In this document: positions 1 through 64,000 of the stretch, one piece after another
How positions within the stretch are numbered: the first letter of the stretch is position 1
How the letters are laid out: every line of letters starts with the position of its first letter
Origin: an uncultured Planctomycetales bacterium
GTDB lineage: Bacteria; Omnitrophota; Gorgyraeia; Gygaellales; Profunditerraquicolaceae
DNA length: 64,000 nt
Reading direction: 5' to 3'
Assembly (NCBI GenBank): GCA_964603585.1
Contig: CAZRVK010000004.1
Coordinates: forward strand, 64,438 to 128,437
Position numbers and translations under genes: made by a program
Notes under the pieces: model-generated
The model's input: the letters and a program-made list of their open reading frames with translations, nothing else
Database searches by the model: none
Told to the model about the DNA's origin: nothing

Positions 1-2
1 CC

Positions 3-665
3 GGTGCCGGTACAGAGAAGGTCGAAAGTGAGCTTCATCGCCTGTTCCCGCAGGCTAAAATAAAAATGATCGCCGGAGATGAAAATAGCAGCATCGATCA
101 GGCCGATATTTTTGTTTCGACGGAATCCGTCACCAGGTCCATAGACCTGAAATTTGATTTGACCGTTGTGATGCAGGTAGATAATTTACTGAATCATGTG
201 GATTTTCGTTCCGCAGAGAAGACATTCCGGATATTGACAAATCTTTTGCATCTGACCGCAAAACGCATGATCATCCCTACGGCATTACCGCACCATCATT
301 GTTTTCTGGCGCTTGCAAGATCGAAACCGGATTTGTTTTATCTAAAGGAATTAGAGCAAAGAAAAAGCCTGGGATTCCCTCCTTATCGGCATTTATGCAT
401 CATTAAGCTCCGGGGTAAAAAAGCGGAAAAAGTCGAAAGTTTGTCAGAAGAGTTGTTTATTTGCCTCAATAAGTGGAACAAAAACAAGAATATCGAGATA
501 ATCTCTAATTCTCCTGGCCAGCCGGAGAAACTGCGCGATAATTTCTATTGGAGGATATTGATTAAGTGCCTGCGCCCGGAGGAATTGACGGAGTTCCTAA
601 AAATAAGCTTAAAAAAGATCAAGCATTCAGGTATAATAATCACTGTAGATATGGATCCGGTTTAA
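3..665 (+). CDS. priA: Primosomal protein N' (PriA) C-terminal fragment; the 5' end lies outside the window
   Basis: Reading frame 3 from the window edge gives GAGTEKVESELHRLFPQAKIKMIAGDENSS..., continuous with track ORF 66..665. The order of helicase-C-like segments (..DIFVSTESVTRSIDL.., ..FRSAEKTFRILTNLLHLTAKR.., ..LGFPPYRHLCIIKLRGK..) matches the C-terminal region of PriA. Divergent. Confidence 0.55.
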   Translation, partial: GAGTEKVESELHRLFPQAKIKMIAGDENSSIDQADIFVSTESVTRSIDLKFDLTVVMQVDNLLNHVDFRSAEKTFRILTNLLHLTAKRMIIPTALPHHHCFLALARSKPDLFYLKELEQRKSLGFPPYRHLCIIKLRGKKAEKVESLSEELFICLNKWNKNKNIEIISNSPGQPEKLRDNFYWRILIKCLRPEELTEFLKISLKKIKHSGIIITVDMDPV

Positions 666-815
666 TTTTTAGAGGTTAATTATCTTATGGATGATCAAAT
701 CAGATATCATGCGGGGTACAGCCTTTTCGGAAGATAAACAGCGGCCGGATTAATCTTAAAAACAAGGTTGCTTCGTCCCGCCGTTGGCGGGGCTGGTAAT
801 GACAGGGAATAAAAA

Positions 816-1763
816 ATGAAAATAATATTCCTGGGTAGTGGTGAGTTTGCAGTACCTTCTTTAGAGGCATTGGCTAGGTCTGGGGGACATATTCCTTTAG
901 TCGTGACCCAGCCGGATAAGCCTAAAGGCAGAGGGATGCATGCCCAGCCAACTCCGGTTAAGCAGGTTGCACAGCGATTAGGCATAGAGGTTTACCAGCC
1001 CGAGAAGATAAATGATCCCGAAACGGTTGCTCGATTGAAGACAATTGGTCCGGATCTATTTATCGTTATTGCTTATGGACAAATGTTTTCTTCGGAGGTT
1101 TTGGTTATCCCGAGGATATTCCCCATTAATATACACGCTTCACTTTTGCCAAAATACCGCGGAGCAGCTCCGGTTAACTGGGCAATTATAAACGGTGAGG
1201 AAATAACAGGTGTTACGGCAATTAAAATGTCGAAGAAAATGGATGCCGGAGAGATTATTTCTGCGAAAAGTTTAGAGGTGATGGCAGATGAAAATGCCCG
1301 GCAGCTTGAAGAAAGGCTGGCAATCTTAGGTTCCGAACTGCTCATGGAAAGCCTGGAATCCATAAAGAATAAAACCTTCCGGGTGGTGATGCAGGATGAA
1401 ACAAAATCAAGCTTTGCGCCTAAGATGCAGAAGAATACAGGGTTGATAAATTGGGGGGATAGCGCTGTCGAGATCAATAACCTGATCCGCGGTTGTTATG
1501 ACTGGCCTGGGGCGTTTACTTACTGGCGGGGGAAGCTGCTTAAGATCTTTAAAGCACAGGTTGATTTCGATAACGTCGAAGGAGGTTTGCGGCATAAAAA
1601 CGGTGAAGTAATAAAAGTTCTAAAGAGCGGCATTGTAGTTGCCTGTGGCCAGGGTAATTTGATCATCGAAGAATTACAGATTGAGGGGAAAAGGCGGATG
1701 CATGCCGAAGAATTTATTTTAGGGTATAGGATTGCACCTTCAGATATACTGGGTATGCATTAG
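816..1763 (+). CDS. fmt: Methionyl-tRNA formyltransferase
   Basis: N-terminus MKIIFLGSGEFAVPSLEAL..., HASLLPKYRGAAPVNWAIINGE formyltransferase core, and a C-terminal Fmt domain. 315 aa. Confidence 0.9.
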   Translation: MKIIFLGSGEFAVPSLEALARSGGHIPLVVTQPDKPKGRGMHAQPTPVKQVAQRLGIEVYQPEKINDPETVARLKTIGPDLFIVIAYGQMFSSEVLVIPRIFPINIHASLLPKYRGAAPVNWAIINGEEITGVTAIKMSKKMDAGEIISAKSLEVMADENARQLEERLAILGSELLMESLESIKNKTFRVVMQDETKSSFAPKMQKNTGLINWGDSAVEINNLIRGCYDWPGAFTYWRGKLLKIFKAQVDFDNVEGGLRHKNGEVIKVLKSGIVVACGQGNLIIEELQIEGKRRMHAEEFILGYRIAPSDILGMH

Positions 1764-1811
1764 ATGCTCGTCTTTTTTTTGTAACGGCCATCGCCAAATT
1801 TCAAAAAATGT

Positions 1812-1839
1812 TTGAATTTGGGATAAATCGTGTTACAAT
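1812..1839 (+). promoter_or_regulatory. Sigma70-like promoter candidate (TTGAAT, 16 nt spacer, TACAAT) upstream of the GalT-like pair
   Basis: ttgaat at 1812-1817 and tacaat at 1834-1839 with a 16 nt spacer, about 38 nt upstream of the ATG at 1877. Confidence 0.3.
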
Positions 1840-1876
1840 TATGAATCACTAACCTGATTTTTGAGCCGGGAAAATT

Positions 1877-2902
1877 ATGCCAGAATTACGAAAAGACCCG
1901 ATAATTGGCAGGTGGGTAATAATTGCTACTGAACGCGCCAGGCGTCCGGACCAGTTTGTTGTTTCCGAACCCGAAGGTCATGTAGATAAACCCTGTCCGT
2001 TCTGTGAAGGAAATGAATCACAGACTCCTCCGGAAATATTCGCCTTAAGGCCTAAACATACTCCATCTAATACCCCAGGCTGGGAGTTGCGCGTCGTGCC
2101 CAGTATTTCACCCTTTTTAAGGGTTGAGGGCGATCTTGACCGCAGGGGAAAGGGTTTATATGATATGATGAATGCGGTAGGGGCGCATGAAATGATCATT
2201 GAAAGTAAACAGCATATTGCGAACATGGCGGATCTGCCCGAGGATCAGATCACACGGGTTTTAAGCTGTTATATTGACCGGATCGTTGATCTGGAACGGG
2301 ATAAGCGTTTTAAATATGCCATGGTTTTCAAGAACCATGGCTGGATAGCGGGTGGAAGCGGGATCAATCATTCTAAATCACAGTTAATTGCTACTCCGGT
2401 TAATCCTAAACGGGTAAAAGAAGAACTGGTCGGGTGCAAACAGTATTATGAATATCATGAAAGATGTATTTATTGCGACCTGATAAAGCAGGAATTGGAA
2501 GCAAACGAGAGAGTAATCCTGGACCTTGACGGATTTGTAGCAGTTACTCCCTTTGCCGCCCGTTTTCCGTTTGAAACCTGGATTTTGCCTAAAAAGCACT
2601 CCTGTGATTTTGTAAGCCTCGATATGCCGGAGCGGGCGAATTTAGCCAAGATACTGAAAAGAGTATTGCAGAAATTAAAAAAAGGGCTTAAAGACCCTCC
2701 TTATAATTATGTGATCCATACTGCGCCATTTCGTCGCCCAAAGATCGGTTACTGGAAAAGCATCGATTATGATTATCATTGGCACATTGAGATCATCCCC
2801 CGCCTGACAAGGGTTGCGGGTTTTGAATGGGGTACGGGTTTTTATATTTGTCCTCTGCCCCCGGAAGATGCGGCTAAATTCCTAAGAGAGGTCCAGGTAT
2901 AA
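1877..2902 (+). CDS. GalT-family (HIT-like) hexose-1-phosphate nucleotidyltransferase paralog in which Lys replaces the nucleophile His (HSKSQ instead of HPHGQ)
   Basis: Zn-site-like CPFCEGNE, conserved FKNHGW..GSGINHSKSQLIATP and C-terminal YHWHIEIIPRLTRVAGFEWGTGFYI. Aligns residue for residue with the downstream paralog, but H-S-K takes the place of H-P-H. Confidence 0.65.
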   Translation: MPELRKDPIIGRWVIIATERARRPDQFVVSEPEGHVDKPCPFCEGNESQTPPEIFALRPKHTPSNTPGWELRVVPSISPFLRVEGDLDRRGKGLYDMMNAVGAHEMIIESKQHIANMADLPEDQITRVLSCYIDRIVDLERDKRFKYAMVFKNHGWIAGGSGINHSKSQLIATPVNPKRVKEELVGCKQYYEYHERCIYCDLIKQELEANERVILDLDGFVAVTPFAARFPFETWILPKKHSCDFVSLDMPERANLAKILKRVLQKLKKGLKDPPYNYVIHTAPFRRPKIGYWKSIDYDYHWHIEIIPRLTRVAGFEWGTGFYICPLPPEDAAKFLREVQV

Positions 2903-2904
2903 AT

Positions 2905-3900
2905 ATGGCTGAATTACGTCGGGATCCGATAGTGGCGCGCTGGGTGATCGTGGATAATGATCAGCCGTTCAAGCCGGAAGATTATCAGCATGAGCAATAT
3001 CTTCCTAAAGGCGGAGTTTGCCCGTTTTGTTACGGCAATGAAGCGTTGACACCTCCGGAGATCGATTCGGTCCGCCAACTGCATACTTCCGCAAACACTC
3101 CGGGCTGGCAGGTGCGGGTAGTGCCGAATAAATTTCCGGCGCTGCATGTTGAGGGGGAGCTTGACCGTAAAGGGATGGGGATCTACGACCTTTCGAACGG
3201 GATTGGCGCGCATGAAGTATTGATCGAAACCCCGTATCACCATAAGGATATTCCTGATCTGTTGCCGGAAGAAATAGAGAATTTCGTCATGATGTATTGC
3301 CGCAGGATGGCGGATCTGGAGCGTGATAAGCGGTTTAAGTATATTATGCTTTTCCGGAATTATGGTTTTGCCGCCGGGGCTTCTTTAGAACATCCGCATA
3401 CCCAGTTGATCGCGCTTCCTATGGTGCCTAAGAATGTCATGGAAGAGCTGAAAGGTGCCCAAAGTTACTTTGAATACCGGGAGCGGTGCCTGTTTTGTGA
3501 TATGATCCGTCAGGAGGCGCAGGAAAAGGAAAGGGTTATTATCGAAAATAAGTATTTCATCGTATTTTGCCCTTTCGTATCGCGGTTTCCGTTTGAGATA
3601 TGGATACTGCCTAAGAAGCACCATGGCCAGTTCTGCCAGATGTCGCATGAAGAATCAGTATCTTTTTCACTGGTTTTAAAGGAAACCATAACTAAGATCA
3701 AGAAGATATTTGTAAATTTGTCATATAACTTTATTTTGCATTCCGGGCCGATAAACGGCGATAGCGCCTCGGAAAGCTATCATTGGCATCTTGAATTTAT
3801 GCCGAAGTTGACACGCGTTGCAGGTTTTGAATGGGGCACGGGTTTTTACCTCGTTCCTACTCCGCCGGAGCTGGCTGCGTCATATTTAAAGGCCGTATAA
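2905..3900 (+). CDS. galT: Galactose-1-phosphate uridylyltransferase family protein (canonical HPHTQ active site)
   Basis: CPFCYGNE, FRNYGFAAGASLEHPHTQLIALP (HPH nucleophile motif intact), YHWHLEFMPKLTRVAGFEWGTGFYL. Starts 3 nt after the upstream paralog ends. Confidence 0.75.
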   Translation: MAELRRDPIVARWVIVDNDQPFKPEDYQHEQYLPKGGVCPFCYGNEALTPPEIDSVRQLHTSANTPGWQVRVVPNKFPALHVEGELDRKGMGIYDLSNGIGAHEVLIETPYHHKDIPDLLPEEIENFVMMYCRRMADLERDKRFKYIMLFRNYGFAAGASLEHPHTQLIALPMVPKNVMEELKGAQSYFEYRERCLFCDMIRQEAQEKERVIIENKYFIVFCPFVSRFPFEIWILPKKHHGQFCQMSHEESVSFSLVLKETITKIKKIFVNLSYNFILHSGPINGDSASESYHWHLEFMPKLTRVAGFEWGTGFYLVPTPPELAASYLKAV

Positions 3901-3937
3901 TTGATTTATAAACACATATATAAAAGGAGGAACAAAA

Positions 3938-4990
3938 ATGGGAGTCAAAGTTGGTATCAATGGGTTTGGCAGGATCGGTCGTCTGGTCGCGCGTTCAATC
4001 TTAGAACGCAAGGATACCGGTTTGGAACTGGTGGCGGTAAATGATCTTACGGATGCTAAGGCTAACGCCTATCTGTTTAAATATGATTCCGTGCACGGAA
4101 GGTTCCCGGGTGAGGTAAAGGTTGCAGGTGAAGATTCGATTTCAGTCGATGGCAAGCTAATTAAGGTATTGGCTAAACGTGACCCGGCGGAACTTCCCTG
4201 GAAAGATCTGGGGGTCCAGATTGTGGTGGAGTCCACCGGACTTTTTACAGTTAAAAAAGACGGCGTCAATAAAAAAGGCAAGGAAGTTAAAGGCGCGGAA
4301 AACCATATCACCAAAGGTGGAGCTAAAAAGGTGATCATTTCCGCTCCTGCAGAAGGCGAAGATATTACGGTGGTTATGGGTGTAAATGAAGATAAATACG
4401 ATCCCAAGAACCATCATGTGCTTTCGAATGCATCGTGCACTACGAATTGCCTGGCTCCGATTTCGAAGATAATGAATGATAAGTGGGGTATCTTAAAAGG
4501 ATTGATGACGACTATCCATTCTTATACGAATGACCAAAGGGTCCAGGATATGGCGCATTCTGATCTGCGCCGGTCTCGAGCAGCAGCAGTTTCCATGATC
4601 CCGACATCGACTGGCGCGGCGAAAGCGATTTCGCTGGTTATCCCTGAATTAAAGGGGAAGATGGATGGTTTTGCCATACGTGTCCCGACACCTAATGTGT
4701 CGGTTGTTGATTTAACCTGTACGTTCGCAAAGAAGGCCACGGTTGAAGAAATAAATGCCGCCTTTAAAGAGTTTGCCGACGGCAAAATGAAGGGGATTTT
4801 AGGATATACGGAAGATCCGGTAGTTTCGGTTGATTTTAACCACTGTGTTTTGAGCTCGATTGTGGATGCTAAGAGTACTAAAGCGATCGGTGACGATTTC
4901 TTTAAAGTGCTTGCCTGGTACGATAATGAGTGGGGATATTCAAACCGCGTCGTGGATTTAGCGGAATACCTGGTGAAAAAAGGTTTATAA
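3938..4990 (+). CDS. gap: Glyceraldehyde-3-phosphate dehydrogenase (type I)
   Basis: [15 protein letters not shown] Rossmann start and [13 protein letters not shown] catalytic Cys motif; C-terminal WYDNEWGYS. Carries a Lys-rich insert ([18 protein letters not shown]) before [11 protein letters not shown]. Confidence 0.95.
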
Positions 4991-5012
4991 AAAATAATCC
5001 GTAAATGAAAAT

Positions 5013-5073
5013 AAGGGAGGCACTTCTTTAAGATTTGCGATAATCTTTAGAAGTGCTTCCCTTTTAATTTTTT
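5013..5073 (+). terminator. Rho-independent terminator downstream of gap
   Basis: A long, nearly perfect inverted repeat, aagggaggcacttctttaagatt...aatctttagaagtgcttccctt (one G-U pair), followed by the T tract ttttaatttttt. Confidence 0.7.
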
Positions 5074-5223
5074 ATGGCTTGACGAATGATTTAAAAGCGG
5101 TGTTGCTTATTTTTTGTCATTACGGGCACAGCGGTTAAAAAGTGTTGTTTTTTAGTCCGTGTTATTACACGGGTCGCCAACAACGGGATGAAGTAATCCT
5201 GATAGAAGAGGTTGTTTAGTTAA

Positions 5224-6222
5224 ATGAAATACTCGATCGATAAAGATAACCGCTTGATTATTAGGCAAAACGGGAAAAATATCCCGGTTAATGGGTTTTT
5301 TGAGGTTGACGAGGCGAATCGCCTGATTTATTGGCTGAATGAGCCAGTGGTTTGGCGTAAGCAATACCGTTTTCCCGCAAAGATCGTTTTTACCGGTAAT
5401 TGGGTGCTTAATAATAATTATGACCTCGAAATGCATTTAACCGAAGACAAGACGAATGACAATCAGGAGATTTTGACCATTAAAGGTAAAATAATCTCTG
5501 TCGCCGCAGATAAATTGGTTTTTGAGGTAAAAACTTTTGATACCGGTGGACTTTTTAAACTTAGGCTATTGCAATTAAGCGGTACTTGGCAGGTGGATGA
5601 GTATAATCAACTGACTTTTAAGGTTAGCAAAAAAGATATGCCGGATATCTTAACGTTTCAAGGCGCCTGGACGCTGAATCAGAATCAGCAAATTGTTTAT
5701 TCTTTCGAAAAAACCGAATTAAAAAGAAGGAGCAAGGTTATTTCGGAGGTTGAATTTTCCGGTTTCTGGGAGGTTAACCAGGCTAATCGTCTGACCTATA
5801 TACTTTCGACTGCCACGAATTCCCGCTTTGATTTTCGTGCGCAACTGGAATCCCCAAACCTTTTTCCTAAAGAAGGGGTGATCAAATATCGTTTGGGTGC
5901 AGGTTTATGCAAGCCTAACCAATCCAATGTGCAAATAATCGAGCTTTACGGGGTCTGGAAATTCAGCCGTAAACTCGTTTTAAGCTTTGAAATGGAGTAT
6001 GCTTCTGGCGAATTCCACTCTTTATACTTTGGTGCCGAGGTGAGATTCGGTCAAAACAATCAGATCGAGTTTAATCTTTTGGATCGAGTAGGTGAAAAAA
6101 TGGGGGGTAGCCTGATTTTTACCCATAAATTCCTGAAGGAACTTAATGCGGATGCTTTTTTGAGGCTGAAAAAACTGAATACTGATTTCGGAGTGGATGT
6201 GGGCGTGCGAATACCATTTTAA
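5224..6222 (+). CDS. Hypothetical protein with about four internal ~75-aa repeats (motif G-F/W-W-E/Q-V-D/N-x-A/Y-N-R/Q-L-T/I-Y/F)
   Basis: Repeats GFFEVDEANRLIYWL, GTWQVDEYNQLTFKV, GFWEVNQANRLTYIL and GVWKFSRKLVLSF seen in the translation. No recognisable catalytic motif and no obvious signal peptide. Confidence 0.4.
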   Translation: MKYSIDKDNRLIIRQNGKNIPVNGFFEVDEANRLIYWLNEPVVWRKQYRFPAKIVFTGNWVLNNNYDLEMHLTEDKTNDNQEILTIKGKIISVAADKLVFEVKTFDTGGLFKLRLLQLSGTWQVDEYNQLTFKVSKKDMPDILTFQGAWTLNQNQQIVYSFEKTELKRRSKVISEVEFSGFWEVNQANRLTYILSTATNSRFDFRAQLESPNLFPKEGVIKYRLGAGLCKPNQSNVQIIELYGVWKFSRKLVLSFEMEYASGEFHSLYFGAEVRFGQNNQIEFNLLDRVGEKMGGSLIFTHKFLKELNADAFLRLKKLNTDFGVDVGVRIPF

Positions 6223-6235
6223 TCTGGAGGTATAA

Positions 6236-7024
6236 ATGTATTCTTTAGGATGCCGGAAGGATCCAAAAGACTTACGGGATATCCCGATGAGCATGGTGTT
6301 GCCGAAAATCCCAATTCCCGGCAGTTTCGATTATACTGCTAAAATGACTCCGGTAAGGGACCAGGGCAATGAGGGGACGTGTGTAGCTTTTGCGACGGTT
6401 GTCGGAGTTAAAGAGTATCAGGATAGCAAAGAATACCGTAAATTAGTAGGCCTTTCTCCCCGATTTGTATATAACTTATGCAAAAAATACGATGGGGTGC
6501 CGTTTGAAGAGGGGACGTATCCTCGGATTGCGATGAAAATGCTGGTAAAATTTGGCGTCTGCCTGGAGAGGTTTTGGCCGTATCGTCCCTTTCAGAAAGA
6601 TAAAGCAAAGCCCAATGCCGATAAAAACGCTACGGTTTACCGGATTAAGGCTTATGCCAGGATCAATGGTGTAGTCGAGATGAAAAGAAGCCTCTTGATA
6701 AATGGGCCGTTTTTAGCCGGGGTGATGGTTTTTAACTCCTGGTTTGGCAAAAGGCCGCAAAAAACCGGGTGTATTCCTATGCCGAAGGGTGGCGAGGAAG
6801 CAGTTGGCGGCCACGCGATTTGCATTGTCGGCTATAATGATGCGGCCAAACTTTTTAAATTCAAGAATTCCTGGGGTAAAAAATGGGCAGATCATGGCTA
6901 CGGATACCTGCCATATGCCTATCTGCAGAAGTATTGTTCGGATGCCTGGAGCGCTACGGATTTGATTAAGAATCCCGCAGATCTGGCGAAGATACGAGAG
7001 GCCATTCTACGTAAATTTGCCTGA
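6236..7024 (+). CDS. Papain-like (C1 family) cysteine peptidase
   Basis: Catalytic Cys block DQGNEGTCVAFA (compare QGxCGSCWAF), His block GGHAICIVGY, and Asn/Trp block NSWGKKWADHGYGYL. Confidence 0.6.
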   Translation: MYSLGCRKDPKDLRDIPMSMVLPKIPIPGSFDYTAKMTPVRDQGNEGTCVAFATVVGVKEYQDSKEYRKLVGLSPRFVYNLCKKYDGVPFEEGTYPRIAMKMLVKFGVCLERFWPYRPFQKDKAKPNADKNATVYRIKAYARINGVVEMKRSLLINGPFLAGVMVFNSWFGKRPQKTGCIPMPKGGEEAVGGHAICIVGYNDAAKLFKFKNSWGKKWADHGYGYLPYAYLQKYCSDAWSATDLIKNPADLAKIREAILRKFA

Positions 7025-7122
7025 AAAACACCGGCTTAAAAATCCGGGAGTATCTTTTTGTAACTTATCCAAGATCAGCAATTTACATCTTTTCTTAAAT
7101 AGGCAAATTACTGGAAAAAGGC

Positions 7123-7150
7123 TTGACATGGATAGTGTTTATGTTAGACT
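7123..7150 (+). promoter_or_regulatory. Sigma70-like promoter candidate (TTGACA, 16 nt spacer, TAGACT) at the start of the glycan island
   Basis: ttgaca at 7123-7128 and tagact at 7145-7150, about 10 nt upstream of the regulator ATG at 7160. Confidence 0.35.
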
Positions 7151-7153
7151 ATT

Positions 7154-7170
7154 TGTTCAATGATTGAACA
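7154..7170. promoter_or_regulatory. Perfect 8-1-8 palindrome TGTTCAAT-g-ATTGAACA that overlaps the start codon of the MarR-like regulator (putative operator)
   Basis: The reverse complement of TGTTCAAT is ATTGAACA, and the ATG at 7160-7162 sits at the palindrome centre. Confidence 0.3.
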
Positions 7171-7522
7171 GCCCCCAAAAGAAGAGATCCTGTATTTGAT
7201 CAAAGAAATAGATGTTCATCCTGCCTCAACACAGCGAACGATTTCGGCTAATTTAGGATTTTCCTTAGGCAAAACCAATTATATCCTTAAAGCCCTTATA
7301 AAACGTGGTTTAATTACGGTAAAAAATTTCTCTGCCAATCCGAATAAACTTCAGAAAATTCAATATTCACTTACTAAAAAAGGTATTCAGGAGAGGATCA
7401 ATTTGACCAGCCACTTCCTGGAAAGAAAAGAGATCGAATATAACCGGATGAAACAAGAGTGGGAGCAATTGGTGGGCGGTAAAAATCCAAGTATTTCTTA
7501 CGATAATGTTACTAAAGAATGA
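7160..7522 (+). CDS. Small winged-helix (MarR-like) transcriptional regulator of the kind found at the head of exopolysaccharide loci
   Basis: 120 aa with an HTH-like segment STQRTISANLGFSLGKTNYILKALIKRGLI followed by a wing (NPNKLQKIQYSLTKKG). First gene of the island. Confidence 0.5.
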   Translation: MIEQPPKEEILYLIKEIDVHPASTQRTISANLGFSLGKTNYILKALIKRGLITVKNFSANPNKLQKIQYSLTKKGIQERINLTSHFLERKEIEYNRMKQEWEQLVGGKNPSISYDNVTKE

Positions 7523-8545
7523 AAGGTGATATGATGAAACATTCAGAAACAATTCCAAATCTCCTGGGGGTAAGTTTTTACGATTATCTGAAGGTTTTTC
7601 TAAGGAGGAAGAACACATTTATTACGGTATTCCTGCTGATTATTGTCATTGGAGGGATACGTACTTACCTGTTTGTCCCTTCGCAATTATACCGTGCAAC
7701 GATTATGATCCAGCCGCCTGTTATTGGTGAGTCATTAACCGGCGCAAATGATCTAATTTCTGCCGAAAATCTGCGGAGTTTGATTAAAAATAATGTTTTT
7801 AGCTATCAGTTAAGGGATAAAAACTGGCCGGATTTGAATCCTGATGCTTTGGATTTCTCTGTAGAAATTCCTGAAAAAACCAATATTTTAAGAGTTAGCC
7901 TTGATCTGGATAGCACATCAAAAGATCGGGGTGCTGTAATATTAAAAAAACTATGTGAAGTTATTTCCCGGCATTTTGCTAAACGTATCGAAGCTAAGCT
8001 CACTGATCTTGATAATCAGATAAAGCAAAATGAACGTAATATCATAAATACCCGTGAACGCCAAAAGAATCTAAGGGTCCAAATTGATGAAATTACTAAT
8101 AGAGAAGATAAACTTAGGGAAGAACTAAAGGCAATAAGCAAGAATACGGAGCAAATCTTAAATAAACGGGAAGAATTGTTTGTCGGAAATTCTTCTACCG
8201 AAAGCGCTTCGACGTTGCTTCTCGCAAATTATTTGCAGAATAATTCAAGCTATCTTAATCAAGTAAATAATCAATTCAGTGCCTTATCGCTGCGCCGGGG
8301 CGATCTGGATTTAGAGATTAAAACCATCGATTCCCAGATAAGCGATTTTCAGATGGCGATAGAAAAACTTAATCTGAATAAAAGCTTTATTTCGAATCTA
8401 AAGATTATCGGAGAGCCAAAGATATATTTAACGTCTCCCTTGATAAGTAATAATAAAAAAATGGCGTTATACATGATGATCGGTTTATTGTTTGCGATAT
8501 TGGCAGTAATCTCGCACGAGTTCTGGATAAGAAAACTTGATAGGC

Positions 8546-8553
<8 letters not shown>
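7519..8553 (+). CDS. Polysaccharide chain-length determinant (Wzz/GumC-like) protein
   Basis: N-terminal TM ([21 protein letters not shown]), a long coiled-coil-like periplasmic region ([39 protein letters not shown]), and a C-terminal TM ([22 protein letters not shown]). Confidence 0.5.
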
Positions 8554-10644
<2,091 letters not shown>

Positions 10645-10659
10645 GCCAAGGAGTTTGAG

Positions 10660-11508
10660 ATGTCTATTTTTATCATTGCCGAGATTGGAATTAATCATAA
10701 TGGTGATATTGGCATTGCAAAACAGTTGATTGATGTCGCCAAAGATGCAGGCGCTGATGCTGTTAAATTTCAAAAAAGGACAATCGATCTGGTTTATACC
10801 AAGGAAATGCTTGATTCTTTCAGGGAAAGCCCCTGGGGAAATACGCAGAGGGCGCAAAAAGAAGGCCTTGAGTTCGGTTTAGATGAGTATAAACAGATCG
10901 ATGCCTATTGCCGGCTTAAGGGTATAGAATGGTTTGCTTCCGCCTGGGATATTGAAAGCCAGAAATTCCTGCGGCAGTTTGATTGCAACTATAATAAGAT
11001 AGCTTCGGCAATGATCGTTTACGAAGATTTACTTAAACAGGTTGCTTCCGAGAAAAAGCATACTTTTATTTCTACCGGCATGACTACATCTATGCATATC
11101 GACCGGGCAGTCGAAATATTCCGGCAGCAAAACTGTCCTTTTGAATTGATGCATTGCGTTTCGGTTTATCCGATGGAGGATGAGGAGGCTAATTTAAATT
11201 GCATTAAGACCTTGCGTGAACGTTATAAGTGTAATGTCGGTTATAGCGGGCATGAAGTTGGTTTAGCTGTATCCTATGCCGCATCGGCATTAGGAATTAC
11301 TTCTTTAGAGCGGCATATTACATTGGACCGGGCGATGTATGGTTCTGATCAAGCGGCTTCGGTAGAACCCATGGGTTTTAAAGCGCTTGTAGGTGCAATT
11401 CGTAAGATTGAGAAGGCAATGGGCAACGGCGAAATAAATATTAACCATAGGGAATTAACCATCGCAAAGAAATTGCGGGCGCATATCCCATTCGAATCTC
11501 ATCGCTAA
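10660..11508 (+). CDS. NeuB-family nonulosonic acid synthase paralog, short form without a C-terminal SAF domain
   Basis: IIAEIGINHNGDIGIAKQLIDVAKDAGADAVKFQKRT (NeuB TIM-barrel N-terminus). It is 282 aa and ends before the SAF/antifreeze-like domain present in the 22230 paralog. Good SD (aaggag) upstream. Confidence 0.6.
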   Translation: MSIFIIAEIGINHNGDIGIAKQLIDVAKDAGADAVKFQKRTIDLVYTKEMLDSFRESPWGNTQRAQKEGLEFGLDEYKQIDAYCRLKGIEWFASAWDIESQKFLRQFDCNYNKIASAMIVYEDLLKQVASEKKHTFISTGMTTSMHIDRAVEIFRQQNCPFELMHCVSVYPMEDEEANLNCIKTLRERYKCNVGYSGHEVGLAVSYAASALGITSLERHITLDRAMYGSDQAASVEPMGFKALVGAIRKIEKAMGNGEININHRELTIAKKLRAHIPFESHR

Positions 11509-11518
11509 GGGCAGGATA

Positions 11519-12214
11519 ATGTTGAATATTGTAGCGGTCATTTTAGCGCGAGGCGGGTCTAAAGGGATCCCGGGCAAGAATATAGTTGATTTTTGCGGGA
11601 AGCCTTTGATTGTCTGGACAATTGAGCAATTGCAGCGTGTAAAGAAAATACGTTCTATTTGGGTCAGCTCGGATAGTAAGGATATACTTGAGATCGGCAA
11701 ACGTTATGGTGTCGAGCCTATATTACGGCCAGAACAGATTTCAGGTGATTCTGCTACTTCGGAATCAGGGTGGCTGCATGCCTTGGAATATATTAACAGT
11801 AAAGGCATAAGTACAGATATTATTTTTGCTCCACAGGTTACATCCCCATTACGGACCACAGATGATATTGAACGGGGATTGTATGATTTCAAGCAAAAGA
11901 ACTGCGATTCTCTTTTTTCGGCCAGTATTGCCGCAGATTTATTTTTCTGGGAGGAACTGCCCGGCAATGCATTGCGGAGTATAAATTACGATTATACTAA
12001 CCGGAAACGCCGGCAGGAGATACCTGTGCAGTATATAGAAAACGGATCTTTCTATGTCTTTACTCCGGAAATAATAAGGCGCTGTAATAACCGTCTTGGC
12101 GGGAAAATTGGCATTACCCTGATGGAATATTGGAAGATGTTTGAAATAAATTCTATTGAGGACTATAAAATTTGCGAGGCCTTGATGAAAGCTTTTATAT
12201 TAAAGACAACATGA
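11519..12214 (+). CDS. CMP-nonulosonic acid synthetase (acylneuraminate cytidylyltransferase family), copy 1
   Basis: VAVILARGGSKGIPGKNIVDFCGKPLIVWTIEQ, the CMP-NeuAc/CMP-KDO-type nucleotidyltransferase N-terminus. Confidence 0.75.
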   Translation: MLNIVAVILARGGSKGIPGKNIVDFCGKPLIVWTIEQLQRVKKIRSIWVSSDSKDILEIGKRYGVEPILRPEQISGDSATSESGWLHALEYINSKGISTDIIFAPQVTSPLRTTDDIERGLYDFKQKNCDSLFSASIAADLFFWEELPGNALRSINYDYTNRKRRQEIPVQYIENGSFYVFTPEIIRRCNNRLGGKIGITLMEYWKMFEINSIEDYKICEALMKAFILKTT

Positions 12215-12248
12215 AGGTTTTTAAAACCGTAAAAACAGAGGATTTCTT

Positions 12249-13226
12249 ATGGCTAAAGAAAATGAACGGTTAGTATGGTTTAACGGTGAGTTGATACCGG
12301 AATCCCAGGCAAGAATATCGATTTATGATTCTGCTCTTATGTTTGGCGATATGGTTTTTGAAATGACAAGATCATTCAATAAAGTGCAATTTAAACTTCG
12401 CCAGCATCTGGAACGTTTGTATGCATCAATCAGATATCTCCGGATCCCCTTGGAAATGAGTATTGACAGGATGCAAGAGTGTGTGTATGAGACAATTGAG
12501 GCAAACGATCCCTTATTTAATGATGATGATGAGCACAGATTAATGATTGACGTCTCGCGGGGGATCCTTTCAATCTATCAGGGTGTTGTTGGTGTTCATA
12601 AGGGGCCGAACGTTATAATTGCGGATTTCCCTTTAAGGTGGACAGTTGCTGGGATGGGGAAGCTGTTTGACACGGGGATTAATGCAGTTATCCCTTCTCA
12701 AAGGGCAATCCCTGCCCAGTTACTTGAACCAAAAGTTAAGAATCGCAGCAGGATACATTATCTTATGGCGAATATAGAGGTTTCCCGTTATGCAGGAGAA
12801 AATAATTGGGCGTTGCTTGTTGATCCGGATGGTTTTATTGCGGAAGGTACGGGAGATAATTTCTTTATTGTCAAAGACAAAGTGATCATTACTCCAGAGC
12901 CACGGAATATTTTAAGAGGGATCAGCCGCGCGTATATATTTGATTTAGCAAGAAAAATCGGTATTGCCTGTATCGAAAAGAATATTGAACCTTATGATGT
13001 TGTTAACGCGGATGAAGCATTTATGACCGGTACCCCTTTTTGTGCCCTGCCGGTAACATCATTGAACGGTATTTCGATTGGCAGTGCTTCAATGGGGATG
13101 ATTACTTCTCAATTATTGGATTGCTGGAGTAAAGAAGTCGGGGTGGATATAATCGCTCAAATAAAGAACTGGGATTCCAGCCGGCTCATGCCGATATCGA
13201 AAGGCCCTTCGCCGTATTCTTTTTGA
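12249..13226 (+). CDS. Fold-type IV PLP-dependent aminotransferase (branched-chain/D-amino-acid aminotransferase-like)
   Basis: Overall length and motifs of class IV aminotransferases (..GDMVFEMTR.., ..ADEAFMTGT..). Unusual inside a sugar cluster. Confidence 0.55.
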   Translation: MAKENERLVWFNGELIPESQARISIYDSALMFGDMVFEMTRSFNKVQFKLRQHLERLYASIRYLRIPLEMSIDRMQECVYETIEANDPLFNDDDEHRLMIDVSRGILSIYQGVVGVHKGPNVIIADFPLRWTVAGMGKLFDTGINAVIPSQRAIPAQLLEPKVKNRSRIHYLMANIEVSRYAGENNWALLVDPDGFIAEGTGDNFFIVKDKVIITPEPRNILRGISRAYIFDLARKIGIACIEKNIEPYDVVNADEAFMTGTPFCALPVTSLNGISIGSASMGMITSQLLDCWSKEVGVDIIAQIKNWDSSRLMPISKGPSPYSF

Positions 13227-13246
13227 GCATGGGAAGCGGGTGTTTA

Positions 13247-14044
13247 ATGAAATATTTTAACGGGTTATATTGTATACATCTTGAATTGACCAGTCGCTGC
13301 AATAAGAATTGCTGGATGTGTGGAAGAAGGAAAATAGACCGGGATTATCCAGAATTAGCTCTTGAATATGGCGATATGGATTTTGATTTAGTAAAGAAGA
13401 TCGCTTTTCAGCTGCCAGAAAACATTGTAGTGCAATTCCATAATAATGGTGAACCTTTATGTTATCCGCGGTTTGGCGAGGCGGTAAGGTTATTTAAAAA
13501 GCAGATAAAATGTGTTGATACAAATGCCAAATTGATCGTTCAAAAAGCGGATGAAATAATCTCTAACTTAGATACGATAACCATATCGGTTATAGAGAAT
13601 GATCCAGAGATGGATGAACAGTATCGATTAGTTAAGCAATTTTTAAAACTGAAAAAAGATAAAAAGCCGAATGTAATTTATCGTTGTTTAGGGCAGATTG
13701 ATGTAAAACCATGGAAAGAGTTAGGCGGAATAATTGCGACCAGGACATTGCATAATCCGTTAGGCAGTTTTCAGTATAGAAGATCTCCTACTGTGCCAGA
13801 GATAGGGATATGTCTGGAGATATTAAATCATCTGGCAATCAATAGGTTGGGAAAGGTTTCTCTTTGTGTTCGTTTTGACCCTAAAGGTTTGGGGATTATC
13901 GGAGATGCTAATCTGATGCCATTGGTGGATATCTGGAATAGCGAGAAAAGGAAGGAATGGGTTAAACATCATATTCAGGGGAATAGGGTTAAAATACCTT
14001 TTTGCAGTCATTGTGATTATTGGGGGGTAGCAACTTCTTCATGA
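13247..14044 (+). CDS. Radical SAM protein (small; CxxxCxxC plus C-terminal Cys pairs)
   Basis: LTSRCNKNCWMCGRR contains CX3CX2C, and a C-terminal CSHCDYWG. The track start at 13223 is TTG; the ATG at 13247 is preferred. Confidence 0.5.
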   Translation: MKYFNGLYCIHLELTSRCNKNCWMCGRRKIDRDYPELALEYGDMDFDLVKKIAFQLPENIVVQFHNNGEPLCYPRFGEAVRLFKKQIKCVDTNAKLIVQKADEIISNLDTITISVIENDPEMDEQYRLVKQFLKLKKDKKPNVIYRCLGQIDVKPWKELGGIIATRTLHNPLGSFQYRRSPTVPEIGICLEILNHLAINRLGKVSLCVRFDPKGLGIIGDANLMPLVDIWNSEKRKEWVKHHIQGNRVKIPFCSHCDYWGVATSS

Positions 14045-14097
14045 ACATTATGATATCGTGAAAAATTGCTGTCGTAAATGAAAAAGGATGGTTATGA

Positions 14098-15633
14098 GTG
14101 AAGAAGATATTATTGATTTATCCTAATCAGCAGGAAGTTGGCTGTAAACCCCCGGCTGTTTCTACTTTAGCCGCGGTAGTTAAAAATGCCGGATATGGTT
14201 TTAAGCTGTTAGATTTAACCCCCTATGAAATTATCTCCGGGATAACTTCCAAGGAAATAGGAGAAGAACGGTTTGAATACAAGAAGGTATCTAATCCGGA
14301 ACGTTTTCCTGCGCGGATTAAAATGTCTTTCGATGATTTCAAAGAAATACTGCGCAAGGAGATAGAGTCGTACCATCCTGATCTGATAGGCTTTACCACT
14401 ATTATTCATTTCTTTTCTTTAGCGAAGAAGCTGGGTGAATTTATCAAGACTTTTTCATCTGTGCCTATCATTGTTGGTGGAGTGCATCCTACAGCTTGTC
14501 CGGAAGATGTTATCCGGGAATCCTTCGTTGATATTATCTGTATTGGTGAGGGAGAAGGGGCGTTGCTGGATTTAATGAATCGCATTGATGAGGGTAAAGA
14601 CATAACTCGGATAAAAAACCTTTGGGTAAAGCAAAATAACAAAATATATAAGAATCCCTTGCGTCCGATCATTGAGGATATAGATACTCTGCCGGTTCCA
14701 GATTGGGATGTATTCCCCCAAATACAGTTTTATAAGCCTTATATGGGGCACGTATATAAGTATGGGGATATTGAAAGAAGCCGGGGATGTCCTTTCAGCT
14801 GCGGTTATTGTATTAATCCTTATACGCATGCGTTATACGGCAAGAAAAGCTTTTACCGGGTAAAATCAACCGCTCGGATGATGGAAGAGCTAACGGTTCT
14901 TAAGGATAAATATAAATTAGAGTTCATCAGGTTTTGGGATGAGTTATTTGTCGCTAACCCTGATAAATTTGCCGAATTCAGCCGGGCATATGCCAAGCAA
15001 ATTAAACTGCCTTTTACGATAGAGACAACAGGTGAAAGCATTAATGACGAAACAGCTCGTCTGCTTAAGGATATGAATTGCCAAAGTGCCAGTATTGGAT
15101 TTGAGACCGGCAGTGAAGATTTACGTAAACGGATCTTAAATAAAAACACAAAAAATGCTGTTTATTTGAATGCTTTTAAGACTTTAAAGAAATTCGGCAT
15201 TCGCACGGTTGCCTTTATCATGCTGGCTATCCCGGAAGATAGCGAAGCGAATTATTGGCAAACAATACGTTTCCTTCAAGAGGCAGAAGCTGATACTATT
15301 TGCGTAAGTTTTTTATATCCCTTCCGGAATACCGCTATTCGCAATAATTATGCGCAGATATATCAAAAACTTTATCCTCACATTGATGAAGATATCGCAA
15401 ATACTAAGTTGGATATTTATCCGGTGTGTACAGATGTTCCTAAGGAAAGGTGGTTAGAATTTGGCAATTTAATGCCGATTTATAAGGAAATGCCTGAATG
15501 GCTTTGGCCCTTGATCAATAAGTGCGCTAAATCAAAAGATCCCAAAGATGCGGAATATTTGAGATTTCTGAAACAAATAATTTATAAGAAGAAATACGGT
15601 GAATGGCCTGATAATGATGATAACAGATCGTGA
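14098..15633 (+). CDS. B12-binding-domain radical SAM enzyme (class B radical SAM, putative methyltransferase), copy 1
   Basis: N-terminal cobalamin-binding Rossmann-like domain (KKILLIYPN..VGGVHPTACPED) and radical SAM site RSRGCPFSCGYCIN. GTG start. Confidence 0.7.
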   Translation: MKKILLIYPNQQEVGCKPPAVSTLAAVVKNAGYGFKLLDLTPYEIISGITSKEIGEERFEYKKVSNPERFPARIKMSFDDFKEILRKEIESYHPDLIGFTTIIHFFSLAKKLGEFIKTFSSVPIIVGGVHPTACPEDVIRESFVDIICIGEGEGALLDLMNRIDEGKDITRIKNLWVKQNNKIYKNPLRPIIEDIDTLPVPDWDVFPQIQFYKPYMGHVYKYGDIERSRGCPFSCGYCINPYTHALYGKKSFYRVKSTARMMEELTVLKDKYKLEFIRFWDELFVANPDKFAEFSRAYAKQIKLPFTIETTGESINDETARLLKDMNCQSASIGFETGSEDLRKRILNKNTKNAVYLNAFKTLKKFGIRTVAFIMLAIPEDSEANYWQTIRFLQEAEADTICVSFLYPFRNTAIRNNYAQIYQKLYPHIDEDIANTKLDIYPVCTDVPKERWLEFGNLMPIYKEMPEWLWPLINKCAKSKDPKDAEYLRFLKQIIYKKKYGEWPDNDDNRS

Positions 15634-15651
15634 GCTGCTTAGTACTTTATC

Positions 15652-17040
15652 ATGAAAATACTTTTGGTTGTATATGACAATGATTCTTGTGTTTCTGTAT
15701 TTCCGTTAGGGACTGCTTATATCGCAGCGGCTTGCCGTAATGCCGGACATGATGTCGAGATATATAATCAGGATGTTTATCATTGGCCAGAATCACATTT
15801 GGTTGAATTCTTAAACCGAGAACATTTTGATGCTGTTGGATTGGGCATAATCGGCGGGTATTATCAATACCGAAAATTATTATATATCTCTGAGGCAATA
15901 AACAAAGTAAAGAAAAAGCCTTTTTATATCCTGGGAGGTCATGGTCCCTCTCCGGAACCGGAGTTTTTCCTAAGAAAAACGAAAGCAGATGCGGTAGTTA
16001 TTGGTGAAGGGGAATCAACGATAGTTGATCTGCTTGAGGCGATTGAGAATAATAATGATTTATCTTCTGTGGAAGGTATAGTTTATCGTGATGGCGACAA
16101 ATGCAGTACAACGGCTATTAGAAAGCCAATCGCGGATATCGATAAAGTTATTTATCCTGCCTGGGATTTATTCCCGATTGATCACTACGTGCTTCTAAGA
16201 GACCCGGGAATGGTCAATAGCGATAGGTATATGGCAGTCATAACCGGAAGAGGGTGTCCTTTTAGCTGCAATTTTTGCTATCGGATGATGCCAGGATTTA
16301 GGCCAAGATCGATCGATAGTATCATAGAAGAAATTCGTATATTGCAGTTGGACTACGGCATCACGTATATCGAGTTTGTGGATGAGCTTTTGATGAGTTC
16401 TCTGCAGAGGACTATAGAACTTTGCGAGAGTTTTATAAAAGCAAATATTAAGTTGAAATGGAATTGCAATGGGCGTCTTAATTATGCGAAGCCTGATGTT
16501 TTAGCTCTGATGAAAAGAGCAGGCTGTGTTTTCATAAATTATGGTATCGAATCTTTGGATGAGACAGCTTTGAAGGCGATGAATAAAGCACTTACAGTTG
16601 ATCAAATCGTTAATGGTATAGATAATACCTTAAAGTCAGGAATAAGCCCGGGGTTCAACATAATTTTCGGCAATATTGGAGAGAACCGGGAGTCCTTGGC
16701 TAAAGGGGTAGATTTCTTGCTCAAATATGATAATCATGCTCAAATGCGGACAATAAGGCCGGTTACTCCTTATCCGGGTTCTGCGCTTTACTATTATGCA
16801 ATAAAAAAAGGTTTATTGAGGGATTGCCAGGATTTCTATGAGAACAAACATATTAATTCCGATCTGCTTTCGGTTAATTTTACAAGTTTAAGTGACGATG
16901 ATTTTCATGGCCTGCTTTATGAGGCAAACGAAAAACTAATCAGGAATTACTATTCCGCGAAACTTGATTCGACTTTAGACGCTGCAAGAAAACTATATTT
17001 GGAGCGTGATGTGTCTTTTCGCGGCTTCAGGCAGACTTAA
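15652..17040 (+). CDS. B12-binding-domain radical SAM enzyme, copy 2
   Basis: MKILLVVYDN..LGGHGPSPEPEFF (B12 domain) and TGRGCPFSCNFCYR. Confidence 0.7.
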   Translation: MKILLVVYDNDSCVSVFPLGTAYIAAACRNAGHDVEIYNQDVYHWPESHLVEFLNREHFDAVGLGIIGGYYQYRKLLYISEAINKVKKKPFYILGGHGPSPEPEFFLRKTKADAVVIGEGESTIVDLLEAIENNNDLSSVEGIVYRDGDKCSTTAIRKPIADIDKVIYPAWDLFPIDHYVLLRDPGMVNSDRYMAVITGRGCPFSCNFCYRMMPGFRPRSIDSIIEEIRILQLDYGITYIEFVDELLMSSLQRTIELCESFIKANIKLKWNCNGRLNYAKPDVLALMKRAGCVFINYGIESLDETALKAMNKALTVDQIVNGIDNTLKSGISPGFNIIFGNIGENRESLAKGVDFLLKYDNHAQMRTIRPVTPYPGSALYYYAIKKGLLRDCQDFYENKHINSDLLSVNFTSLSDDDFHGLLYEANEKLIRNYYSAKLDSTLDAARKLYLERDVSFRGFRQT

Positions 17041-17068
17041 ATGAAATGTATGAGAAATTTAAGGGGGG

Positions 17069-17932
17069 ATGATGCCTAAGTTGAAATCATGTTACCTTTG
17101 TAAAAGTACCAAGCTTAAGGAAAAAAATGGCCGGGTTCGGGATAATCCTAATTTAAAAATCATGGAGTGCAGTGAGTGCGGATTAGTTTTCTTATCCTGC
17201 TTCGATCATATCGGTAACAATTTCTACGAACAGTCATTGATCCATGAAAAACCTGTAAATATCCAATCTTTGCTTAAAGATACATCTTGTGATGATGAGA
17301 GAAGATTTACTTGCCACAGGAGGCTGATTGAGAATAAATCTTTGCTTGATTTTGGCTGTGGTGCTGGGGGGTTTCTCTGCCGTGCCCGATCAACGGCTGC
17401 TTCGGTTGTTGGCGTTGAGGTCGAGATGCGTTTTAAGCCCCATTTTCAGAAAGAAAACATAGATGTATTCACCAGTATTAACGATGTAAGTGGCCGGTTT
17501 GATGTAATAACTATTTTTCACGTGTTAGAGCATATGAAGGATCCGGTAGATACTCTACGCAGATTGTCGGGAAAGTTAAGCGAAAACGGCTGTATAATCG
17601 TAGAGGTCCCATCCTCTGATGATGCGCTTTTAAAACTCTATGAGAATCCGGCTTTTTCGCAATTTGCTTATTGGAGCTGTCATTTATTCCTTTTTAATCC
17701 CGGTTCTCTTTCGCGTATTGCCAGGAAAGCGGGATTAAAGGCAAATTATCTTAAGCAAATCCAGAGATACCCGCTATCAAACCATTTATATTGGCTGGCA
17801 AAGGGAAAATCAGGCGGACATAAGATATGGGGCTTCTTGGATTCGCATGAGCTTGATACGGCATACGAAAAACAACTGGCTGCACTTGGGCTTTGTGATA
17901 CGATTGTGGGAAGTTTTTCAAAAATCAAATAA
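17069..17932 (+). CDS. Class I SAM-dependent methyltransferase with an N-terminal Cys4 zinc ribbon
   Basis: CYLCKST...CSECG zinc ribbon; motif I LLDFGCGAGGF; motif post-I/II FDVITIFHVLEH. Confidence 0.6.
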   Translation: MMPKLKSCYLCKSTKLKEKNGRVRDNPNLKIMECSECGLVFLSCFDHIGNNFYEQSLIHEKPVNIQSLLKDTSCDDERRFTCHRRLIENKSLLDFGCGAGGFLCRARSTAASVVGVEVEMRFKPHFQKENIDVFTSINDVSGRFDVITIFHVLEHMKDPVDTLRRLSGKLSENGCIIVEVPSSDDALLKLYENPAFSQFAYWSCHLFLFNPGSLSRIARKAGLKANYLKQIQRYPLSNHLYWLAKGKSGGHKIWGFLDSHELDTAYEKQLAALGLCDTIVGSFSKIK

Positions 17933-17949
17933 TTATCTATTAAACGAGG

Positions 17950-19446
17950 TTGAATTTGGAATCTTACCGGACATTCATTAAAAATAATCGTAGCCTTTTG
18001 ATCGGTCATCTTTTGATTTATGCACAAGGGATCATTCTTATGCCCATAGTGATAAAGTCGGCTGGGGTGGTGGTTTATGGCGGATATATTTTACTTTCTG
18101 GTTTGGTCGGTTTTATCTTTGGGATCTCTTCTTTTGGAGTTGGGTTTAACTGCGGGCGTTTTCTCCCCGGGATCGAAGCCAGAGAAGAGAAGAGGGATAT
18201 TTTTTATCCCCAATTCTGGTTTCAATTCTTAATGCTTGTTATTTTGGCTTTGATCTTCGATCTTTTTTATCCAGGTTTGAACCGGTTTTTAATAAAGGGT
18301 GAATTTGTTTTTTCAAAATGGCTTGTATCTATCCTTCTGGTTTCGAATTTATTTTACAGTCAGGCAAGCAGCTACTTTTTATCTACTCATAGGATACATC
18401 ATTTTAACTTCGCAACTGTGGCGCTGCCGTACATCAATCTTTTCTTGATTTTGGCGATTTATTGGATCAAGAAAGACCTATCCTTGAATATGCTGTTTTT
18501 AACTCAGATAATTACCTATCTTCTGATTGGGATCCCGTTATCCGTATTACTTTTTCGCGAAATTGGGGTAAAGCTGATTTTGCCGGATCTTAAGCAGCTC
18601 AAGAATGATATGCGGCTTGGCATTCCTTTACGGCTTAATTTTATAATGGATGTTGTTTTATCCTTTAGTGACCGCTATGTAATAACCTATTTTTTAAGCG
18701 TAGCGGCAGTCGGTTATTATAACCCGGGTTATGCTATCGGCTCTTTGACCCTTTTTCTGCCACGGGTTTTGGGGGTTGTATTACTTCCGCTTTTATCTAA
18801 AGCCATTGACTCTCATAGGGAAAATGAGGCTTATAATATGTTAAGTTATGCGATTAAGGCTTTTCTCTTAGTATCTATCCCTTTTGTTTTTGGGTCTATT
18901 GTTTTGAGCGCTCCGCTATTGAATCTGTTTGCTAACGCCGAGGTTTCACAACGAGCCTATATGGTAACACCAATAATCGCATTAGCTACTCTTTTCTTTG
19001 GTTTGAATATTATTCTTTCCAATGTCCTGTGGGTTAGATTGAAAACAGCCATTATATTCAAGATGAATATGTTGGCGGCGCTCATTAATCTTATGCTTAA
19101 TCTTATTTTACTCAATCTGTTTCGTGATGTTAGAGTAGCCGCTCTTACTACCCTAATCAGTTATTTTATTGCATTTATTTTCATTTATAATGCCGTGATA
19201 AGAGTTTGGCCGATTCGCCTGCAATGGCAGGTTGTCGTAAAAATTGTCATTGCTGCGGTATTTATGTCGGGTTTTTTGTATGGGGTATCATTTTGCCCGG
19301 TTAAGAAAATATACAACCCCTGGTTTCTTCTGATAGAAATAATGGCCGCAATAATTGCATATCTTTTTGCGCTCGTTTTTCTTAAGGCTTTTTCCAGTAA
19401 GGAATTAAAGTATTTAAAGAACTCATTAGCCTTCGATCTTAGCTGA
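17950..19446 (+). CDS. Wzx-type oligosaccharide flippase (MOP superfamily)
   Basis: About 12 predicted TM helices throughout, with polysaccharide-biosynthesis-protein-like topology. TTG start as annotated by the track. Confidence 0.55.
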   Translation: MNLESYRTFIKNNRSLLIGHLLIYAQGIILMPIVIKSAGVVVYGGYILLSGLVGFIFGISSFGVGFNCGRFLPGIEAREEKRDIFYPQFWFQFLMLVILALIFDLFYPGLNRFLIKGEFVFSKWLVSILLVSNLFYSQASSYFLSTHRIHHFNFATVALPYINLFLILAIYWIKKDLSLNMLFLTQIITYLLIGIPLSVLLFREIGVKLILPDLKQLKNDMRLGIPLRLNFIMDVVLSFSDRYVITYFLSVAAVGYYNPGYAIGSLTLFLPRVLGVVLLPLLSKAIDSHRENEAYNMLSYAIKAFLLVSIPFVFGSIVLSAPLLNLFANAEVSQRAYMVTPIIALATLFFGLNIILSNVLWVRLKTAIIFKMNMLAALINLMLNLILLNLFRDVRVAALTTLISYFIAFIFIYNAVIRVWPIRLQWQVVVKIVIAAVFMSGFLYGVSFCPVKKIYNPWFLLIEIMAAIIAYLFALVFLKAFSSKELKYLKNSLAFDLS

Positions 19447-19482
19447 TGGATACGAACAATAATTTTACGAGGGACATGATAT

Positions 19483-20466
19483 ATGAACATTAAGAAGAAA
19501 GTTCTGGTTACGGGTGCCGGAGGATTTATTGGAAGCCATCTGGTGGAAAAATTGTCTGCAAGGGGATATCATATCAAAGCCTTTGTGCATTACAATTCGC
19601 GGAATTCATGGGGCTGGCTGGAAACTCTAAATTGTAAAACCCCTTTGGAGGTAATTACGGGAGACATTCGGGATATTGATATTGTAAGAGGCGCGATGCG
19701 CGATGTTAAAATGGTTTTTCATCTTGCCGCTTTAATAGGAATCCCATACTCATTCTGTTCTCCGCAAGCATATTTTCAGACTAACATTAAAGGATCTTTG
19801 AATATTTTACAATCTGCAATGGATTTGGATGTTAAAAAAATTATCATTACTTCTACAAGTGAAATCTATGGGACCGCCCAGTTTGTCCCGATCAGGGAAG
19901 ATCATCCGATTAACCCGCAATCTCCGTATGCGGCGACAAAATCCTCTGCTGATCTTATTGCCGTGTCATTCTACCGTTCTTTTAATTTGCCGGTTGCGAT
20001 TGTTAGACCGTTCAATACTTACGGTCCAAGACAATCGGCGCGGGCAGTAATTCCGACGATCATTACTCAAATGCTTAATTCTAACAATAAAATCAAACTC
20101 GGGGCTTTAAATCCAACTCGGGATTTTACATATGTTGAAGATACTGTCGAAGGATTCATCCTTGCCGGTGAATCTTCAAAGACTGCAGGAGAGATTATTA
20201 ATCTTGGAAGTGGTTCGGAGATATCAATTAGTGACTTGGCACGGTTAATCTCGAAATACCTCAATTGCAGTCTAAAAATAGAGTCTGAAGATGATCGGAA
20301 ACGCCCGGTCAATAGTGAAGTCACCAGGTTAATTGCGGATAACAGCAAGGCTAAGCGGCTATTGAAATGGATGCCTAAATACAACTTAGAAGCCGGTCTT
20401 AAAAAAACAATTGCCTGGTTTAAGAATAATCAAAGCCTTTATAAGCCCTGGATTTACAATGTATAA
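19483..20466 (+). CDS. NAD-dependent sugar-nucleotide epimerase/dehydratase (extended SDR)
   Basis: VLVTGAGGFIGSHLVEKL, the YAATKSSADL (YxxxK) motif, and a C-terminal substrate domain. Confidence 0.75.
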   Translation: MNIKKKVLVTGAGGFIGSHLVEKLSARGYHIKAFVHYNSRNSWGWLETLNCKTPLEVITGDIRDIDIVRGAMRDVKMVFHLAALIGIPYSFCSPQAYFQTNIKGSLNILQSAMDLDVKKIIITSTSEIYGTAQFVPIREDHPINPQSPYAATKSSADLIAVSFYRSFNLPVAIVRPFNTYGPRQSARAVIPTIITQMLNSNNKIKLGALNPTRDFTYVEDTVEGFILAGESSKTAGEIINLGSGSEISISDLARLISKYLNCSLKIESEDDRKRPVNSEVTRLIADNSKAKRLLKWMPKYNLEAGLKKTIAWFKNNQSLYKPWIYNV

Positions 20467-20498
20467 GACAGATACATTATAGACAAAATCAAAAGGGG

Positions 20499-21575
20499 AT
20501 GCTTGCGTTTATGGAACGACTAAAAAGAACTATTATTCCTTCCGGCCAAACAATAAAAAATGTTTTAAAACATATGGATGCTGTAGGCGAGAAGACAGTT
20601 TTCATCGTTGGAAGTAAAAACAGGCTTTTGGGGAGTGTTACGGACGGGGATATACGCAGATGGATATTGCGGGGCAAGAGCTTGATGCAAGATGTTGTTG
20701 AAGTCATGAATCCTAATCCGATATGCTTGACCTCGGGGTTTGAGCCTGAAATGGCTAAAACACTCATGATCGAGAATTCAGTAGAGTGTTTGCCGGTAAT
20801 AAATGATTCGAAGGAGGTTGTTTCTGCTATTCGCTGGATAGATCTTTTTGAGGATAAGTTAAAGAAAATTAAACCTCTGAAATCTGATGTTGTGATTATG
20901 GCTGGAGGGGAAGGTGTACGGTTACATCCTTTCACAAAAATACTTCCTAAACCTTTGATGCCGATAGGCGACAAGCCGATCATTGAGATAATCATAAACC
21001 GTTTCTTTGATTTTGGCTGTACTGATTTTTACCTCTCTTTGAATTATAAGTCCAGCATAATAAAGGCGTATTTCAGTGATTTTGAGCATGATTACAAGAT
21101 CAATTATATCATAGAAAGCAAGCCGTTAGGTACTGCTGGTAGCCTGAATTTGCTTAAGCATAAAATTAAAAAAACATTTTTTGTCAGCAATTGCGATATT
21201 TTAATTGAGGCTGATTACGCGGATATATTAAAATTCCACCGCCAAAGAAAAAATAAGATTACTATGGTCAGCTCAATGAAGAATTTTACGATTCCTTACG
21301 GGATCTGCGAGATCTATGATGGGGGTGTATTGAAAAGCATACAAGAAAAACCCGAGTATGACTTTTTAGTGAATACAGGGATGTACGTTTTAGAGCCCGA
21401 GGTGATCGATGATATACCAAAAAACAAATTTTACAATATTACTGATCTGATAAACGCATATTTAAGCGAATCAAAAAAGGTGGGTGTTTATCCAGTATCT
21501 GAAAAGTCATGGATTGATATTGGGCAAATGGAAGAGATGCAGAATACGTTGCGTAACATAAAGATCAATGAATAA
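20499..21575 (+). CDS. CBS-pair-containing sugar-1-phosphate nucleotidyltransferase (PtmE-like)
   Basis: N-terminal CBS domains (VTDGDIRRWIL.., ..CLPVINDSKEVVSAIRWIDL) fused to a nucleotidyltransferase domain (VIMAGGEGVRLHPFTKILPKPLMPIGDKPIIE). This architecture is known from PtmE in the Campylobacter legionaminic acid pathway. Confidence 0.6.
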   Translation: MLAFMERLKRTIIPSGQTIKNVLKHMDAVGEKTVFIVGSKNRLLGSVTDGDIRRWILRGKSLMQDVVEVMNPNPICLTSGFEPEMAKTLMIENSVECLPVINDSKEVVSAIRWIDLFEDKLKKIKPLKSDVVIMAGGEGVRLHPFTKILPKPLMPIGDKPIIEIIINRFFDFGCTDFYLSLNYKSSIIKAYFSDFEHDYKINYIIESKPLGTAGSLNLLKHKIKKTFFVSNCDILIEADYADILKFHRQRKNKITMVSSMKNFTIPYGICEIYDGGVLKSIQEKPEYDFLVNTGMYVLEPEVIDDIPKNKFYNITDLINAYLSESKKVGVYPVSEKSWIDIGQMEEMQNTLRNIKINE

Positions 21576-22227
21576 TGAACGTGTAGTGGTGTTTGCCAAG
21601 GAAAAATCTGGTTTACATCAGGCATTAAATTTCTTACGCAGGAATTTTTGTCGGGTCGATCTATTCAAAGGGGATCGTTTGGATGCCTTTCCAAGCAAGG
21701 CATATGACCGTAAGTATGATATTTGTGTATCGTATATGTCTCCCTGGGTCATCCCAGGTGATTTCTTATCCGGAATTAGTGGGTTTTCCATTAATTTTCA
21801 TCCCGGCACGCCCAAATACCGGGGTATTGGATGTACGAATTTTGCGATCTATAACAATGAGCGAAAATACGGAGTAACAGCTCATTTAATGGTGCCGAAT
21901 ATAGATTCCGGAAAAATAATCGATGTGAAATATTTCAGGATCTTGCCCGGAGATTCTTTGCTTGATGTAACTAAGAAATGTTACCAGTATATCCTTATGC
22001 AGTTTTATGATATTTTTAAATATTATTTTAAGCATGCAAGATTGCCTTTAAGTCATGAAAAATGGAGCCGACACTTGTACACGCGGGCAGAACTTGACCG
22101 CCTATGCCGGATCACGCCTAAAATGCCTTTATCTGAAGTTAAACGCCGGATTAAAGCCACAGATTTCCCCAATATGCCAAAGGCCTATGTTAAGATGTTC
22201 GGCTATCGTTTTGAATATAAGGAGTAG
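21568..22227 (+). CDS. Formyltransferase-family protein (Fmt/PurN-like catalytic domain)
   Basis: INFHPGTPKYRGIGCTNFAIYN...GVTAHLMVPNIDSGKII resembles the formyl-transferase core (HxSLLPxxRG...D). Confidence 0.5.
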   Translation: MNNERVVVFAKEKSGLHQALNFLRRNFCRVDLFKGDRLDAFPSKAYDRKYDICVSYMSPWVIPGDFLSGISGFSINFHPGTPKYRGIGCTNFAIYNNERKYGVTAHLMVPNIDSGKIIDVKYFRILPGDSLLDVTKKCYQYILMQFYDIFKYYFKHARLPLSHEKWSRHLYTRAELDRLCRITPKMPLSEVKRRIKATDFPNMPKAYVKMFGYRFEYKE

Positions 22228-22229
22228 GG

Positions 22230-23234
22230 ATGCAGAAGGTATTTATTATTGCGGAAGCAGGAGTTAATCATAACGGTTCAGTGAATCTGGCTAAGAAAAT
22301 GGTTGCTGCAGCAGCTTCTGCAGGAGCAGATGCGGTAAAATTCCAGTCTTTCTGTGCTGAAGAGATGGTTTCTATAAATGCGCCTAAGGCCGGGTATCAA
22401 AAAATAACTACCGGTGACGGCCAGAGCCACTTTGAAATGATAAAAAATCTGGAACTTGATACAAACGCCCACAGGCAATTGTATGCATATTGCCAAAAGA
22501 GAAAGGTGGTTTTTCTTTCTTCTCCCTTTGATTTAAAAAGTGTGGCGTTGTTAAATCGTTTAGGGTTAAAGATCTTTAAAATTCCTTCGGGAGAAATAAC
22601 TAACCTTCCGCTTTTATGCAAAATAGGATCCTTACGAAAAAAAGTAATTTTATCGACGGGCATGGCAAGCTTAAATGAGATTAAAGAGGCGATTGGGATT
22701 TTACGCAAAAGTGGCACGAAGAGTAAAGATATAACGATATTGCATTCGAATACGGAGTATCCTACGCCATTTGAAGATGCGAATTTGTTGGCAATGCTTA
22801 AGATAAAAGACCAGTTTAATCTTCGAGTTGGTTATTCTGACCATACCCCGGGGATCGAGGCAGCGATTGCGGCTGTAGCGTTAGGCGCGGTGGTAATTGA
22901 AAAACATTTTACCCTTGATAAGGATATGCTTGGTCCCGATCATAAGGCAAGTCTGGATTCTGCAGAGTTAAAGGCTTTGGTAAAAGCAGTACGTAATGTC
23001 GAAAAGGCCCTTGGGTTACCCCTTAAGAAAGCAACCCCTTCTGAACTGCCTAATCTTATGATTGTACGTAAGAGCATCGTTGCGGCAAGAGATATAAGCA
23101 AAGGCGAAACTTTTGATGAAAAGAATTTAGCTGTTAAACGCCCAGGAATGGGAATAAGCCCAATGAATTGGGAAAGAATATTGGGACGGAAGGCAAAAAG
23201 AGATTTTCTAAAGGATGAAATGATAGGGGTATGA
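22230..23234 (+). CDS. Nonulosonic acid synthase (NeuB/LegI/PseI family), full length with SAF domain
   Basis: FIIAEAGVNHNGSVNLAKKMVAAAASAGADAVKFQSF, and a C-terminal SAF-like KRPGMGISPMNWERILGRKA. Confidence 0.8.
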   Translation: MQKVFIIAEAGVNHNGSVNLAKKMVAAAASAGADAVKFQSFCAEEMVSINAPKAGYQKITTGDGQSHFEMIKNLELDTNAHRQLYAYCQKRKVVFLSSPFDLKSVALLNRLGLKIFKIPSGEITNLPLLCKIGSLRKKVILSTGMASLNEIKEAIGILRKSGTKSKDITILHSNTEYPTPFEDANLLAMLKIKDQFNLRVGYSDHTPGIEAAIAAVALGAVVIEKHFTLDKDMLGPDHKASLDSAELKALVKAVRNVEKALGLPLKKATPSELPNLMIVRKSIVAARDISKGETFDEKNLAVKRPGMGISPMNWERILGRKAKRDFLKDEMIGV

Positions 23235-24397
23235 TAAGAAAACTTTGTGTAGTAACCGGAAGTAGGGCAGAGTATGGCTTGTTTTATCCATTACTCATGG
23301 AAATAAGAAACAAAGATTTCTGTAAATTGCAAATTGTGGTTACAGGAATGCATTTGTCGAAAGCTTATGGTTTTACCTGCAAGGAAATATTAGATGACGG
23401 TTTTAGGATAAATGATAGAGTTAGGATCCCTTTGCATGATAATACTCCGGGCGGGGTCACGAAGGCAGTTGGCTCTGGGATAATTGGTTTTGCCGATGTC
23501 TTTAAACGGATAAGGCCGGATTTTATAATCCTGATCGGAGATAGATTTGAAACCTATGCGGCAGCAGTCGCAGCTTTTTTCGCGCAAATCCCAATAATAC
23601 ATATCCATGGAGGTGAGTTAACCGAAGGGGCTATTGATGATGCCTTGCGTCATTCGATCACGAAAATGAGCATTTTACATTTTACGTCCACTGAAGGTTA
23701 TCGGCGCAGAGTTATTCAGCTTGGGGAAAATCCCGACAAGGTATTTAATGTAGGGGCACTTGGAGTGGATAACATTAAGCATTTGAAGCTGCTGGCCCGT
23801 GATGAGTTAGAAGATGCGCTAAAGTTTAGCATGGACGGAAAGTTGATCTTAGTAACCTTTCATCCGGTAACTTTAGAACCTAATACTTCTCGAAACCAGT
23901 TTGAAGAGATTTTGTCTGCTTTAAGATCTGTGAAGGGTTTGAAGGTAGTTTTTACTAAGCCAAATTCTGATATGAACGGAAAGATTATAAGCGATTGTAT
24001 TGATCGATTCGTCAAAAATAATCCCGGCAGGGCTGTTGCTTTTGATTCCTTAGGCCGGATAAAATATTTGTCTCTGCTTAAATATACGGATGTTATGCTG
24101 GGAAATTCTTCAAGCGGAATCATTGAAATGCCTTATTTCGGTAAGCCGACAATTAATATCGGTGATCGCCAAAAGGGCAGAATCATAGCCGATAGCGTTA
24201 TTCAATCCGGCCCAACTAAAGCGGCAGTACTTAAAAGCTTGAAAAAAGCGTTTTCTTCAGAGTTCAGGCAAAAATGCCGAAAGGTTTCCAGTCCTTATGG
24301 TAGCGGAGTGGCTGCGCGGAGGATCGTTGTGATACTTAAAAAAGAGATGCCTAAGGTCAAAACCCTGAAAAAAAGCTTTTACGATTTTCGGGCTTAA
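23231..24397 (+). CDS. Hydrolysing UDP/GDP-N-acetylhexosamine 2-epimerase (NeuC/LegG family)
   Basis: CVVTGSRAEYGLFYPLLMEI, HIHGGELTEGAIDDALRHSITK, LGNSSSGIIEMPYFGKPTINIGDRQKGR. Confidence 0.8.
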   Translation: MIRKLCVVTGSRAEYGLFYPLLMEIRNKDFCKLQIVVTGMHLSKAYGFTCKEILDDGFRINDRVRIPLHDNTPGGVTKAVGSGIIGFADVFKRIRPDFIILIGDRFETYAAAVAAFFAQIPIIHIHGGELTEGAIDDALRHSITKMSILHFTSTEGYRRRVIQLGENPDKVFNVGALGVDNIKHLKLLARDELEDALKFSMDGKLILVTFHPVTLEPNTSRNQFEEILSALRSVKGLKVVFTKPNSDMNGKIISDCIDRFVKNNPGRAVAFDSLGRIKYLSLLKYTDVMLGNSSSGIIEMPYFGKPTINIGDRQKGRIIADSVIQSGPTKAAVLKSLKKAFSSEFRQKCRKVSSPYGSGVAARRIVVILKKEMPKVKTLKKSFYDFRA

Positions 24398-24418
24398 TAA
24401 ACAGGAGAGTCTGCGGTC

Positions 24419-25120
24419 ATGTATGCGAATAGGAGAATTTTGGCTTTGATCCCGGCCCGTGGCGGTTCAAAGGGAGTAGTACATAAAAATACCCGTTTAG
24501 TTGCCGGTAAGCCTCTTATATACTGGACAATTGAAGAATCAAGAAAGTCGAGGTTTATTGACCGGATAATTCTATCATCCGAAGACCCTCGGATCATAGC
24601 GATTGGCCGTAAGCTTGGAGTTAGTGTACCTTTTATCAGACCGTCTGAATTGGCAAGGGATGATGCATCAATGGGCGGAACGGTTTTACATGCAATATCG
24701 GCTTTAAAAGAAAAGTTCGACTATTTGGTTCTTTTGCAGCCGACTTCTCCATTAAGGATTACCGAGGATATTGATGGTTGCATCGCGAAATGTATTGATA
24801 AATCTGCTCCCGCATGTGTTACGGTCACAATCCCGGATAAGAACCCATTCTGGATGTATTCTCTGGATGCCAAAGAGAGGTTAGTTCCGGTTATTAAAAA
24901 TACAGGCCCGGTGTTATTAAGGCAGCAGATCAAGGGTATCTATGAACTTAACGGTGCAGTTTATGTAGTAAAGGTGCCATGGTTCATAAAAAAAAAGGTA
25001 TTTATCGCAAAAGATACCGTGGCATACCCTATGCCTGGGTTCAGATCGATTGATATTGACACAGAACTTGATTTAAAGATTTCGGATATGCTCTTAAAAA
25101 GCCGTGAACTAATGAAGTAA
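24419..25120 (+). CDS. CMP-nonulosonic acid synthetase, copy 2
   Basis: ILALIPARGGSKGVVHKNTRLVAGKPLIYWTIEE, LLQPTSPLR. Confidence 0.8.
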   Translation: MYANRRILALIPARGGSKGVVHKNTRLVAGKPLIYWTIEESRKSRFIDRIILSSEDPRIIAIGRKLGVSVPFIRPSELARDDASMGGTVLHAISALKEKFDYLVLLQPTSPLRITEDIDGCIAKCIDKSAPACVTVTIPDKNPFWMYSLDAKERLVPVIKNTGPVLLRQQIKGIYELNGAVYVVKVPWFIKKKVFIAKDTVAYPMPGFRSIDIDTELDLKISDMLLKSRELMK

Positions 25121-25140
25121 CTAAATGGGATCATTATAAA

Positions 25141-25995
25141 ATGGGTAAGAACATCAGGATCATAGCACGCCTGGATATAAAAGGGCCTAATCTTGTTAAG
25201 GGGATACATCTGGAAGGTTTGCGTGTCCTGGGGAAACCAGAACAATTCGCCAAGTATTATTATCAGGCCGGTGCGGATGAGCTTATGTATGTAGATGTTG
25301 TAGCCAGCTTGTATGGCCGCAATAATCTGCGCGAAATCGTTACAAAAACCGCCAAAGAGATATTTATCCCTCTTACTGTTGCTGGAGGGATTCGGAGTAT
25401 CGAAGATATTAGAGAGATGTTGCGCGCGGGAGCGGATAAGGTATCTTTAAACACTGCAGCCATCAAAAACCCGGATTTGATAAAGCAGGCTGCGAGGAAA
25501 TTTGGTTCTTCAACGATTGTTGTCACAATTGAAGCGATTAAACATGAAGACGGTTCTTATTTTGCATATACGGATAATGGACGGGAATATACGGCGGTAG
25601 AGGTTTTAGACTGGGCTAGACAGGTTGAGACTCTTGGCGCCGGTGAGATTGTAATTACCTCTGTTGATAGAGAGGGGACAGGAGAGGGCTTTGATCTTGC
25701 ATTAACAAAAATGGTTTCCCAGGCTGTGTCAATCCCGGTTATTGCGCATGGAGGCGCTGGTAAGGTAGAAGATGTGAAGGATGTTATTCAAGATGGGAAG
25801 TCGGATGCTGTTGCCTTAGCATCAATTCTGCATTATGAATTCATAGCCAAGAATCGAATATTAGATGATCTTGGAAAAGAAGGCAATGTAGAGTTTTTAA
25901 AGAGCGGGCGCACTTTTTCAAAGATCAAAATTGCGACCTTTCCGGAAATAAAGACATATCTTCATCGAAATAACATATCGTGCCGCCATAATTGA
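25141..25995 (+). CDS. HisF-like imidazole glycerol phosphate synthase cyclase homolog (WbuZ-type, acetamidino formation)
   Basis: IIARLDIKGPNLVKGIHLEGLRVLG...SLNTAAIKNPDL...HGGAG, the HisF TIM-barrel signature. Located in a glycan locus next to HisH-like and amidotransferase genes. Confidence 0.75.
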   Translation: MGKNIRIIARLDIKGPNLVKGIHLEGLRVLGKPEQFAKYYYQAGADELMYVDVVASLYGRNNLREIVTKTAKEIFIPLTVAGGIRSIEDIREMLRAGADKVSLNTAAIKNPDLIKQAARKFGSSTIVVTIEAIKHEDGSYFAYTDNGREYTAVEVLDWARQVETLGAGEIVITSVDREGTGEGFDLALTKMVSQAVSIPVIAHGGAGKVEDVKDVIQDGKSDAVALASILHYEFIAKNRILDDLGKEGNVEFLKSGRTFSKIKIATFPEIKTYLHRNNISCRHN

Positions 25996-26021
25996 ATGTT
26001 ATTCTAAACAGGAAATATTGT

Positions 26022-26690
26022 ATGTCAAAAGTTGCGATTGTAGACTACGGAGCAGGGAATTTATTTAGCGTTGAACAGGCTTGTAGAAGTGTTGGGCTGT
26101 CGGCAGTGGTTACCTCGGATCCGCAAGTGATACTTTCCGCGGATGCCTTGATTTTGCCCGGTGTGGGTGCGTTTGCGGATGCTATGCACAATCTTGAAAA
26201 ACTTAATTTGGTCAAGTCTCTTAAGGATTTTAGTCGTACAGGCAAGCCTTTTATGGGTATATGTCTCGGGATGCAGCTTTTATTTTCCAAAAGCAGCGAA
26301 TTCGGTGATCATGCAGGTCTTAATCTTATTGATGGCGAAGTCGTAAAGTTTGCTTGCCGCAATGCAAACGGGGAAAAGATCAAAGCCCCGCAGATTGGAT
26401 GGAATCAGATCTTTTCTCCTTCAGATTCAAAGGATATCTGGGATTCTACCCCTTTAACCGCGGTTAAAAATGGCGCCTTCATGTATTTTGTACATTCGTT
26501 CTATGTCTTGCCGCAAACGCCCGAGAATGTTCTTTCAATAACCGATTATCAGGGGATCGAATATTGTTCGGCAGTTATAAAGAAAAATATCTTTGCAGTC
26601 CAGTTCCATCCTGAAAAAAGTGGTGAGGAAGGATTAAAAATTTATCATTCCTGGATGAAGAAAATCAAAACCCATAAAAAGGGAATATAA
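26022..26690 (+). CDS. HisH-like glutamine amidotransferase (WbuY-type)
   Basis: MSKVAIVDYGAGNLFSV, LPGVGAFADAM, GICLGMQLL (catalytic Cys), VQFHPEKSG. The track start at 25992 is TTG; the ATG at 26022 is preferred. Confidence 0.75.
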   Translation: MSKVAIVDYGAGNLFSVEQACRSVGLSAVVTSDPQVILSADALILPGVGAFADAMHNLEKLNLVKSLKDFSRTGKPFMGICLGMQLLFSKSSEFGDHAGLNLIDGEVVKFACRNANGEKIKAPQIGWNQIFSPSDSKDIWDSTPLTAVKNGAFMYFVHSFYVLPQTPENVLSITDYQGIEYCSAVIKKNIFAVQFHPEKSGEEGLKIYHSWMKKIKTHKKGI

Positions 26691-27916
26691 TGACTGAAAA
26701 ATTAGAAGCCAAATACGGCCTTCCGGAAAAGGTGATCTTTTGTAAACGTTGTGTCATGTCCAACCAGCGGCCTGCTTCAACAGTTGAGTTTAAGCACACC
26801 ATAAAAAGCCAAAAAACCACCATGAAAATAGATGTGGATGGAGTATGCGATGCCTGCCGGCAGGCAGATACGAAAGAGCAGATTGATTGGAAGAAAAGGG
26901 AAGATGAACTCTTTGTATTACTGGATAAGTATAGACGTAAAGATGGGTTTTATGATTGCATTGTTCCCGGCAGCGGGGGTAAAGATAGTGCGTTCCAGTC
27001 GCATATTTTAAAGTATAAATATGGAATGCATCCGTTAACTGTAACCTGGCCGCCGGTTTTATATACGGATTACGGGTATCGCAATTTTAGGAAATGGATA
27101 GAGATCGGAGGCTTCGATAATATAAGTTTTAATCAAAACGGGAAGGTTATCAAATTACTTACGCGTTTATCTATAGAAAATCTTCTTCATCCATTCCAAA
27201 CCTTCATGCTGGGGCAAAAGGTGCTTGCTCCTAAAATCGCCTTGCGATATAAAATACCACTCATTTTTTACGGTGAAAATGAAGCGGAATATGGTAACCC
27301 CATAGCGGATAATGCATCTTCTTTGCGGGATAAAGCATATTTCAGTATGAAGAACATCGACGAGATATATCTTGGGGGAGTCTCAATAGGGGAAATAAGA
27401 AAACGATATGATGTTGATTTAAACGATTTAATGGCGTATTTGCCTCCGCCGGCTGAAGAATTGGCAAAATCCGATATCCAGGTCCATTATTTGGGGTATT
27501 ATTTAAAATGGGTCCCTCAAGAAGTCTATTATTATGCTGTGGAAAATACTGGATTTAAAGCCAGACCGTTCAGGACTCAAGGAACATACAGTAAATATAA
27601 TAGTATTGACGATAAAATCGACGATCTGCATTATTATACAACTTTCATAAAATTCGGCATTGGCCGAGCCACCTATGATGCCTCGCAGGAAATCAGGAAT
27701 AAACATCTTACCCGTGAAGAAGGTATGGCTTTGGTAAAACGTTTTGATGGCGAATTTCCAGGCCGATATTTCAGCGAGGTAATGGATTATATCGGGATCG
27801 ATCCGGAAAGGTTTATGCAGTTATGCGATGACTTCCGTTCTCCGCATCTATGGGCGAAGATAGACGGACAATGGAAGCTAAGGCATACGGTTAATCTTGA
27901 TGGGGTTAATGATTAA
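26690..27916 (+). CDS. N-acetyl sugar amidotransferase (WbuX/PseA/WbpG family, PP-loop ATPase)
   Basis: N-terminal Cys cluster CKRCVMSN..CDACRQ and PP-loop CIVPGSGGKDSAFQSH. Adjacent to the HisH/HisF homologs, as in acetimidoyl-sugar pathways. Confidence 0.7.
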   Translation: MTEKLEAKYGLPEKVIFCKRCVMSNQRPASTVEFKHTIKSQKTTMKIDVDGVCDACRQADTKEQIDWKKREDELFVLLDKYRRKDGFYDCIVPGSGGKDSAFQSHILKYKYGMHPLTVTWPPVLYTDYGYRNFRKWIEIGGFDNISFNQNGKVIKLLTRLSIENLLHPFQTFMLGQKVLAPKIALRYKIPLIFYGENEAEYGNPIADNASSLRDKAYFSMKNIDEIYLGGVSIGEIRKRYDVDLNDLMAYLPPPAEELAKSDIQVHYLGYYLKWVPQEVYYYAVENTGFKARPFRTQGTYSKYNSIDDKIDDLHYYTTFIKFGIGRATYDASQEIRNKHLTREEGMALVKRFDGEFPGRYFSEVMDYIGIDPERFMQLCDDFRSPHLWAKIDGQWKLRHTVNLDGVND

Positions 27917-27945
27917 ACCCAAGATATATTTTACACAGGAGTTTA

Positions 27946-29427
27946 ATGTTATTTAATTCGTTAAGTTTTGTATTTTTCTTTCCTCTGGTAACCGCTTTGT
28001 ATTTTATAACCGCGCATAAATACCGTTGGCAGCTATTGTTATTGGCGAGCTGTTATTTTTACATGTGTTTTATTCCTCAGTATATTCTTGTGTTAGCAAT
28101 TACGATCATTATTGATTACTTCGCTGGGATAATGATTGAAAAAGCAGAGAAAAAAAACAAGAAGAAGTATTTGATCATAAGTATTATTTCCACATGTTTA
28201 GTCCTTTTTATCTTTAAGTATTTTGACTTCTTTAATTCTAATTTTGCAAAAATCGCTGAAATGCTTGGTTTGCATTATCCGGTGAAGATGATAAATATTA
28301 TTCTGCCGATTGGACTTTCCTTCCATACCTTCCAAAGCCTCTCTTATGTCATAGAAGTTTATAGGGGGAAGCAGAAAGCGGAGCATAATTTCGGGATATA
28401 CTCATTATATGTGATGTTTTACCCGCAACTTGTTGCGGGGCCGATCGAAAGGCCTCAAAACTTATTGCATCAATTCCGGGAAAGGCATTTTTTTGATTAT
28501 GTAAGGGTGACTGATGGATTAAAGTTGATGGTTTGGGGTATGTTCAAGAAAGTAGTTATTGCAGATAGACTGGCAATCTTGGTAAATCAGGTATATGCTG
28601 ATCCGTCTGGTCAGCCAGGGATCATTTTGATGCTGGCTACTTTTTTCTTTGCTATCCAGATCTACTGTGATTTTTCCGGGTATTCGGATATCGCGATCGG
28701 AGCAGCTGAAGTTATGGGCTTTAAACTGATGAAAAACTTCAATCTACCTTATCTGGCAACATCAATCAGCGATTTCTGGAAAAGATGGCATATTTCCCTT
28801 TCAAGCTGGTTTCGTGATTATCTTTATATCCCGCTTGGCGGAAGTCGCTGCCAATTTTGGCGCTGGCAATTTAATCTAATCCTTACATTTCTGATAAGTG
28901 GGCTTTGGCATGGGGCTAATTGGACTTATGTTATCTGGGGAGGATTAAATGGGTTTTATCTTATTTTTTCGCTATGGACCCGGGGCTTAAGGCAGAATTT
29001 AATCCTAAAGATGGGATTAAATGACAAGGGGATGTTTCTAAGATTTTCTCGTAGGATTACGACATTTTCCCTTATCTGTTTTTCCTGGATATTCTTCCGG
29101 GCAAAAGACCTCGACCAGGCTTTTTTTATCGTGCGCCATCTGTTTGATGGGATTCCGGAAACCATTAAAAAAATTATTACTTCGCATTCATTGACCGGAT
29201 TGGGATATTTTTCTGCTCTGCCTAATGATCGGAGCTATTACCTGATTTCGTTTTCCTTGGTTTTTGTATTAGCCGCCGTGAATTTATTTCAGCGCAATAT
29301 GGATCTACGTGTTGTATTGAGCCGAAAGCCACTTTTGGTCAGATGGTTGGTTTATTACACTCTTGTAGGCGGGGTATTGCTTCTCGGAGTGTTTAATAAC
29401 ACAGAGTTTATTTATTTTCAATTTTAA
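27946..29427 (+). CDS. MBOAT-family membrane-bound O-acyltransferase (AlgI/DltB/PatA-like)
   Basis: Multi-TM with the signature DFWKRWHISLSSWFRDYLYIPLGGS and a conserved His region LWHGANW. Confidence 0.8.
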   Translation: MLFNSLSFVFFFPLVTALYFITAHKYRWQLLLLASCYFYMCFIPQYILVLAITIIIDYFAGIMIEKAEKKNKKKYLIISIISTCLVLFIFKYFDFFNSNFAKIAEMLGLHYPVKMINIILPIGLSFHTFQSLSYVIEVYRGKQKAEHNFGIYSLYVMFYPQLVAGPIERPQNLLHQFRERHFFDYVRVTDGLKLMVWGMFKKVVIADRLAILVNQVYADPSGQPGIILMLATFFFAIQIYCDFSGYSDIAIGAAEVMGFKLMKNFNLPYLATSISDFWKRWHISLSSWFRDYLYIPLGGSRCQFWRWQFNLILTFLISGLWHGANWTYVIWGGLNGFYLIFSLWTRGLRQNLILKMGLNDKGMFLRFSRRITTFSLICFSWIFFRAKDLDQAFFIVRHLFDGIPETIKKIITSHSLTGLGYFSALPNDRSYYLISFSLVFVLAAVNLFQRNMDLRVVLSRKPLLVRWLVYYTLVGGVLLLGVFNNTEFIYFQF

Positions 29428-29434
29428 ACGTATA

Positions 29435-30595
29435 ATGATATCAAGATTTTTTGTTAAATTAACTATTTTACTGGTGCCATTTTTGATCATTGGGGGCATT
29501 TTGTTCTTATTCTTAACAAGGTCGGGAGAGTTATACTACAGCTACGATCAATTGGTATCGGCGATAAAGTCAAAGGATACGGTTCTTATGGGGTTAGCTC
29601 ATACAAATCCCATAATCCCTGTTAAAATCCTTATTCTAAGGCAAAATAAATTTGAGGTGATTGCCCTAGGGACATCGCGGGTTATGGGTTTTAGAAGCGC
29701 ATTCTTTAAGGAAGGAGTTTTTTATAATTGTGGTGGATGTATCGCACGTATCAAAAATCTAAGGAATTTTCTTTCCCGGATACCAAAAGAAAATTACCCT
29801 AAATTGATTATCTTGGGTTTAGATCAAAATTTTTTTAATGTAAAATGGGATTATATCTACGATTCTGATTCTGCCTATCTTCATGACTTGGACCGTTTGT
29901 ATTCATTTGCAGATGTAGTTCAAGCCGGAATTTTGGGCTTATTGATGGACATAAGGGAATATAAGGTCAATTTAAAGAACTACAATATAGTTTTTGGTTG
30001 CGCCGGTTATCAGAAGATTGGCTTGACCGCTTTTTATAAAAGCGATGGCTATTTGAACGATGGAAGCTATTATTATGGAAGCGTTGTGGAGCATCCTTTT
30101 GACCGGCAATCTTCGGATTATGAGTTTAGAGATACTTTTGCTCGGATTGCAAATGGTAACAGGCTTTTCGAATACGGTCAGGAAATAAACCCCGCGGCGA
30201 TTGAGGAATTGGATAACTTTTTGGAGGAGTGCAGGAAGAATCATATTCATGTTGTAGGATTCCTTCCTCCTTATGCACAGGCAGTTCATGATAAAATGAA
30301 ACTAATGGGGGATAAATATTCTTATATCCCCAAAATCATTCCGGCTCTTTCAGATCTATTTCACCGGTATGGATTTGTCGTAATGGATTTTACGGATATG
30401 ACGGCATTTGGTGCATCGTCTTTAGAGGTAATTGATGGAATTCATGCTTCAGAAAAGGCCTATTTGAGGATTTTACTTGAATTATCCGATAATGATCAAT
30501 TCTTGCGAGGTTTTATAAAGGATGAAAAATATTTAAGATCACGGCTGTTAAATTCCAGAACCCCATTTATGGTGTTCTCAAAGGATGAGAGGTGA
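29435..30595 (+). CDS. DltD/AlgJ-like periplasmic partner of the MBOAT (SGNH-like fold), putative O-acyltransferase
   Basis: N-terminal TM anchor, then ALGTSRVMGF (Ser block) and a C-terminal DGIHASE (D-x-x-H block), immediately downstream of the MBOAT gene. Confidence 0.4.
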   Translation: MISRFFVKLTILLVPFLIIGGILFLFLTRSGELYYSYDQLVSAIKSKDTVLMGLAHTNPIIPVKILILRQNKFEVIALGTSRVMGFRSAFFKEGVFYNCGGCIARIKNLRNFLSRIPKENYPKLIILGLDQNFFNVKWDYIYDSDSAYLHDLDRLYSFADVVQAGILGLLMDIREYKVNLKNYNIVFGCAGYQKIGLTAFYKSDGYLNDGSYYYGSVVEHPFDRQSSDYEFRDTFARIANGNRLFEYGQEINPAAIEELDNFLEECRKNHIHVVGFLPPYAQAVHDKMKLMGDKYSYIPKIIPALSDLFHRYGFVVMDFTDMTAFGASSLEVIDGIHASEKAYLRILLELSDNDQFLRGFIKDEKYLRSRLLNSRTPFMVFSKDER

Positions 30596-30654
30596 TCTCT
30601 TGATCCGTGCCGGTATTTTTTAAAAAACGGTAAAAATCTAAGCTGGAGGAGGCG

Positions 30655-31428
30655 ATGGTAAAAGAGAGGTGGAAGATTTGGGATAATGATAAAGCCTATG
30701 GGAAAGTTTTTTATAAACGCGCAATCGGCAAATTATCAGAAATGGAAAGCAGCCGTGCAGCCGCTAAAATTGTTGCCAGAATCATTAAGGCGAATGATAA
30801 GATCCTAGATGTAGGCTGTGGCTCGGGGCATTATTTGGTATCTTTGGATAATAATGTGAATGTGCCGTTTAGTTATCATGGAATAGATCCAACCGCATAT
30901 TATATCAAGATGGCGAAAAAGGCCTTTTTGGAGAAATTTAATCATAATCCTCTAAGAAAAGAATGTAAATTTCAGGTGGGAGATGTTTTTAACTTGGATT
31001 TGGCAAATAATTATGCGGATTTAGTGATGTGTAATAATGTATTGCTGCATTTACCATCGATTAAGAAGCCGATCCGGGAATTATGGCGAGTAACTCGGAA
31101 ATACCTTCTTATCCGTACACTTATAGGAAAAAATTCTTTTCGGATAAAACAAGTAAATCAGCCTGAAGAATATGGAGCGGATGGGGAACCGCATAATTTC
31201 CATTTTTTTAATATTTATTCCACCGATTATATGGTGCGCCTGATCAATGAATTGAAAGGGGTTAAACGATGGCGGTTGATAGATGATAAGGATTATGACC
31301 CAAAGAATATCGGTGCGGCAAACTATAAAAATGCTAAAAAGCCCCATGATCTGACAATTGTCGTTAGCGGGATGCAAATCAATAACTACATAGTTCAACC
31401 ATGGAAGTTCTTAATAATCGAGAAATAA
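30655..31428 (+). CDS. Class I SAM-dependent methyltransferase
   Basis: ILDVGCGSGHYLV motif I; DLVMCNNVLLHLP. Confidence 0.6.
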   Translation: MVKERWKIWDNDKAYGKVFYKRAIGKLSEMESSRAAAKIVARIIKANDKILDVGCGSGHYLVSLDNNVNVPFSYHGIDPTAYYIKMAKKAFLEKFNHNPLRKECKFQVGDVFNLDLANNYADLVMCNNVLLHLPSIKKPIRELWRVTRKYLLIRTLIGKNSFRIKQVNQPEEYGADGEPHNFHFFNIYSTDYMVRLINELKGVKRWRLIDDKDYDPKNIGAANYKNAKKPHDLTIVVSGMQINNYIVQPWKFLIIEK

Positions 31429-33072
31429 ATGAGTAAATTGGCTAATATTACTGTTTTGCGGTATCTTCATGATAAACTGGTTTATCCTTTCTACCTGCTC
31501 CGCAATAAGAAGATATTCTCGAATTTGCGAAAGTCGGTTAAAATTGATAATAAAATTGTGCTTTTTCTTACGGTCAGGACGTTTGTTGCAAATCCACAGA
31601 CATATTTAGAGGCTACTTTGGCCCATGCCTTGGAGGCTTCGGGGCTAAGAGTTTTGATGCTGTATTGCGACAGCGTGCTTTGCTCTTGTGATGCGGATAC
31701 GCATATTGATTTAAAGAAACGCCGAATTTTATGCAATCGTTGTAAAAATAACCGGAAACAATTGATTGAATCTTTATGTCTTGAATATTGTTCATACCGT
31801 CAATTCTTAACCAAAGATATTTTAAAGAAAATTGATGATCTTTTAAATTCCACTTCCCATGGTATTGAAGATTTAAGAAATCTTACGCTTTATGGAGTTA
31901 ATGTCGGTGAACATGCTGTAACATCGGTTGTTCGGTATTTTCTTACGCATTCATTTAATGACAATGACCCCAGGCATCTCAAGGTTTTTAAGGAGAAACT
32001 TTATACGGCTTGTGCGTCAGTTGAATTGGCTAATCAGCTTTATGCGGCATATGGGAGTAAAATCGGGCATGTGATTATGGTTCATGGTGTATATTCGACC
32101 TGGGGGCCTTTCTATGACTATTTCAAATCAAGGGGTATCGATTCAGTGATCTATTCCCTGGGGATAATTCATCCTGGTTCCATGGCATTCCACCGGAATG
32201 GAAGGGAATGGGAACGCTTTTATCCGGATACCTGGAAGAAATTAAAGCTTCGCGATTTAACCTCGGAAGAGTTGAAGGATGTGGATGACTATATAAATAA
32301 CCGTTTTTTCAATAACCTCGGGATCGATCTGATGCTATATAATCAAGTTGCAACGGGTGAGAAAAAGAAGGTTTTAGATAATCTAAACCGAAAAACCTAT
32401 AGTAATCGGTATGTGTTTTATACGCATATGATCTGGGATTCTGTCCTTGAGAATCAATCCCGGGCGTTTAACGGTTTTATCGATATGTTCAATAAAACTG
32501 TTGAGTATTTTCTCAGAAATCCACAAAAACAATTGGTTATTAAAGTGCATCCCGCGGAACTGGTTTGGGAAAAAGGATCTTATAGTATGTTAGATTATAT
32601 ACGGGATAATTTCCCGGAATTGACAGATAATATATATGTTTTGCCTCCTTCTACCCCTGTAAGTTCATACGAAATATTGAATAAGGAAACTGTTGGACTG
32701 ACTTATGTGGGGTCTATCGGTTATGAATTATCAGCTATTGGTGTGCCGGTTTTAGTCGGAGGATCTATCCATTATCAAAACGAAGGCGGGGTAGGAGTGG
32801 GGATTGAGTCACTGGCGCATTACTATGCTTTACTGGATGATCCGAAAGAGGCTTTTGAAATTAGCAGGAAGAATATAGGGTTGGCGAAGAAATGGTGCTA
32901 TTATTTCTACTACATGCTTCATTTTGATTTCCCGGTTTCTGCCAGTGATTGTTATGCCAAAATTGACTGGAAACAGATGGGTAAGTTGCGCACAATGCTT
33001 GCCGATAAGGAGTCATCTTTAAATAAAATTTGCCGAAAGATAAAAGAAAAAACCGATATTGTAAATGATTAA
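31429..33072 (+). CDS. Putative GT-B glycosyltransferase with an HP motif (capsule-biosynthesis/sialyltransferase-like); function unresolved
   Basis: QLVIKVHPAE..., similar to the HP motif of bacterial sialyl/Kdo transferases. No other diagnostic motif. Sits between the NulO modules and the glycosyltransferases. Confidence 0.3.
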   Translation: MSKLANITVLRYLHDKLVYPFYLLRNKKIFSNLRKSVKIDNKIVLFLTVRTFVANPQTYLEATLAHALEASGLRVLMLYCDSVLCSCDADTHIDLKKRRILCNRCKNNRKQLIESLCLEYCSYRQFLTKDILKKIDDLLNSTSHGIEDLRNLTLYGVNVGEHAVTSVVRYFLTHSFNDNDPRHLKVFKEKLYTACASVELANQLYAAYGSKIGHVIMVHGVYSTWGPFYDYFKSRGIDSVIYSLGIIHPGSMAFHRNGREWERFYPDTWKKLKLRDLTSEELKDVDDYINNRFFNNLGIDLMLYNQVATGEKKKVLDNLNRKTYSNRYVFYTHMIWDSVLENQSRAFNGFIDMFNKTVEYFLRNPQKQLVIKVHPAELVWEKGSYSMLDYIRDNFPELTDNIYVLPPSTPVSSYEILNKETVGLTYVGSIGYELSAIGVPVLVGGSIHYQNEGGVGVGIESLAHYYALLDDPKEAFEISRKNIGLAKKWCYYFYYMLHFDFPVSASDCYAKIDWKQMGKLRTMLADKESSLNKICRKIKEKTDIVND

Positions 33073-33089
33073 ATTACCGAGGATCCCTA

Positions 33090-34286
33090 ATGAAATTCTA
33101 CTGTATAGCAGGTGAGCCTAGCTCTTTTATGACAATGGCCAATATGGCTCATTTGCTCAAGAAACTTAGCCCCGAATATACTGTTGAGGCAATTATCCCA
33201 CGGCATGATTTTTTGATGAAAATGTCCGTCGAGGAGTTTTTAAATGAATTTGACCGGGTATGGTATCTCCCCTTGTGTGATTTTCAGCGTAATGTATTCA
33301 AGGGATTACGTCGCGGCCGGGCATTTAAACGCGGATTAAAGAACATCGTGTTCGACAAGAACTCAATTGTTTTTGCGTTTATCAGTATGGAAATGAGCTT
33401 GAACCTGGCGATCAAGTTCGTAAGCGACAATCATAAGACGATTAAGATAGTGTTTTTAAGTTATACCGACAATCAAATTGAAATTACGAGTTTTGGAGGA
33501 AGATTAAGCATACTAATGACTGCGCTTAATTTATTTTATGCGTTGATCCTTAGATGTGCTCCCATGAAAAGTTATGTCGCATCAAACGGCCAGTTAATGT
33601 ATCGGGAATATTTTAAGCAACCTGCGTTTACCCGCATGGTATTATTACCGAACCAGGAAAACCCTGCCAGAGAGCCGAAAATGTATCAAGAGGGTGATGT
33701 CGTTTTGCCGTATCCGGCTGTGATAAGGGACAGTGCACTTAATAACATCAAGATGGATAAATTTGTAGTTTTCTTTGGGGATGCCAATATGACAGATTTT
33801 TATACGCAGTTAGACCGGGATTTTCTTTTTTCTCGTACTTTTGAATACATACGTGCTATCCATGATTATTATCGCCGCAAGGATATAACCGTTTATTATA
33901 AACCTCATCCGTTTGATGGGGATAAAATTATGCCTGGATGTGAATCGGTGAAACTCCCGATCTTTTCGGAAAAGATTAATGCGGAAATGCTTTTCTCAAA
34001 ATATCACTCCAGTATTGTTGCCGTATATACAGTTTCTTCACATTCGGTACTTTTTGGAGCTAAAAACGGAATCCCGGGATACTGGGCTCATGAGATTTGT
34101 TTTAGCGACGAGAGATTGAAATGCTCTTTTCGCAAATTCAACTTGGATAATACAGCCAATTTATTTAAAAGTCTTACTTGTTTTGGGGAAATCGGTACGA
34201 TTGATGGTAATAAAATTAATGTGGATATGGCTAAGTTGATGGAAAATTGGAAAAAGGGGATAAGTGTTTTACTCAAAAATACTTGA
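33090..34286 (+). CDS. Putative GT-B glycosyltransferase with an HP motif, paralog-like to the previous gene
   Basis: ITVYYKPHPFDGDK followed by VYTVSSHSVLFGAKNGIP. Confidence 0.3.
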   Translation: MKFYCIAGEPSSFMTMANMAHLLKKLSPEYTVEAIIPRHDFLMKMSVEEFLNEFDRVWYLPLCDFQRNVFKGLRRGRAFKRGLKNIVFDKNSIVFAFISMEMSLNLAIKFVSDNHKTIKIVFLSYTDNQIEITSFGGRLSILMTALNLFYALILRCAPMKSYVASNGQLMYREYFKQPAFTRMVLLPNQENPAREPKMYQEGDVVLPYPAVIRDSALNNIKMDKFVVFFGDANMTDFYTQLDRDFLFSRTFEYIRAIHDYYRRKDITVYYKPHPFDGDKIMPGCESVKLPIFSEKINAEMLFSKYHSSIVAVYTVSSHSVLFGAKNGIPGYWAHEICFSDERLKCSFRKFNLDNTANLFKSLTCFGEIGTIDGNKINVDMAKLMENWKKGISVLLKNT

Positions 34287-34301
34287 AGGGATTTTTTAAA
34301 A

Positions 34302-35852
34302 ATGGAACGGAAAGAAATCCTGCTTGTTAACGCAGTTAATCCCGGTGGACGGATCCAGGTCCCGGTAGGGTTAGTTTACCTTGCCAGCAATCTAAAGCGG
34401 CATGGCTATGACTGTGAGGTTTTTCATGTTATTGATTCATGTACGTTAGGTATCTGCCGGAATAAAATACTTTCTAATCGTTACCTTTTTGTTGGTTTTT
34501 CTTTTTGGATGGGGCCATCGGCTTTAGATCTTTTGACCCTTGCGGAAGCCGCTAAATCCCGGGGAATCCCAACGGTAGTGGGTGGTAAGTTTATCAGTAG
34601 TTTAAAAGCGGATGCAATGAAGGAAAATTCTATCGATATCGCAGGGATCGGGTATTGTGAAGATACGATTGTGCAGATCGCGGCGGCCTTATCGAACAAG
34701 GAAAAGCTTTCGAATATCCCGGGGATCATTTATCGTGATGATTCCAAAGGGATAATTACTGCGGCACAAAGAATTTGCACGGACAAGGATCTTGACCGGT
34801 TTGATTACGATCTTAGTTTTATAAAGGATTGGAGCCTGTATCTGCAAAGGGATCATAGCGGTCTGGTCCTTTTGGACCCTCTTGAAACACAGCGGGGGTG
34901 TTTATTTAATTGCAGTTTTTGTTTCCATAGCAAGGATGCGATTTACCGTGACGAAAACGGTAAAAAAAGTGTTTTGACGCATTCTGTGGATTATGTGATC
35001 GATAAGGCAAAGTATTTAAAGAGAATAACTGGTGTTAATAAGATCACTTTTTGTGATGATGAGTTCTGGATCGATGGCAAGCGTTCGCTTATGATCATGG
35101 AAAAGTTGAAACAAATAGGGATCGAGCTTCTATATATGCGTATCAGATTTTCGAGTATCGATAAGGATATGCTGAAAGAATTGAAGAGATTGAATGTCAA
35201 TTCGGTTGCCTGCGGGCTGGAATCCGGATCAAAACGCATCTTCAAATTAATGAATAAAGGGCAATCCTTCGAGACTATAGAAAAGAAACTAAAGACTTTA
35301 AACGATGAGAAAATGAAGGTAAATACTTCGATTATTCTGGGTAATCCGACCGAAACAAAGATGGAAGTGATTGAGAGTGTGAGGTATGCGCTTAGTTTAC
35401 GTAAAATTAATCCGAGTTTAAATATCGTTGCCTTTGTTTATGCTGCCTTGCCGGCAACGGTTTTTGGAGAATTAGCGGAACAGGAAGGATTCAGGAAACC
35501 AGACAGCATTAAGGGGTGGGTCATTGCCAGTGCCGAAAATCATGAAATCCTTCAGCAATGGTTGCCTTGGTATAATGAGAAAGAAAAGAAATTCATGAAA
35601 AGGCGGGATGATTATTTCAGTATCAATTCTTCCCTGGTAGAGATCTTGTATGGTTACCGGAAGCGGCCAGCCTATATGCGCCTGCTTACGCCTGTGTTTT
35701 ATTTGTTCGAACGAATAACATTTTATAGGCTATATTATTGGAATTTTTCCTTTCCTTTCGATGCGAAATTGTTTTTGCTGGCATCTTTGATTTTCCGCCG
35801 TTTACGCCTGCATTGGATGAGAGGAAAGTCTTCAATTCACAAACCGAGATGA
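34302..35852 (+). CDS. B12-binding-domain radical SAM enzyme, copy 3
   Basis: N-terminal B12-like domain (EILLVNAVNPGG..VGGKFISS) and TQRGCLFNCSFCFH. Confidence 0.7.
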   Translation: MERKEILLVNAVNPGGRIQVPVGLVYLASNLKRHGYDCEVFHVIDSCTLGICRNKILSNRYLFVGFSFWMGPSALDLLTLAEAAKSRGIPTVVGGKFISSLKADAMKENSIDIAGIGYCEDTIVQIAAALSNKEKLSNIPGIIYRDDSKGIITAAQRICTDKDLDRFDYDLSFIKDWSLYLQRDHSGLVLLDPLETQRGCLFNCSFCFHSKDAIYRDENGKKSVLTHSVDYVIDKAKYLKRITGVNKITFCDDEFWIDGKRSLMIMEKLKQIGIELLYMRIRFSSIDKDMLKELKRLNVNSVACGLESGSKRIFKLMNKGQSFETIEKKLKTLNDEKMKVNTSIILGNPTETKMEVIESVRYALSLRKINPSLNIVAFVYAALPATVFGELAEQEGFRKPDSIKGWVIASAENHEILQQWLPWYNEKEKKFMKRRDDYFSINSSLVEILYGYRKRPAYMRLLTPVFYLFERITFYRLYYWNFSFPFDAKLFLLASLIFRRLRLHWMRGKSSIHKPR

Positions 35853-36772
35853 ATAGACGATTAAAAGAGCATTTAAAGCTGCTCTTTAGGAAAATATTTG
35901 AGGCAGGGCAGAATATTAATATGAATATTCTGCCCTGCCATTGGTATTCCGAGGTCCCTTATATTAAAGATCTTCGTTCTAACGATTATTGGAAAAGTCC
36001 ATATAGCATGTTTGGGATTCATGGTATTGATATAGCCGATCAGCTTGCTTTCCTGGGAAAATGTTGTAAAGATGAATTGATAGACAGGCAGAAAAAACAG
36101 GATATTTATGCTAAGGCATGCCGGTTTAACGGAGAAACAGGTTTTGGGCCTATCGAGGGGGATTTTTTATATTGTTTCATACGTACAGTAATGCCGTTAA
36201 AGATCGTGCAGGTAGGTTGTGGAGTTTCTACCGCAGTCATGCTGCTGGCGGCAGAAGAGGCAGGGTATTCTCCGGAGATAATTTGCATTGATCCTTATCC
36301 TACACGTTTTTTAATCCAAATGCATAATTCCGGGAAAATTAAGCTTGTGCAGGAAAAGGCGCAATTAGTGCCAATCGAGTTATTACTGGATATGGGCACT
36401 AATGGGTTCTTGTTTATTGATTCTACCCATACTGTCAAGCCCGGGAGCGAGGTAAATCGTTTAATTTTAGAGGTTTTACCAAGATTAGCAAAAGGTATCT
36501 GGGTGCATTTTCATGATATCTATTTCCCTTATGATTATTCTAGGAATATTTTGACCAAAGACTTATTTTTTACGAATGAAAGCGTTTTGCTGCATAGCTT
36601 CCTCATAAATAACCGTCAGTTCTCGCTGATGTTGAGCTTGAGTATGCTGCATTATTCGGTCCCAGAAAAGGTGAAGGAATTTCTTCCTAATTACGATCCA
36701 GAGAAGAATGAATGCGGCCTTGCTCTTTCTAAAGGGCATTTTCCTTCTTCGCTATATTTAAAATCGATGTGA
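35849..36772 (+). CDS. Class I SAM-dependent methyltransferase (Methyltransf_24/CmcI-like)
   Basis: IVQVGCGVSTAVML and FLFIDSTHTVKPGSE. The track ORF begins at 35738 and overlaps the upstream gene; the ATG at 35849 (ATGA overlap with the upstream stop) is preferred. Confidence 0.45.
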   Translation: MNRRLKEHLKLLFRKIFEAGQNINMNILPCHWYSEVPYIKDLRSNDYWKSPYSMFGIHGIDIADQLAFLGKCCKDELIDRQKKQDIYAKACRFNGETGFGPIEGDFLYCFIRTVMPLKIVQVGCGVSTAVMLLAAEEAGYSPEIICIDPYPTRFLIQMHNSGKIKLVQEKAQLVPIELLLDMGTNGFLFIDSTHTVKPGSEVNRLILEVLPRLAKGIWVHFHDIYFPYDYSRNILTKDLFFTNESVLLHSFLINNRQFSLMLSLSMLHYSVPEKVKEFLPNYDPEKNECGLALSKGHFPSSLYLKSM

Positions 36773-36782
36773 ACGTCCGAAA

Positions 36783-37685
36783 ATGAATAAATTCTCAAAT
36801 AAAAATATACGAAATTTTGTGTCGGATCTGGAGTTATCCGGATCTGTTATTTTAAAACAGGATGTTGTTTGGCCGCGAATTTCTATTGTTACCCCTTCTA
36901 TGAACCAGGCTAAGTTCTTAGAACGGACGATTTTAAGTGTCCTGAACCAAAATTACCCCAACTTGGAATATATCATAATAGATGGGGGTTCAACTGATGG
37001 CAGTCTGGAAATAATACGAAAATATGAGAGATATCTGTCTTATTGGGTAAGTGAGCCGGATAATGGCCAAGCTCATGCAATCAATAAAGGATTTAAGAAT
37101 AGTACTGGAGACATTCAGGCCTGGCTTTGTTCGGATGACCTGTATTTGCCGGGATCCTTGCTTAAAGTCGGCCGCATATATGCGCATAAAACGGCGGATC
37201 TTATCTATGGTAATTTTTATTTAATTGACCAGTGGGATAAAATCATTGATGAGTACCGGCATGTTCAATATTCGCGGTTATTCTCGAAATCCGCAATTAT
37301 CCATGGCTTGTTCAGTATTGCCCAACCAGCAATGTTTTGGAGCAAAAAACTGTTTTTAAAGGTTGGCGGAATCGATGAGAAATTTTGTAATGTCCTTGAT
37401 AATGATTTGATAATAAAATTTTTACTATCGAATCCAATTGTAATCCATTCTCGCCAGTTTTTTGCGTGTGAACGCATACATCCGGGACGTAAGACTGAAA
37501 GGCTAAAGCATATTGCGGTTTCGGAAATTGAATCGGTTAGAAAGGTATATGCCGTGGGGGTAAAAACAGGATTCTCTCTTAGATCATCGGTTTATTTGCT
37601 AAAGCTGTTTTTGTTTCTCAAACAAGGTGATCTTTTTTGGTTGCTAAGCCGTATCCTCCGGCGTGTTTGTTCCAAGAAAACTTAA
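36783..37685 (+). CDS. Family 2 glycosyltransferase
   Basis: RISIVTPSMNQAKFLERTILSVLNQNYPNLEYIIIDGGSTDGS, then a DxD-like CSDD. Confidence 0.8.
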   Translation: MNKFSNKNIRNFVSDLELSGSVILKQDVVWPRISIVTPSMNQAKFLERTILSVLNQNYPNLEYIIIDGGSTDGSLEIIRKYERYLSYWVSEPDNGQAHAINKGFKNSTGDIQAWLCSDDLYLPGSLLKVGRIYAHKTADLIYGNFYLIDQWDKIIDEYRHVQYSRLFSKSAIIHGLFSIAQPAMFWSKKLFLKVGGIDEKFCNVLDNDLIIKFLLSNPIVIHSRQFFACERIHPGRKTERLKHIAVSEIESVRKVYAVGVKTGFSLRSSVYLLKLFLFLKQGDLFWLLSRILRRVCSKKT

Positions 37686-37717
37686 CTTAATGCGTGTGAT
37701 CACGCGATTATATAATT

Positions 37718-39028
37718 ATGCCAAATCGCATATCTCTGAATAAAAGATGGCTTGAACTATTCCCCGTTTCTCTGATAGTTGCTGCTTTTGGACCTTATAT
37801 ATTCCCGGGATATGGTATCCGATTTGAACATATCTGGATTTATTCTTTGCTATTGTTTATTTTCCCTTTATTCATTTTAGACCAACGGTCGATGTTATGG
37901 CCTTCGGCTTTATTGAAAATCCTTATACTGTTGTTTGGGATCACGTTTTGGACTTTAGGTGCTTCTTTTTTCGGCGGATACCCAAGAGAGTCTTTCTTGA
38001 AGTATGTTTCCTCAATAGAAAATTATATCCAGCCAGCGGCAATCATCATTTTGATGGCCGCATTGGCAAAATATCAGGGATACGAATATTTTTTTCATTG
38101 TTTGCGCCGGTTGTGCATAGTCCTTATATCGCTGCTTTGTCTGAATTCTATTATTGCGGTACTTTCCATCTTTTTAAGTGTAGAGAATGTCATGCGCCCG
38201 TTTGTCGAAAGCTGTTTTGGCGGAAAATCGGTTTGGGAGCTTGCTTTTTCGATGGGGAGGTATTCGGGGATTTTTAATCAGCCTGTTGAAAGCGGATTGA
38301 TGTATTCTTTAGGCCTTCTTGCCTGGGGTTATCTTAACCGTATTTCAAAACAAACCGGCTTTTGGGAATATATTATACTGTTTTTTTTGCTCATTGGCGG
38401 AGCCTTATCTGTTTCTAAAGTGTTAATCTTTGGAGGGATCCCTTTACTGATCATTTATTGGAACCCGTTCTTAGATTTTCGTAAGAACTTTAATGTTCAG
38501 TTTATTCTGGCTGCAATTGTCGCCTGGGCAGGGATACTCTATATTACCCATTTCTGGGATGGTTTGAGTTTCTTGACCATGTTTTTTACGGTAAAGGGAA
38601 ATACTAATTTGCTGGAACTCTATACTGCGGGTAGATTTGGGGCCGAATACAGTACCATGATATCGCATTTTAATGAGGTGTGGCAGAAATCCCCATTATA
38701 TGGTTTTGGTTTCGGGGCTATTTCTTGTTTTGATAACGCTTATTTGGAGTTCTTTTTACAAGGAGGTTTAGTTGCTTTGACCGGATATTTGACTTTACTT
38801 GTGGTATATTTTCGTTATAGTTTAAGTGCGTTTAGAAAAGGGTATGAGGAAGGCAGATTATTATTAGGAATGTTTGTTTTGGTAATGGGGGGAAGTTTAG
38901 GTGCTCCGGTTTTGACGATAAACCGTTTTTCAACGGTTTTTTGGGTGTTTAGTGCGGTTCTTATGTTTATGTCGCAAGCACATTTAAGGATGAGCACAAT
39001 AGACCGGCCTTCATCTGAAGGATATTGA
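37718..39028 (+). CDS. Wzy-like polysaccharide polymerase / O-antigen-polymerase-family integral membrane protein
   Basis: About 10-11 TM helices with a large loop near the C-terminus. No soluble catalytic motif. Confidence 0.4.
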   Translation: MPNRISLNKRWLELFPVSLIVAAFGPYIFPGYGIRFEHIWIYSLLLFIFPLFILDQRSMLWPSALLKILILLFGITFWTLGASFFGGYPRESFLKYVSSIENYIQPAAIIILMAALAKYQGYEYFFHCLRRLCIVLISLLCLNSIIAVLSIFLSVENVMRPFVESCFGGKSVWELAFSMGRYSGIFNQPVESGLMYSLGLLAWGYLNRISKQTGFWEYIILFFLLIGGALSVSKVLIFGGIPLLIIYWNPFLDFRKNFNVQFILAAIVAWAGILYITHFWDGLSFLTMFFTVKGNTNLLELYTAGRFGAEYSTMISHFNEVWQKSPLYGFGFGAISCFDNAYLEFFLQGGLVALTGYLTLLVVYFRYSLSAFRKGYEEGRLLLGMFVLVMGGSLGAPVLTINRFSTVFWVFSAVLMFMSQAHLRMSTIDRPSSEGY

Positions 39029-39030
39029 AC

Positions 39031-40215
39031 ATGCAGTATCCCAGGCTTAAGATTCTTGTATTTGTTGGATATTATATTCCAGGATATAAAGGGGGAGGGC
39101 CATTACGTGCCTTAGTTAATATGGTTGCTAAAATTGGGGGTGAATTTGATTTTAAAATTTTTACCTCTGATAGGGATTTACAGGAAAAACACCCTTATCC
39201 TGGGGTTTGCATTGATAATTGGAATAAAGTTGGTCAATCACGGGTTTTTTATAGCTCGTTGAAATCACGTTCATTTCGTGGGATCAGAAAGATCCTATTT
39301 TTTGCTCATCCGGATATACTTTATTTAAACAGTTTTTTCTCACCCGATTTTACCATCAAGCCTTTATTGCTTAGAAGATTGCGCCTGATTCCCAGGATGC
39401 CGGTAATTATGGCAGTCAGAGGGGAGTTTTCTCCAGCTGCGCTTTCCATAAAATGGCTTAAGAAAATGGTATATATTCTAATCTCAAAGGTCCTTGGCTT
39501 ATACGATGGGGTTATCTGGCAGGCATCGAGTGGGTATGAAGAAAAATATATCCGTCGCTGGTTTGGAAAGAAAGTCGCGGTCGAGATAGTTGCAGATTTA
39601 CCTCCGTCTCTGTCATTTTTATCCATTGATCCAGCGTTAAAACATAAAAAGGCCGAAAATTCCCTAAAAATGGTTTTTTTGTCCCGAATTTCTCGAATGA
39701 AGAATTTAGATGGTGCCTTAAAGATCTTGCACGGAGTAAAAGGCCAGATCTATTTTAATATATACGGGCCGGTTGAAGATAATAGATATTGGATGGAATG
39801 CCTTAAGATTATCCGCACGTTGCCAAGAAATATTGAAGTTAATTATTGTGGGAATCTTCCGCATGAGCAGGTTTTAGATTTACTTGGAACCCATGATTTG
39901 TTCTTTTTACCCACGTTAGGAGAGAACTTTGGTCATGTTATTATCGAATCATTGTGTGCCGGATGTCCTGTTTTGATCAGTGATAAGACTCCTTGGCGAG
40001 GTTTAGCGAAAAAAGGTGTGGGATGGGATTTGCCGCTTGATCAAATAGGCTTATTCCGGGATATTATTCATCAGTGTATTAATATGGATCATCTGCAGCA
40101 AATGGAATTGTCCGAAAGGGCTAGAGCATACGGTTTAGGAGTTGTTACTGATGAAACCCTGGTTAAAAGAAATCGTTCGCTTTTTTATAACACAATGCAT
40201 ATAATAAGAATGTAA
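39031..40215 (+). CDS. Family 4 (GT-B) glycosyltransferase
   Basis: C-terminal FFLPTLGENFGHVIIESLCAGCPVLISD (the E-x7-E-like GT4 motif). The ATG at 39031 is preferred over the track TTG at 39025. Confidence 0.7.
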   Translation: MQYPRLKILVFVGYYIPGYKGGGPLRALVNMVAKIGGEFDFKIFTSDRDLQEKHPYPGVCIDNWNKVGQSRVFYSSLKSRSFRGIRKILFFAHPDILYLNSFFSPDFTIKPLLLRRLRLIPRMPVIMAVRGEFSPAALSIKWLKKMVYILISKVLGLYDGVIWQASSGYEEKYIRRWFGKKVAVEIVADLPPSLSFLSIDPALKHKKAENSLKMVFLSRISRMKNLDGALKILHGVKGQIYFNIYGPVEDNRYWMECLKIIRTLPRNIEVNYCGNLPHEQVLDLLGTHDLFFLPTLGENFGHVIIESLCAGCPVLISDKTPWRGLAKKGVGWDLPLDQIGLFRDIIHQCINMDHLQQMELSERARAYGLGVVTDETLVKRNRSLFYNTMHIIRM

Positions 40216-40260
40216 TGGTAAAACTTTCGTGCCTATTAGGCGGTTATTCTATACTTATTC

Positions 40261-41409
40261 ATGAAGGTATGTTTCCACATGTTTCCATATGATTTTTTAC
40301 TAAGAAACAAGTCGCGTTATTTTCTAGGATTCCTTTTAGCCGTTTTTTTTCTAATTTCTTTTCTAACCAAATATGCGGATTGGAAAATATATCGCTTAGA
40401 AGTTACTAATTCCGCCACAAATGATGGATTGAAGTATAAAAATATAGCCCAGCAGTTCTTAAGTGGAGAGGAACCTGCTGTTTATCTGAATAATTTCAGT
40501 TTAAGGCCGGCATTCATAATTTATTTAGCCGGTTTAATCGGGGTTTTTGGGTATAATTCTGATTTTATAATTTCCTTTATCAATATTGTTATAATTTCGT
40601 TTTTTTTGACTTTACTGGCATATGTTATTTTCAAAAAATACGGATTAAAAGGCTATTTATTGCCTTTTTCTGCAGCGGTTATACTTATCCTGGGTAATCC
40701 TTTGATATTGTTCTGGGCGCCTTTTATTTTGACTGAAATTCCGGCATTGAGCCTATTGATTTTGGGTTTTTGGATTTATTTCCGGGTGGATAATAAATTG
40801 AAATATTTGTTTTTGGGGATTGTCTATGCTTTGGCTTTTCAGGTAAGGGAAGTATCGGTTATCAATTTTTTGGCATTGCTTATAACCATGCTGATCACAA
40901 AAGAATCAAAATGGAATATTGCAATAACCATTTTTTTCTATTTTGCTGTGATTATTCCCTGGATAGTATATCTTTATGTGCATAACGTGGAATTGCCATT
41001 TTTAAGCCATTTAGGTCGTGCGATATCTGCCAGGGAAATCATTAATCATACTGGGGCAATGCCAGTTTTACCTCGATTCCTGACTAATATAGCAAAGCAT
41101 TACTACTTATATATCAGTGATAGCACTTCAATTGATACCCATGGATATTATTCGATTGCGTATACTTTCTTCATGTATCTTATGGGATGTATAGGATTAA
41201 GGCAACTTTCTTCCGGAACGGACAAAAAAGAATTCTATTTAATAGTTTTATCCTTGTTTTTAACTGCTATTTTCTATGGTTTTGTAGGGGAAAGCCCGTA
41301 TATGAGAGGGCGGGTTTTAGTGGAATATTTGCTAATCTATTCAGGGACAGTTGGTTTGATTTCTCTCTTGGAAGGTTTAAGGCAAAAACGCGGGCAAAAG
41401 CTATGTTAA
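40261..41409 (+). CDS. Polytopic membrane protein, possibly a GT-C-type glycosyltransferase (ArnT/PMT-like topology)
   Basis: About 10 TM helices and an early extracytoplasmic loop with acidic residues (LSGEEPAVYLNNFSLRP). No firm motif. Confidence 0.3.
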   Translation: MKVCFHMFPYDFLLRNKSRYFLGFLLAVFFLISFLTKYADWKIYRLEVTNSATNDGLKYKNIAQQFLSGEEPAVYLNNFSLRPAFIIYLAGLIGVFGYNSDFIISFINIVIISFFLTLLAYVIFKKYGLKGYLLPFSAAVILILGNPLILFWAPFILTEIPALSLLILGFWIYFRVDNKLKYLFLGIVYALAFQVREVSVINFLALLITMLITKESKWNIAITIFFYFAVIIPWIVYLYVHNVELPFLSHLGRAISAREIINHTGAMPVLPRFLTNIAKHYYLYISDSTSIDTHGYYSIAYTFFMYLMGCIGLRQLSSGTDKKEFYLIVLSLFLTAIFYGFVGESPYMRGRVLVEYLLIYSGTVGLISLLEGLRQKRGQKLC

Positions 41410-42824
41410 AAGCTTTACTCATTAATCCTGTAAGATTCAATATGATAAAACCACCGGTCCCGGAAAGTGTAAATGACCCTAAAGAAGCGGGGTATTATCC
41501 TCCGATAGGCCTGCTTTATATCGCGTCGATGGCAGAAAATGTTTCTGGATGCTCGGTTAAGGTTTTAGATGCCGATGCAGAACAATTCAATTATCTCCAA
41601 ATCGAAGAATTTATCAGCAAGGAATCCCCTGATATCGTCGGTATCCAAACAATGACCTATACTTTGATTGATTCTTTAGAAACTGCCAGGATAGCAAAAA
41701 AGGTCGATAAAAATATCCACGTTTGCCTGGGAGGTCCGCATATCAGCATTTATCCCGAAGAAACATTGAGATTTCCGCAGGTTGATTCGGTGATTCAGGG
41801 TGAAGGAGAATATGTGTTCGCTGATCTGCTGGATGCGATCATCAAAAACAAGGATTTATCTTTAGTCCCGGGGATTATATTTAAGAAAAACGGCCGTATA
41901 ACCTCAACTGGTTATCGGGGTTTAATCGAAGATATTGATTCTTTACCATTCCCTGCGCGCCACTTGGTTTCGATGAATAAGTATTGGTCGATTTTATCAG
42001 GTTCATCTGGCGTTACTACTATTATTACCAGCCGCGGCTGTCCTTTTAATTGTATTTTTTGTGAACGGCCTCATTTGGGTAAGAAATTTCGTTTTCGTTC
42101 AGCAGGCAATGTGGTTGACGAGTTGCAGCAGTCTTATGAAAATGAGGTCAGGTCATTTATTTTTTATGACGACACTTTTACTCTTAATAAAAACCGGGTA
42201 TATGATATTTGTGATGAGATACTAAAACGCAGGCTTAAAATTGATTGGAGCATTCGTGCACGAGTAGATTCGATAGACAAGGCAATGCTGGCTAAATTGA
42301 AATCTGCCGGGTGCCGGACTATTAATTTTGGAGTAGAATCCGGTAATCCGCAGATCCTTAAGGCCTTACGTAAAGATATCAACATTGAACAGATAAGAAA
42401 TGCTTTTTCCTGGTCGAGAGAACTTGGGATAAAAACATTGGCGTATTTTATGATCGGTAATCCTACAGAAAGCAAAGAACAAATAATGGAAACAATTGCC
42501 TTTGCCAAGGATTTATCTCCGGATTATATCAATGTAAGCCTTACTACTCCTTTTCCTGGAACTGATCTATATAAGCTGGGTATGGAAACTGGTTTATTCA
42601 AGTCAGATTATTGGGCAGAGTTTGCGCGTAACCCTGTGAAAGGGTTTTCGCCCAGGCTTTGGGAAGAAAAGCTTAGTTCGGAAGAACTTCATGATTTGCT
42701 CGCGTATGCTTATAAAAGCTTCTATTCCCAGCCGCGCCTGCTTTTACGGCAACTTTTGTCAGTCAGAGATCCAAGAGATTTAGTTAGGAAGATAAAAATG
42801 GGAATGAGGCTAATATTAAAGTGA
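41403..42824 (+). CDS. B12-binding-domain radical SAM enzyme, copy 4
   Basis: B12 domain (LKALLINP..IGLLYIAS..CLGGPHISIYPEE) and TSRGCPFNCIFCERP. Start at ATG 41403, an ATGTTAA overlap with the upstream stop; the track start at 41187 is rejected. Confidence 0.7.
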   Translation: MLKALLINPVRFNMIKPPVPESVNDPKEAGYYPPIGLLYIASMAENVSGCSVKVLDADAEQFNYLQIEEFISKESPDIVGIQTMTYTLIDSLETARIAKKVDKNIHVCLGGPHISIYPEETLRFPQVDSVIQGEGEYVFADLLDAIIKNKDLSLVPGIIFKKNGRITSTGYRGLIEDIDSLPFPARHLVSMNKYWSILSGSSGVTTIITSRGCPFNCIFCERPHLGKKFRFRSAGNVVDELQQSYENEVRSFIFYDDTFTLNKNRVYDICDEILKRRLKIDWSIRARVDSIDKAMLAKLKSAGCRTINFGVESGNPQILKALRKDINIEQIRNAFSWSRELGIKTLAYFMIGNPTESKEQIMETIAFAKDLSPDYINVSLTTPFPGTDLYKLGMETGLFKSDYWAEFARNPVKGFSPRLWEEKLSSEELHDLLAYAYKSFYSQPRLLLRQLLSVRDPRDLVRKIKMGMRLILK

Positions 42825-42831
42825 GGAGACA

Positions 42832-43755
42832 ATGGAAAAGTATCCAAGCCCGGTTTCGGTTATTATTCCAGCATATAATGAAGAGAAAGGGTTAGCAGAA
42901 ATTCTACCGCAATTAGTCCAAAAACAGCATCAGTTTGGCTGGGAGATAATCGTTGTTAATGATGGTTCGAATGATTCAACTGCTGAAGTGGTGAGAAAAC
43001 TCGCACCTGAAGCGATTTTGATTAATCATAAGGCTAATTTAGGATATGGAGCTTCAATCAAATCTGGTATTCGTTTGGCGCGTTCATCCTGGATTGCTAC
43101 TTTTGATGCTGACGCCCAGCATCAAATAAGTGATTTGGATAAATTACTGGATAATCGCAATGGCTATGACGCGGTAATCGGGATGCGGGCAAATATCCTT
43201 CATTTGAGTTTTTGGAGGATCCCGGGTAAATTGATCCTCAAATTCGCGTTTCGCATTATTACGGGACAAGATGTAAAAGATATAAATTGTGGTTTAAGGG
43301 TTTTGAAACGCAAAGTTCTATTCAAGATTTTTGGCCTTACCTGCGATCGATTCTCATTTTCTACCAGTTCAACCATTGCTTTATTGAATCTTGGTTATGC
43401 GGTTAATTTTGTTGAAATCAATGCCAGGAAACGGATCGGTAAAAGTTCTGTACAGCAGTTTCGGGATGGGGGAGAAACGATCCTGCTAATGCTTAGGTTA
43501 ATAACCTTATTTAATCCTTTGCGCGTATTTTTGCCTCTTGCAGGATTTTTGCTGCTTTTAGGCTTAGTTTATCAAATAACGGCGATATTTATCTACGGCT
43601 TTACCGTCCATAAATCGGCATTGCTTTTTATAATATGCGGATTGATGCTTTTTTTATTTGCCTTACAGCAAGATCAGATCTCTTCGATTAGACGGGAGAT
43701 TGCAAGTTTTGAATTGGATCCTTTGAAAGAAGATCCTTCAGCGGAAAATGAATGA
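42832..43755 (+). CDS. GT2 polyprenyl-phosphate glycosyltransferase (ArnC/GtrB/DPM1-like) with C-terminal TM helices
   Basis: VSVIIPAYNEEKGLAEILPQLV..IIVVNDGSNDSTAEV, FDADAQH, then two C-terminal TM helices. Confidence 0.7.
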   Translation: MEKYPSPVSVIIPAYNEEKGLAEILPQLVQKQHQFGWEIIVVNDGSNDSTAEVVRKLAPEAILINHKANLGYGASIKSGIRLARSSWIATFDADAQHQISDLDKLLDNRNGYDAVIGMRANILHLSFWRIPGKLILKFAFRIITGQDVKDINCGLRVLKRKVLFKIFGLTCDRFSFSTSSTIALLNLGYAVNFVEINARKRIGKSSVQQFRDGGETILLMLRLITLFNPLRVFLPLAGFLLLLGLVYQITAIFIYGFTVHKSALLFIICGLMLFLFALQQDQISSIRREIASFELDPLKEDPSAENE

Positions 43756-44329
43756 TACCATAGGAAAAAAATTGTCAAAAATCAGGCTGGATTATGTATA
43801 TCCGTATATTAAAGGCAGATTGTTAGACATAGGATGTGGAAATAATGCCTTAGTAGGCAGGTATAAGAACGGTATTGGGATTGACACTTATGATTGGGGT
43901 GGCGCGGATATCCTGGTCAAGGATTCTTCATGTCTAGAATTCAATAATCGTGAATTTGACACAATCACTATTATTGCAGCTTTAAACCATATCCCGAACC
44001 GCAAAGAAGTATTGCTTGAATGTAACCGCCTATTAGCCGATGACGGCAGGCTCATTATAACGATGATTTCTCCTATGATAGGATTTATTTGGCATAAATT
44101 GCGTTATCCGTGGGACGCAGACCAGCGTATAAGGAAAATGAAAACAGATGAGGCTTATGGTTTATCAAAACGGTATATTTTGGCACTTGCGGACTCGCAG
44201 GGTTTTGTTTTGGAAACAAACAAACGGTTTATGCTGGGTTTAAATACAATGTATATATTCAGGAAAAAACTTTATCTTAAAGGACCAAAAATAGTTAAGA
44301 TTGTAAAATCAAGCCGGAGGATGGGATGA
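43748..44329 (+). CDS. Class I SAM-dependent methyltransferase (Methyltransf_11-like)
   Basis: RLLDIGCGNNALVGRY motif I; FDTITIIAALNHIPN; LLADDGRLIIT. Confidence 0.5.
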   Translation: MNDTIGKKLSKIRLDYVYPYIKGRLLDIGCGNNALVGRYKNGIGIDTYDWGGADILVKDSSCLEFNNREFDTITIIAALNHIPNRKEVLLECNRLLADDGRLIITMISPMIGFIWHKLRYPWDADQRIRKMKTDEAYGLSKRYILALADSQGFVLETNKRFMLGLNTMYIFRKKLYLKGPKIVKIVKSSRRMG

Positions 44330-45255
44330 ATATTCTGGTTACAGGCGGCGGAGGTTTTATTGGCACAAATTTATGCAATGAACTTCGTTTACGTAAGCAC
44401 AAGGTAATAGCAGTGGATCTTTATAATACTGACCGCCAGGATTATTTAAGGTGTGACGTAAGGAATTATCGGCAGTTAGAAGGTGTTTTTACAGAATATG
44501 GGCCTTTTGATTTTGTCTATCACCTTGCAGCCGAGTATGGCAGATGGAACGGCGAGGCATATTATGAAAATCTCTGGCAGACAAATATGATTGGATCCAA
44601 GCATTTATTGAGATTACAGGAAAAGTATAAATTCCGCATGATTTTCTTTTCTTCCGCGGAGGTCTATGGCGACTACTCTGGGCAAATGACAGAGGCAGTG
44701 ATGGCAGAGAACAAGATAGAAGATACTTATCAAATGAACGATTACGCGATATCAAAATGGGCGGGAGAATTGATGTGCATGAATTCTGCGCGGATGTTTG
44801 GCACGCAAACGGTACGTGTGCGTCCAGTTAATTGTTACGGGCCGTATGAGGAATATACTCCTTACAGGGGGTTTATCCCAAAATTCATTTATCATGCGTT
44901 GCACAAGAAACCTTATGTAGTTTATAAAGGGCATAGGAGAATAATTGATTTTGTCGGGGATACCTGCAGGACGTTTGCTAATATCGTTGAAAATTTCATT
45001 CCCGGAGAGGTGTATAATATAGGAGGCAAGGTAGAGTGGGAAATGGATATTAAGGAGTATTCAGATTTGATCCTTGAGTCCGTAGGAGCGCCTGAATCAC
45101 TGGTGACCTATAAGCAGGCGGAACCCTTTACCACTAAAATAAAAACCATGGATTTTTCTAAGGCGATAAATGATTTACGGCATAACCCAACTATCGCTCC
45201 GCGAGAAGGAATCAGAAAGACGGTTGATTGGATGAAATGGTTTTATCGTATATAA
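44326..45255 (+). CDS. NAD-dependent epimerase/dehydratase (SDR)
   Basis: MNILVTGGGGFIGTNLCNEL; YAISKWAGE (YxxxK). Confidence 0.7.
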   Translation: MNILVTGGGGFIGTNLCNELRLRKHKVIAVDLYNTDRQDYLRCDVRNYRQLEGVFTEYGPFDFVYHLAAEYGRWNGEAYYENLWQTNMIGSKHLLRLQEKYKFRMIFFSSAEVYGDYSGQMTEAVMAENKIEDTYQMNDYAISKWAGELMCMNSARMFGTQTVRVRPVNCYGPYEEYTPYRGFIPKFIYHALHKKPYVVYKGHRRIIDFVGDTCRTFANIVENFIPGEVYNIGGKVEWEMDIKEYSDLILESVGAPESLVTYKQAEPFTTKIKTMDFSKAINDLRHNPTIAPREGIRKTVDWMKWFYRI

Positions 45256-45271
45256 TTTCGAAGGTTCTACA

Positions 45272-46435
45272 ATGAAGAATAAAAAGAAAAAGCTCCTATT
45301 TATCTTTGGTACCCGCCCGGAGGCTATAAAAATGATCCCGGTTGTGATGGAATTTAAGAAAAACTCACAAAGGTTCGCAGTTTGTATCTGTGTGACCGCT
45401 CAACATAGACAAATGCTGGATCAGGTTTTGGGATTGTTTCTGATAAGGCCTCAATATGATCTTGACCTGATGACTAAAAAACAATCGTTATCCCGGATCA
45501 ATGCTTCGGTTTTAGTAAGTGTTACAGGGATAATGCTAAAAGAAAAACCTGATTTGGTTTTTGTACAGGGTGATACGACTACGACACTGGCAGCAGCTCA
45601 AGCGGCGTTTTATTTAAAAATACCGGTTGCCCATATTGAGGCTGGATTACGTACGCATAACAAGTTCAGTCCATTTCCCGAAGAGATAAATCGCCGCCTT
45701 ACCAGTGTGTTATCGGATTTGCATTTTGCTCCGACTTTAAGTGCCAAAGAAAATCTGATACGGGAGGGAATTGACAGGAGTTCGATTCATGTTACGGGCA
45801 ATACTGTTATCGATGCACTTCGGTTAATTCAAAACAGGCATTTGGGGTCCGAGGCAAGTAAAAAATGGGTGGAATGGTTTTTAGTTAACTATAATGTGAT
45901 ATTAGCGAAAAATGCCAGAGTGATATTGGTAACTGGCCATAGACGAGAGAGTTTTGGAAGTGGTTTTCGCAATATTTGCAAGGCAATATCTATTTTAGCA
46001 AAGAATAATCCGGATGTGCGATTTGTGTATCCCGTGCACCTTAACCCTAATGTGCAAAGACCGGTATATTCTATCTTAGGAAAACTAAAAAATGTACAGC
46101 TGCTTCCTCCTCTTGAGTATGAACCGTTTGTTTTTTTGATGAAGATGTCAACGCTCATCCTTACTGATTCTGGAGGTATCCAGGAAGAGGCCCCGGCGTT
46201 AGGTGTACCAGTCCTGGTCATGCGTCAAACCTCGGAAAGGATTGAAGGGATAAGGTCAGGATCTGCAGTTTTAGTTGGAACAAACATAAATGAGATCGTA
46301 AAAAGGACCCAGATACTCCTGGACAATAAGGATGACTATGAAAAGATATCAAAAGTAAGGAATACCTATGGAGATGCCAAGGCAAGCAAACGGATCGTAA
46401 AAACCGTAATTGAATATTTCAGGAGGCAAATATGA
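45272..46435 (+). CDS. wecB: UDP-N-acetylglucosamine 2-epimerase (non-hydrolysing)
   Basis: KLLFIFGTRPEAIKMIPVV, HIEAGLRT, LILTDSGGIQEEAPALGVPVLVMR. Confidence 0.85.
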   Translation: MKNKKKKLLFIFGTRPEAIKMIPVVMEFKKNSQRFAVCICVTAQHRQMLDQVLGLFLIRPQYDLDLMTKKQSLSRINASVLVSVTGIMLKEKPDLVFVQGDTTTTLAAAQAAFYLKIPVAHIEAGLRTHNKFSPFPEEINRRLTSVLSDLHFAPTLSAKENLIREGIDRSSIHVTGNTVIDALRLIQNRHLGSEASKKWVEWFLVNYNVILAKNARVILVTGHRRESFGSGFRNICKAISILAKNNPDVRFVYPVHLNPNVQRPVYSILGKLKNVQLLPPLEYEPFVFLMKMSTLILTDSGGIQEEAPALGVPVLVMRQTSERIEGIRSGSAVLVGTNINEIVKRTQILLDNKDDYEKISKVRNTYGDAKASKRIVKTVIEYFRRQI

Positions 46436-47550
46436 ATGTTCTCGGACAGGATAGGGTAGAGTGGGTAGATGAGTATTTGGCGAAGCTGGGTTTAAGAGGT
46501 AAAATCCTCGATTATTACCAGGGGAAAAATGTCCTGGTAACCGGTGGGGCTGGGGCAATCGGCAGTAATTTGGCTATTGCATTATCAAGATTAGTAGGTG
46601 CTGAAGGGAAAGTGGTAATTTTAGATAATTTGTCATCGATAAAAGAAAAAAAACCATGGAATATTCCTGCATTGAACAATATTATGTTCGTAGAGGGGGA
46701 TATTAGAAATGATATTGATCTGAAAAGGGTTTTTAAGGAAGATATTTTCATTGTTTTTCATCTGGCCGCTTTTTTTGCTAATCAGAATTCGGTTGATTAT
46801 CCAGAAATCTCTGCGGAAGTTGATATATTAGGATTAGTAAAATTGCTGGAATATGCGCGGCTTACGAAGGTAGAAAGGTTTATTTATGCTTCAAGCGGGT
46901 GTGCGATCTACGGCTCATATCCCAAGCTTCCTTTAGAAGAAAATTTCATTTCCATGCATCTTACTACTCCATATCAAATAAATAAAATGGCAGGAGAGAT
47001 GTATTGTAATTTCTATGCGCATCATTATGGCATGAAAACCGTTAATTGCCGTTTTTTTAATTCTTACGGCCCGGGAGAAGTTCCCGGGCAGTATCGGAAC
47101 GTGATCCCTAATTTTATTTATTGGGCAATAAAAAAACAGCCTTTGCCGATCACTGGTACAGGAGAGGAAACCAGGGATTTTTCCTATGTTCTTGATTTGG
47201 TGCAAGGCCTTTTAAAGAGCGCTTTTTATCCGGAAGCCGTATGTGAGAATTTTAATTTAGCTGCTGGAAGGGAAATAAGCATTATGGAAATGGCCAGGCT
47301 GGTCAACGAAACAACTGGCAATACCTCGGGTTTGTTATCCTTACCGAGGAGAAAATGGGATACTAAACCCAGGTTATTAGCCTCGATTAAGAAGGCACAG
47401 GAATTAATAGAATATACTCCGTTGGTTGATTTCAAGGAAGGTTTTATGAAAAATATTGAGTGGTTTAAAAATAACTGGGAGATAATCTTAAATTTAGCAG
47501 ATTTTCCTCCGGGAATGAGTAGTGCCTTGCGAAGTAAAGGTTCTGGATGA
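46432..47550 (+). CDS. NAD-dependent epimerase/dehydratase (SDR)
   Basis: VLVTGGAGAIGSNLAIALSR and YQINKMAGE (YxxxK). Confidence 0.7.
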   Translation: MNVLGQDRVEWVDEYLAKLGLRGKILDYYQGKNVLVTGGAGAIGSNLAIALSRLVGAEGKVVILDNLSSIKEKKPWNIPALNNIMFVEGDIRNDIDLKRVFKEDIFIVFHLAAFFANQNSVDYPEISAEVDILGLVKLLEYARLTKVERFIYASSGCAIYGSYPKLPLEENFISMHLTTPYQINKMAGEMYCNFYAHHYGMKTVNCRFFNSYGPGEVPGQYRNVIPNFIYWAIKKQPLPITGTGEETRDFSYVLDLVQGLLKSAFYPEAVCENFNLAAGREISIMEMARLVNETTGNTSGLLSLPRRKWDTKPRLLASIKKAQELIEYTPLVDFKEGFMKNIEWFKNNWEIILNLADFPPGMSSALRSKGSG

Positions 47551-48785
47551 TGCGTATTTTACTATTAACTCAATGGTTTAATCCCGAACTTTGTTTTAAA
47601 GGCGTGCCATTTGCACAAGAATTGGTCAAATTGGGACATGAGGTGCAAGTCTTAACCGGATTTCCTAATTATCCGGGAGGAAGGGTTTATCCGGGATATA
47701 AAATAAAATTGTTTCAACATGAAATCCTGGATGGGATACCGGTTTTTCGAGTCCCTTTATACCCCAGCCATGATAGTAAAGTGCTAAAGCGCATTGCCAA
47801 TTACGCAAGTTTTGCATTATCTGCGGTTTTTTTAGGCGCCTGGAGGGTAAAAAGGCCGGATATAATTTATGTTTATCATCCGCCAGCAACCATTGGTTTA
47901 CCCGCTATATTCCTGCATTTGTTACATCGAGCACCTTTTGTCTATGATATCCAGGATTTATGGCCGGATACCTTACCGGCAACCGGAATGATGAAAAACC
48001 GCATCCTTATCTGGTTAATTGAGAAATGGTGTCAGTTTATATATTGGAAAGCAGCCAAGATAGTTGTTTTATCACCGGGATTCAAGGATGTATTGGTTAA
48101 AAGAGGGGTTTTGGAACGTAAAATAGAAGTAATCTATAACTGGTGTGAGGAAGCCCACTTAAAAACGATAAAAAAAGATGAGGCCTTAGCGAGAAAACTG
48201 GGAATTGCCGGTAAGTTTAATTTGGTATTTGCCGGGACTATGGGAAGTGCTCAAGCCCTCGGTTCAGTTTTGGATGCGGCAGGCTTAGTACAAGATAAAT
48301 TCCCCGATATACAGTTTGTCTTTGTAGGAGGAGGAATAGATGTTGAAAGGCTTAAGGATAAGAAAACCGAGAAGAATCTAAATAATGTTTGTTTTCTCCC
48401 TTGGCGTCCGATGAGCGAAATCGGAAGTATCCTTGGATTAGCAGATGTGCTTTTTGTGCATTTAAAAGATGATCCTCTTTTTCAGATCACAATACCGGGA
48501 AAAACGCAGGCTTATATGGCAGCCGGTCGTCCTATCTTAATGGCGGTTAAAGGAAATGCCGCTGCGTTGATTGAAAAATCTGGGGCTGGTTTGACTTGCA
48601 TCCCGCAAGATCCAGACGATATCGCGCGAAAGATAGAAGAGTTGTATAAAATGCCCCGAAACCGTCTTGAGCTTATGGGGGAAAATGGCAAGATCTTTTA
48701 TGAGCGGTACTTATCTCTTTCTGTTGGGGCAAGACGCTTTGAAAAAGTATTTCAATCAGTAGTAAATCCGGGAAGGAGAAAATAA
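47547..48785 (+). CDS. Family 4 glycosyltransferase (WbuB/WcaI-like)
   Basis: MMRILLLTQWFNPE..GFPNYPGGRVYPGY, the typical WbuB-like N-terminus, and a C-terminal GT-B nucleotide-binding domain. Confidence 0.7.
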   Translation: MMRILLLTQWFNPELCFKGVPFAQELVKLGHEVQVLTGFPNYPGGRVYPGYKIKLFQHEILDGIPVFRVPLYPSHDSKVLKRIANYASFALSAVFLGAWRVKRPDIIYVYHPPATIGLPAIFLHLLHRAPFVYDIQDLWPDTLPATGMMKNRILIWLIEKWCQFIYWKAAKIVVLSPGFKDVLVKRGVLERKIEVIYNWCEEAHLKTIKKDEALARKLGIAGKFNLVFAGTMGSAQALGSVLDAAGLVQDKFPDIQFVFVGGGIDVERLKDKKTEKNLNNVCFLPWRPMSEIGSILGLADVLFVHLKDDPLFQITIPGKTQAYMAAGRPILMAVKGNAAALIEKSGAGLTCIPQDPDDIARKIEELYKMPRNRLELMGENGKIFYERYLSLSVGARRFEKVFQSVVNPGRRK

Positions 48786-48789
48786 ATAA

Positions 48790-49440
48790 TTGAATCAATT
48801 ACTGGATTCCAAAAGAAATTATGAATGGCTGAAGAGGGTTTTTGACCTGGTTTTTGCGTCTTTTTTGATCATTGTTCTTTCCCCTTTTTTCTTGCTAATT
48901 TGTTTTTTGGTATGGGTAGAAGTTGGTACCCCTGTATTTTTTAGGCAGCTTCGTCCCGGTAAAGATGAGAGACCGTTTACAATTATCAAATTCCGGACTA
49001 TGACCAATGCACGCAATAAAGATGGATTTTTGCTTGCGGAAACAGAAAGGCTTCGGCCTTTAGGGCGTTTTTTGCGGAAATTTAGCCTTGACGAACTCCC
49101 TGAATTGCTAAATGTTCTTATGGGACAGATGAGTTTTGTCGGCCCTCGCCCATTACTTATGCAATATTTGGGGTATTATACTCCTTTACAGGCCAGGCGG
49201 CATGCTGTTAAACCCGGTATTACAGGATGGGCACAAATTCATGGGCGTAATAATACTCCGTTCAGTAAAAGGTTTGAGATGGATGTTTGGTATGTGGATA
49301 ATCGTTCGTTTCCCCTGGATCTGAAAATACTCATTCTTACTATTATTAAGGTCTTTAAACGTGAAGGGGTTAGGGATGATCTTGGGTATTGTTATAAACA
49401 GGTTAATGATTGCGGCTTGCCAAATGATATTATAGAATAA
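48790..49440 (+). CDS. Small polyprenyl-phosphate hexose-1-phosphate transferase (bacterial sugar transferase family, PglC/WbaP C-domain type): the initiating phosphoglycosyltransferase
   Basis: Single N-terminal TM, then PVFFRQLRPGKDERPFTIIKFRTM and DELPELLNVLMGQMSFVGPRP. TTG start as in the track. Confidence 0.8.
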   Translation: MNQLLDSKRNYEWLKRVFDLVFASFLIIVLSPFFLLICFLVWVEVGTPVFFRQLRPGKDERPFTIIKFRTMTNARNKDGFLLAETERLRPLGRFLRKFSLDELPELLNVLMGQMSFVGPRPLLMQYLGYYTPLQARRHAVKPGITGWAQIHGRNNTPFSKRFEMDVWYVDNRSFPLDLKILILTIIKVFKREGVRDDLGYCYKQVNDCGLPNDIIE

Positions 49441-49468
49441 GATCCTGCTCTTCCTTCCTTTCTATTAG

Positions 49469-49497
49469 TTGACAAACCTTTGATAACTTGCTAAACT
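49469..49497 (+). promoter_or_regulatory. Internal sigma70-like promoter candidate (TTGACA, 17 nt spacer, TAAACT) ahead of the GNAT gene
   Basis: ttgaca at 49469-49474 and taaact at 49492-49497, followed by SD ggagg at 49516-49520 and the ATG at 49526. Lies in a 75-nt intergenic gap. Confidence 0.35.
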
Positions 49498-49525
49498 GAA
49501 AAAAACTAGTCTATTGGAGGAAACG

Positions 49526-50131
49526 ATGATCAGAGGGAAAAAGATTGTTCTGCGGCCTCTTGAAGAAGATGATTTGGATTTCTGCCAAAGCCTTTATAAC
49601 GATCCACATATCCGGAACATGGTGGTAGGCTGGGATTTCCCGGTTTCAAAGAAAAAGCAAAAGATATGGTTTGATTCTTTACTTAACGATAAGTTTAATG
49701 TTCGGTTTATTGTTGAGTCAAAGGATGCCGGTTTGATCGGTTTGACCGGGTTTTGGGATATTGATTGGCATAATAGAAACGCTTTGATGGCGGTAAAACT
49801 TTTGACTGCAAGGAAAACAAAAGGGAAGGGTTATGGCAGGGATGTAATTATGACTATGTCCGCTTTTGCATTTTTTAATATGGGACTGCATAAATTATGG
49901 TGTGAAATACTGGATTATAATGTTCCTTCACTTAAGTGCTATGTAGAAAAAAGCGGCTGGAAGATAGAAGGAAAGTTACGGAAGCACATTTTTCGAAACG
50001 GGTTGTTTCACGACCTTTATTATCTCGGTTGTTTAAAAGAAGATTTCCTGGCTATTGCTGATTCCAGTGAGTATGTACCTCCGGGTGTACCCGCAGGTAT
50101 GAAGAGAGTCAACCGAGAAATCCGGCTGTAA
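49526..50131 (+). CDS. GNAT-family N-acetyltransferase
   Basis: MIRGKKIVLRPLEEDDLDFCQSLYNDP (RimL-like N-terminus) and acetyl-CoA site RKTKGKGYGRDVIM. The ATG at 49526 is preferred over the track TTG at 49514. Confidence 0.7.
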   Translation: MIRGKKIVLRPLEEDDLDFCQSLYNDPHIRNMVVGWDFPVSKKKQKIWFDSLLNDKFNVRFIVESKDAGLIGLTGFWDIDWHNRNALMAVKLLTARKTKGKGYGRDVIMTMSAFAFFNMGLHKLWCEILDYNVPSLKCYVEKSGWKIEGKLRKHIFRNGLFHDLYYLGCLKEDFLAIADSSEYVPPGVPAGMKRVNREIRL

Positions 50132-50208
50132 TTGTCTTATCCTGGATAACTTGTTTTATCCAATAACGAAATAGCGTCTTCATAAAATTTAATCTGCGCA
50201 AGGCTATT

Positions 50209-51279
50209 GTGGCTAACGAAACAAAATCAACTGAAATCGGCAGTGAATTTGATTGGCCAGGATTACTGGAAGGGCCTTTTTTGCCATGGAGCAGTCCTTT
50301 CTTATTTATGGCCTTAGGGCGTGATGCTATTCCACTTTTATTTAAGAAAACAAGAAAATATTCCCGGACTGTATTTATTCCAGATTATTTCTGCCATGAA
50401 GTAAGTTTGTATTGGAAAAAGAATGGCATAAAAATACGCTATTATCAGGATGATCCGCGCTGGGTACAGCCTGATTGGGGATCATTATCTCCGAAACGCG
50501 GGGATTTTGTCTTGGCGGTAAATTATTTTGGCGTTAAAAATGGAATGGCTTGGCAAAGGTGGAAAAAGAATAATCCCGGGATCGTTTTGGTAGAGGATCA
50601 TTCGCATGACCCTTTATCTACCTGGGCCCGCAATTCAAACGCCGATTATGCCTTTGCTTCATTGAGAAAAACTTTTCCAGCTCCTGATGGAGCCATTTTG
50701 TGGTCGCCGCGGAAATTTCCTTTGCCTGCCGAGCCGGAAAACCGCAATTGTGCTGGAAGCGCTTTAAAACTTGCGGCCATGATTTGGAAGACCCAATATT
50801 TGAATTCTCAAAAGAACCTTCCATATCTTAAAGAAATCTATCGCAAATTACAGGTCGAAGGTGAAAGATATTTCTTAAAGAATACGGATTTACGTATATC
50901 TGATTGGAGCCGTTTTTTGCTTTTAAAAGGATTCCCTGCTTTTTGGAGAAAAAGCAGGGAAAAAAATGTGCGTTTATTGCTTCGATTGCTGGAATCAAAA
51001 GGGGATTTCGAGCCATTGTTCCAGGAGTGGCCAAAGGGGCATTGTCCGTTTAATTTAATATTGGTATTTAAAACGCATGCTTTGCGCGAAACTTTCCGGA
51101 GTGGCCTTATTCATCGAGGAATCTTTACCCCGGTTCATTGGCAGGGATCTGCCGGAGATCATCAGCACGTTATGGATTTAGCCTGCCGAATTTTAACCAT
51201 TCCTGTAGATCATAGGTACGGCAAGAAGGAAATGGGATTGATAGCTAAAACGATTTCCAAAATCACCAGATCAAAATGA
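50209..51279 (+). CDS. Divergent DegT/DnrJ/EryC1-like (fold-type I PLP) protein, shortened
   Basis: Weak similarity to sugar aminotransferases, including a Lys in ASLRKTFPAPDGAIL (compare FSFHxxKxL). Otherwise degenerate. Confidence 0.3.
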   Translation: MANETKSTEIGSEFDWPGLLEGPFLPWSSPFLFMALGRDAIPLLFKKTRKYSRTVFIPDYFCHEVSLYWKKNGIKIRYYQDDPRWVQPDWGSLSPKRGDFVLAVNYFGVKNGMAWQRWKKNNPGIVLVEDHSHDPLSTWARNSNADYAFASLRKTFPAPDGAILWSPRKFPLPAEPENRNCAGSALKLAAMIWKTQYLNSQKNLPYLKEIYRKLQVEGERYFLKNTDLRISDWSRFLLLKGFPAFWRKSREKNVRLLLRLLESKGDFEPLFQEWPKGHCPFNLILVFKTHALRETFRSGLIHRGIFTPVHWQGSAGDHQHVMDLACRILTIPVDHRYGKKEMGLIAKTISKITRSK

Positions 51280-52211
51280 CAATCAGTAAAAAACCCGATA
51301 TCCATGGGAATTTCTTCCGTCCAGCCCGGTTTTATCGAAATGCGCGTTCGGGATTTAAGGAATTTATGAGGGAATTCTTGAATGGCAGATCCGGGAAGGT
51401 ATTGCTTCCTGCATACATTGGATGGTCATCTAACGAAGGTTCTGGAGTATTTGACCCGGTAGCCGAACTTAAATTGGAATATGTTTTTTATAAGGTTACA
51501 GATGAACTGTATATAGATATGGAAGATGTATCCAGGTGTTTAAATAGAAATGATATTGCTTTAGCGGTAATCATTCATTATTTCGGGTATGTAGACCCTG
51601 CGTATGAAATTTTTATATCCGAGGCACGCAAGGCGGGGGTTGCAGTTGTTGAAGATGAAGCACATGCGATGCTTAGTGATTTGGTTGGCGGGGTTTGCGG
51701 CCGGTTGGCAGATGTATGCATATTTTCATTGCATAAATTACTGCCTTTTAGAAACGGAGGAATGCTGGTTTTTAATAATCCTGCGCGGGAGCTTCTAACA
51801 GGGATGCAACGTCAATCGCATGACATCCTATCTTATTTTGAGTATGATTTATTTGAGATTGCCAGAAGGCGAAGAGAAAACACGAATATATTTTTGGAAC
51901 AGCTTAAGGATTTTTCTGATGAAATCGATGTTTTACGTCCGGTTTTAAGAGAGGGAATAGTTCCACAAACACTTCCAGTAATCATGAAAAATGTGCCCAG
52001 GGACAGGCTCTACAATTTAATGAATTCCAAAGGTTACGGGGTGGTAAGTTTGTATCATACTTTGATCAAAGAGATAAAGACCGAAGAATTCCCTGTTTCG
52101 CATCTGCTGTCACGGAAGATCATTAACTTGCCGGTTCATCAGGATATCAACAAAGAACAGATTTGTGGTTTGTTAGATTGTCTTAAATCTTCTATTTATG
52201 ATTTAAGGTGA
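51276..52211 (+). CDS. Divergent DegT/DnrJ/EryC1-like protein (311 aa)
   Basis: VVEDEAHAMLS and CIFSLHKLLPFRNGGML resemble the DegT D-x-A-H and FSFH-K blocks. Confidence 0.35.
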   Translation: MTISKKPDIHGNFFRPARFYRNARSGFKEFMREFLNGRSGKVLLPAYIGWSSNEGSGVFDPVAELKLEYVFYKVTDELYIDMEDVSRCLNRNDIALAVIIHYFGYVDPAYEIFISEARKAGVAVVEDEAHAMLSDLVGGVCGRLADVCIFSLHKLLPFRNGGMLVFNNPARELLTGMQRQSHDILSYFEYDLFEIARRRRENTNIFLEQLKDFSDEIDVLRPVLREGIVPQTLPVIMKNVPRDRLYNLMNSKGYGVVSLYHTLIKEIKTEEFPVSHLLSRKIINLPVHQDINKEQICGLLDCLKSSIYDLR

Positions 52212-53323
52212 TAAAAACCGATAATGTTTTAATGCAAACGAAAATAGTGCAAAATCCTGGTTTTGAGATCTTAGGATCAGCAAATGAGCTGGAAAAGAAG
52301 AAATGGCTGGATATCTGGTTGTCTTGGCCGGAAAAAGATATCTTTGCACATCCTGAATATTTAGGCATATTCGAAACAAGGGATGAGCGGGCTTTCGCCG
52401 CGGTTTATTCTGCAGATAGAGCGACTATCCTGTATCCTTTTTTAAAACGGAGTTTTAATTCTTTATCCTGGATTTCTGATGGTTTTCGGGAGTGCTTCGA
52501 TATAGCTTCTCCGTATGGTTATGGCGGAGCTTATTATTGGGGTGATCCCGCGCTTAAGACCGCAGTTTCGGGTTTTTTCTGGACGGCCTATAATGAATGG
52601 CTAAGAATCAATCAATGTATCAGTGAATTTACAAGGTTTCATCTTTTTGAACAGGATTTAGCAGTTTATCCAGGAGAAAAAGTGTTGCGGGGTAAGAATG
52701 TTGTGCGGTCTCTTTATTTATCTAAAGATGAGATATGGATGGATTTTGAACATAAAGTCCGTAAGAATATAAAAAAGTCGGAAAGATCCGGTTTAAAATG
52801 TTTACTTGATGAGCATGGCAAGTATCTGGAAGAGTTTATAAAAATATATGAAAGTACGATGCACCGGCGTAAGGCGAGAGGATTTTATTTCTTTGACCGG
52901 AGTTTTTTCGAATCTATATCCCGGCGTTTACCCCGGAACAGTATTTTCTTTCATGTCTTGGACGGTAATAAGATTGTTTCTACGGAGTTAGTACTTTTTT
53001 CCAAGAATACAGCTTATTCGTTTTTAGGCGGGACTTTGGAAGACGCTTTTGACAAGCGGCCCAATGAGCTGCTTAAATATACAGTGATCTCCTGGGCAAA
53101 AGATCAAGGGATATCTAATTATGTGTTGGGAGGAGGATATAATCCTGAAGATGGGGTTTACCGCTATAAGCTGTCTTTTGCTCCAGGGGGAGAGTATCCT
53201 TTTTATACCGGTCAGAGGATTATTGATGAAGATAAATTCAATGATGTGATCAGCATAAGAAGACATAGTTCGAAAAAAAAATGGGAACCGGAAAAGGGGT
53301 ATTTTCCGCCATACCGCTCATGA
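52208..53323 (+). CDS. FemAB-like / Acetyltransf_6 (BioF2-like) family protein, possible aminoacyl or acyl transferase acting on the glycan
   Basis: Size and segments (..ILYPFLKRS.., ..KNIKKSERSGLK.., ..LLKYTVISWAKDQGISNYVLGGG..) are typical of FemAB-fold GNAT proteins found in EPS loci. GTG start at 52208 (alternative ATG at 52232). Confidence 0.35.
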   Translation: MIKTDNVLMQTKIVQNPGFEILGSANELEKKKWLDIWLSWPEKDIFAHPEYLGIFETRDERAFAAVYSADRATILYPFLKRSFNSLSWISDGFRECFDIASPYGYGGAYYWGDPALKTAVSGFFWTAYNEWLRINQCISEFTRFHLFEQDLAVYPGEKVLRGKNVVRSLYLSKDEIWMDFEHKVRKNIKKSERSGLKCLLDEHGKYLEEFIKIYESTMHRRKARGFYFFDRSFFESISRRLPRNSIFFHVLDGNKIVSTELVLFSKNTAYSFLGGTLEDAFDKRPNELLKYTVISWAKDQGISNYVLGGGYNPEDGVYRYKLSFAPGGEYPFYTGQRIIDEDKFNDVISIRRHSSKKKWEPEKGYFPPYRS

Positions 53324-53366
53324 TATTTGGCTTTACGGTTTATAACCGAAAATTTATTATTTTAAA

Positions 53367-54518
53367 ATGTTAAAACGGATCTTACTTTCTCCTCCCCATA
53401 TGGGCACAGAGGAAATGAAATTCATCCGGGAGGCGTTTAAAAGCAACTATATTGTTCCTCTTGGTCCGCAAGTAGATGCTTTTGAAAAAGAAGTGGCCGA
53501 ATATATTGGGATACCATATACCTTGGCGCTTTCTAGCGGGACCGCTGCTATTCATTTGGCAATGCGTCTTCTGGGCGTAGGAATAAACGATGAAGTGATT
53601 GCTTCCACTTTGACTTTTATCGGTAGCGTTACGCCGGCGGTTTTTCAAGGAGCTAAACTTACCTTTGTGGATTGTGATCGTGTTTCCTGGAACATTTCCG
53701 CTGACCTTCTTGAAACCGCACTTAAAGATTCCAGAAATTGCGGAAGGACTGTTAAGGCGGTCATCCCAACCGATTTATATGGACAGTGTGCGGATTACAG
53801 AAAGATACTGGCAGTTTCTAAAAAGTACGGTGTTCCGGTGGTGATAGATGCGGCCGAAGCGATGGGGGCACGATATCATAATGTTCATGCTGGTGTCGGG
53901 GGAGATGCCGCGGTATTTTCGTTCAACGGGAACAAGATCATTACTACCTCTGGGGGAGGGATACTCGCTTCAAAGGATAAAGATTTCATTGAACATGCAC
54001 GTAAACTTTCTCAACAAGCACGCGAAGCATTCCCTTACTATGAACATTCAGAAATAGGATATAACTATCGATTAAGTAATATTTTAGCCGCGATTGGTCG
54101 CGGACAACTAAGGGTACTAAATAGACGGTTAAAGAGAAAAAAAGAAATTTTCGATTATTATAAAAAGTCGCTGTCGGGCTTGCCTGGGATCGAGTTCATT
54201 CCCGAATCACCTTATGGTGAATCTAATCATTGGTTAACAGTTATCCTGATTACCAAAGAAAGTTTTGGGGTTGATCGGGAAACACTGCGACTGGCCTTGG
54301 AAAAGGCAAATGTGGAATCACGCCCGGTTTGGAAACCGATGCATCTGCAACCAGTGTTTCAGGGAAAAAGCCGGGTGTTTGGCGGCGAAGTGGCAGAAGA
54401 CCTGTTTTGCAGGGGTTTATGCCTGCCTTCGGGAACCGCATTGACGAATGCCGATCTAAACCGCATAATCGACATAATCGTGCAATGTCACCGGCATCAT
54501 CGAGAATGCAGTTATTAG
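53367..54518 (+). CDS. DegT/DnrJ/EryC1/StrS-family sugar aminotransferase (PglE/PseC/WbpE-like)
   Basis: PPHMGTEEMKFIREAF, ALSSGTAAIHLAM, DAAEAMG, FSFNGNKIITTSGGG (PLP Lys). Confidence 0.85.
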   Translation: MLKRILLSPPHMGTEEMKFIREAFKSNYIVPLGPQVDAFEKEVAEYIGIPYTLALSSGTAAIHLAMRLLGVGINDEVIASTLTFIGSVTPAVFQGAKLTFVDCDRVSWNISADLLETALKDSRNCGRTVKAVIPTDLYGQCADYRKILAVSKKYGVPVVIDAAEAMGARYHNVHAGVGGDAAVFSFNGNKIITTSGGGILASKDKDFIEHARKLSQQAREAFPYYEHSEIGYNYRLSNILAAIGRGQLRVLNRRLKRKKEIFDYYKKSLSGLPGIEFIPESPYGESNHWLTVILITKESFGVDRETLRLALEKANVESRPVWKPMHLQPVFQGKSRVFGGEVAEDLFCRGLCLPSGTALTNADLNRIIDIIVQCHRHHRECSY

Positions 54519-54528
54519 AGTAAGCGCT

Positions 54529-56364
54529 ATGAAAACAGTCTACAAAATGCTTGTTTTAAAATATCGCCGTGTTTTGATTATTTTAACTAATTTATGTTTG
54601 GTTTCATTTTCCTATTATGTCAGTTTTTTGCTGCGCTTCGATTCTAATCTTCCGAACGATTATTTTAAGATCTTTCTTAAAACCCTGCCTTTATTGATTA
54701 TCGTTAAAATCGTAGTTTTTTATTATTTTGGTTTATTCCGCGGTCTTTGGAGATATGTAAGTATATATGATCTGTGGCAGATAATAAAGGCCAATTTACT
54801 CGCCACAAGTGTTTTTATTCTTATCAATGTTTTTTCTTACGGGACACATATCGTCCCACGGTTTATAATCCTGAATGATTTCATTATCTGCACATCTTTC
54901 ATAGGCGGAATACGTTTCTTAACCCGACTGATACGAGAGCGATATAACCGTCCTCTTATTCAAAACGAACAGATTAATGTCCTTATTGTGGGTGCCGGTG
55001 AAGCCGGAATATTACTTTTAAAAGAATACCGTAATAATCCTGCTTTGGGGGAAGTAGTGGGTTTTATCGATGATGATAAAGTAAAATATAATGAATCCAT
55101 TAATGGTGTAAAGATCTTAGGGGATAGGAAATCGATTTCAAAGGTTGCCAGGGATTATAATGTCAAGGAAATCATCTTAGCAATTCCTTCGGCAAACGGG
55201 ATCATCATCAGGGATTTGATTACATATTGCCAGGTCCCTAATGTCAAGTTAAAGATAATCCCGGGAATGTCTAAGATCTTGAGCGGAGAACTCGAAATAG
55301 GCTTGAGAGAAGTAAGACCAGAGGATCTTTTAGGCAGGGAAACGGTTAATATTAACGAAAGTGAAATAGGCGGGTATTTGAAGGAAAAGGTGATTTTAGT
55401 TACTGGCGCCGCTGGTTCTATTGGTTCCGAATTATGCCGTCAGATCGCAATATTTTCTCCAAAAGCGATCATTTTGATCGATCATAATGAAAATAACCTC
55501 TATTTTTTGAATATAGAACTTAGAGCCAGATTTAAGAGATTGCAGATAAGATTGGTCATTGGTGATATTAATGATATAGGTTTATTAAAAGAGGTTTTTT
55601 CCACCTATAGACCACAGGTAGTTTTCCATGCGGCGGCATATAAACATGTTCCTCTTATGGAGGAAAACCCGATTGCCGCCTTCAAAAATAACGTTTTAGG
55701 AAGTAGATCCTTGATTTATGCCTCGCATCACTATAATGTAGAGAAGTTTGTTTTAATTTCGACTGATAAAGCAGTTAACCCGATCAATATCATGGGAATA
55801 AGTAAAAGATTTGCTGAAATGTTTCTACAGGCAAAGTCAAAGCGAAGCAGAACCAAATTTATGGCTGTTCGTTTCGGCAATGTTTTAGGGTCTGATGGCA
55901 GTGTTGTCCCATTATTTAAAAAACAGATCGATGCCGGCGGGCCGATAACTATAACTCATCCGGAGACAACCCGCTATTTTATGAGTATAAAAGAAGCTGT
56001 TTTGTTGGTCCTTCAAGCCGGTGCGATCGGAAACGGGGGAGAAATATTCATTTTGGATATGGGGGAGCAAATAAAAATAGTGGATTTAGCCAGGAATTTA
56101 GTAACATTATCCGGGTTGGAGTTAGGCAAGGATATTATGGTAGAATATATAGGCTTACGCCCTGGAGAGAAAATCCGAGAGGAGTTATTGCTGGATAAAG
56201 ATAGAGATAAAATCACGAAACATGATAAGATTTATATCAGCAAAGCGGATGATTTTGATCTGCAAATGCTAAGGCAGCAAATTAAAGAACTTAAGAAAAT
56301 AGCTTCCCTAAAAGATGCCCCGGCCATTGTCCAAAAAATGAAGGAGATTATTGCCCCAAAATGA
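54529..56364 (+). CDS. Membrane-anchored UDP-N-acetylhexosamine 4,6-dehydratase (PglF/CapD/WbpM family)
   Basis: Four N-terminal TM helices, then VILVTGAAGSIGSELCRQ, VFHAAAYKHVPLME, GTTRYFMSIKEAVLLVLQA. Confidence 0.85.
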   Translation: MKTVYKMLVLKYRRVLIILTNLCLVSFSYYVSFLLRFDSNLPNDYFKIFLKTLPLLIIVKIVVFYYFGLFRGLWRYVSIYDLWQIIKANLLATSVFILINVFSYGTHIVPRFIILNDFIICTSFIGGIRFLTRLIRERYNRPLIQNEQINVLIVGAGEAGILLLKEYRNNPALGEVVGFIDDDKVKYNESINGVKILGDRKSISKVARDYNVKEIILAIPSANGIIIRDLITYCQVPNVKLKIIPGMSKILSGELEIGLREVRPEDLLGRETVNINESEIGGYLKEKVILVTGAAGSIGSELCRQIAIFSPKAIILIDHNENNLYFLNIELRARFKRLQIRLVIGDINDIGLLKEVFSTYRPQVVFHAAAYKHVPLMEENPIAAFKNNVLGSRSLIYASHHYNVEKFVLISTDKAVNPINIMGISKRFAEMFLQAKSKRSRTKFMAVRFGNVLGSDGSVVPLFKKQIDAGGPITITHPETTRYFMSIKEAVLLVLQAGAIGNGGEIFILDMGEQIKIVDLARNLVTLSGLELGKDIMVEYIGLRPGEKIREELLLDKDRDKITKHDKIYISKADDFDLQMLRQQIKELKKIASLKDAPAIVQKMKEIIAPK

Positions 56365-57599
56365 TATCCGGGATAACTAAAGCTCTTAATTTCCTGCTAT
56401 TGCTTGATTTTTCTTTTTTCCTTGTGATTGCCCCGTATTCCAAGATAGCCGTTAAAATTGTTTTATATGTCGCATTGTTCCTTGGAACGCTGCTAATTAT
56501 AATGAATTCTTACGGGGTTTTTTACAAAAAGGATACGATTTGCAGGGAATTCTTTAGAGGCTTTATCCCCAGGAACCCTGTAAGCAAGGCTACCTTGTTC
56601 TTTTTGTCCATTGCCTTGGTTGCGGCAGGGACAAGCATTAATTTTCTGCACAGTCAGCGTATTTTTTTCGAACGTTATCTCCCATATTTGCTGTTTTTTG
56701 CCTTTGGGGTTTATTCGGCTAAATCCCGGAATGTCCCTTTTATACTGACGGTTATCTTCTTTATTAATATCATTGTTTTCAGCCTGGGGATATCGATCGA
56801 TCATTTGAAATCGCCAGATATTCGGATTTCTACTTCCTTTGGCCGTTCATTGAATTTATCAAATTACTTGATCCTGGCGGCTCCTTTCAGCTCAATAGTT
56901 TTTGTTTTTACAAAGAGCCGTATTTTGCGGATCTGTGGGTTTTTTACTGCTTTTTTATCTTCGATCTCTTTAATCTGGATTGAATCCAGAGCTGGGTGGT
57001 TAGCTGTACCGATCGCAACTTTGCTTGTTTGTTTCCGCCGTAATATCAAAGCCGGTTTCCTTCTTACGGTGATCCTGGTTGTTGCCGCTAATTTCCTCGG
57101 ACCGGTATATAAAATCCGTGCATTAACAACCTTTGATGTTTCCAGTTGGAGCCGAATTGAGTTATATGAGACAGCGTTGCGAATATTTAAAAGTTACCCT
57201 GTATTAGGTTCTGGTCCAGGGATGTATGAGAAACTTGTAAATAGTGTAGAATTTCGGCCGATTAATGGATATTTGGGGCAGGTGGTTCATCCCCATGCCC
57301 ATAATACTTATTTAGAAATTCTTTCGGAAATGGGGATTGTGGGCTTAATTGGTTTTTCGAGTATTTTTATTGCTTTCTTTAGTTTTTTGTTCAAATCTAA
57401 GAAAATTTGGGATGAAACAGTGGGTGAACAAAGCGTTTTACTGATTGGGATATCCGGATCAATTTTGGCAACGTTGATCTTTGCTTTGGCGTCGACGATT
57501 ATCACAGTGGGAATGCAGGATGCCCCAGTTTTTTGGTTCCTGTTTGGGATTGCCAGCGGGTTATTGCCACCGTTTTTTATTGATAAGCGTTCCGTTTAG
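56361..57599 (+). CDS. Wzy_C-domain protein: O-antigen ligase (WaaL) family, which also includes PglL-type O-oligosaccharyltransferases
   Basis: Multi-TM with the Wzy_C signature loop HPHAHNTYLEILSEMGIVGLIGF. Confidence 0.6.
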   Translation: MISGITKALNFLLLLDFSFFLVIAPYSKIAVKIVLYVALFLGTLLIIMNSYGVFYKKDTICREFFRGFIPRNPVSKATLFFLSIALVAAGTSINFLHSQRIFFERYLPYLLFFAFGVYSAKSRNVPFILTVIFFINIIVFSLGISIDHLKSPDIRISTSFGRSLNLSNYLILAAPFSSIVFVFTKSRILRICGFFTAFLSSISLIWIESRAGWLAVPIATLLVCFRRNIKAGFLLTVILVVAANFLGPVYKIRALTTFDVSSWSRIELYETALRIFKSYPVLGSGPGMYEKLVNSVEFRPINGYLGQVVHPHAHNTYLEILSEMGIVGLIGFSSIFIAFFSFLFKSKKIWDETVGEQSVLLIGISGSILATLIFALASTIITVGMQDAPVFWFLFGIASGLLPPFFIDKRSV

Positions 57600-57629
57600 G
57601 TATTCGGTTCATTTCTTTGGGGATATTAA

Positions 57630-59906
57630 ATGATAAGGGAAATAATGCAATCGAATAAAAGGCGGCTTGAGCCGCCTTTTTTGCTCGTTGCCGGGATTAC
57701 CGGCTTTGCTGGTGTCGTGGCCCAGGTTTTGCTTTTACGTGAGATGTTAGTCAGTTTCTTAGGCAATGAATTTATCTGGAGCTTGATCTTGGCAAATTGG
57801 GTGATCTTAGAAGCCGCAGGGGTTTTTATCTTTGGAAAGATCATCGATGACAGGCGAAATTACGCCAATTTGTTCATTACCTTGCAAATGATGTTTTCAC
57901 TATTCTTGCTGTTTTCCATTTTCCTTACCCGATCATTTAAGAGTGTTTTGGGATTCGGTTTTGGTGAAAATATCGGGCTACTCCTTGTTTTCCTTTCATC
58001 ATTACTGCTGATTTTTCCGGTTAGTTTTTGCCATGGAGCTTTGTTTAGTTTGCTCTGTAAAATGGCGGATAACGTCGAGAAAGTTTATGCCTGGGAAATT
58101 ATCGGAAGCGCATGCTCCGGCATCCTAGTTACCTTTCTTTTTGTCCCGTATTTTTCCTGCTTTGAGATCGCTTTTGGGGTAGCATTCATAAATTTTGCTT
58201 TATGTTTTTTCTTTTTTTTTCAGGTTAGAAGTTTCTTGAAATACGTGTTCCTGTTTTCTTTGTTTTTCTTGATCGTGTTTTCTTCTTTTGGAGGGACCAA
58301 GATCTTGGAGGATGTTTCTTTAGAACAACGCTGGGGCAGCCAACAAGTCCTGGAATCTCAAAGCTCCGTTTACGGGGACATTACAGTTACTACCCGGAAC
58401 AAGCAATTAACTGTTTTTTATAATGGGACACCGAGTATTTTATCACCATATCCGGATATGGCTTTTATCCAGGATTTTGTGCATCTGCCACTGCTTTTTC
58501 AGGTTAATCCAAAACGGCTGCTTGTATTAGGTTCAGGAGCAGGGGGGGTGATCCATGAAGCCTTAAAGCATCCTTTACAGCGAATTGATTATGCGGAACT
58601 TGACCCTTTAATCCTGAAAGTCCTCAAGAAGCATGCGTCTGCGCTGATTAACAAGGAATTAAATGATCCGAGGGTTAAAATCAGCAATATTGATGGGCAT
58701 AGATTTTTAAGAAAGACTAACGATGAATATGACGTGATTTTGATCGGTTTGTCCAGACCTGCAGACCTTTCCTCAAATCGTTTCTTCACCCAGGATTTCT
58801 TTGTAATAGCAAAGCGGCATCTTTCGAAAAATGGAATTTTAGCTTTTACTCTGCCGGGATCGCCAACTTATATTGGCACGGATCTAAGAGACCTTAATGC
58901 CTGTATTTTGGCAGGACTTAGGAATGTGTTTGCCTTTATCAAGGTTATTCCTGGGGGATACAATTTGTTTTTAGCTTCGGATCATCGCGGGATCATGGAA
59001 CTCACGCCGGATTCGATATTACACCGGCTTGAGCAGCGGGAAGTCCGTACTGATATCATAAGCTTGAATTACTTGAAACATCGTCTGGATAGTGAAAAAC
59101 AATTATGGTTTTTGAAGTCCCTCAAGGATCATACGAAAAAAATAAATAGGGATTTCGAGCCTTTCGCGGTTTTTATAAACGTTTTGATTTGGAATAGGAA
59201 GATGGGCGGTATGTTGGTGGAAGTTCTGGAGATAGCTAAAACCATAAAACCCGGTATAATCGCTTGGTTCTTAATTCTGCTTACTACAGGGTTTATTTTG
59301 GGGTGGCGTAAGAAACCAGATAGATTGAGATTAGGTATCGTTTATTGTATTTTTACCACGGGATTTTTCGGGATGCTGACAAATATAGTCTTGATATTTG
59401 TTTTTCAGGTTTTTTACGGAGTTATTTATTCCCATATCGGACTGCTTATCAGCAGCTTTATGGCAGGCGTTGCCATGGGAAGTTTTTGGATCAATCGTTT
59501 TGCCAACGCTTATAAGAATGATATGCGTCTATTCATCAGTCTTGAATACGGGGTAGTGATATCTATTTCAATTTTGACTTTCGTCTTGTTTCAGGCAGAT
59601 AAATCGCTGATTGGTTCATTTTGGTTTATTATTCCGGCTATTTTTATCCCAGGGGTACTGGTTGGCACGGAGTTTGCTTTATCCAGCCGAATATTCTTGC
59701 AAAACAACCAAAGAATTGGCCAGACGGTCGGATTGCTTTATAGCGCGGATCTATCTGGTACTTGGCTGGCTGGGATTATCGGGGGAGTGATTTTTCTGCC
59801 GGTTTTGGGTTTTTTTTATACATGTTTGTTAACAGTTATGTTAAAATTAAGCAGCTTGTTGATCTTGATTATTTTTAAATATAGGGGAGCAGTTGCACAA
59901 CAATAA
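57630..59906 (+). CDS. Polytopic membrane protein fused to a spermidine-synthase-like (aminopropyltransferase fold) domain
   Basis: N-terminal ~7 TM, central RLLVLGSGAGGVIHEALKHPLQRIDYAELDP...YDVILIGLSRPADLSSNRFFTQDFF (spermidine synthase-like SAM-fold), and C-terminal ~6 TM. Confidence 0.55.
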   Translation: MIREIMQSNKRRLEPPFLLVAGITGFAGVVAQVLLLREMLVSFLGNEFIWSLILANWVILEAAGVFIFGKIIDDRRNYANLFITLQMMFSLFLLFSIFLTRSFKSVLGFGFGENIGLLLVFLSSLLLIFPVSFCHGALFSLLCKMADNVEKVYAWEIIGSACSGILVTFLFVPYFSCFEIAFGVAFINFALCFFFFFQVRSFLKYVFLFSLFFLIVFSSFGGTKILEDVSLEQRWGSQQVLESQSSVYGDITVTTRNKQLTVFYNGTPSILSPYPDMAFIQDFVHLPLLFQVNPKRLLVLGSGAGGVIHEALKHPLQRIDYAELDPLILKVLKKHASALINKELNDPRVKISNIDGHRFLRKTNDEYDVILIGLSRPADLSSNRFFTQDFFVIAKRHLSKNGILAFTLPGSPTYIGTDLRDLNACILAGLRNVFAFIKVIPGGYNLFLASDHRGIMELTPDSILHRLEQREVRTDIISLNYLKHRLDSEKQLWFLKSLKDHTKKINRDFEPFAVFINVLIWNRKMGGMLVEVLEIAKTIKPGIIAWFLILLTTGFILGWRKKPDRLRLGIVYCIFTTGFFGMLTNIVLIFVFQVFYGVIYSHIGLLISSFMAGVAMGSFWINRFANAYKNDMRLFISLEYGVVISISILTFVLFQADKSLIGSFWFIIPAIFIPGVLVGTEFALSSRIFLQNNQRIGQTVGLLYSADLSGTWLAGIIGGVIFLPVLGFFYTCLLTVMLKLSSLLILIIFKYRGAVAQQ

Positions 59907-59917
59907 ACAGGTGAAAG

Positions 59918-61480
59918 ATGAAGACTTCGGTCGCAGTGGTTGGTGCCGGAAGATGGGGCAGTAATTTAGTGCGGAATTTTGCTGAATTAGGAATATTACG
60001 GACGATTTGTGATCTGGACCGGGAACTTTTATCAGGGTTTTTAAGCAAATATCCTAAAGTTGCCCTGACCGATTCTTATACAAATGTGTTGCAGGATAGA
60101 TCTATCGCGGGGGTAGTCATTGCCACTCCATCGGTTAAACATTATGAGATGGCTTTATCAGCGTTGATAGCAGGGAAACATGTTTTTGTAGAGAAACCAA
60201 TGTCTTTGGATGTATTGCAGGCGAAGGAATTGATCCTTTTGGCTGAAAAGAAAAAACTGGTATTGATGGTAGGGCATTTATTAGAATATCATCCCGCGGT
60301 AATTAAATTAAAGAAAATAATAGATTCTGGCGGTTTAGGCAAGATCAACTATATTTATTCTAACCGGCTTAATCTGGGTAAGGTGCGCAAGGAAGAAAAT
60401 ATTTTATGGAGTTTTGCCCCGCATGATATTTCAGTAGTGCGTATGCTTCTGGAAGAAGATCCAGTAGAAGTCACTGCGGTAGGCGCAAATTATTTAAGCC
60501 CGCAGCTATCAGATATTACGATCTCAACTTTAAGTTTTAAAAACGGGGTCAAGGCGCACATCTTTGTTAGTTGGCTGCATCCTTTCAAAGAACAAAGGCT
60601 GGTAGTAGTTGGGGACAAAAAAATGGCTGTTTTTGAAGATAGCGCAAAGGATAAATTAAAAATTTATGATCAAAGGTTTGTATGGAAGAACCGTGTCCCT
60701 GTCGCGCATACGAAAGGGCAGAAAGTAATAAGATTTGATTCGCGCGAACCTTTAAGGCTGGAATGCCTGCATTTTATAAAATGCATCCGCCAAGAGATCA
60801 CTCCAAAGACTGATGGTAAGAGTGGCCTGAAAGTCTTGGAAGTATTAAAAGCTTGCCAAAAATCATTGGAGAATAGAGGTACACCGGTAAGTTTATCGGA
60901 GTTAGTTCAAGATAAAGATTATTTTGTGCATCCAACGGCAATAGTCGATGATTTTTGTAAAATAGGTCAGGGGTGCAAAATTTGGCATTATTCGCATATT
61001 ATGCGTGGGGCATCCATTGGCCGAAATTGTTCGATAGGCCAAAATGTATATGTTGGATCAAAAGCGGTAATCGGCAATAATGTAAAAATACAAAACAACG
61101 TATCTATTTATGATGGTTTGGTTATAGAAGATAATGTTTTTTGCGGGCCATCCGCAGTTTTTACAAACGTTTTTACTCCCCGGAGTTTCATCGATAGACG
61201 GAATAAATTCCAACTGACGCGTCTATGTACGGGATCTTCCATAGGGGCAAATGCCACAGTGGTTTGTGGCAATAATATCGGCGCTTATGCCCTGGTCGGT
61301 GCTTCTGCTGTGGTTACAAAAAACATCCCTGACTATGCCCTGGTTTATGGCAATCCAGCAAGGATAAAAGGCTGGGTTTGCCAATGCGGGAATAAGTTGC
61401 GGTTTGTAAAGAAATCAGCAACTTGTAACGCATGTGGCAGGCATTATAAAAAAACCTCGAAGCAAGTAAGGATGATATGA
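59918..61480 (+). CDS. Bifunctional fusion of a Gfo/Idh/MocA NAD-dependent sugar oxidoreductase (WbpB-like) and a hexapeptide-repeat N-acetyltransferase (WbpD/PglD-like), with a C-terminal Cys4 zinc ribbon
   Basis: N-terminus SVAVVGAGRWGSNLVRNF...HVFVEKPM. C-terminus left-handed beta-helix repeats (IGQGCKIWHYSHIMRGASIGRNCSIGQNVYVGSKAVIGNNVKIQNNVSIYDG). Tail CQCGNK...CNACGRHY. Confidence 0.7.
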   Translation: MKTSVAVVGAGRWGSNLVRNFAELGILRTICDLDRELLSGFLSKYPKVALTDSYTNVLQDRSIAGVVIATPSVKHYEMALSALIAGKHVFVEKPMSLDVLQAKELILLAEKKKLVLMVGHLLEYHPAVIKLKKIIDSGGLGKINYIYSNRLNLGKVRKEENILWSFAPHDISVVRMLLEEDPVEVTAVGANYLSPQLSDITISTLSFKNGVKAHIFVSWLHPFKEQRLVVVGDKKMAVFEDSAKDKLKIYDQRFVWKNRVPVAHTKGQKVIRFDSREPLRLECLHFIKCIRQEITPKTDGKSGLKVLEVLKACQKSLENRGTPVSLSELVQDKDYFVHPTAIVDDFCKIGQGCKIWHYSHIMRGASIGRNCSIGQNVYVGSKAVIGNNVKIQNNVSIYDGLVIEDNVFCGPSAVFTNVFTPRSFIDRRNKFQLTRLCTGSSIGANATVVCGNNIGAYALVGASAVVTKNIPDYALVYGNPARIKGWVCQCGNKLRFVKKSATCNACGRHYKKTSKQVRMI

Positions 61481-61504
61481 TTAAAGTTATCAATGAGGTA
61501 TCTC

Positions 61505-61533
61505 TGCATTCTTAGAATGCAAACCTTTATTTT
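61505..61533 (+). terminator. Weak hairpin plus T-rich tract downstream of the fusion gene (possible attenuating terminator)
   Basis: tgcattc-tta-gaatgca (7 bp stem) followed by aacctttatttt. Confidence 0.2.
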
Positions 61534-61536
61534 CAA

Positions 61537-64000
61537 ATGTTCCTGACTGCCTTTAAAAGAAAGATCCTTGTGTTTGCTCTAATCGCACTTTTGTCGTGCG
61601 GTATCGGAGTTTATTTTAGGTTGTATCCGATCTTGGGCAAGAATGAGCAAAAAGCCAGGAATATTGCTCAAAAAAAAGTTTATACCTATCTGAAAAATAA
61701 AATAGCCGTTGAGTTTGAAGCAAAATCAGGATACCTGTCAAAACTGCAAAAAACGCGGTTGGTGAATCAAAATTTCCGAAAAATGCTTAGAAGTAATCAT
61801 TCGCAAATAGAATCTATGATTACTGAAGGGAAACAACAGCTTTTAGGTTATGATCCGGATTGGGCTGGATCTTTTCTGCTTGATGGTGATTCTTATTTTT
61901 ACTACAGCCAGACTGAAAGCCTTTGGCATACTAAAAACGTTAAGGAAACGGGAGTCATTTTCGATTCACTCCACCCCTATACCGGGTTTTATCTGCATAA
62001 GATCATATCATTTTTTACTCCGGAAGCATCGGTATTCCACTCAATCCAATATCCCGGTATTATTCTTTCTGTCCTGGCAACCTTATTGTTTATAATTGCT
62101 TGTTATCTGCTTGAGATTTCTCCAGTTGTTACTTTTACCGCCAGCATTTTCTTTTGCTTGTCCGCTTTCTTTACGCAAAAGACAACTTTTGCCTGTTATG
62201 ATACTGATGTATATAATGTGCTATTTCCGGCTGCGATATCCCTTTTTATCTATATTTTCCTAAAAAATTTAAGGCAGAAATCAATAGTTATTGTATCTGC
62301 TGTATGCGCATCTTTTTTGACTGTGGCATATAAAATATTCTGGTCAGGCGGAGGGTATTTTTTTCTGATCATTATTTTATCCGCGCCTTTTTTTTTGTTA
62401 TTGGACCGTAAGCTCAATAATTCTGGTCATACTAAAGCAATATTTACATTCCTGGCCGTATATTTTCTACTCCCATTGATCGGCGCAAGTCTGTTAGGGC
62501 ATAGAATTAATCCTGTGAATATGCTTATTGAAGGAGGGAGTAAACTTGCCCAGTATCATTATTCTACAAATGGTGTCTGGCCGAATATGCTTTTAACAGT
62601 CGCAGAAACTCAACCGTCAACCATCGCTGGATCTGCCTTTCTGCTTTTGGGAAACAAATTACTGTTTTATCTGGCTTGCCTTGGCTGTATAATTTATTTC
62701 CTTCGCTCATTGCGTTCGAAAAACCTGTTTTTAAGCTTTTGCAGTTTATCCGTATTCTTATGGATCGCCTGTATTTCTTTTGTTTCTTTTCGATCATTGC
62801 GTTTTTTGGTCCTTTTGACGTTTCCCATATCGATCTCCTTTACTATGTTCCTGCAATGCCTGTTTATATTTTTGCAGCAAAGGATAAACGGCGGTTTAAA
62901 GATCCGATCTGCTAAGGCAGGTTTTTTTAAAAAAGCGATCCCTGCGGTTATTTTGATATCAGGGATCATTTTACCGCTAAATACTGCAGACAGGTATTTC
63001 TTAAACATACATCCTTTTTTTAACCGGCCTTGGGATGCCGTGCTTTTAAAGATCAAACAAATGACTCCTGGCGATTCTATTATCAATTCATGGTGGTCTC
63101 CGGGCTATCTTGTTTCAGCAGTTGCAAAAAGAAATGTTGTCCTAAATGGAGGGACACAAGGATCTTCGCGGAATTACTGGATGGCAAGGGTTTTTTTGTC
63201 CGATGATGAGAAAACCGCTATAGGATTACTCCGGATGATTGATTTATCCGGAGAGGGGGTAATATATATATTGCGGGATACCTGCGGGATGACTCTTTCA
63301 GAGGCGATTGATTTCACAAAACAGCTTGTTGTCCTGGACAGGCAGTCTGCACGGAAAATCCTGGTATCCCGGGAATTAAAAGAAAAAGACATTGATTTAA
63401 TCCTGAATATGCTGTACCAGAACCCAAAACCGGCATATTTCCTGGTTTATGATGATTTACTAAACGAGTTTTTTACGCTTTCCTATATCGCAAACTGGAG
63501 TTTTAGTGCGATTAATAACAATAAATCAATGGATACGCGTGGTTTCGGTAATAATATAACCGGTATGGTCAAATGTATGATTAAAAGTGACAGCGGTTCC
63601 GTATCCTGCAGCCCGGAGATTAAAGAGGTGTCTCGAGTAGGGGATATTATCGGCTTTGAAAATAATTTTTATTTTAACGTGAGAACGAAAGAAAGTTTTT
63701 TGCTTGATCCTTTAAATAATAATTATGCTCGTATTCAGAGTTTATTTTTTATAGAAAATGGCGAGTTAAGGGAAATCATTTGTGGCCAGGACAATACCAT
63801 ACCTTTTTCCGTGTTAGTTATTGAAAAAGCAGGATCCTACTATTGCATTTTTTTTGATCGTGCTTTTATAAAAACCTTGCTTTTTAAATTGCTTTATCTG
63901 GACGGAAAAGACTTAATCTATTTTACCCCATGGATCACTGAAACAGATCCGATTTCCAGAAAAACAGTGCGTGTTTATAAGATTAACTGGGGACCGCAAA
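61537..64000 (+). CDS. STT3/PglB/AglB-like oligosaccharyltransferase homolog (5' part; the ORF runs off the window end and is absent from the ORF track because it has no stop)
   Basis: Frame-1 ATG at 61537 with no in-frame stop to position 64000 (at least 821 aa). N-terminal polytopic domain with DGDSYFYY in the first extracytoplasmic loop and CYDTDVYN (compare the PglB DxD region YDTDM). Then a soluble domain beginning INSWWSPGYLVS (compare WWDYG). Confidence 0.5.
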   Translation, partial: MFLTAFKRKILVFALIALLSCGIGVYFRLYPILGKNEQKARNIAQKKVYTYLKNKIAVEFEAKSGYLSKLQKTRLVNQNFRKMLRSNHSQIESMITEGKQQLLGYDPDWAGSFLLDGDSYFYYSQTESLWHTKNVKETGVIFDSLHPYTGFYLHKIISFFTPEASVFHSIQYPGIILSVLATLLFIIACYLLEISPVVTFTASIFFCLSAFFTQKTTFACYDTDVYNVLFPAAISLFIYIFLKNLRQKSIVIVSAVCASFLTVAYKIFWSGGGYFFLIIILSAPFFLLLDRKLNNSGHTKAIFTFLAVYFLLPLIGASLLGHRINPVNMLIEGGSKLAQYHYSTNGVWPNMLLTVAETQPSTIAGSAFLLLGNKLLFYLACLGCIIYFLRSLRSKNLFLSFCSLSVFLWIACISFVSFRSLRFLVLLTFPISISFTMFLQCLFIFLQQRINGGLKIRSAKAGFFKKAIPAVILISGIILPLNTADRYFLNIHPFFNRPWDAVLLKIKQMTPGDSIINSWWSPGYLVSAVAKRNVVLNGGTQGSSRNYWMARVFLSDDEKTAIGLLRMIDLSGEGVIYILRDTCGMTLSEAIDFTKQLVVLDRQSARKILVSRELKEKDIDLILNMLYQNPKPAYFLVYDDLLNEFFTLSYIANWSFSAINNNKSMDTRGFGNNITGMVKCMIKSDSGSVSCSPEIKEVSRVGDIIGFENNFYFNVRTKESFLLDPLNNNYARIQSLFFIENGELREIICGQDNTIPFSVLVIEKAGSYYCIFFDRAFIKTLLFKLLYLDGKDLIYFTPWITETDPISRKTVRVYKINWGPQ

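Follow-up and report, generated by a model that had tools for sequence, protein, structure and literature searches.

A candidate STT3/AglB-type oligosaccharyltransferase of the WWxPG clade with a degenerate Ser/Thr pocket and T2SS/pilus-like gene neighbours in its relatives

The last gene of the window (the whole stretch of 64,000 nucleotides that was analysed) is STT3-like and closes a 60-kb glycan island, reading in the direction of the island genes. The original prediction had proposed a PglB-like enzyme and, with it, a bacterial N-glycosylation system; its observation of an STT3-like gene was confirmed. The frame that it described as free of stops up to the window end does run from the ATG at 61537 to base 63999 with 821 sense codons and 0 stops, and an ORF check of the region found no rival ORF of comparable size overlapping 61537-63999. 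The homologues (830-849 aa) have C-termini 0-2 residues past the last codon of the window, so the ORF is not badly truncated. The coordinates of the gene, its motifs and the island genes are shown in Table 1.

Table 1. Coordinates of the STT3-like gene, its sequence motifs and the glycan-island genes in the window
Feature	Position	Strand	Remarks
STT3/AglB-type GT-C oligosaccharyltransferase homologue, WWxPG clade	61537..64000	+	821 codons; stop codon just past window end
EL1 (first external loop) motif LLDGDSYFYY, aa 114-123	61876-61905	+	aligns to DP[YW] motif of AglB and STT3A
D118, catalytic/metal-site Asp of EL1	61888-61890	+	110/110; 90/91 WWxPG clade, 77/77 sister clade
CYDTDVYN, aa 220-227, second acidic (DxD) motif D222-x-D224	62194-62217	+	aligns to SYDNE of STT3A
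EL5 motif WPNMLLTVAE, SVSE/TIXE equivalent, E357 = catalytic Glu	62578-62607	+	W348, P349, E357 conserved or invariant
R422, TM-domain Arg	62800-62802	+	91/91 WWxPG clade, 77/77 sister clade
WWSPGY, aa 519-524, in place of WWDxG signature	63091-63108	+	HMMER aligns to WWDYGY of human STT3A
Beta-strand and kinked helix AYFLVYDDLLNEFFTLSYIANW, DK/MI motif position	63433-63498	+	AF2: strand 633-638, then helix broken at 644
E644, second signature position of kinked helix	63466-63468	+	neither Lys nor Ile
Small PglC-like (Bac_transf) polyprenyl-phosphate phosphoglycosyltransferase, candidate donor-glycan initiator	48790..49440	+	PF02397 E=4.9e-64; TIGR03025
LegC/PseC-type (DegT/PglE-like) aminotransferase	53367-54518	+	
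PglF-like (Polysacc_synt_2) membrane UDP-GlcNAc 4,6-dehydratase	54529-56364	+	
Wzy_C-family membrane protein (O-antigen ligase, polymerase or PglL-type O-OTase family)	56361..57599	+	PF04932 E=3.7e-21; TIGR03097 weak
Membrane spermidine-synthase-like protein, 758 aa	57630-59906		
Fusion of UDP-GlcNAc 3-dehydrogenase-like (GFO/IDH/MocA, WbpB-like) and C-terminal NeuD/PglD-family hexapeptide acetyltransferase	59918..61480	+	immediately upstream of STT3-like gene
Wzx/MurJ-type flippase, candidate translocator of lipid-linked glycan to periplasmic face	17950..19446	+	

HMM search of the STT3-like protein gave a match to PF21436 above the gathering score (24.4 bits against a cutoff of 23), and a precomputed PF02516 match was carried by all homologues. 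The profile of its clade matched the PDB chains of AglB at 3.4e-19, STT3A at about 1e-16 and PglB at 2e-9, which together with the Pfam matches amounts to a significant match to the family HMMs. The TIGR04154 subfamily was rejected (28.5 against a cutoff of 450), as was ArnT or PMT membership, since sequence HMMs put the protein in STT3. The AF2 model (pLDDT 92, pTM 0.92) had an N-terminal multi-pass TM domain of roughly 490 aa and a C-terminal mixed alpha/beta core (CC) domain, which is a GT-C fold and agrees with the 500 or so residues of TM helices and the soluble domain described beforehand. The best Foldseek matches of the model were PglB 5OGL at 7e-18, then STT3A and AglB. On sequence and predicted structure, the gene does encode a member of the STT3/AglB/PglB superfamily of membrane oligosaccharyltransferases (CAZy GT66; PF02516/PF21436). 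Superfamily membership alone is not new, because public annotation pipelines already name close homologues 'STT3 domain-containing protein'.

An exhaustive profile search returned 1,479 representatives at E<=1e-30, which overturned the tiny family (8 matches) obtained from a word-indexed homologue search; no relative above about 43% identity was found in genome and metagenome scans. The WWxPG clade, to which the protein was assigned, comprised at least 83 clusters at 50% identity and was monophyletic in 98% of bootstraps with distances capped for very divergent pairs, so its change of the acceptor pocket happened once. Its members, where labelled, were Omnitrophota or Planctomycetales (MAGs), in line with the lineage outside Campylobacterota and Deltaproteobacteria that had been predicted, and the Gsp/Pil operon and F-type ATP synthase beside the relatives' genes are markers of a bacterial host. 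The nearest canonical relatives were DPANN-archaeal-labelled members of a WWDFGH clade, and with the stronger profile match to AglB/STT3 the predicted PglB-like lineage was not upheld. Literature searches turned up nothing published on an STT3 homologue from Omnitrophota or Planctomycetes. By sequence, the protein falls in a large bacterial branch of the STT3 superfamily, of Omnitrophota type and so far undescribed, in which the catalytic residues are kept.

Residue conservation was assessed in a family alignment of 110 sequences and in a comparison of 91 WWxPG members with 77 sister-clade members. D118, D224, E357, R422, W519, W520 and G523 were invariant in the 110-sequence alignment, D222 was present in 87/91 WWxPG and 77/77 sister-clade members, and R532 and D537/G538 were strongly conserved, as were the WW pair and G523. 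All three STT3 motifs quoted in the original prediction were found in place and, given this invariance, are more than chance resemblances, and the EL1 Asp, the DxD motif of the YDTD block and the EL5 Glu were conserved across the family. By analogy with PglB, R422 may bind the lipid-pyrophosphate donor. A role without catalysis, as a structural or scaffolding part of a secretion/pilus machine that evolved from an oligosaccharyltransferase, is hardly tenable: it would suit the lost signature Asp of WWD and the tight linkage to a multiprotein machine, but the catalytic and metal-binding residues are invariant or nearly so across about 170 divergent sequences (mean within-clade identity 32%), which argues for selection on the chemistry.

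The WWD Asp hydrogen-bonds the +2 Ser/Thr, and the Trp-Trp-Asp part forms the Ser/Thr pocket. The DK motif is DxxKxxx[M/I] and the MI motif is MxxIxxx[I/V/W], the second signature residue being Lys or Ile. The role of the pocket and the definition of the DK/MI motif follow PMC3703281, in which WWDxG with a DK/MI-type Ser/Thr pocket is treated as universal in oligosaccharyltransferases of all three domains of life. Position 521 in the 91 WWxPG members was Pro (67), Ser (12), Cys (6), Ala (4) or Thr (2) and never Asp, whereas it was Asp in 77/77 sister-clade members; position 522 was Pro in 90/91, against Phe in 73/77. The clade signature is WW[P/S/C/A/T]PG, with the WW pair and Gly kept and the Asp lost, and this protein has Ser521-Pro522, so WWSPGY is not the mere equivalent of WWDYG that had been supposed.

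The DK/MI helix was mapped by sequence spacing and pattern together with the predicted helix kink, and reads L641-x-x-E644-x-x-x-L648 in this protein. Position 644 was Lys in 26, Asn in 23, Gln in 18, Ser in 8 and Asp in 6 WWxPG members, against Lys in 77/77 sister-clade members. D640, M641, K644, V647, W648, H650 and F651 were each present in 77/77 of the sister clade, and the last five of these were invariant there only. The flanking EL5 positions 350, 353 and 356 also differed between the two clades, and of 29 positions that were invariant in the canonical clade alone, 13 mapped to EL5, the WWD motif or the kinked helix. The MI motif anticipated by the original prediction was absent, the DK motif likewise, and the DK/MI-type helix was degenerate. 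With the WWD Asp absent and the DK-type Lys degenerate, the +2 Ser/Thr pocket is dismantled clade-wide; a D/E-x-N-x-S/T sequon is thus unlikely, and the acceptor rule put forward earlier (D/E-x-N-x-S/T, or even N-x-S/T) is doubtful. Some Ser/Thr recognition could survive, because both Trp are kept, position 521 is Ser here and Lys644 is present in 26/91.

These residues bear on canonical bacterial N-glycosylation, in which a PglB-like enzyme would transfer the island glycan to Asn in D/E-x-N-x-S/T or N-x-S/T of many periplasmic proteins. The WWD Asp is gone clade-wide and is mostly Pro, with which no hydrogen bond is possible, although W519 and W520 are retained (the Trp pair of PglB reportedly also hydrogen-bonds the +2 hydroxyl) and Ser521 could donate a hydrogen bond here. 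Likewise, the fold, the complete catalytic set and the PglC/E/F-like genes upstream accord with such a system, but the sequence is nearer AglB/STT3 than PglB, the second DK/MI signature residue is degenerate (Glu here) with the MI motif absent, and the pgl-like neighbourhood is unconserved in relatives, so this reading is unlikely. Pocket loss would also be explained if the GT-C transferase now used an acceptor other than protein (a glycan of the cell envelope, a lipid or peptidoglycan), for which ArnT, PMT-like or Aft enzymes are GT-C precedents. Such a switch is quite improbable, as strong conservation extends to the WW pair, G523, R532, D537/G538 and the whole AglB-type periplasmic core domain, the homology lies inside STT3/AglB and not in other GT-C families, and the EL5 Glu and the EL1 Asp of Asn-amide activation are invariant or nearly so.

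Gene neighbourhoods of the relatives showed a T2SS/pilus-like operon adjoining the gene in 12/12 loci with flanks. The operon, in the order TPR-PilO-PilMN-GspK-J-G-F-E, was adjacent in loci L001-L007 and L018-L021, while in L009 the gene lay inside the operon, co-directional, between the TPR gene and GspK. No T2SS/pilus-like neighbour was found in the canonical-motif loci (L008, L010-L015, L022-L024, L026-L028 and L030). The 61.5 kb upstream of the STT3-like gene held no T2SS gene, and the window stops at the 3' end of the gene, so any such operon in this genome would lie outside view. ATP-synthase genes were also syntenic with the T2SS operon in relatives, so some of the conserved arrangement may reflect inheritance and not functional coupling.

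That synteny, the variable other flank among relatives and the attachment of the gene to a glycan island in this window would fit an oligosaccharyltransferase that modifies proteins in general by an altered sequon and has no functional tie to the T2SS/pilus operon, its adjacency being inherited gene order. This is rather unlikely, since the adjacency persists among STT3-like proteins just 22-30% identical, has outlasted the rearrangement in L009, where the gene sits within the operon and shares its strand, and is missing from all canonical-motif relatives, the bacterial locus L008 among them. Inspection of the GspG-like major pseudopilins of 10 loci found no conserved N-x-S/T or novel Asn motif, only generic GspG motifs, and so no acceptor was nominated. 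A 110-aa ORF beside the gene in L009 was considered as a prepilin and rejected as a signal-peptide protein.

The glycan island contained PglC/E/F-like genes, two NeuB genes and four B12-radical-SAM genes, so the description of a NulO- and radical-SAM-rich locus held. The gene had been placed directly downstream of PglC-, PglE-, PglF- and PglD-like genes; the families were confirmed, but the Wzy_C and spermidine-synthase-like genes intervene, and the PglD-like part is half of a fusion. The aminotransferase and dehydratase pair (53367..56364) would make a diamino-trideoxyhexose or NulO precursor, and the Wzy_C protein could be a rival end-user of the island glycan. A hairpin at 61505-61521, in the 56-nt gap upstream of the STT3-like gene, was weak (z=-1.28, site counts near chance) and carries no information on co-transcription. 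The pgl-type locus with PglC/D/E/F-like genes, present in this window, was conserved beside the gene in 0/12 relatives' loci, and three of these (L018, L003 and L019) had other glycan genes on the same flank. The link to a glycan island is thus not a general feature, and the conserved neighbour is the T2SS/pilus-like operon. Taken as a whole, the original interpretation stood for the catalytic motifs, the glycan island and the lineage, and was not supported for the PglB affinity, the sequon rule and the conserved island link.

The reading preferred here, with a probability of roughly 55%, is that the oligosaccharyltransferase is active, follows a non-canonical acceptor rule and probably serves a secretion/pilus apparatus; for it we infer the donor, the acceptor, the Asn linkage and a T2SS operon of its own downstream. 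The protein would be a catalytically competent single-subunit GT-C enzyme of the STT3/AglB lineage, with a 13-helix-type TM domain, an active site toward the periplasm and an AglB-like core domain at the C-terminus. Like its solved relatives, it would move a polyprenyl-pyrophosphate-linked glycan en bloc onto a periplasmic or secreted protein. Most plausibly, the PglC-like transferase at 48790 would initiate the donor glycan, the glycosyltransferases of the island with its NulO and radical-SAM enzymes would build it up, and the Wzx-like flippase (17950) would carry it across. The genes for the PglC-like and Wzx-like proteins and many sugar-modifying genes lie upstream of the STT3-like gene in the same direction. 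The pocket (WWD Asp and DK-type Lys) is lost in the whole clade, which sets it apart from all characterised N-OSTs, and the neighbours of the EL5 Glu are changed; acceptor choice would be expected to follow a rule other than the canonical sequon, with the metal and catalytic residues unchanged. Given the link of the gene to a T2SS/type-IV-pilus-like operon in relatives, the enzyme would most likely modify pseudopilins, or else further parts or cargo of this machine; archaeal AglB modifies pilins and archaellins, a parallel for such acceptors. Tentatively, a phylum-scale bacterial clade (Omnitrophota and relatives) might possess an AglB/STT3-type enzyme that shares ancestry with DPANN-archaeal enzymes, has abolished the pocket and kept catalysis, and forms a dedicated T2SS/pilus glycosylation module.

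The WWDxG signature and DK/MI-type pocket explain the use of N-x-S/T in N-glycosylation everywhere. If the tentative reading of a dedicated module is true, no earlier STT3-family enzyme would have had another sequon rule (possibly Asn glycosylation independent of a sequon, another determinant at +2 or an acceptor residue of another kind), and it would be the first N-OST-type pilin/pseudopilin glycosylation system in bacteria. A clade with catalysis kept and the acceptor site rebuilt would be a natural experiment on substrate choice and could supply bacterial glycoengineering with enzymes of new acceptor specificity. STT3-type protein glycosylation would also reach a bacterial phylum where it is undescribed. 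Omnitrophota are predatory or parasitic and partly archaea-associated, and such glycosylation would be tied to a secretion/pilus apparatus thought central to their lifestyle. Even the conventional reading would leave an additional bacterial N-OST lineage, independent of PglB.

Among known systems, archaeal AglB (e.g. A. fulgidus AglB-L, PDB 3WAJ/7E9S) had the highest sequence affinity to the WWxPG clade, but the WWxPG host is bacterial, judged from the Gsp/Pil neighbours and MAG labels. Unlike AglB and the DPANN-archaeal WWDFGH clade, the WWxPG clade has neither the WWD Asp nor the Lys-type pocket, and it lacks the long N-terminal extensions of the latter (median 838 against 1024 aa). The eukaryotic STT3A/STT3B enzymes are set apart as multisubunit, with WWDYG and a DK motif and a dolichol-PP donor, none of which was seen for the WWxPG protein. 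Compared with Campylobacter PglB (PDB 3RCE/5OGL), which it resembles far less in sequence than AglB/STT3, the STT3-like protein has neither the MI motif (Ile-type pocket) nor the WWD Asp, and the conserved partner of WWxPG genes is a T2SS-like operon and not a pgl locus; the WWxPG proteins fall in a different clade from PglB and so form a separate bacterial STT3-family lineage. The proposed role would be analogous to that of PglL/PilO/TfpO (Wzy_C O-OTases of type IV pilin glycosylation), which transfer glycans en bloc near variable glycan loci, and a Wzy_C gene lies two genes upstream of the STT3-like gene. Fold and family are unrelated, however, the Wzy_C domain being absent in the STT3-like protein, and the likeness is functional only.

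The STT3-like gene was read on the + strand from an ATG at 61537, with 821 codons and no stop up to the window end, and no rival ORF of comparable size overlapped it in the window. Its homologues of 830-849 aa terminated 0-2 residues past the window's last codon, so the window protein was essentially complete. The EL1 (first external loop), DxD and WWSPGY landmarks were present in the order first described. The sole Pfam match was STT3-PglB_core (PF21436, 24.4 bits against a gathering score of 23, aa 515-567), and the one NCBIfam match, to an archaeal STT3 model, stayed below threshold. A single-sequence search of the PDB returned human STT3A (E=0.003), with WWSPGY paired to WWDYGY, and a profile from the eight first homologues matched A. 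fulgidus AglB (3.4e-19), STT3A (~1e-16) and C. lari PglB (2e-9). Significant STT3/PglB HMM hits, on which the original prediction had been made to depend, were thus found both in Pfam, above the gathering score, and in the profile search. The AlphaFold2 model (110-sequence alignment) reached a pLDDT of 92 and a pTM of 0.92, and Foldseek ranked PglB first for it (5OGL, 7e-18, TMt 0.67), followed by STT3A and AglB. On the strength of the homologue profile matches, the model and the Foldseek matches, membership of the STT3 superfamily was secure by HMM, fold and catalytic motifs.

A word-indexed search gave only eight relatives; an exhaustive profile search raised the number to 5,475 cluster representatives (E<=1e-3), 1,479 of them with E<=1e-30, and all of its best 150 matches were full length. 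These top matches, together with the first eight homologues, formed a family set of 156 sequences. The motif WW[P/S/C/A/T]PG was carried by 83 of them (777-902 aa), including the window protein, and canonical WWD[F/Y/W]G by 73 (865-1231 aa); one further family sequence had no recognisable WWxxG motif. Labelled loci of the first group came from Candidatus Omnitrophota MAGs and from MAGs labelled Planctomycetales or Planctomycetia, and those of the second mostly from DPANN archaea (Nanobdellota, Woesearchaeota, Nanoarchaeota).

In the neighbour-joining tree, the 92 sequences without the Asp formed one clade (the WWxPG clade) with zero Asp-bearing members. Bootstrap support (100 replicates, 75 taxa) was 98% for this clade, 100% for the sister WWDFG clade and 96% for both together to the exclusion of Nanobdella/Nanopusillus AglB. 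The window protein grouped with P0001, P0021, P0002 and P0010 (34-42% identical to it), of which P0002 and P0010 were labelled Omnitrophota, which makes that phylum or a near relation of it the probable source of the window. Two bacterial members from the relatives' loci L008 and L012, in MAGs labelled Planctomycetales and Omnitrophota, retained WWDYG and branched outside both clades; they may represent a state preceding pocket loss. Bacterial STT3 homologues have been traced to at least two archaea-to-bacteria transfers (Lombard, PMC4973528), a pattern that the WWxPG clade fits.

Ten residues were invariant across 110 aligned sequences (D118, D224, W269, P349, E357, R422, W499, W519, W520 and G523), including the EL1 Asp, the DxD motif, the EL5 Glu in TVAE (SVSE/TIXE-type) and one TM Arg. 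Set beside this conservation, a dead scaffold protein was a highly improbable explanation. Two elements form the pocket for the +2 Ser/Thr: the Trp-Trp-Asp of WWDYG and, in the DK (DxxKxxx[M/I]) or MI (MxxIxxx[I/V/W]) motif, the second signature residue (PMC3703281). In the sister clade, D521 and D640-M641-x-x-K644-x-x-V647-W648-x-H650-F651 were invariant (77/77). In the WWxPG clade, position 521 was P67/S12/C6/A4/T2, position 522 was Pro in 90 of 91, position 644 was K26/N23/Q18/S8/D6, and positions 647, 648 and 650 were changed or variable; at these sites the window protein carries S521, P522, E644, T647, L648 and Y650. Among 29 positions invariant in the canonical clade and not kept in the WWxPG clade, 10 lay in the WWD and kinked-helix elements and 3 in EL5 beside the catalytic Glu. 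The model placed a strand at 633-638 and then a helix broken at 644, as expected of the kinked helix, and the helix at 644 probably takes the DK/MI position. With these pocket residues replaced, canonical N-x-S/T glycosylation by the STT3-like protein was conceivable but unlikely. A switch to an acceptor other than protein was quite improbable. Taken most simply, selection acts strongly on the glycosyl-transfer chemistry, and a single event at the clade base remodelled the site that recognises the acceptor.

In 12 WWxPG loci, none of the distinctive genes of the window's glycan island lay beside the STT3-like gene, and matches were limited to generic epimerases and GT2s. The recurrent neighbour was a T2SS/type-IV-pilus-like operon with GspE bearing MshEN and PilZ, GspF, a GspG-like major pseudopilin, N-methyl minor pilins, GspJ, GspK, a PilM-PilN fusion, a PilO-like protein and usually a TPR protein. 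In L001-L007 and L018-L021 this operon and the STT3-like gene were arranged tail-to-tail. L009 had another arrangement but kept the link: the STT3-like gene was co-directional there, with the TPR gene on one side and, on the other, a small secreted ORF, GspK and an S41 peptidase. No T2SS-like neighbour was found in canonical-motif loci, across the archaeal loci and bacterial L008, where the gene lay between queA and tgt/trmD. ATP-synthase genes were also syntenic with the T2SS operon, and therefore some of the conserved order may be inherited and not functional. An oligosaccharyltransferase (OST) with an altered sequon and no tie to the T2SS, weighed against this recurrent neighbourhood, was considered improbable.

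Three distant WWxPG loci had a periplasmic serine peptidase, either S41 with PDZ domains or trypsin-like, as immediate neighbour of the STT3-like gene; it may be part of the STT3/T2SS module. The domain make-up of the linked GspE-type ATPases suggests control of the machine by c-di-GMP.

The favoured mechanism would begin on the cytoplasmic face, where the PglC-like enzyme would initiate assembly of a lipid-pyrophosphate-linked glycan that the Wzx-like protein would flip to the periplasmic face. The STT3-like enzyme would then transfer the glycan en bloc to a protein picked by a determinant other than the +2 Ser/Thr; the most plausible acceptors would be a pseudopilin and the other components or cargo of the neighbouring secretion/pilus machine. 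This composite, which joins the observed fold, family, catalytic conservation, pocket loss and synteny to a presumed donor, acceptor, Asn linkage and operon downstream of the window, was given a probability of about 0.55.

Coordinates of features in the window, the window protein and relatives' loci
Feature	Sequence	Position	Strand
Tandem GalT/HIT-family paralogues (galactose-1-phosphate uridylyltransferase-like)	Window	1877-3900	+
Two NeuB + CMP-transferase sets	Window	10660-12214; 22230-26690	+
HisF-like/HisH-like pair after second NeuB set	Window	25141-26690	+
Four B12-binding radical-SAM genes and one SPASM radical-SAM gene	Window	13223-17040; 34302-35852; 41187-42824	+
ORF with no Pfam match	Window	40261-41409	+
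B12-radical-SAM ORF	Window	41187-42824	+
Wzy_C-family membrane protein (O-antigen ligase, polymerase or PglL-type O-OTase family)	Window	56361-57599	+
758-aa multi-pass N-terminal membrane and spermidine/spermine-synthase-like protein (PF01564; weak "fused MFS/spermidine synthase" match)	Window	57630-59906	+
Palindrome TGCATTC-tta-GAATGCA (7 bp) and T-rich run	Window	61505-61521	+
EL1 motif LLDGDSYFYY	Window protein	aa 114-123	+
DxD motif CYDTDVYN	Window protein	aa 220-227	+
WWSPGY	Window protein	aa 519-524	+
WWDYG members	L008; L012	9908-12457; 540-3143	
Periplasmic serine peptidase	L021; L019; L009	5900-7117; 6264-6989; 14104-15255	
GspE-type ATPase, N-terminal MshEN and C-terminal PilZ	L018; L019; L021	18097-20256; 17860-19554; 16312-18525	

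The large ORFs of the window were all on the + strand, as was every family-assigned ORF of >=120 aa in 1-64000, and GC skew was positive throughout with a monotonically rising cumulative skew, which fits a long leading-strand block of co-oriented genes. The glycan island ran from ~8.5 kb onward; the GalT/HIT paralogues lay upstream of it, just before GAPDH. The separate NeuB sets imply two nonulosonic-acid pathways, and the HisF-like/HisH-like pair, by comparison with WbuY/WbuZ-type genes, points to acetamidino modification. The island's radical-SAM enzymes and several SAM methyltransferases suggest that its sugars undergo unusual radical tailoring such as C-methylation; similar genes adjoin the STT3-like gene of L018. 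The B12-radical-SAM ORF at 41187-42824 overlaps its upstream neighbour by ~220 nt, and its true start is probably further downstream than listed. Other island genes encoded GT2 and GT4 glycosyltransferases, one MBOAT, a Wzx/MurJ-like flippase, a small PglC-like phosphoglycosyltransferase, a LegC/PseC-type aminotransferase, a PglF-like dehydratase and a WbpB-like/NeuD-PglD-family fusion. As the island contains PglC/PglF-like, aminotransferase and PglD-family genes, the neighbourhood had been correctly described.

The Wzy_C protein is a possible second candidate for final transfer of the island glycan, as the island's own end-user. Between its gene and the WbpB/PglD-like fusion sat the 758-aa protein, which had no counterpart beside the STT3-like gene in relatives' loci. 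The STT3-like gene starts 56 nt after the fusion, and the palindrome in this gap was a weak one (z=-1.28) that chance could account for.

Close homologues already carry the name "STT3 domain-containing protein" or an automated OST name in public pipelines, so the annotation by itself is not new. No paper was found on an STT3 homologue in Omnitrophota/Planctomycetes, the WWxPG variant or its T2SS link; two Omnitrophota genomics papers discussed T2SS-like loci and not the STT3-like gene. The support for an altered acceptor site in the WWxPG clade is unusually clean for a computational-only result and lends itself to direct testing, with a putative donor, acceptor and chemistry. The label "PglB/STT3-like" held for the superfamily but not for PglB itself. 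The window protein departs from two defining superfamily motifs, WWDxG and DK/MI, and its predicted function is that of an AglB/PglB-type OST.
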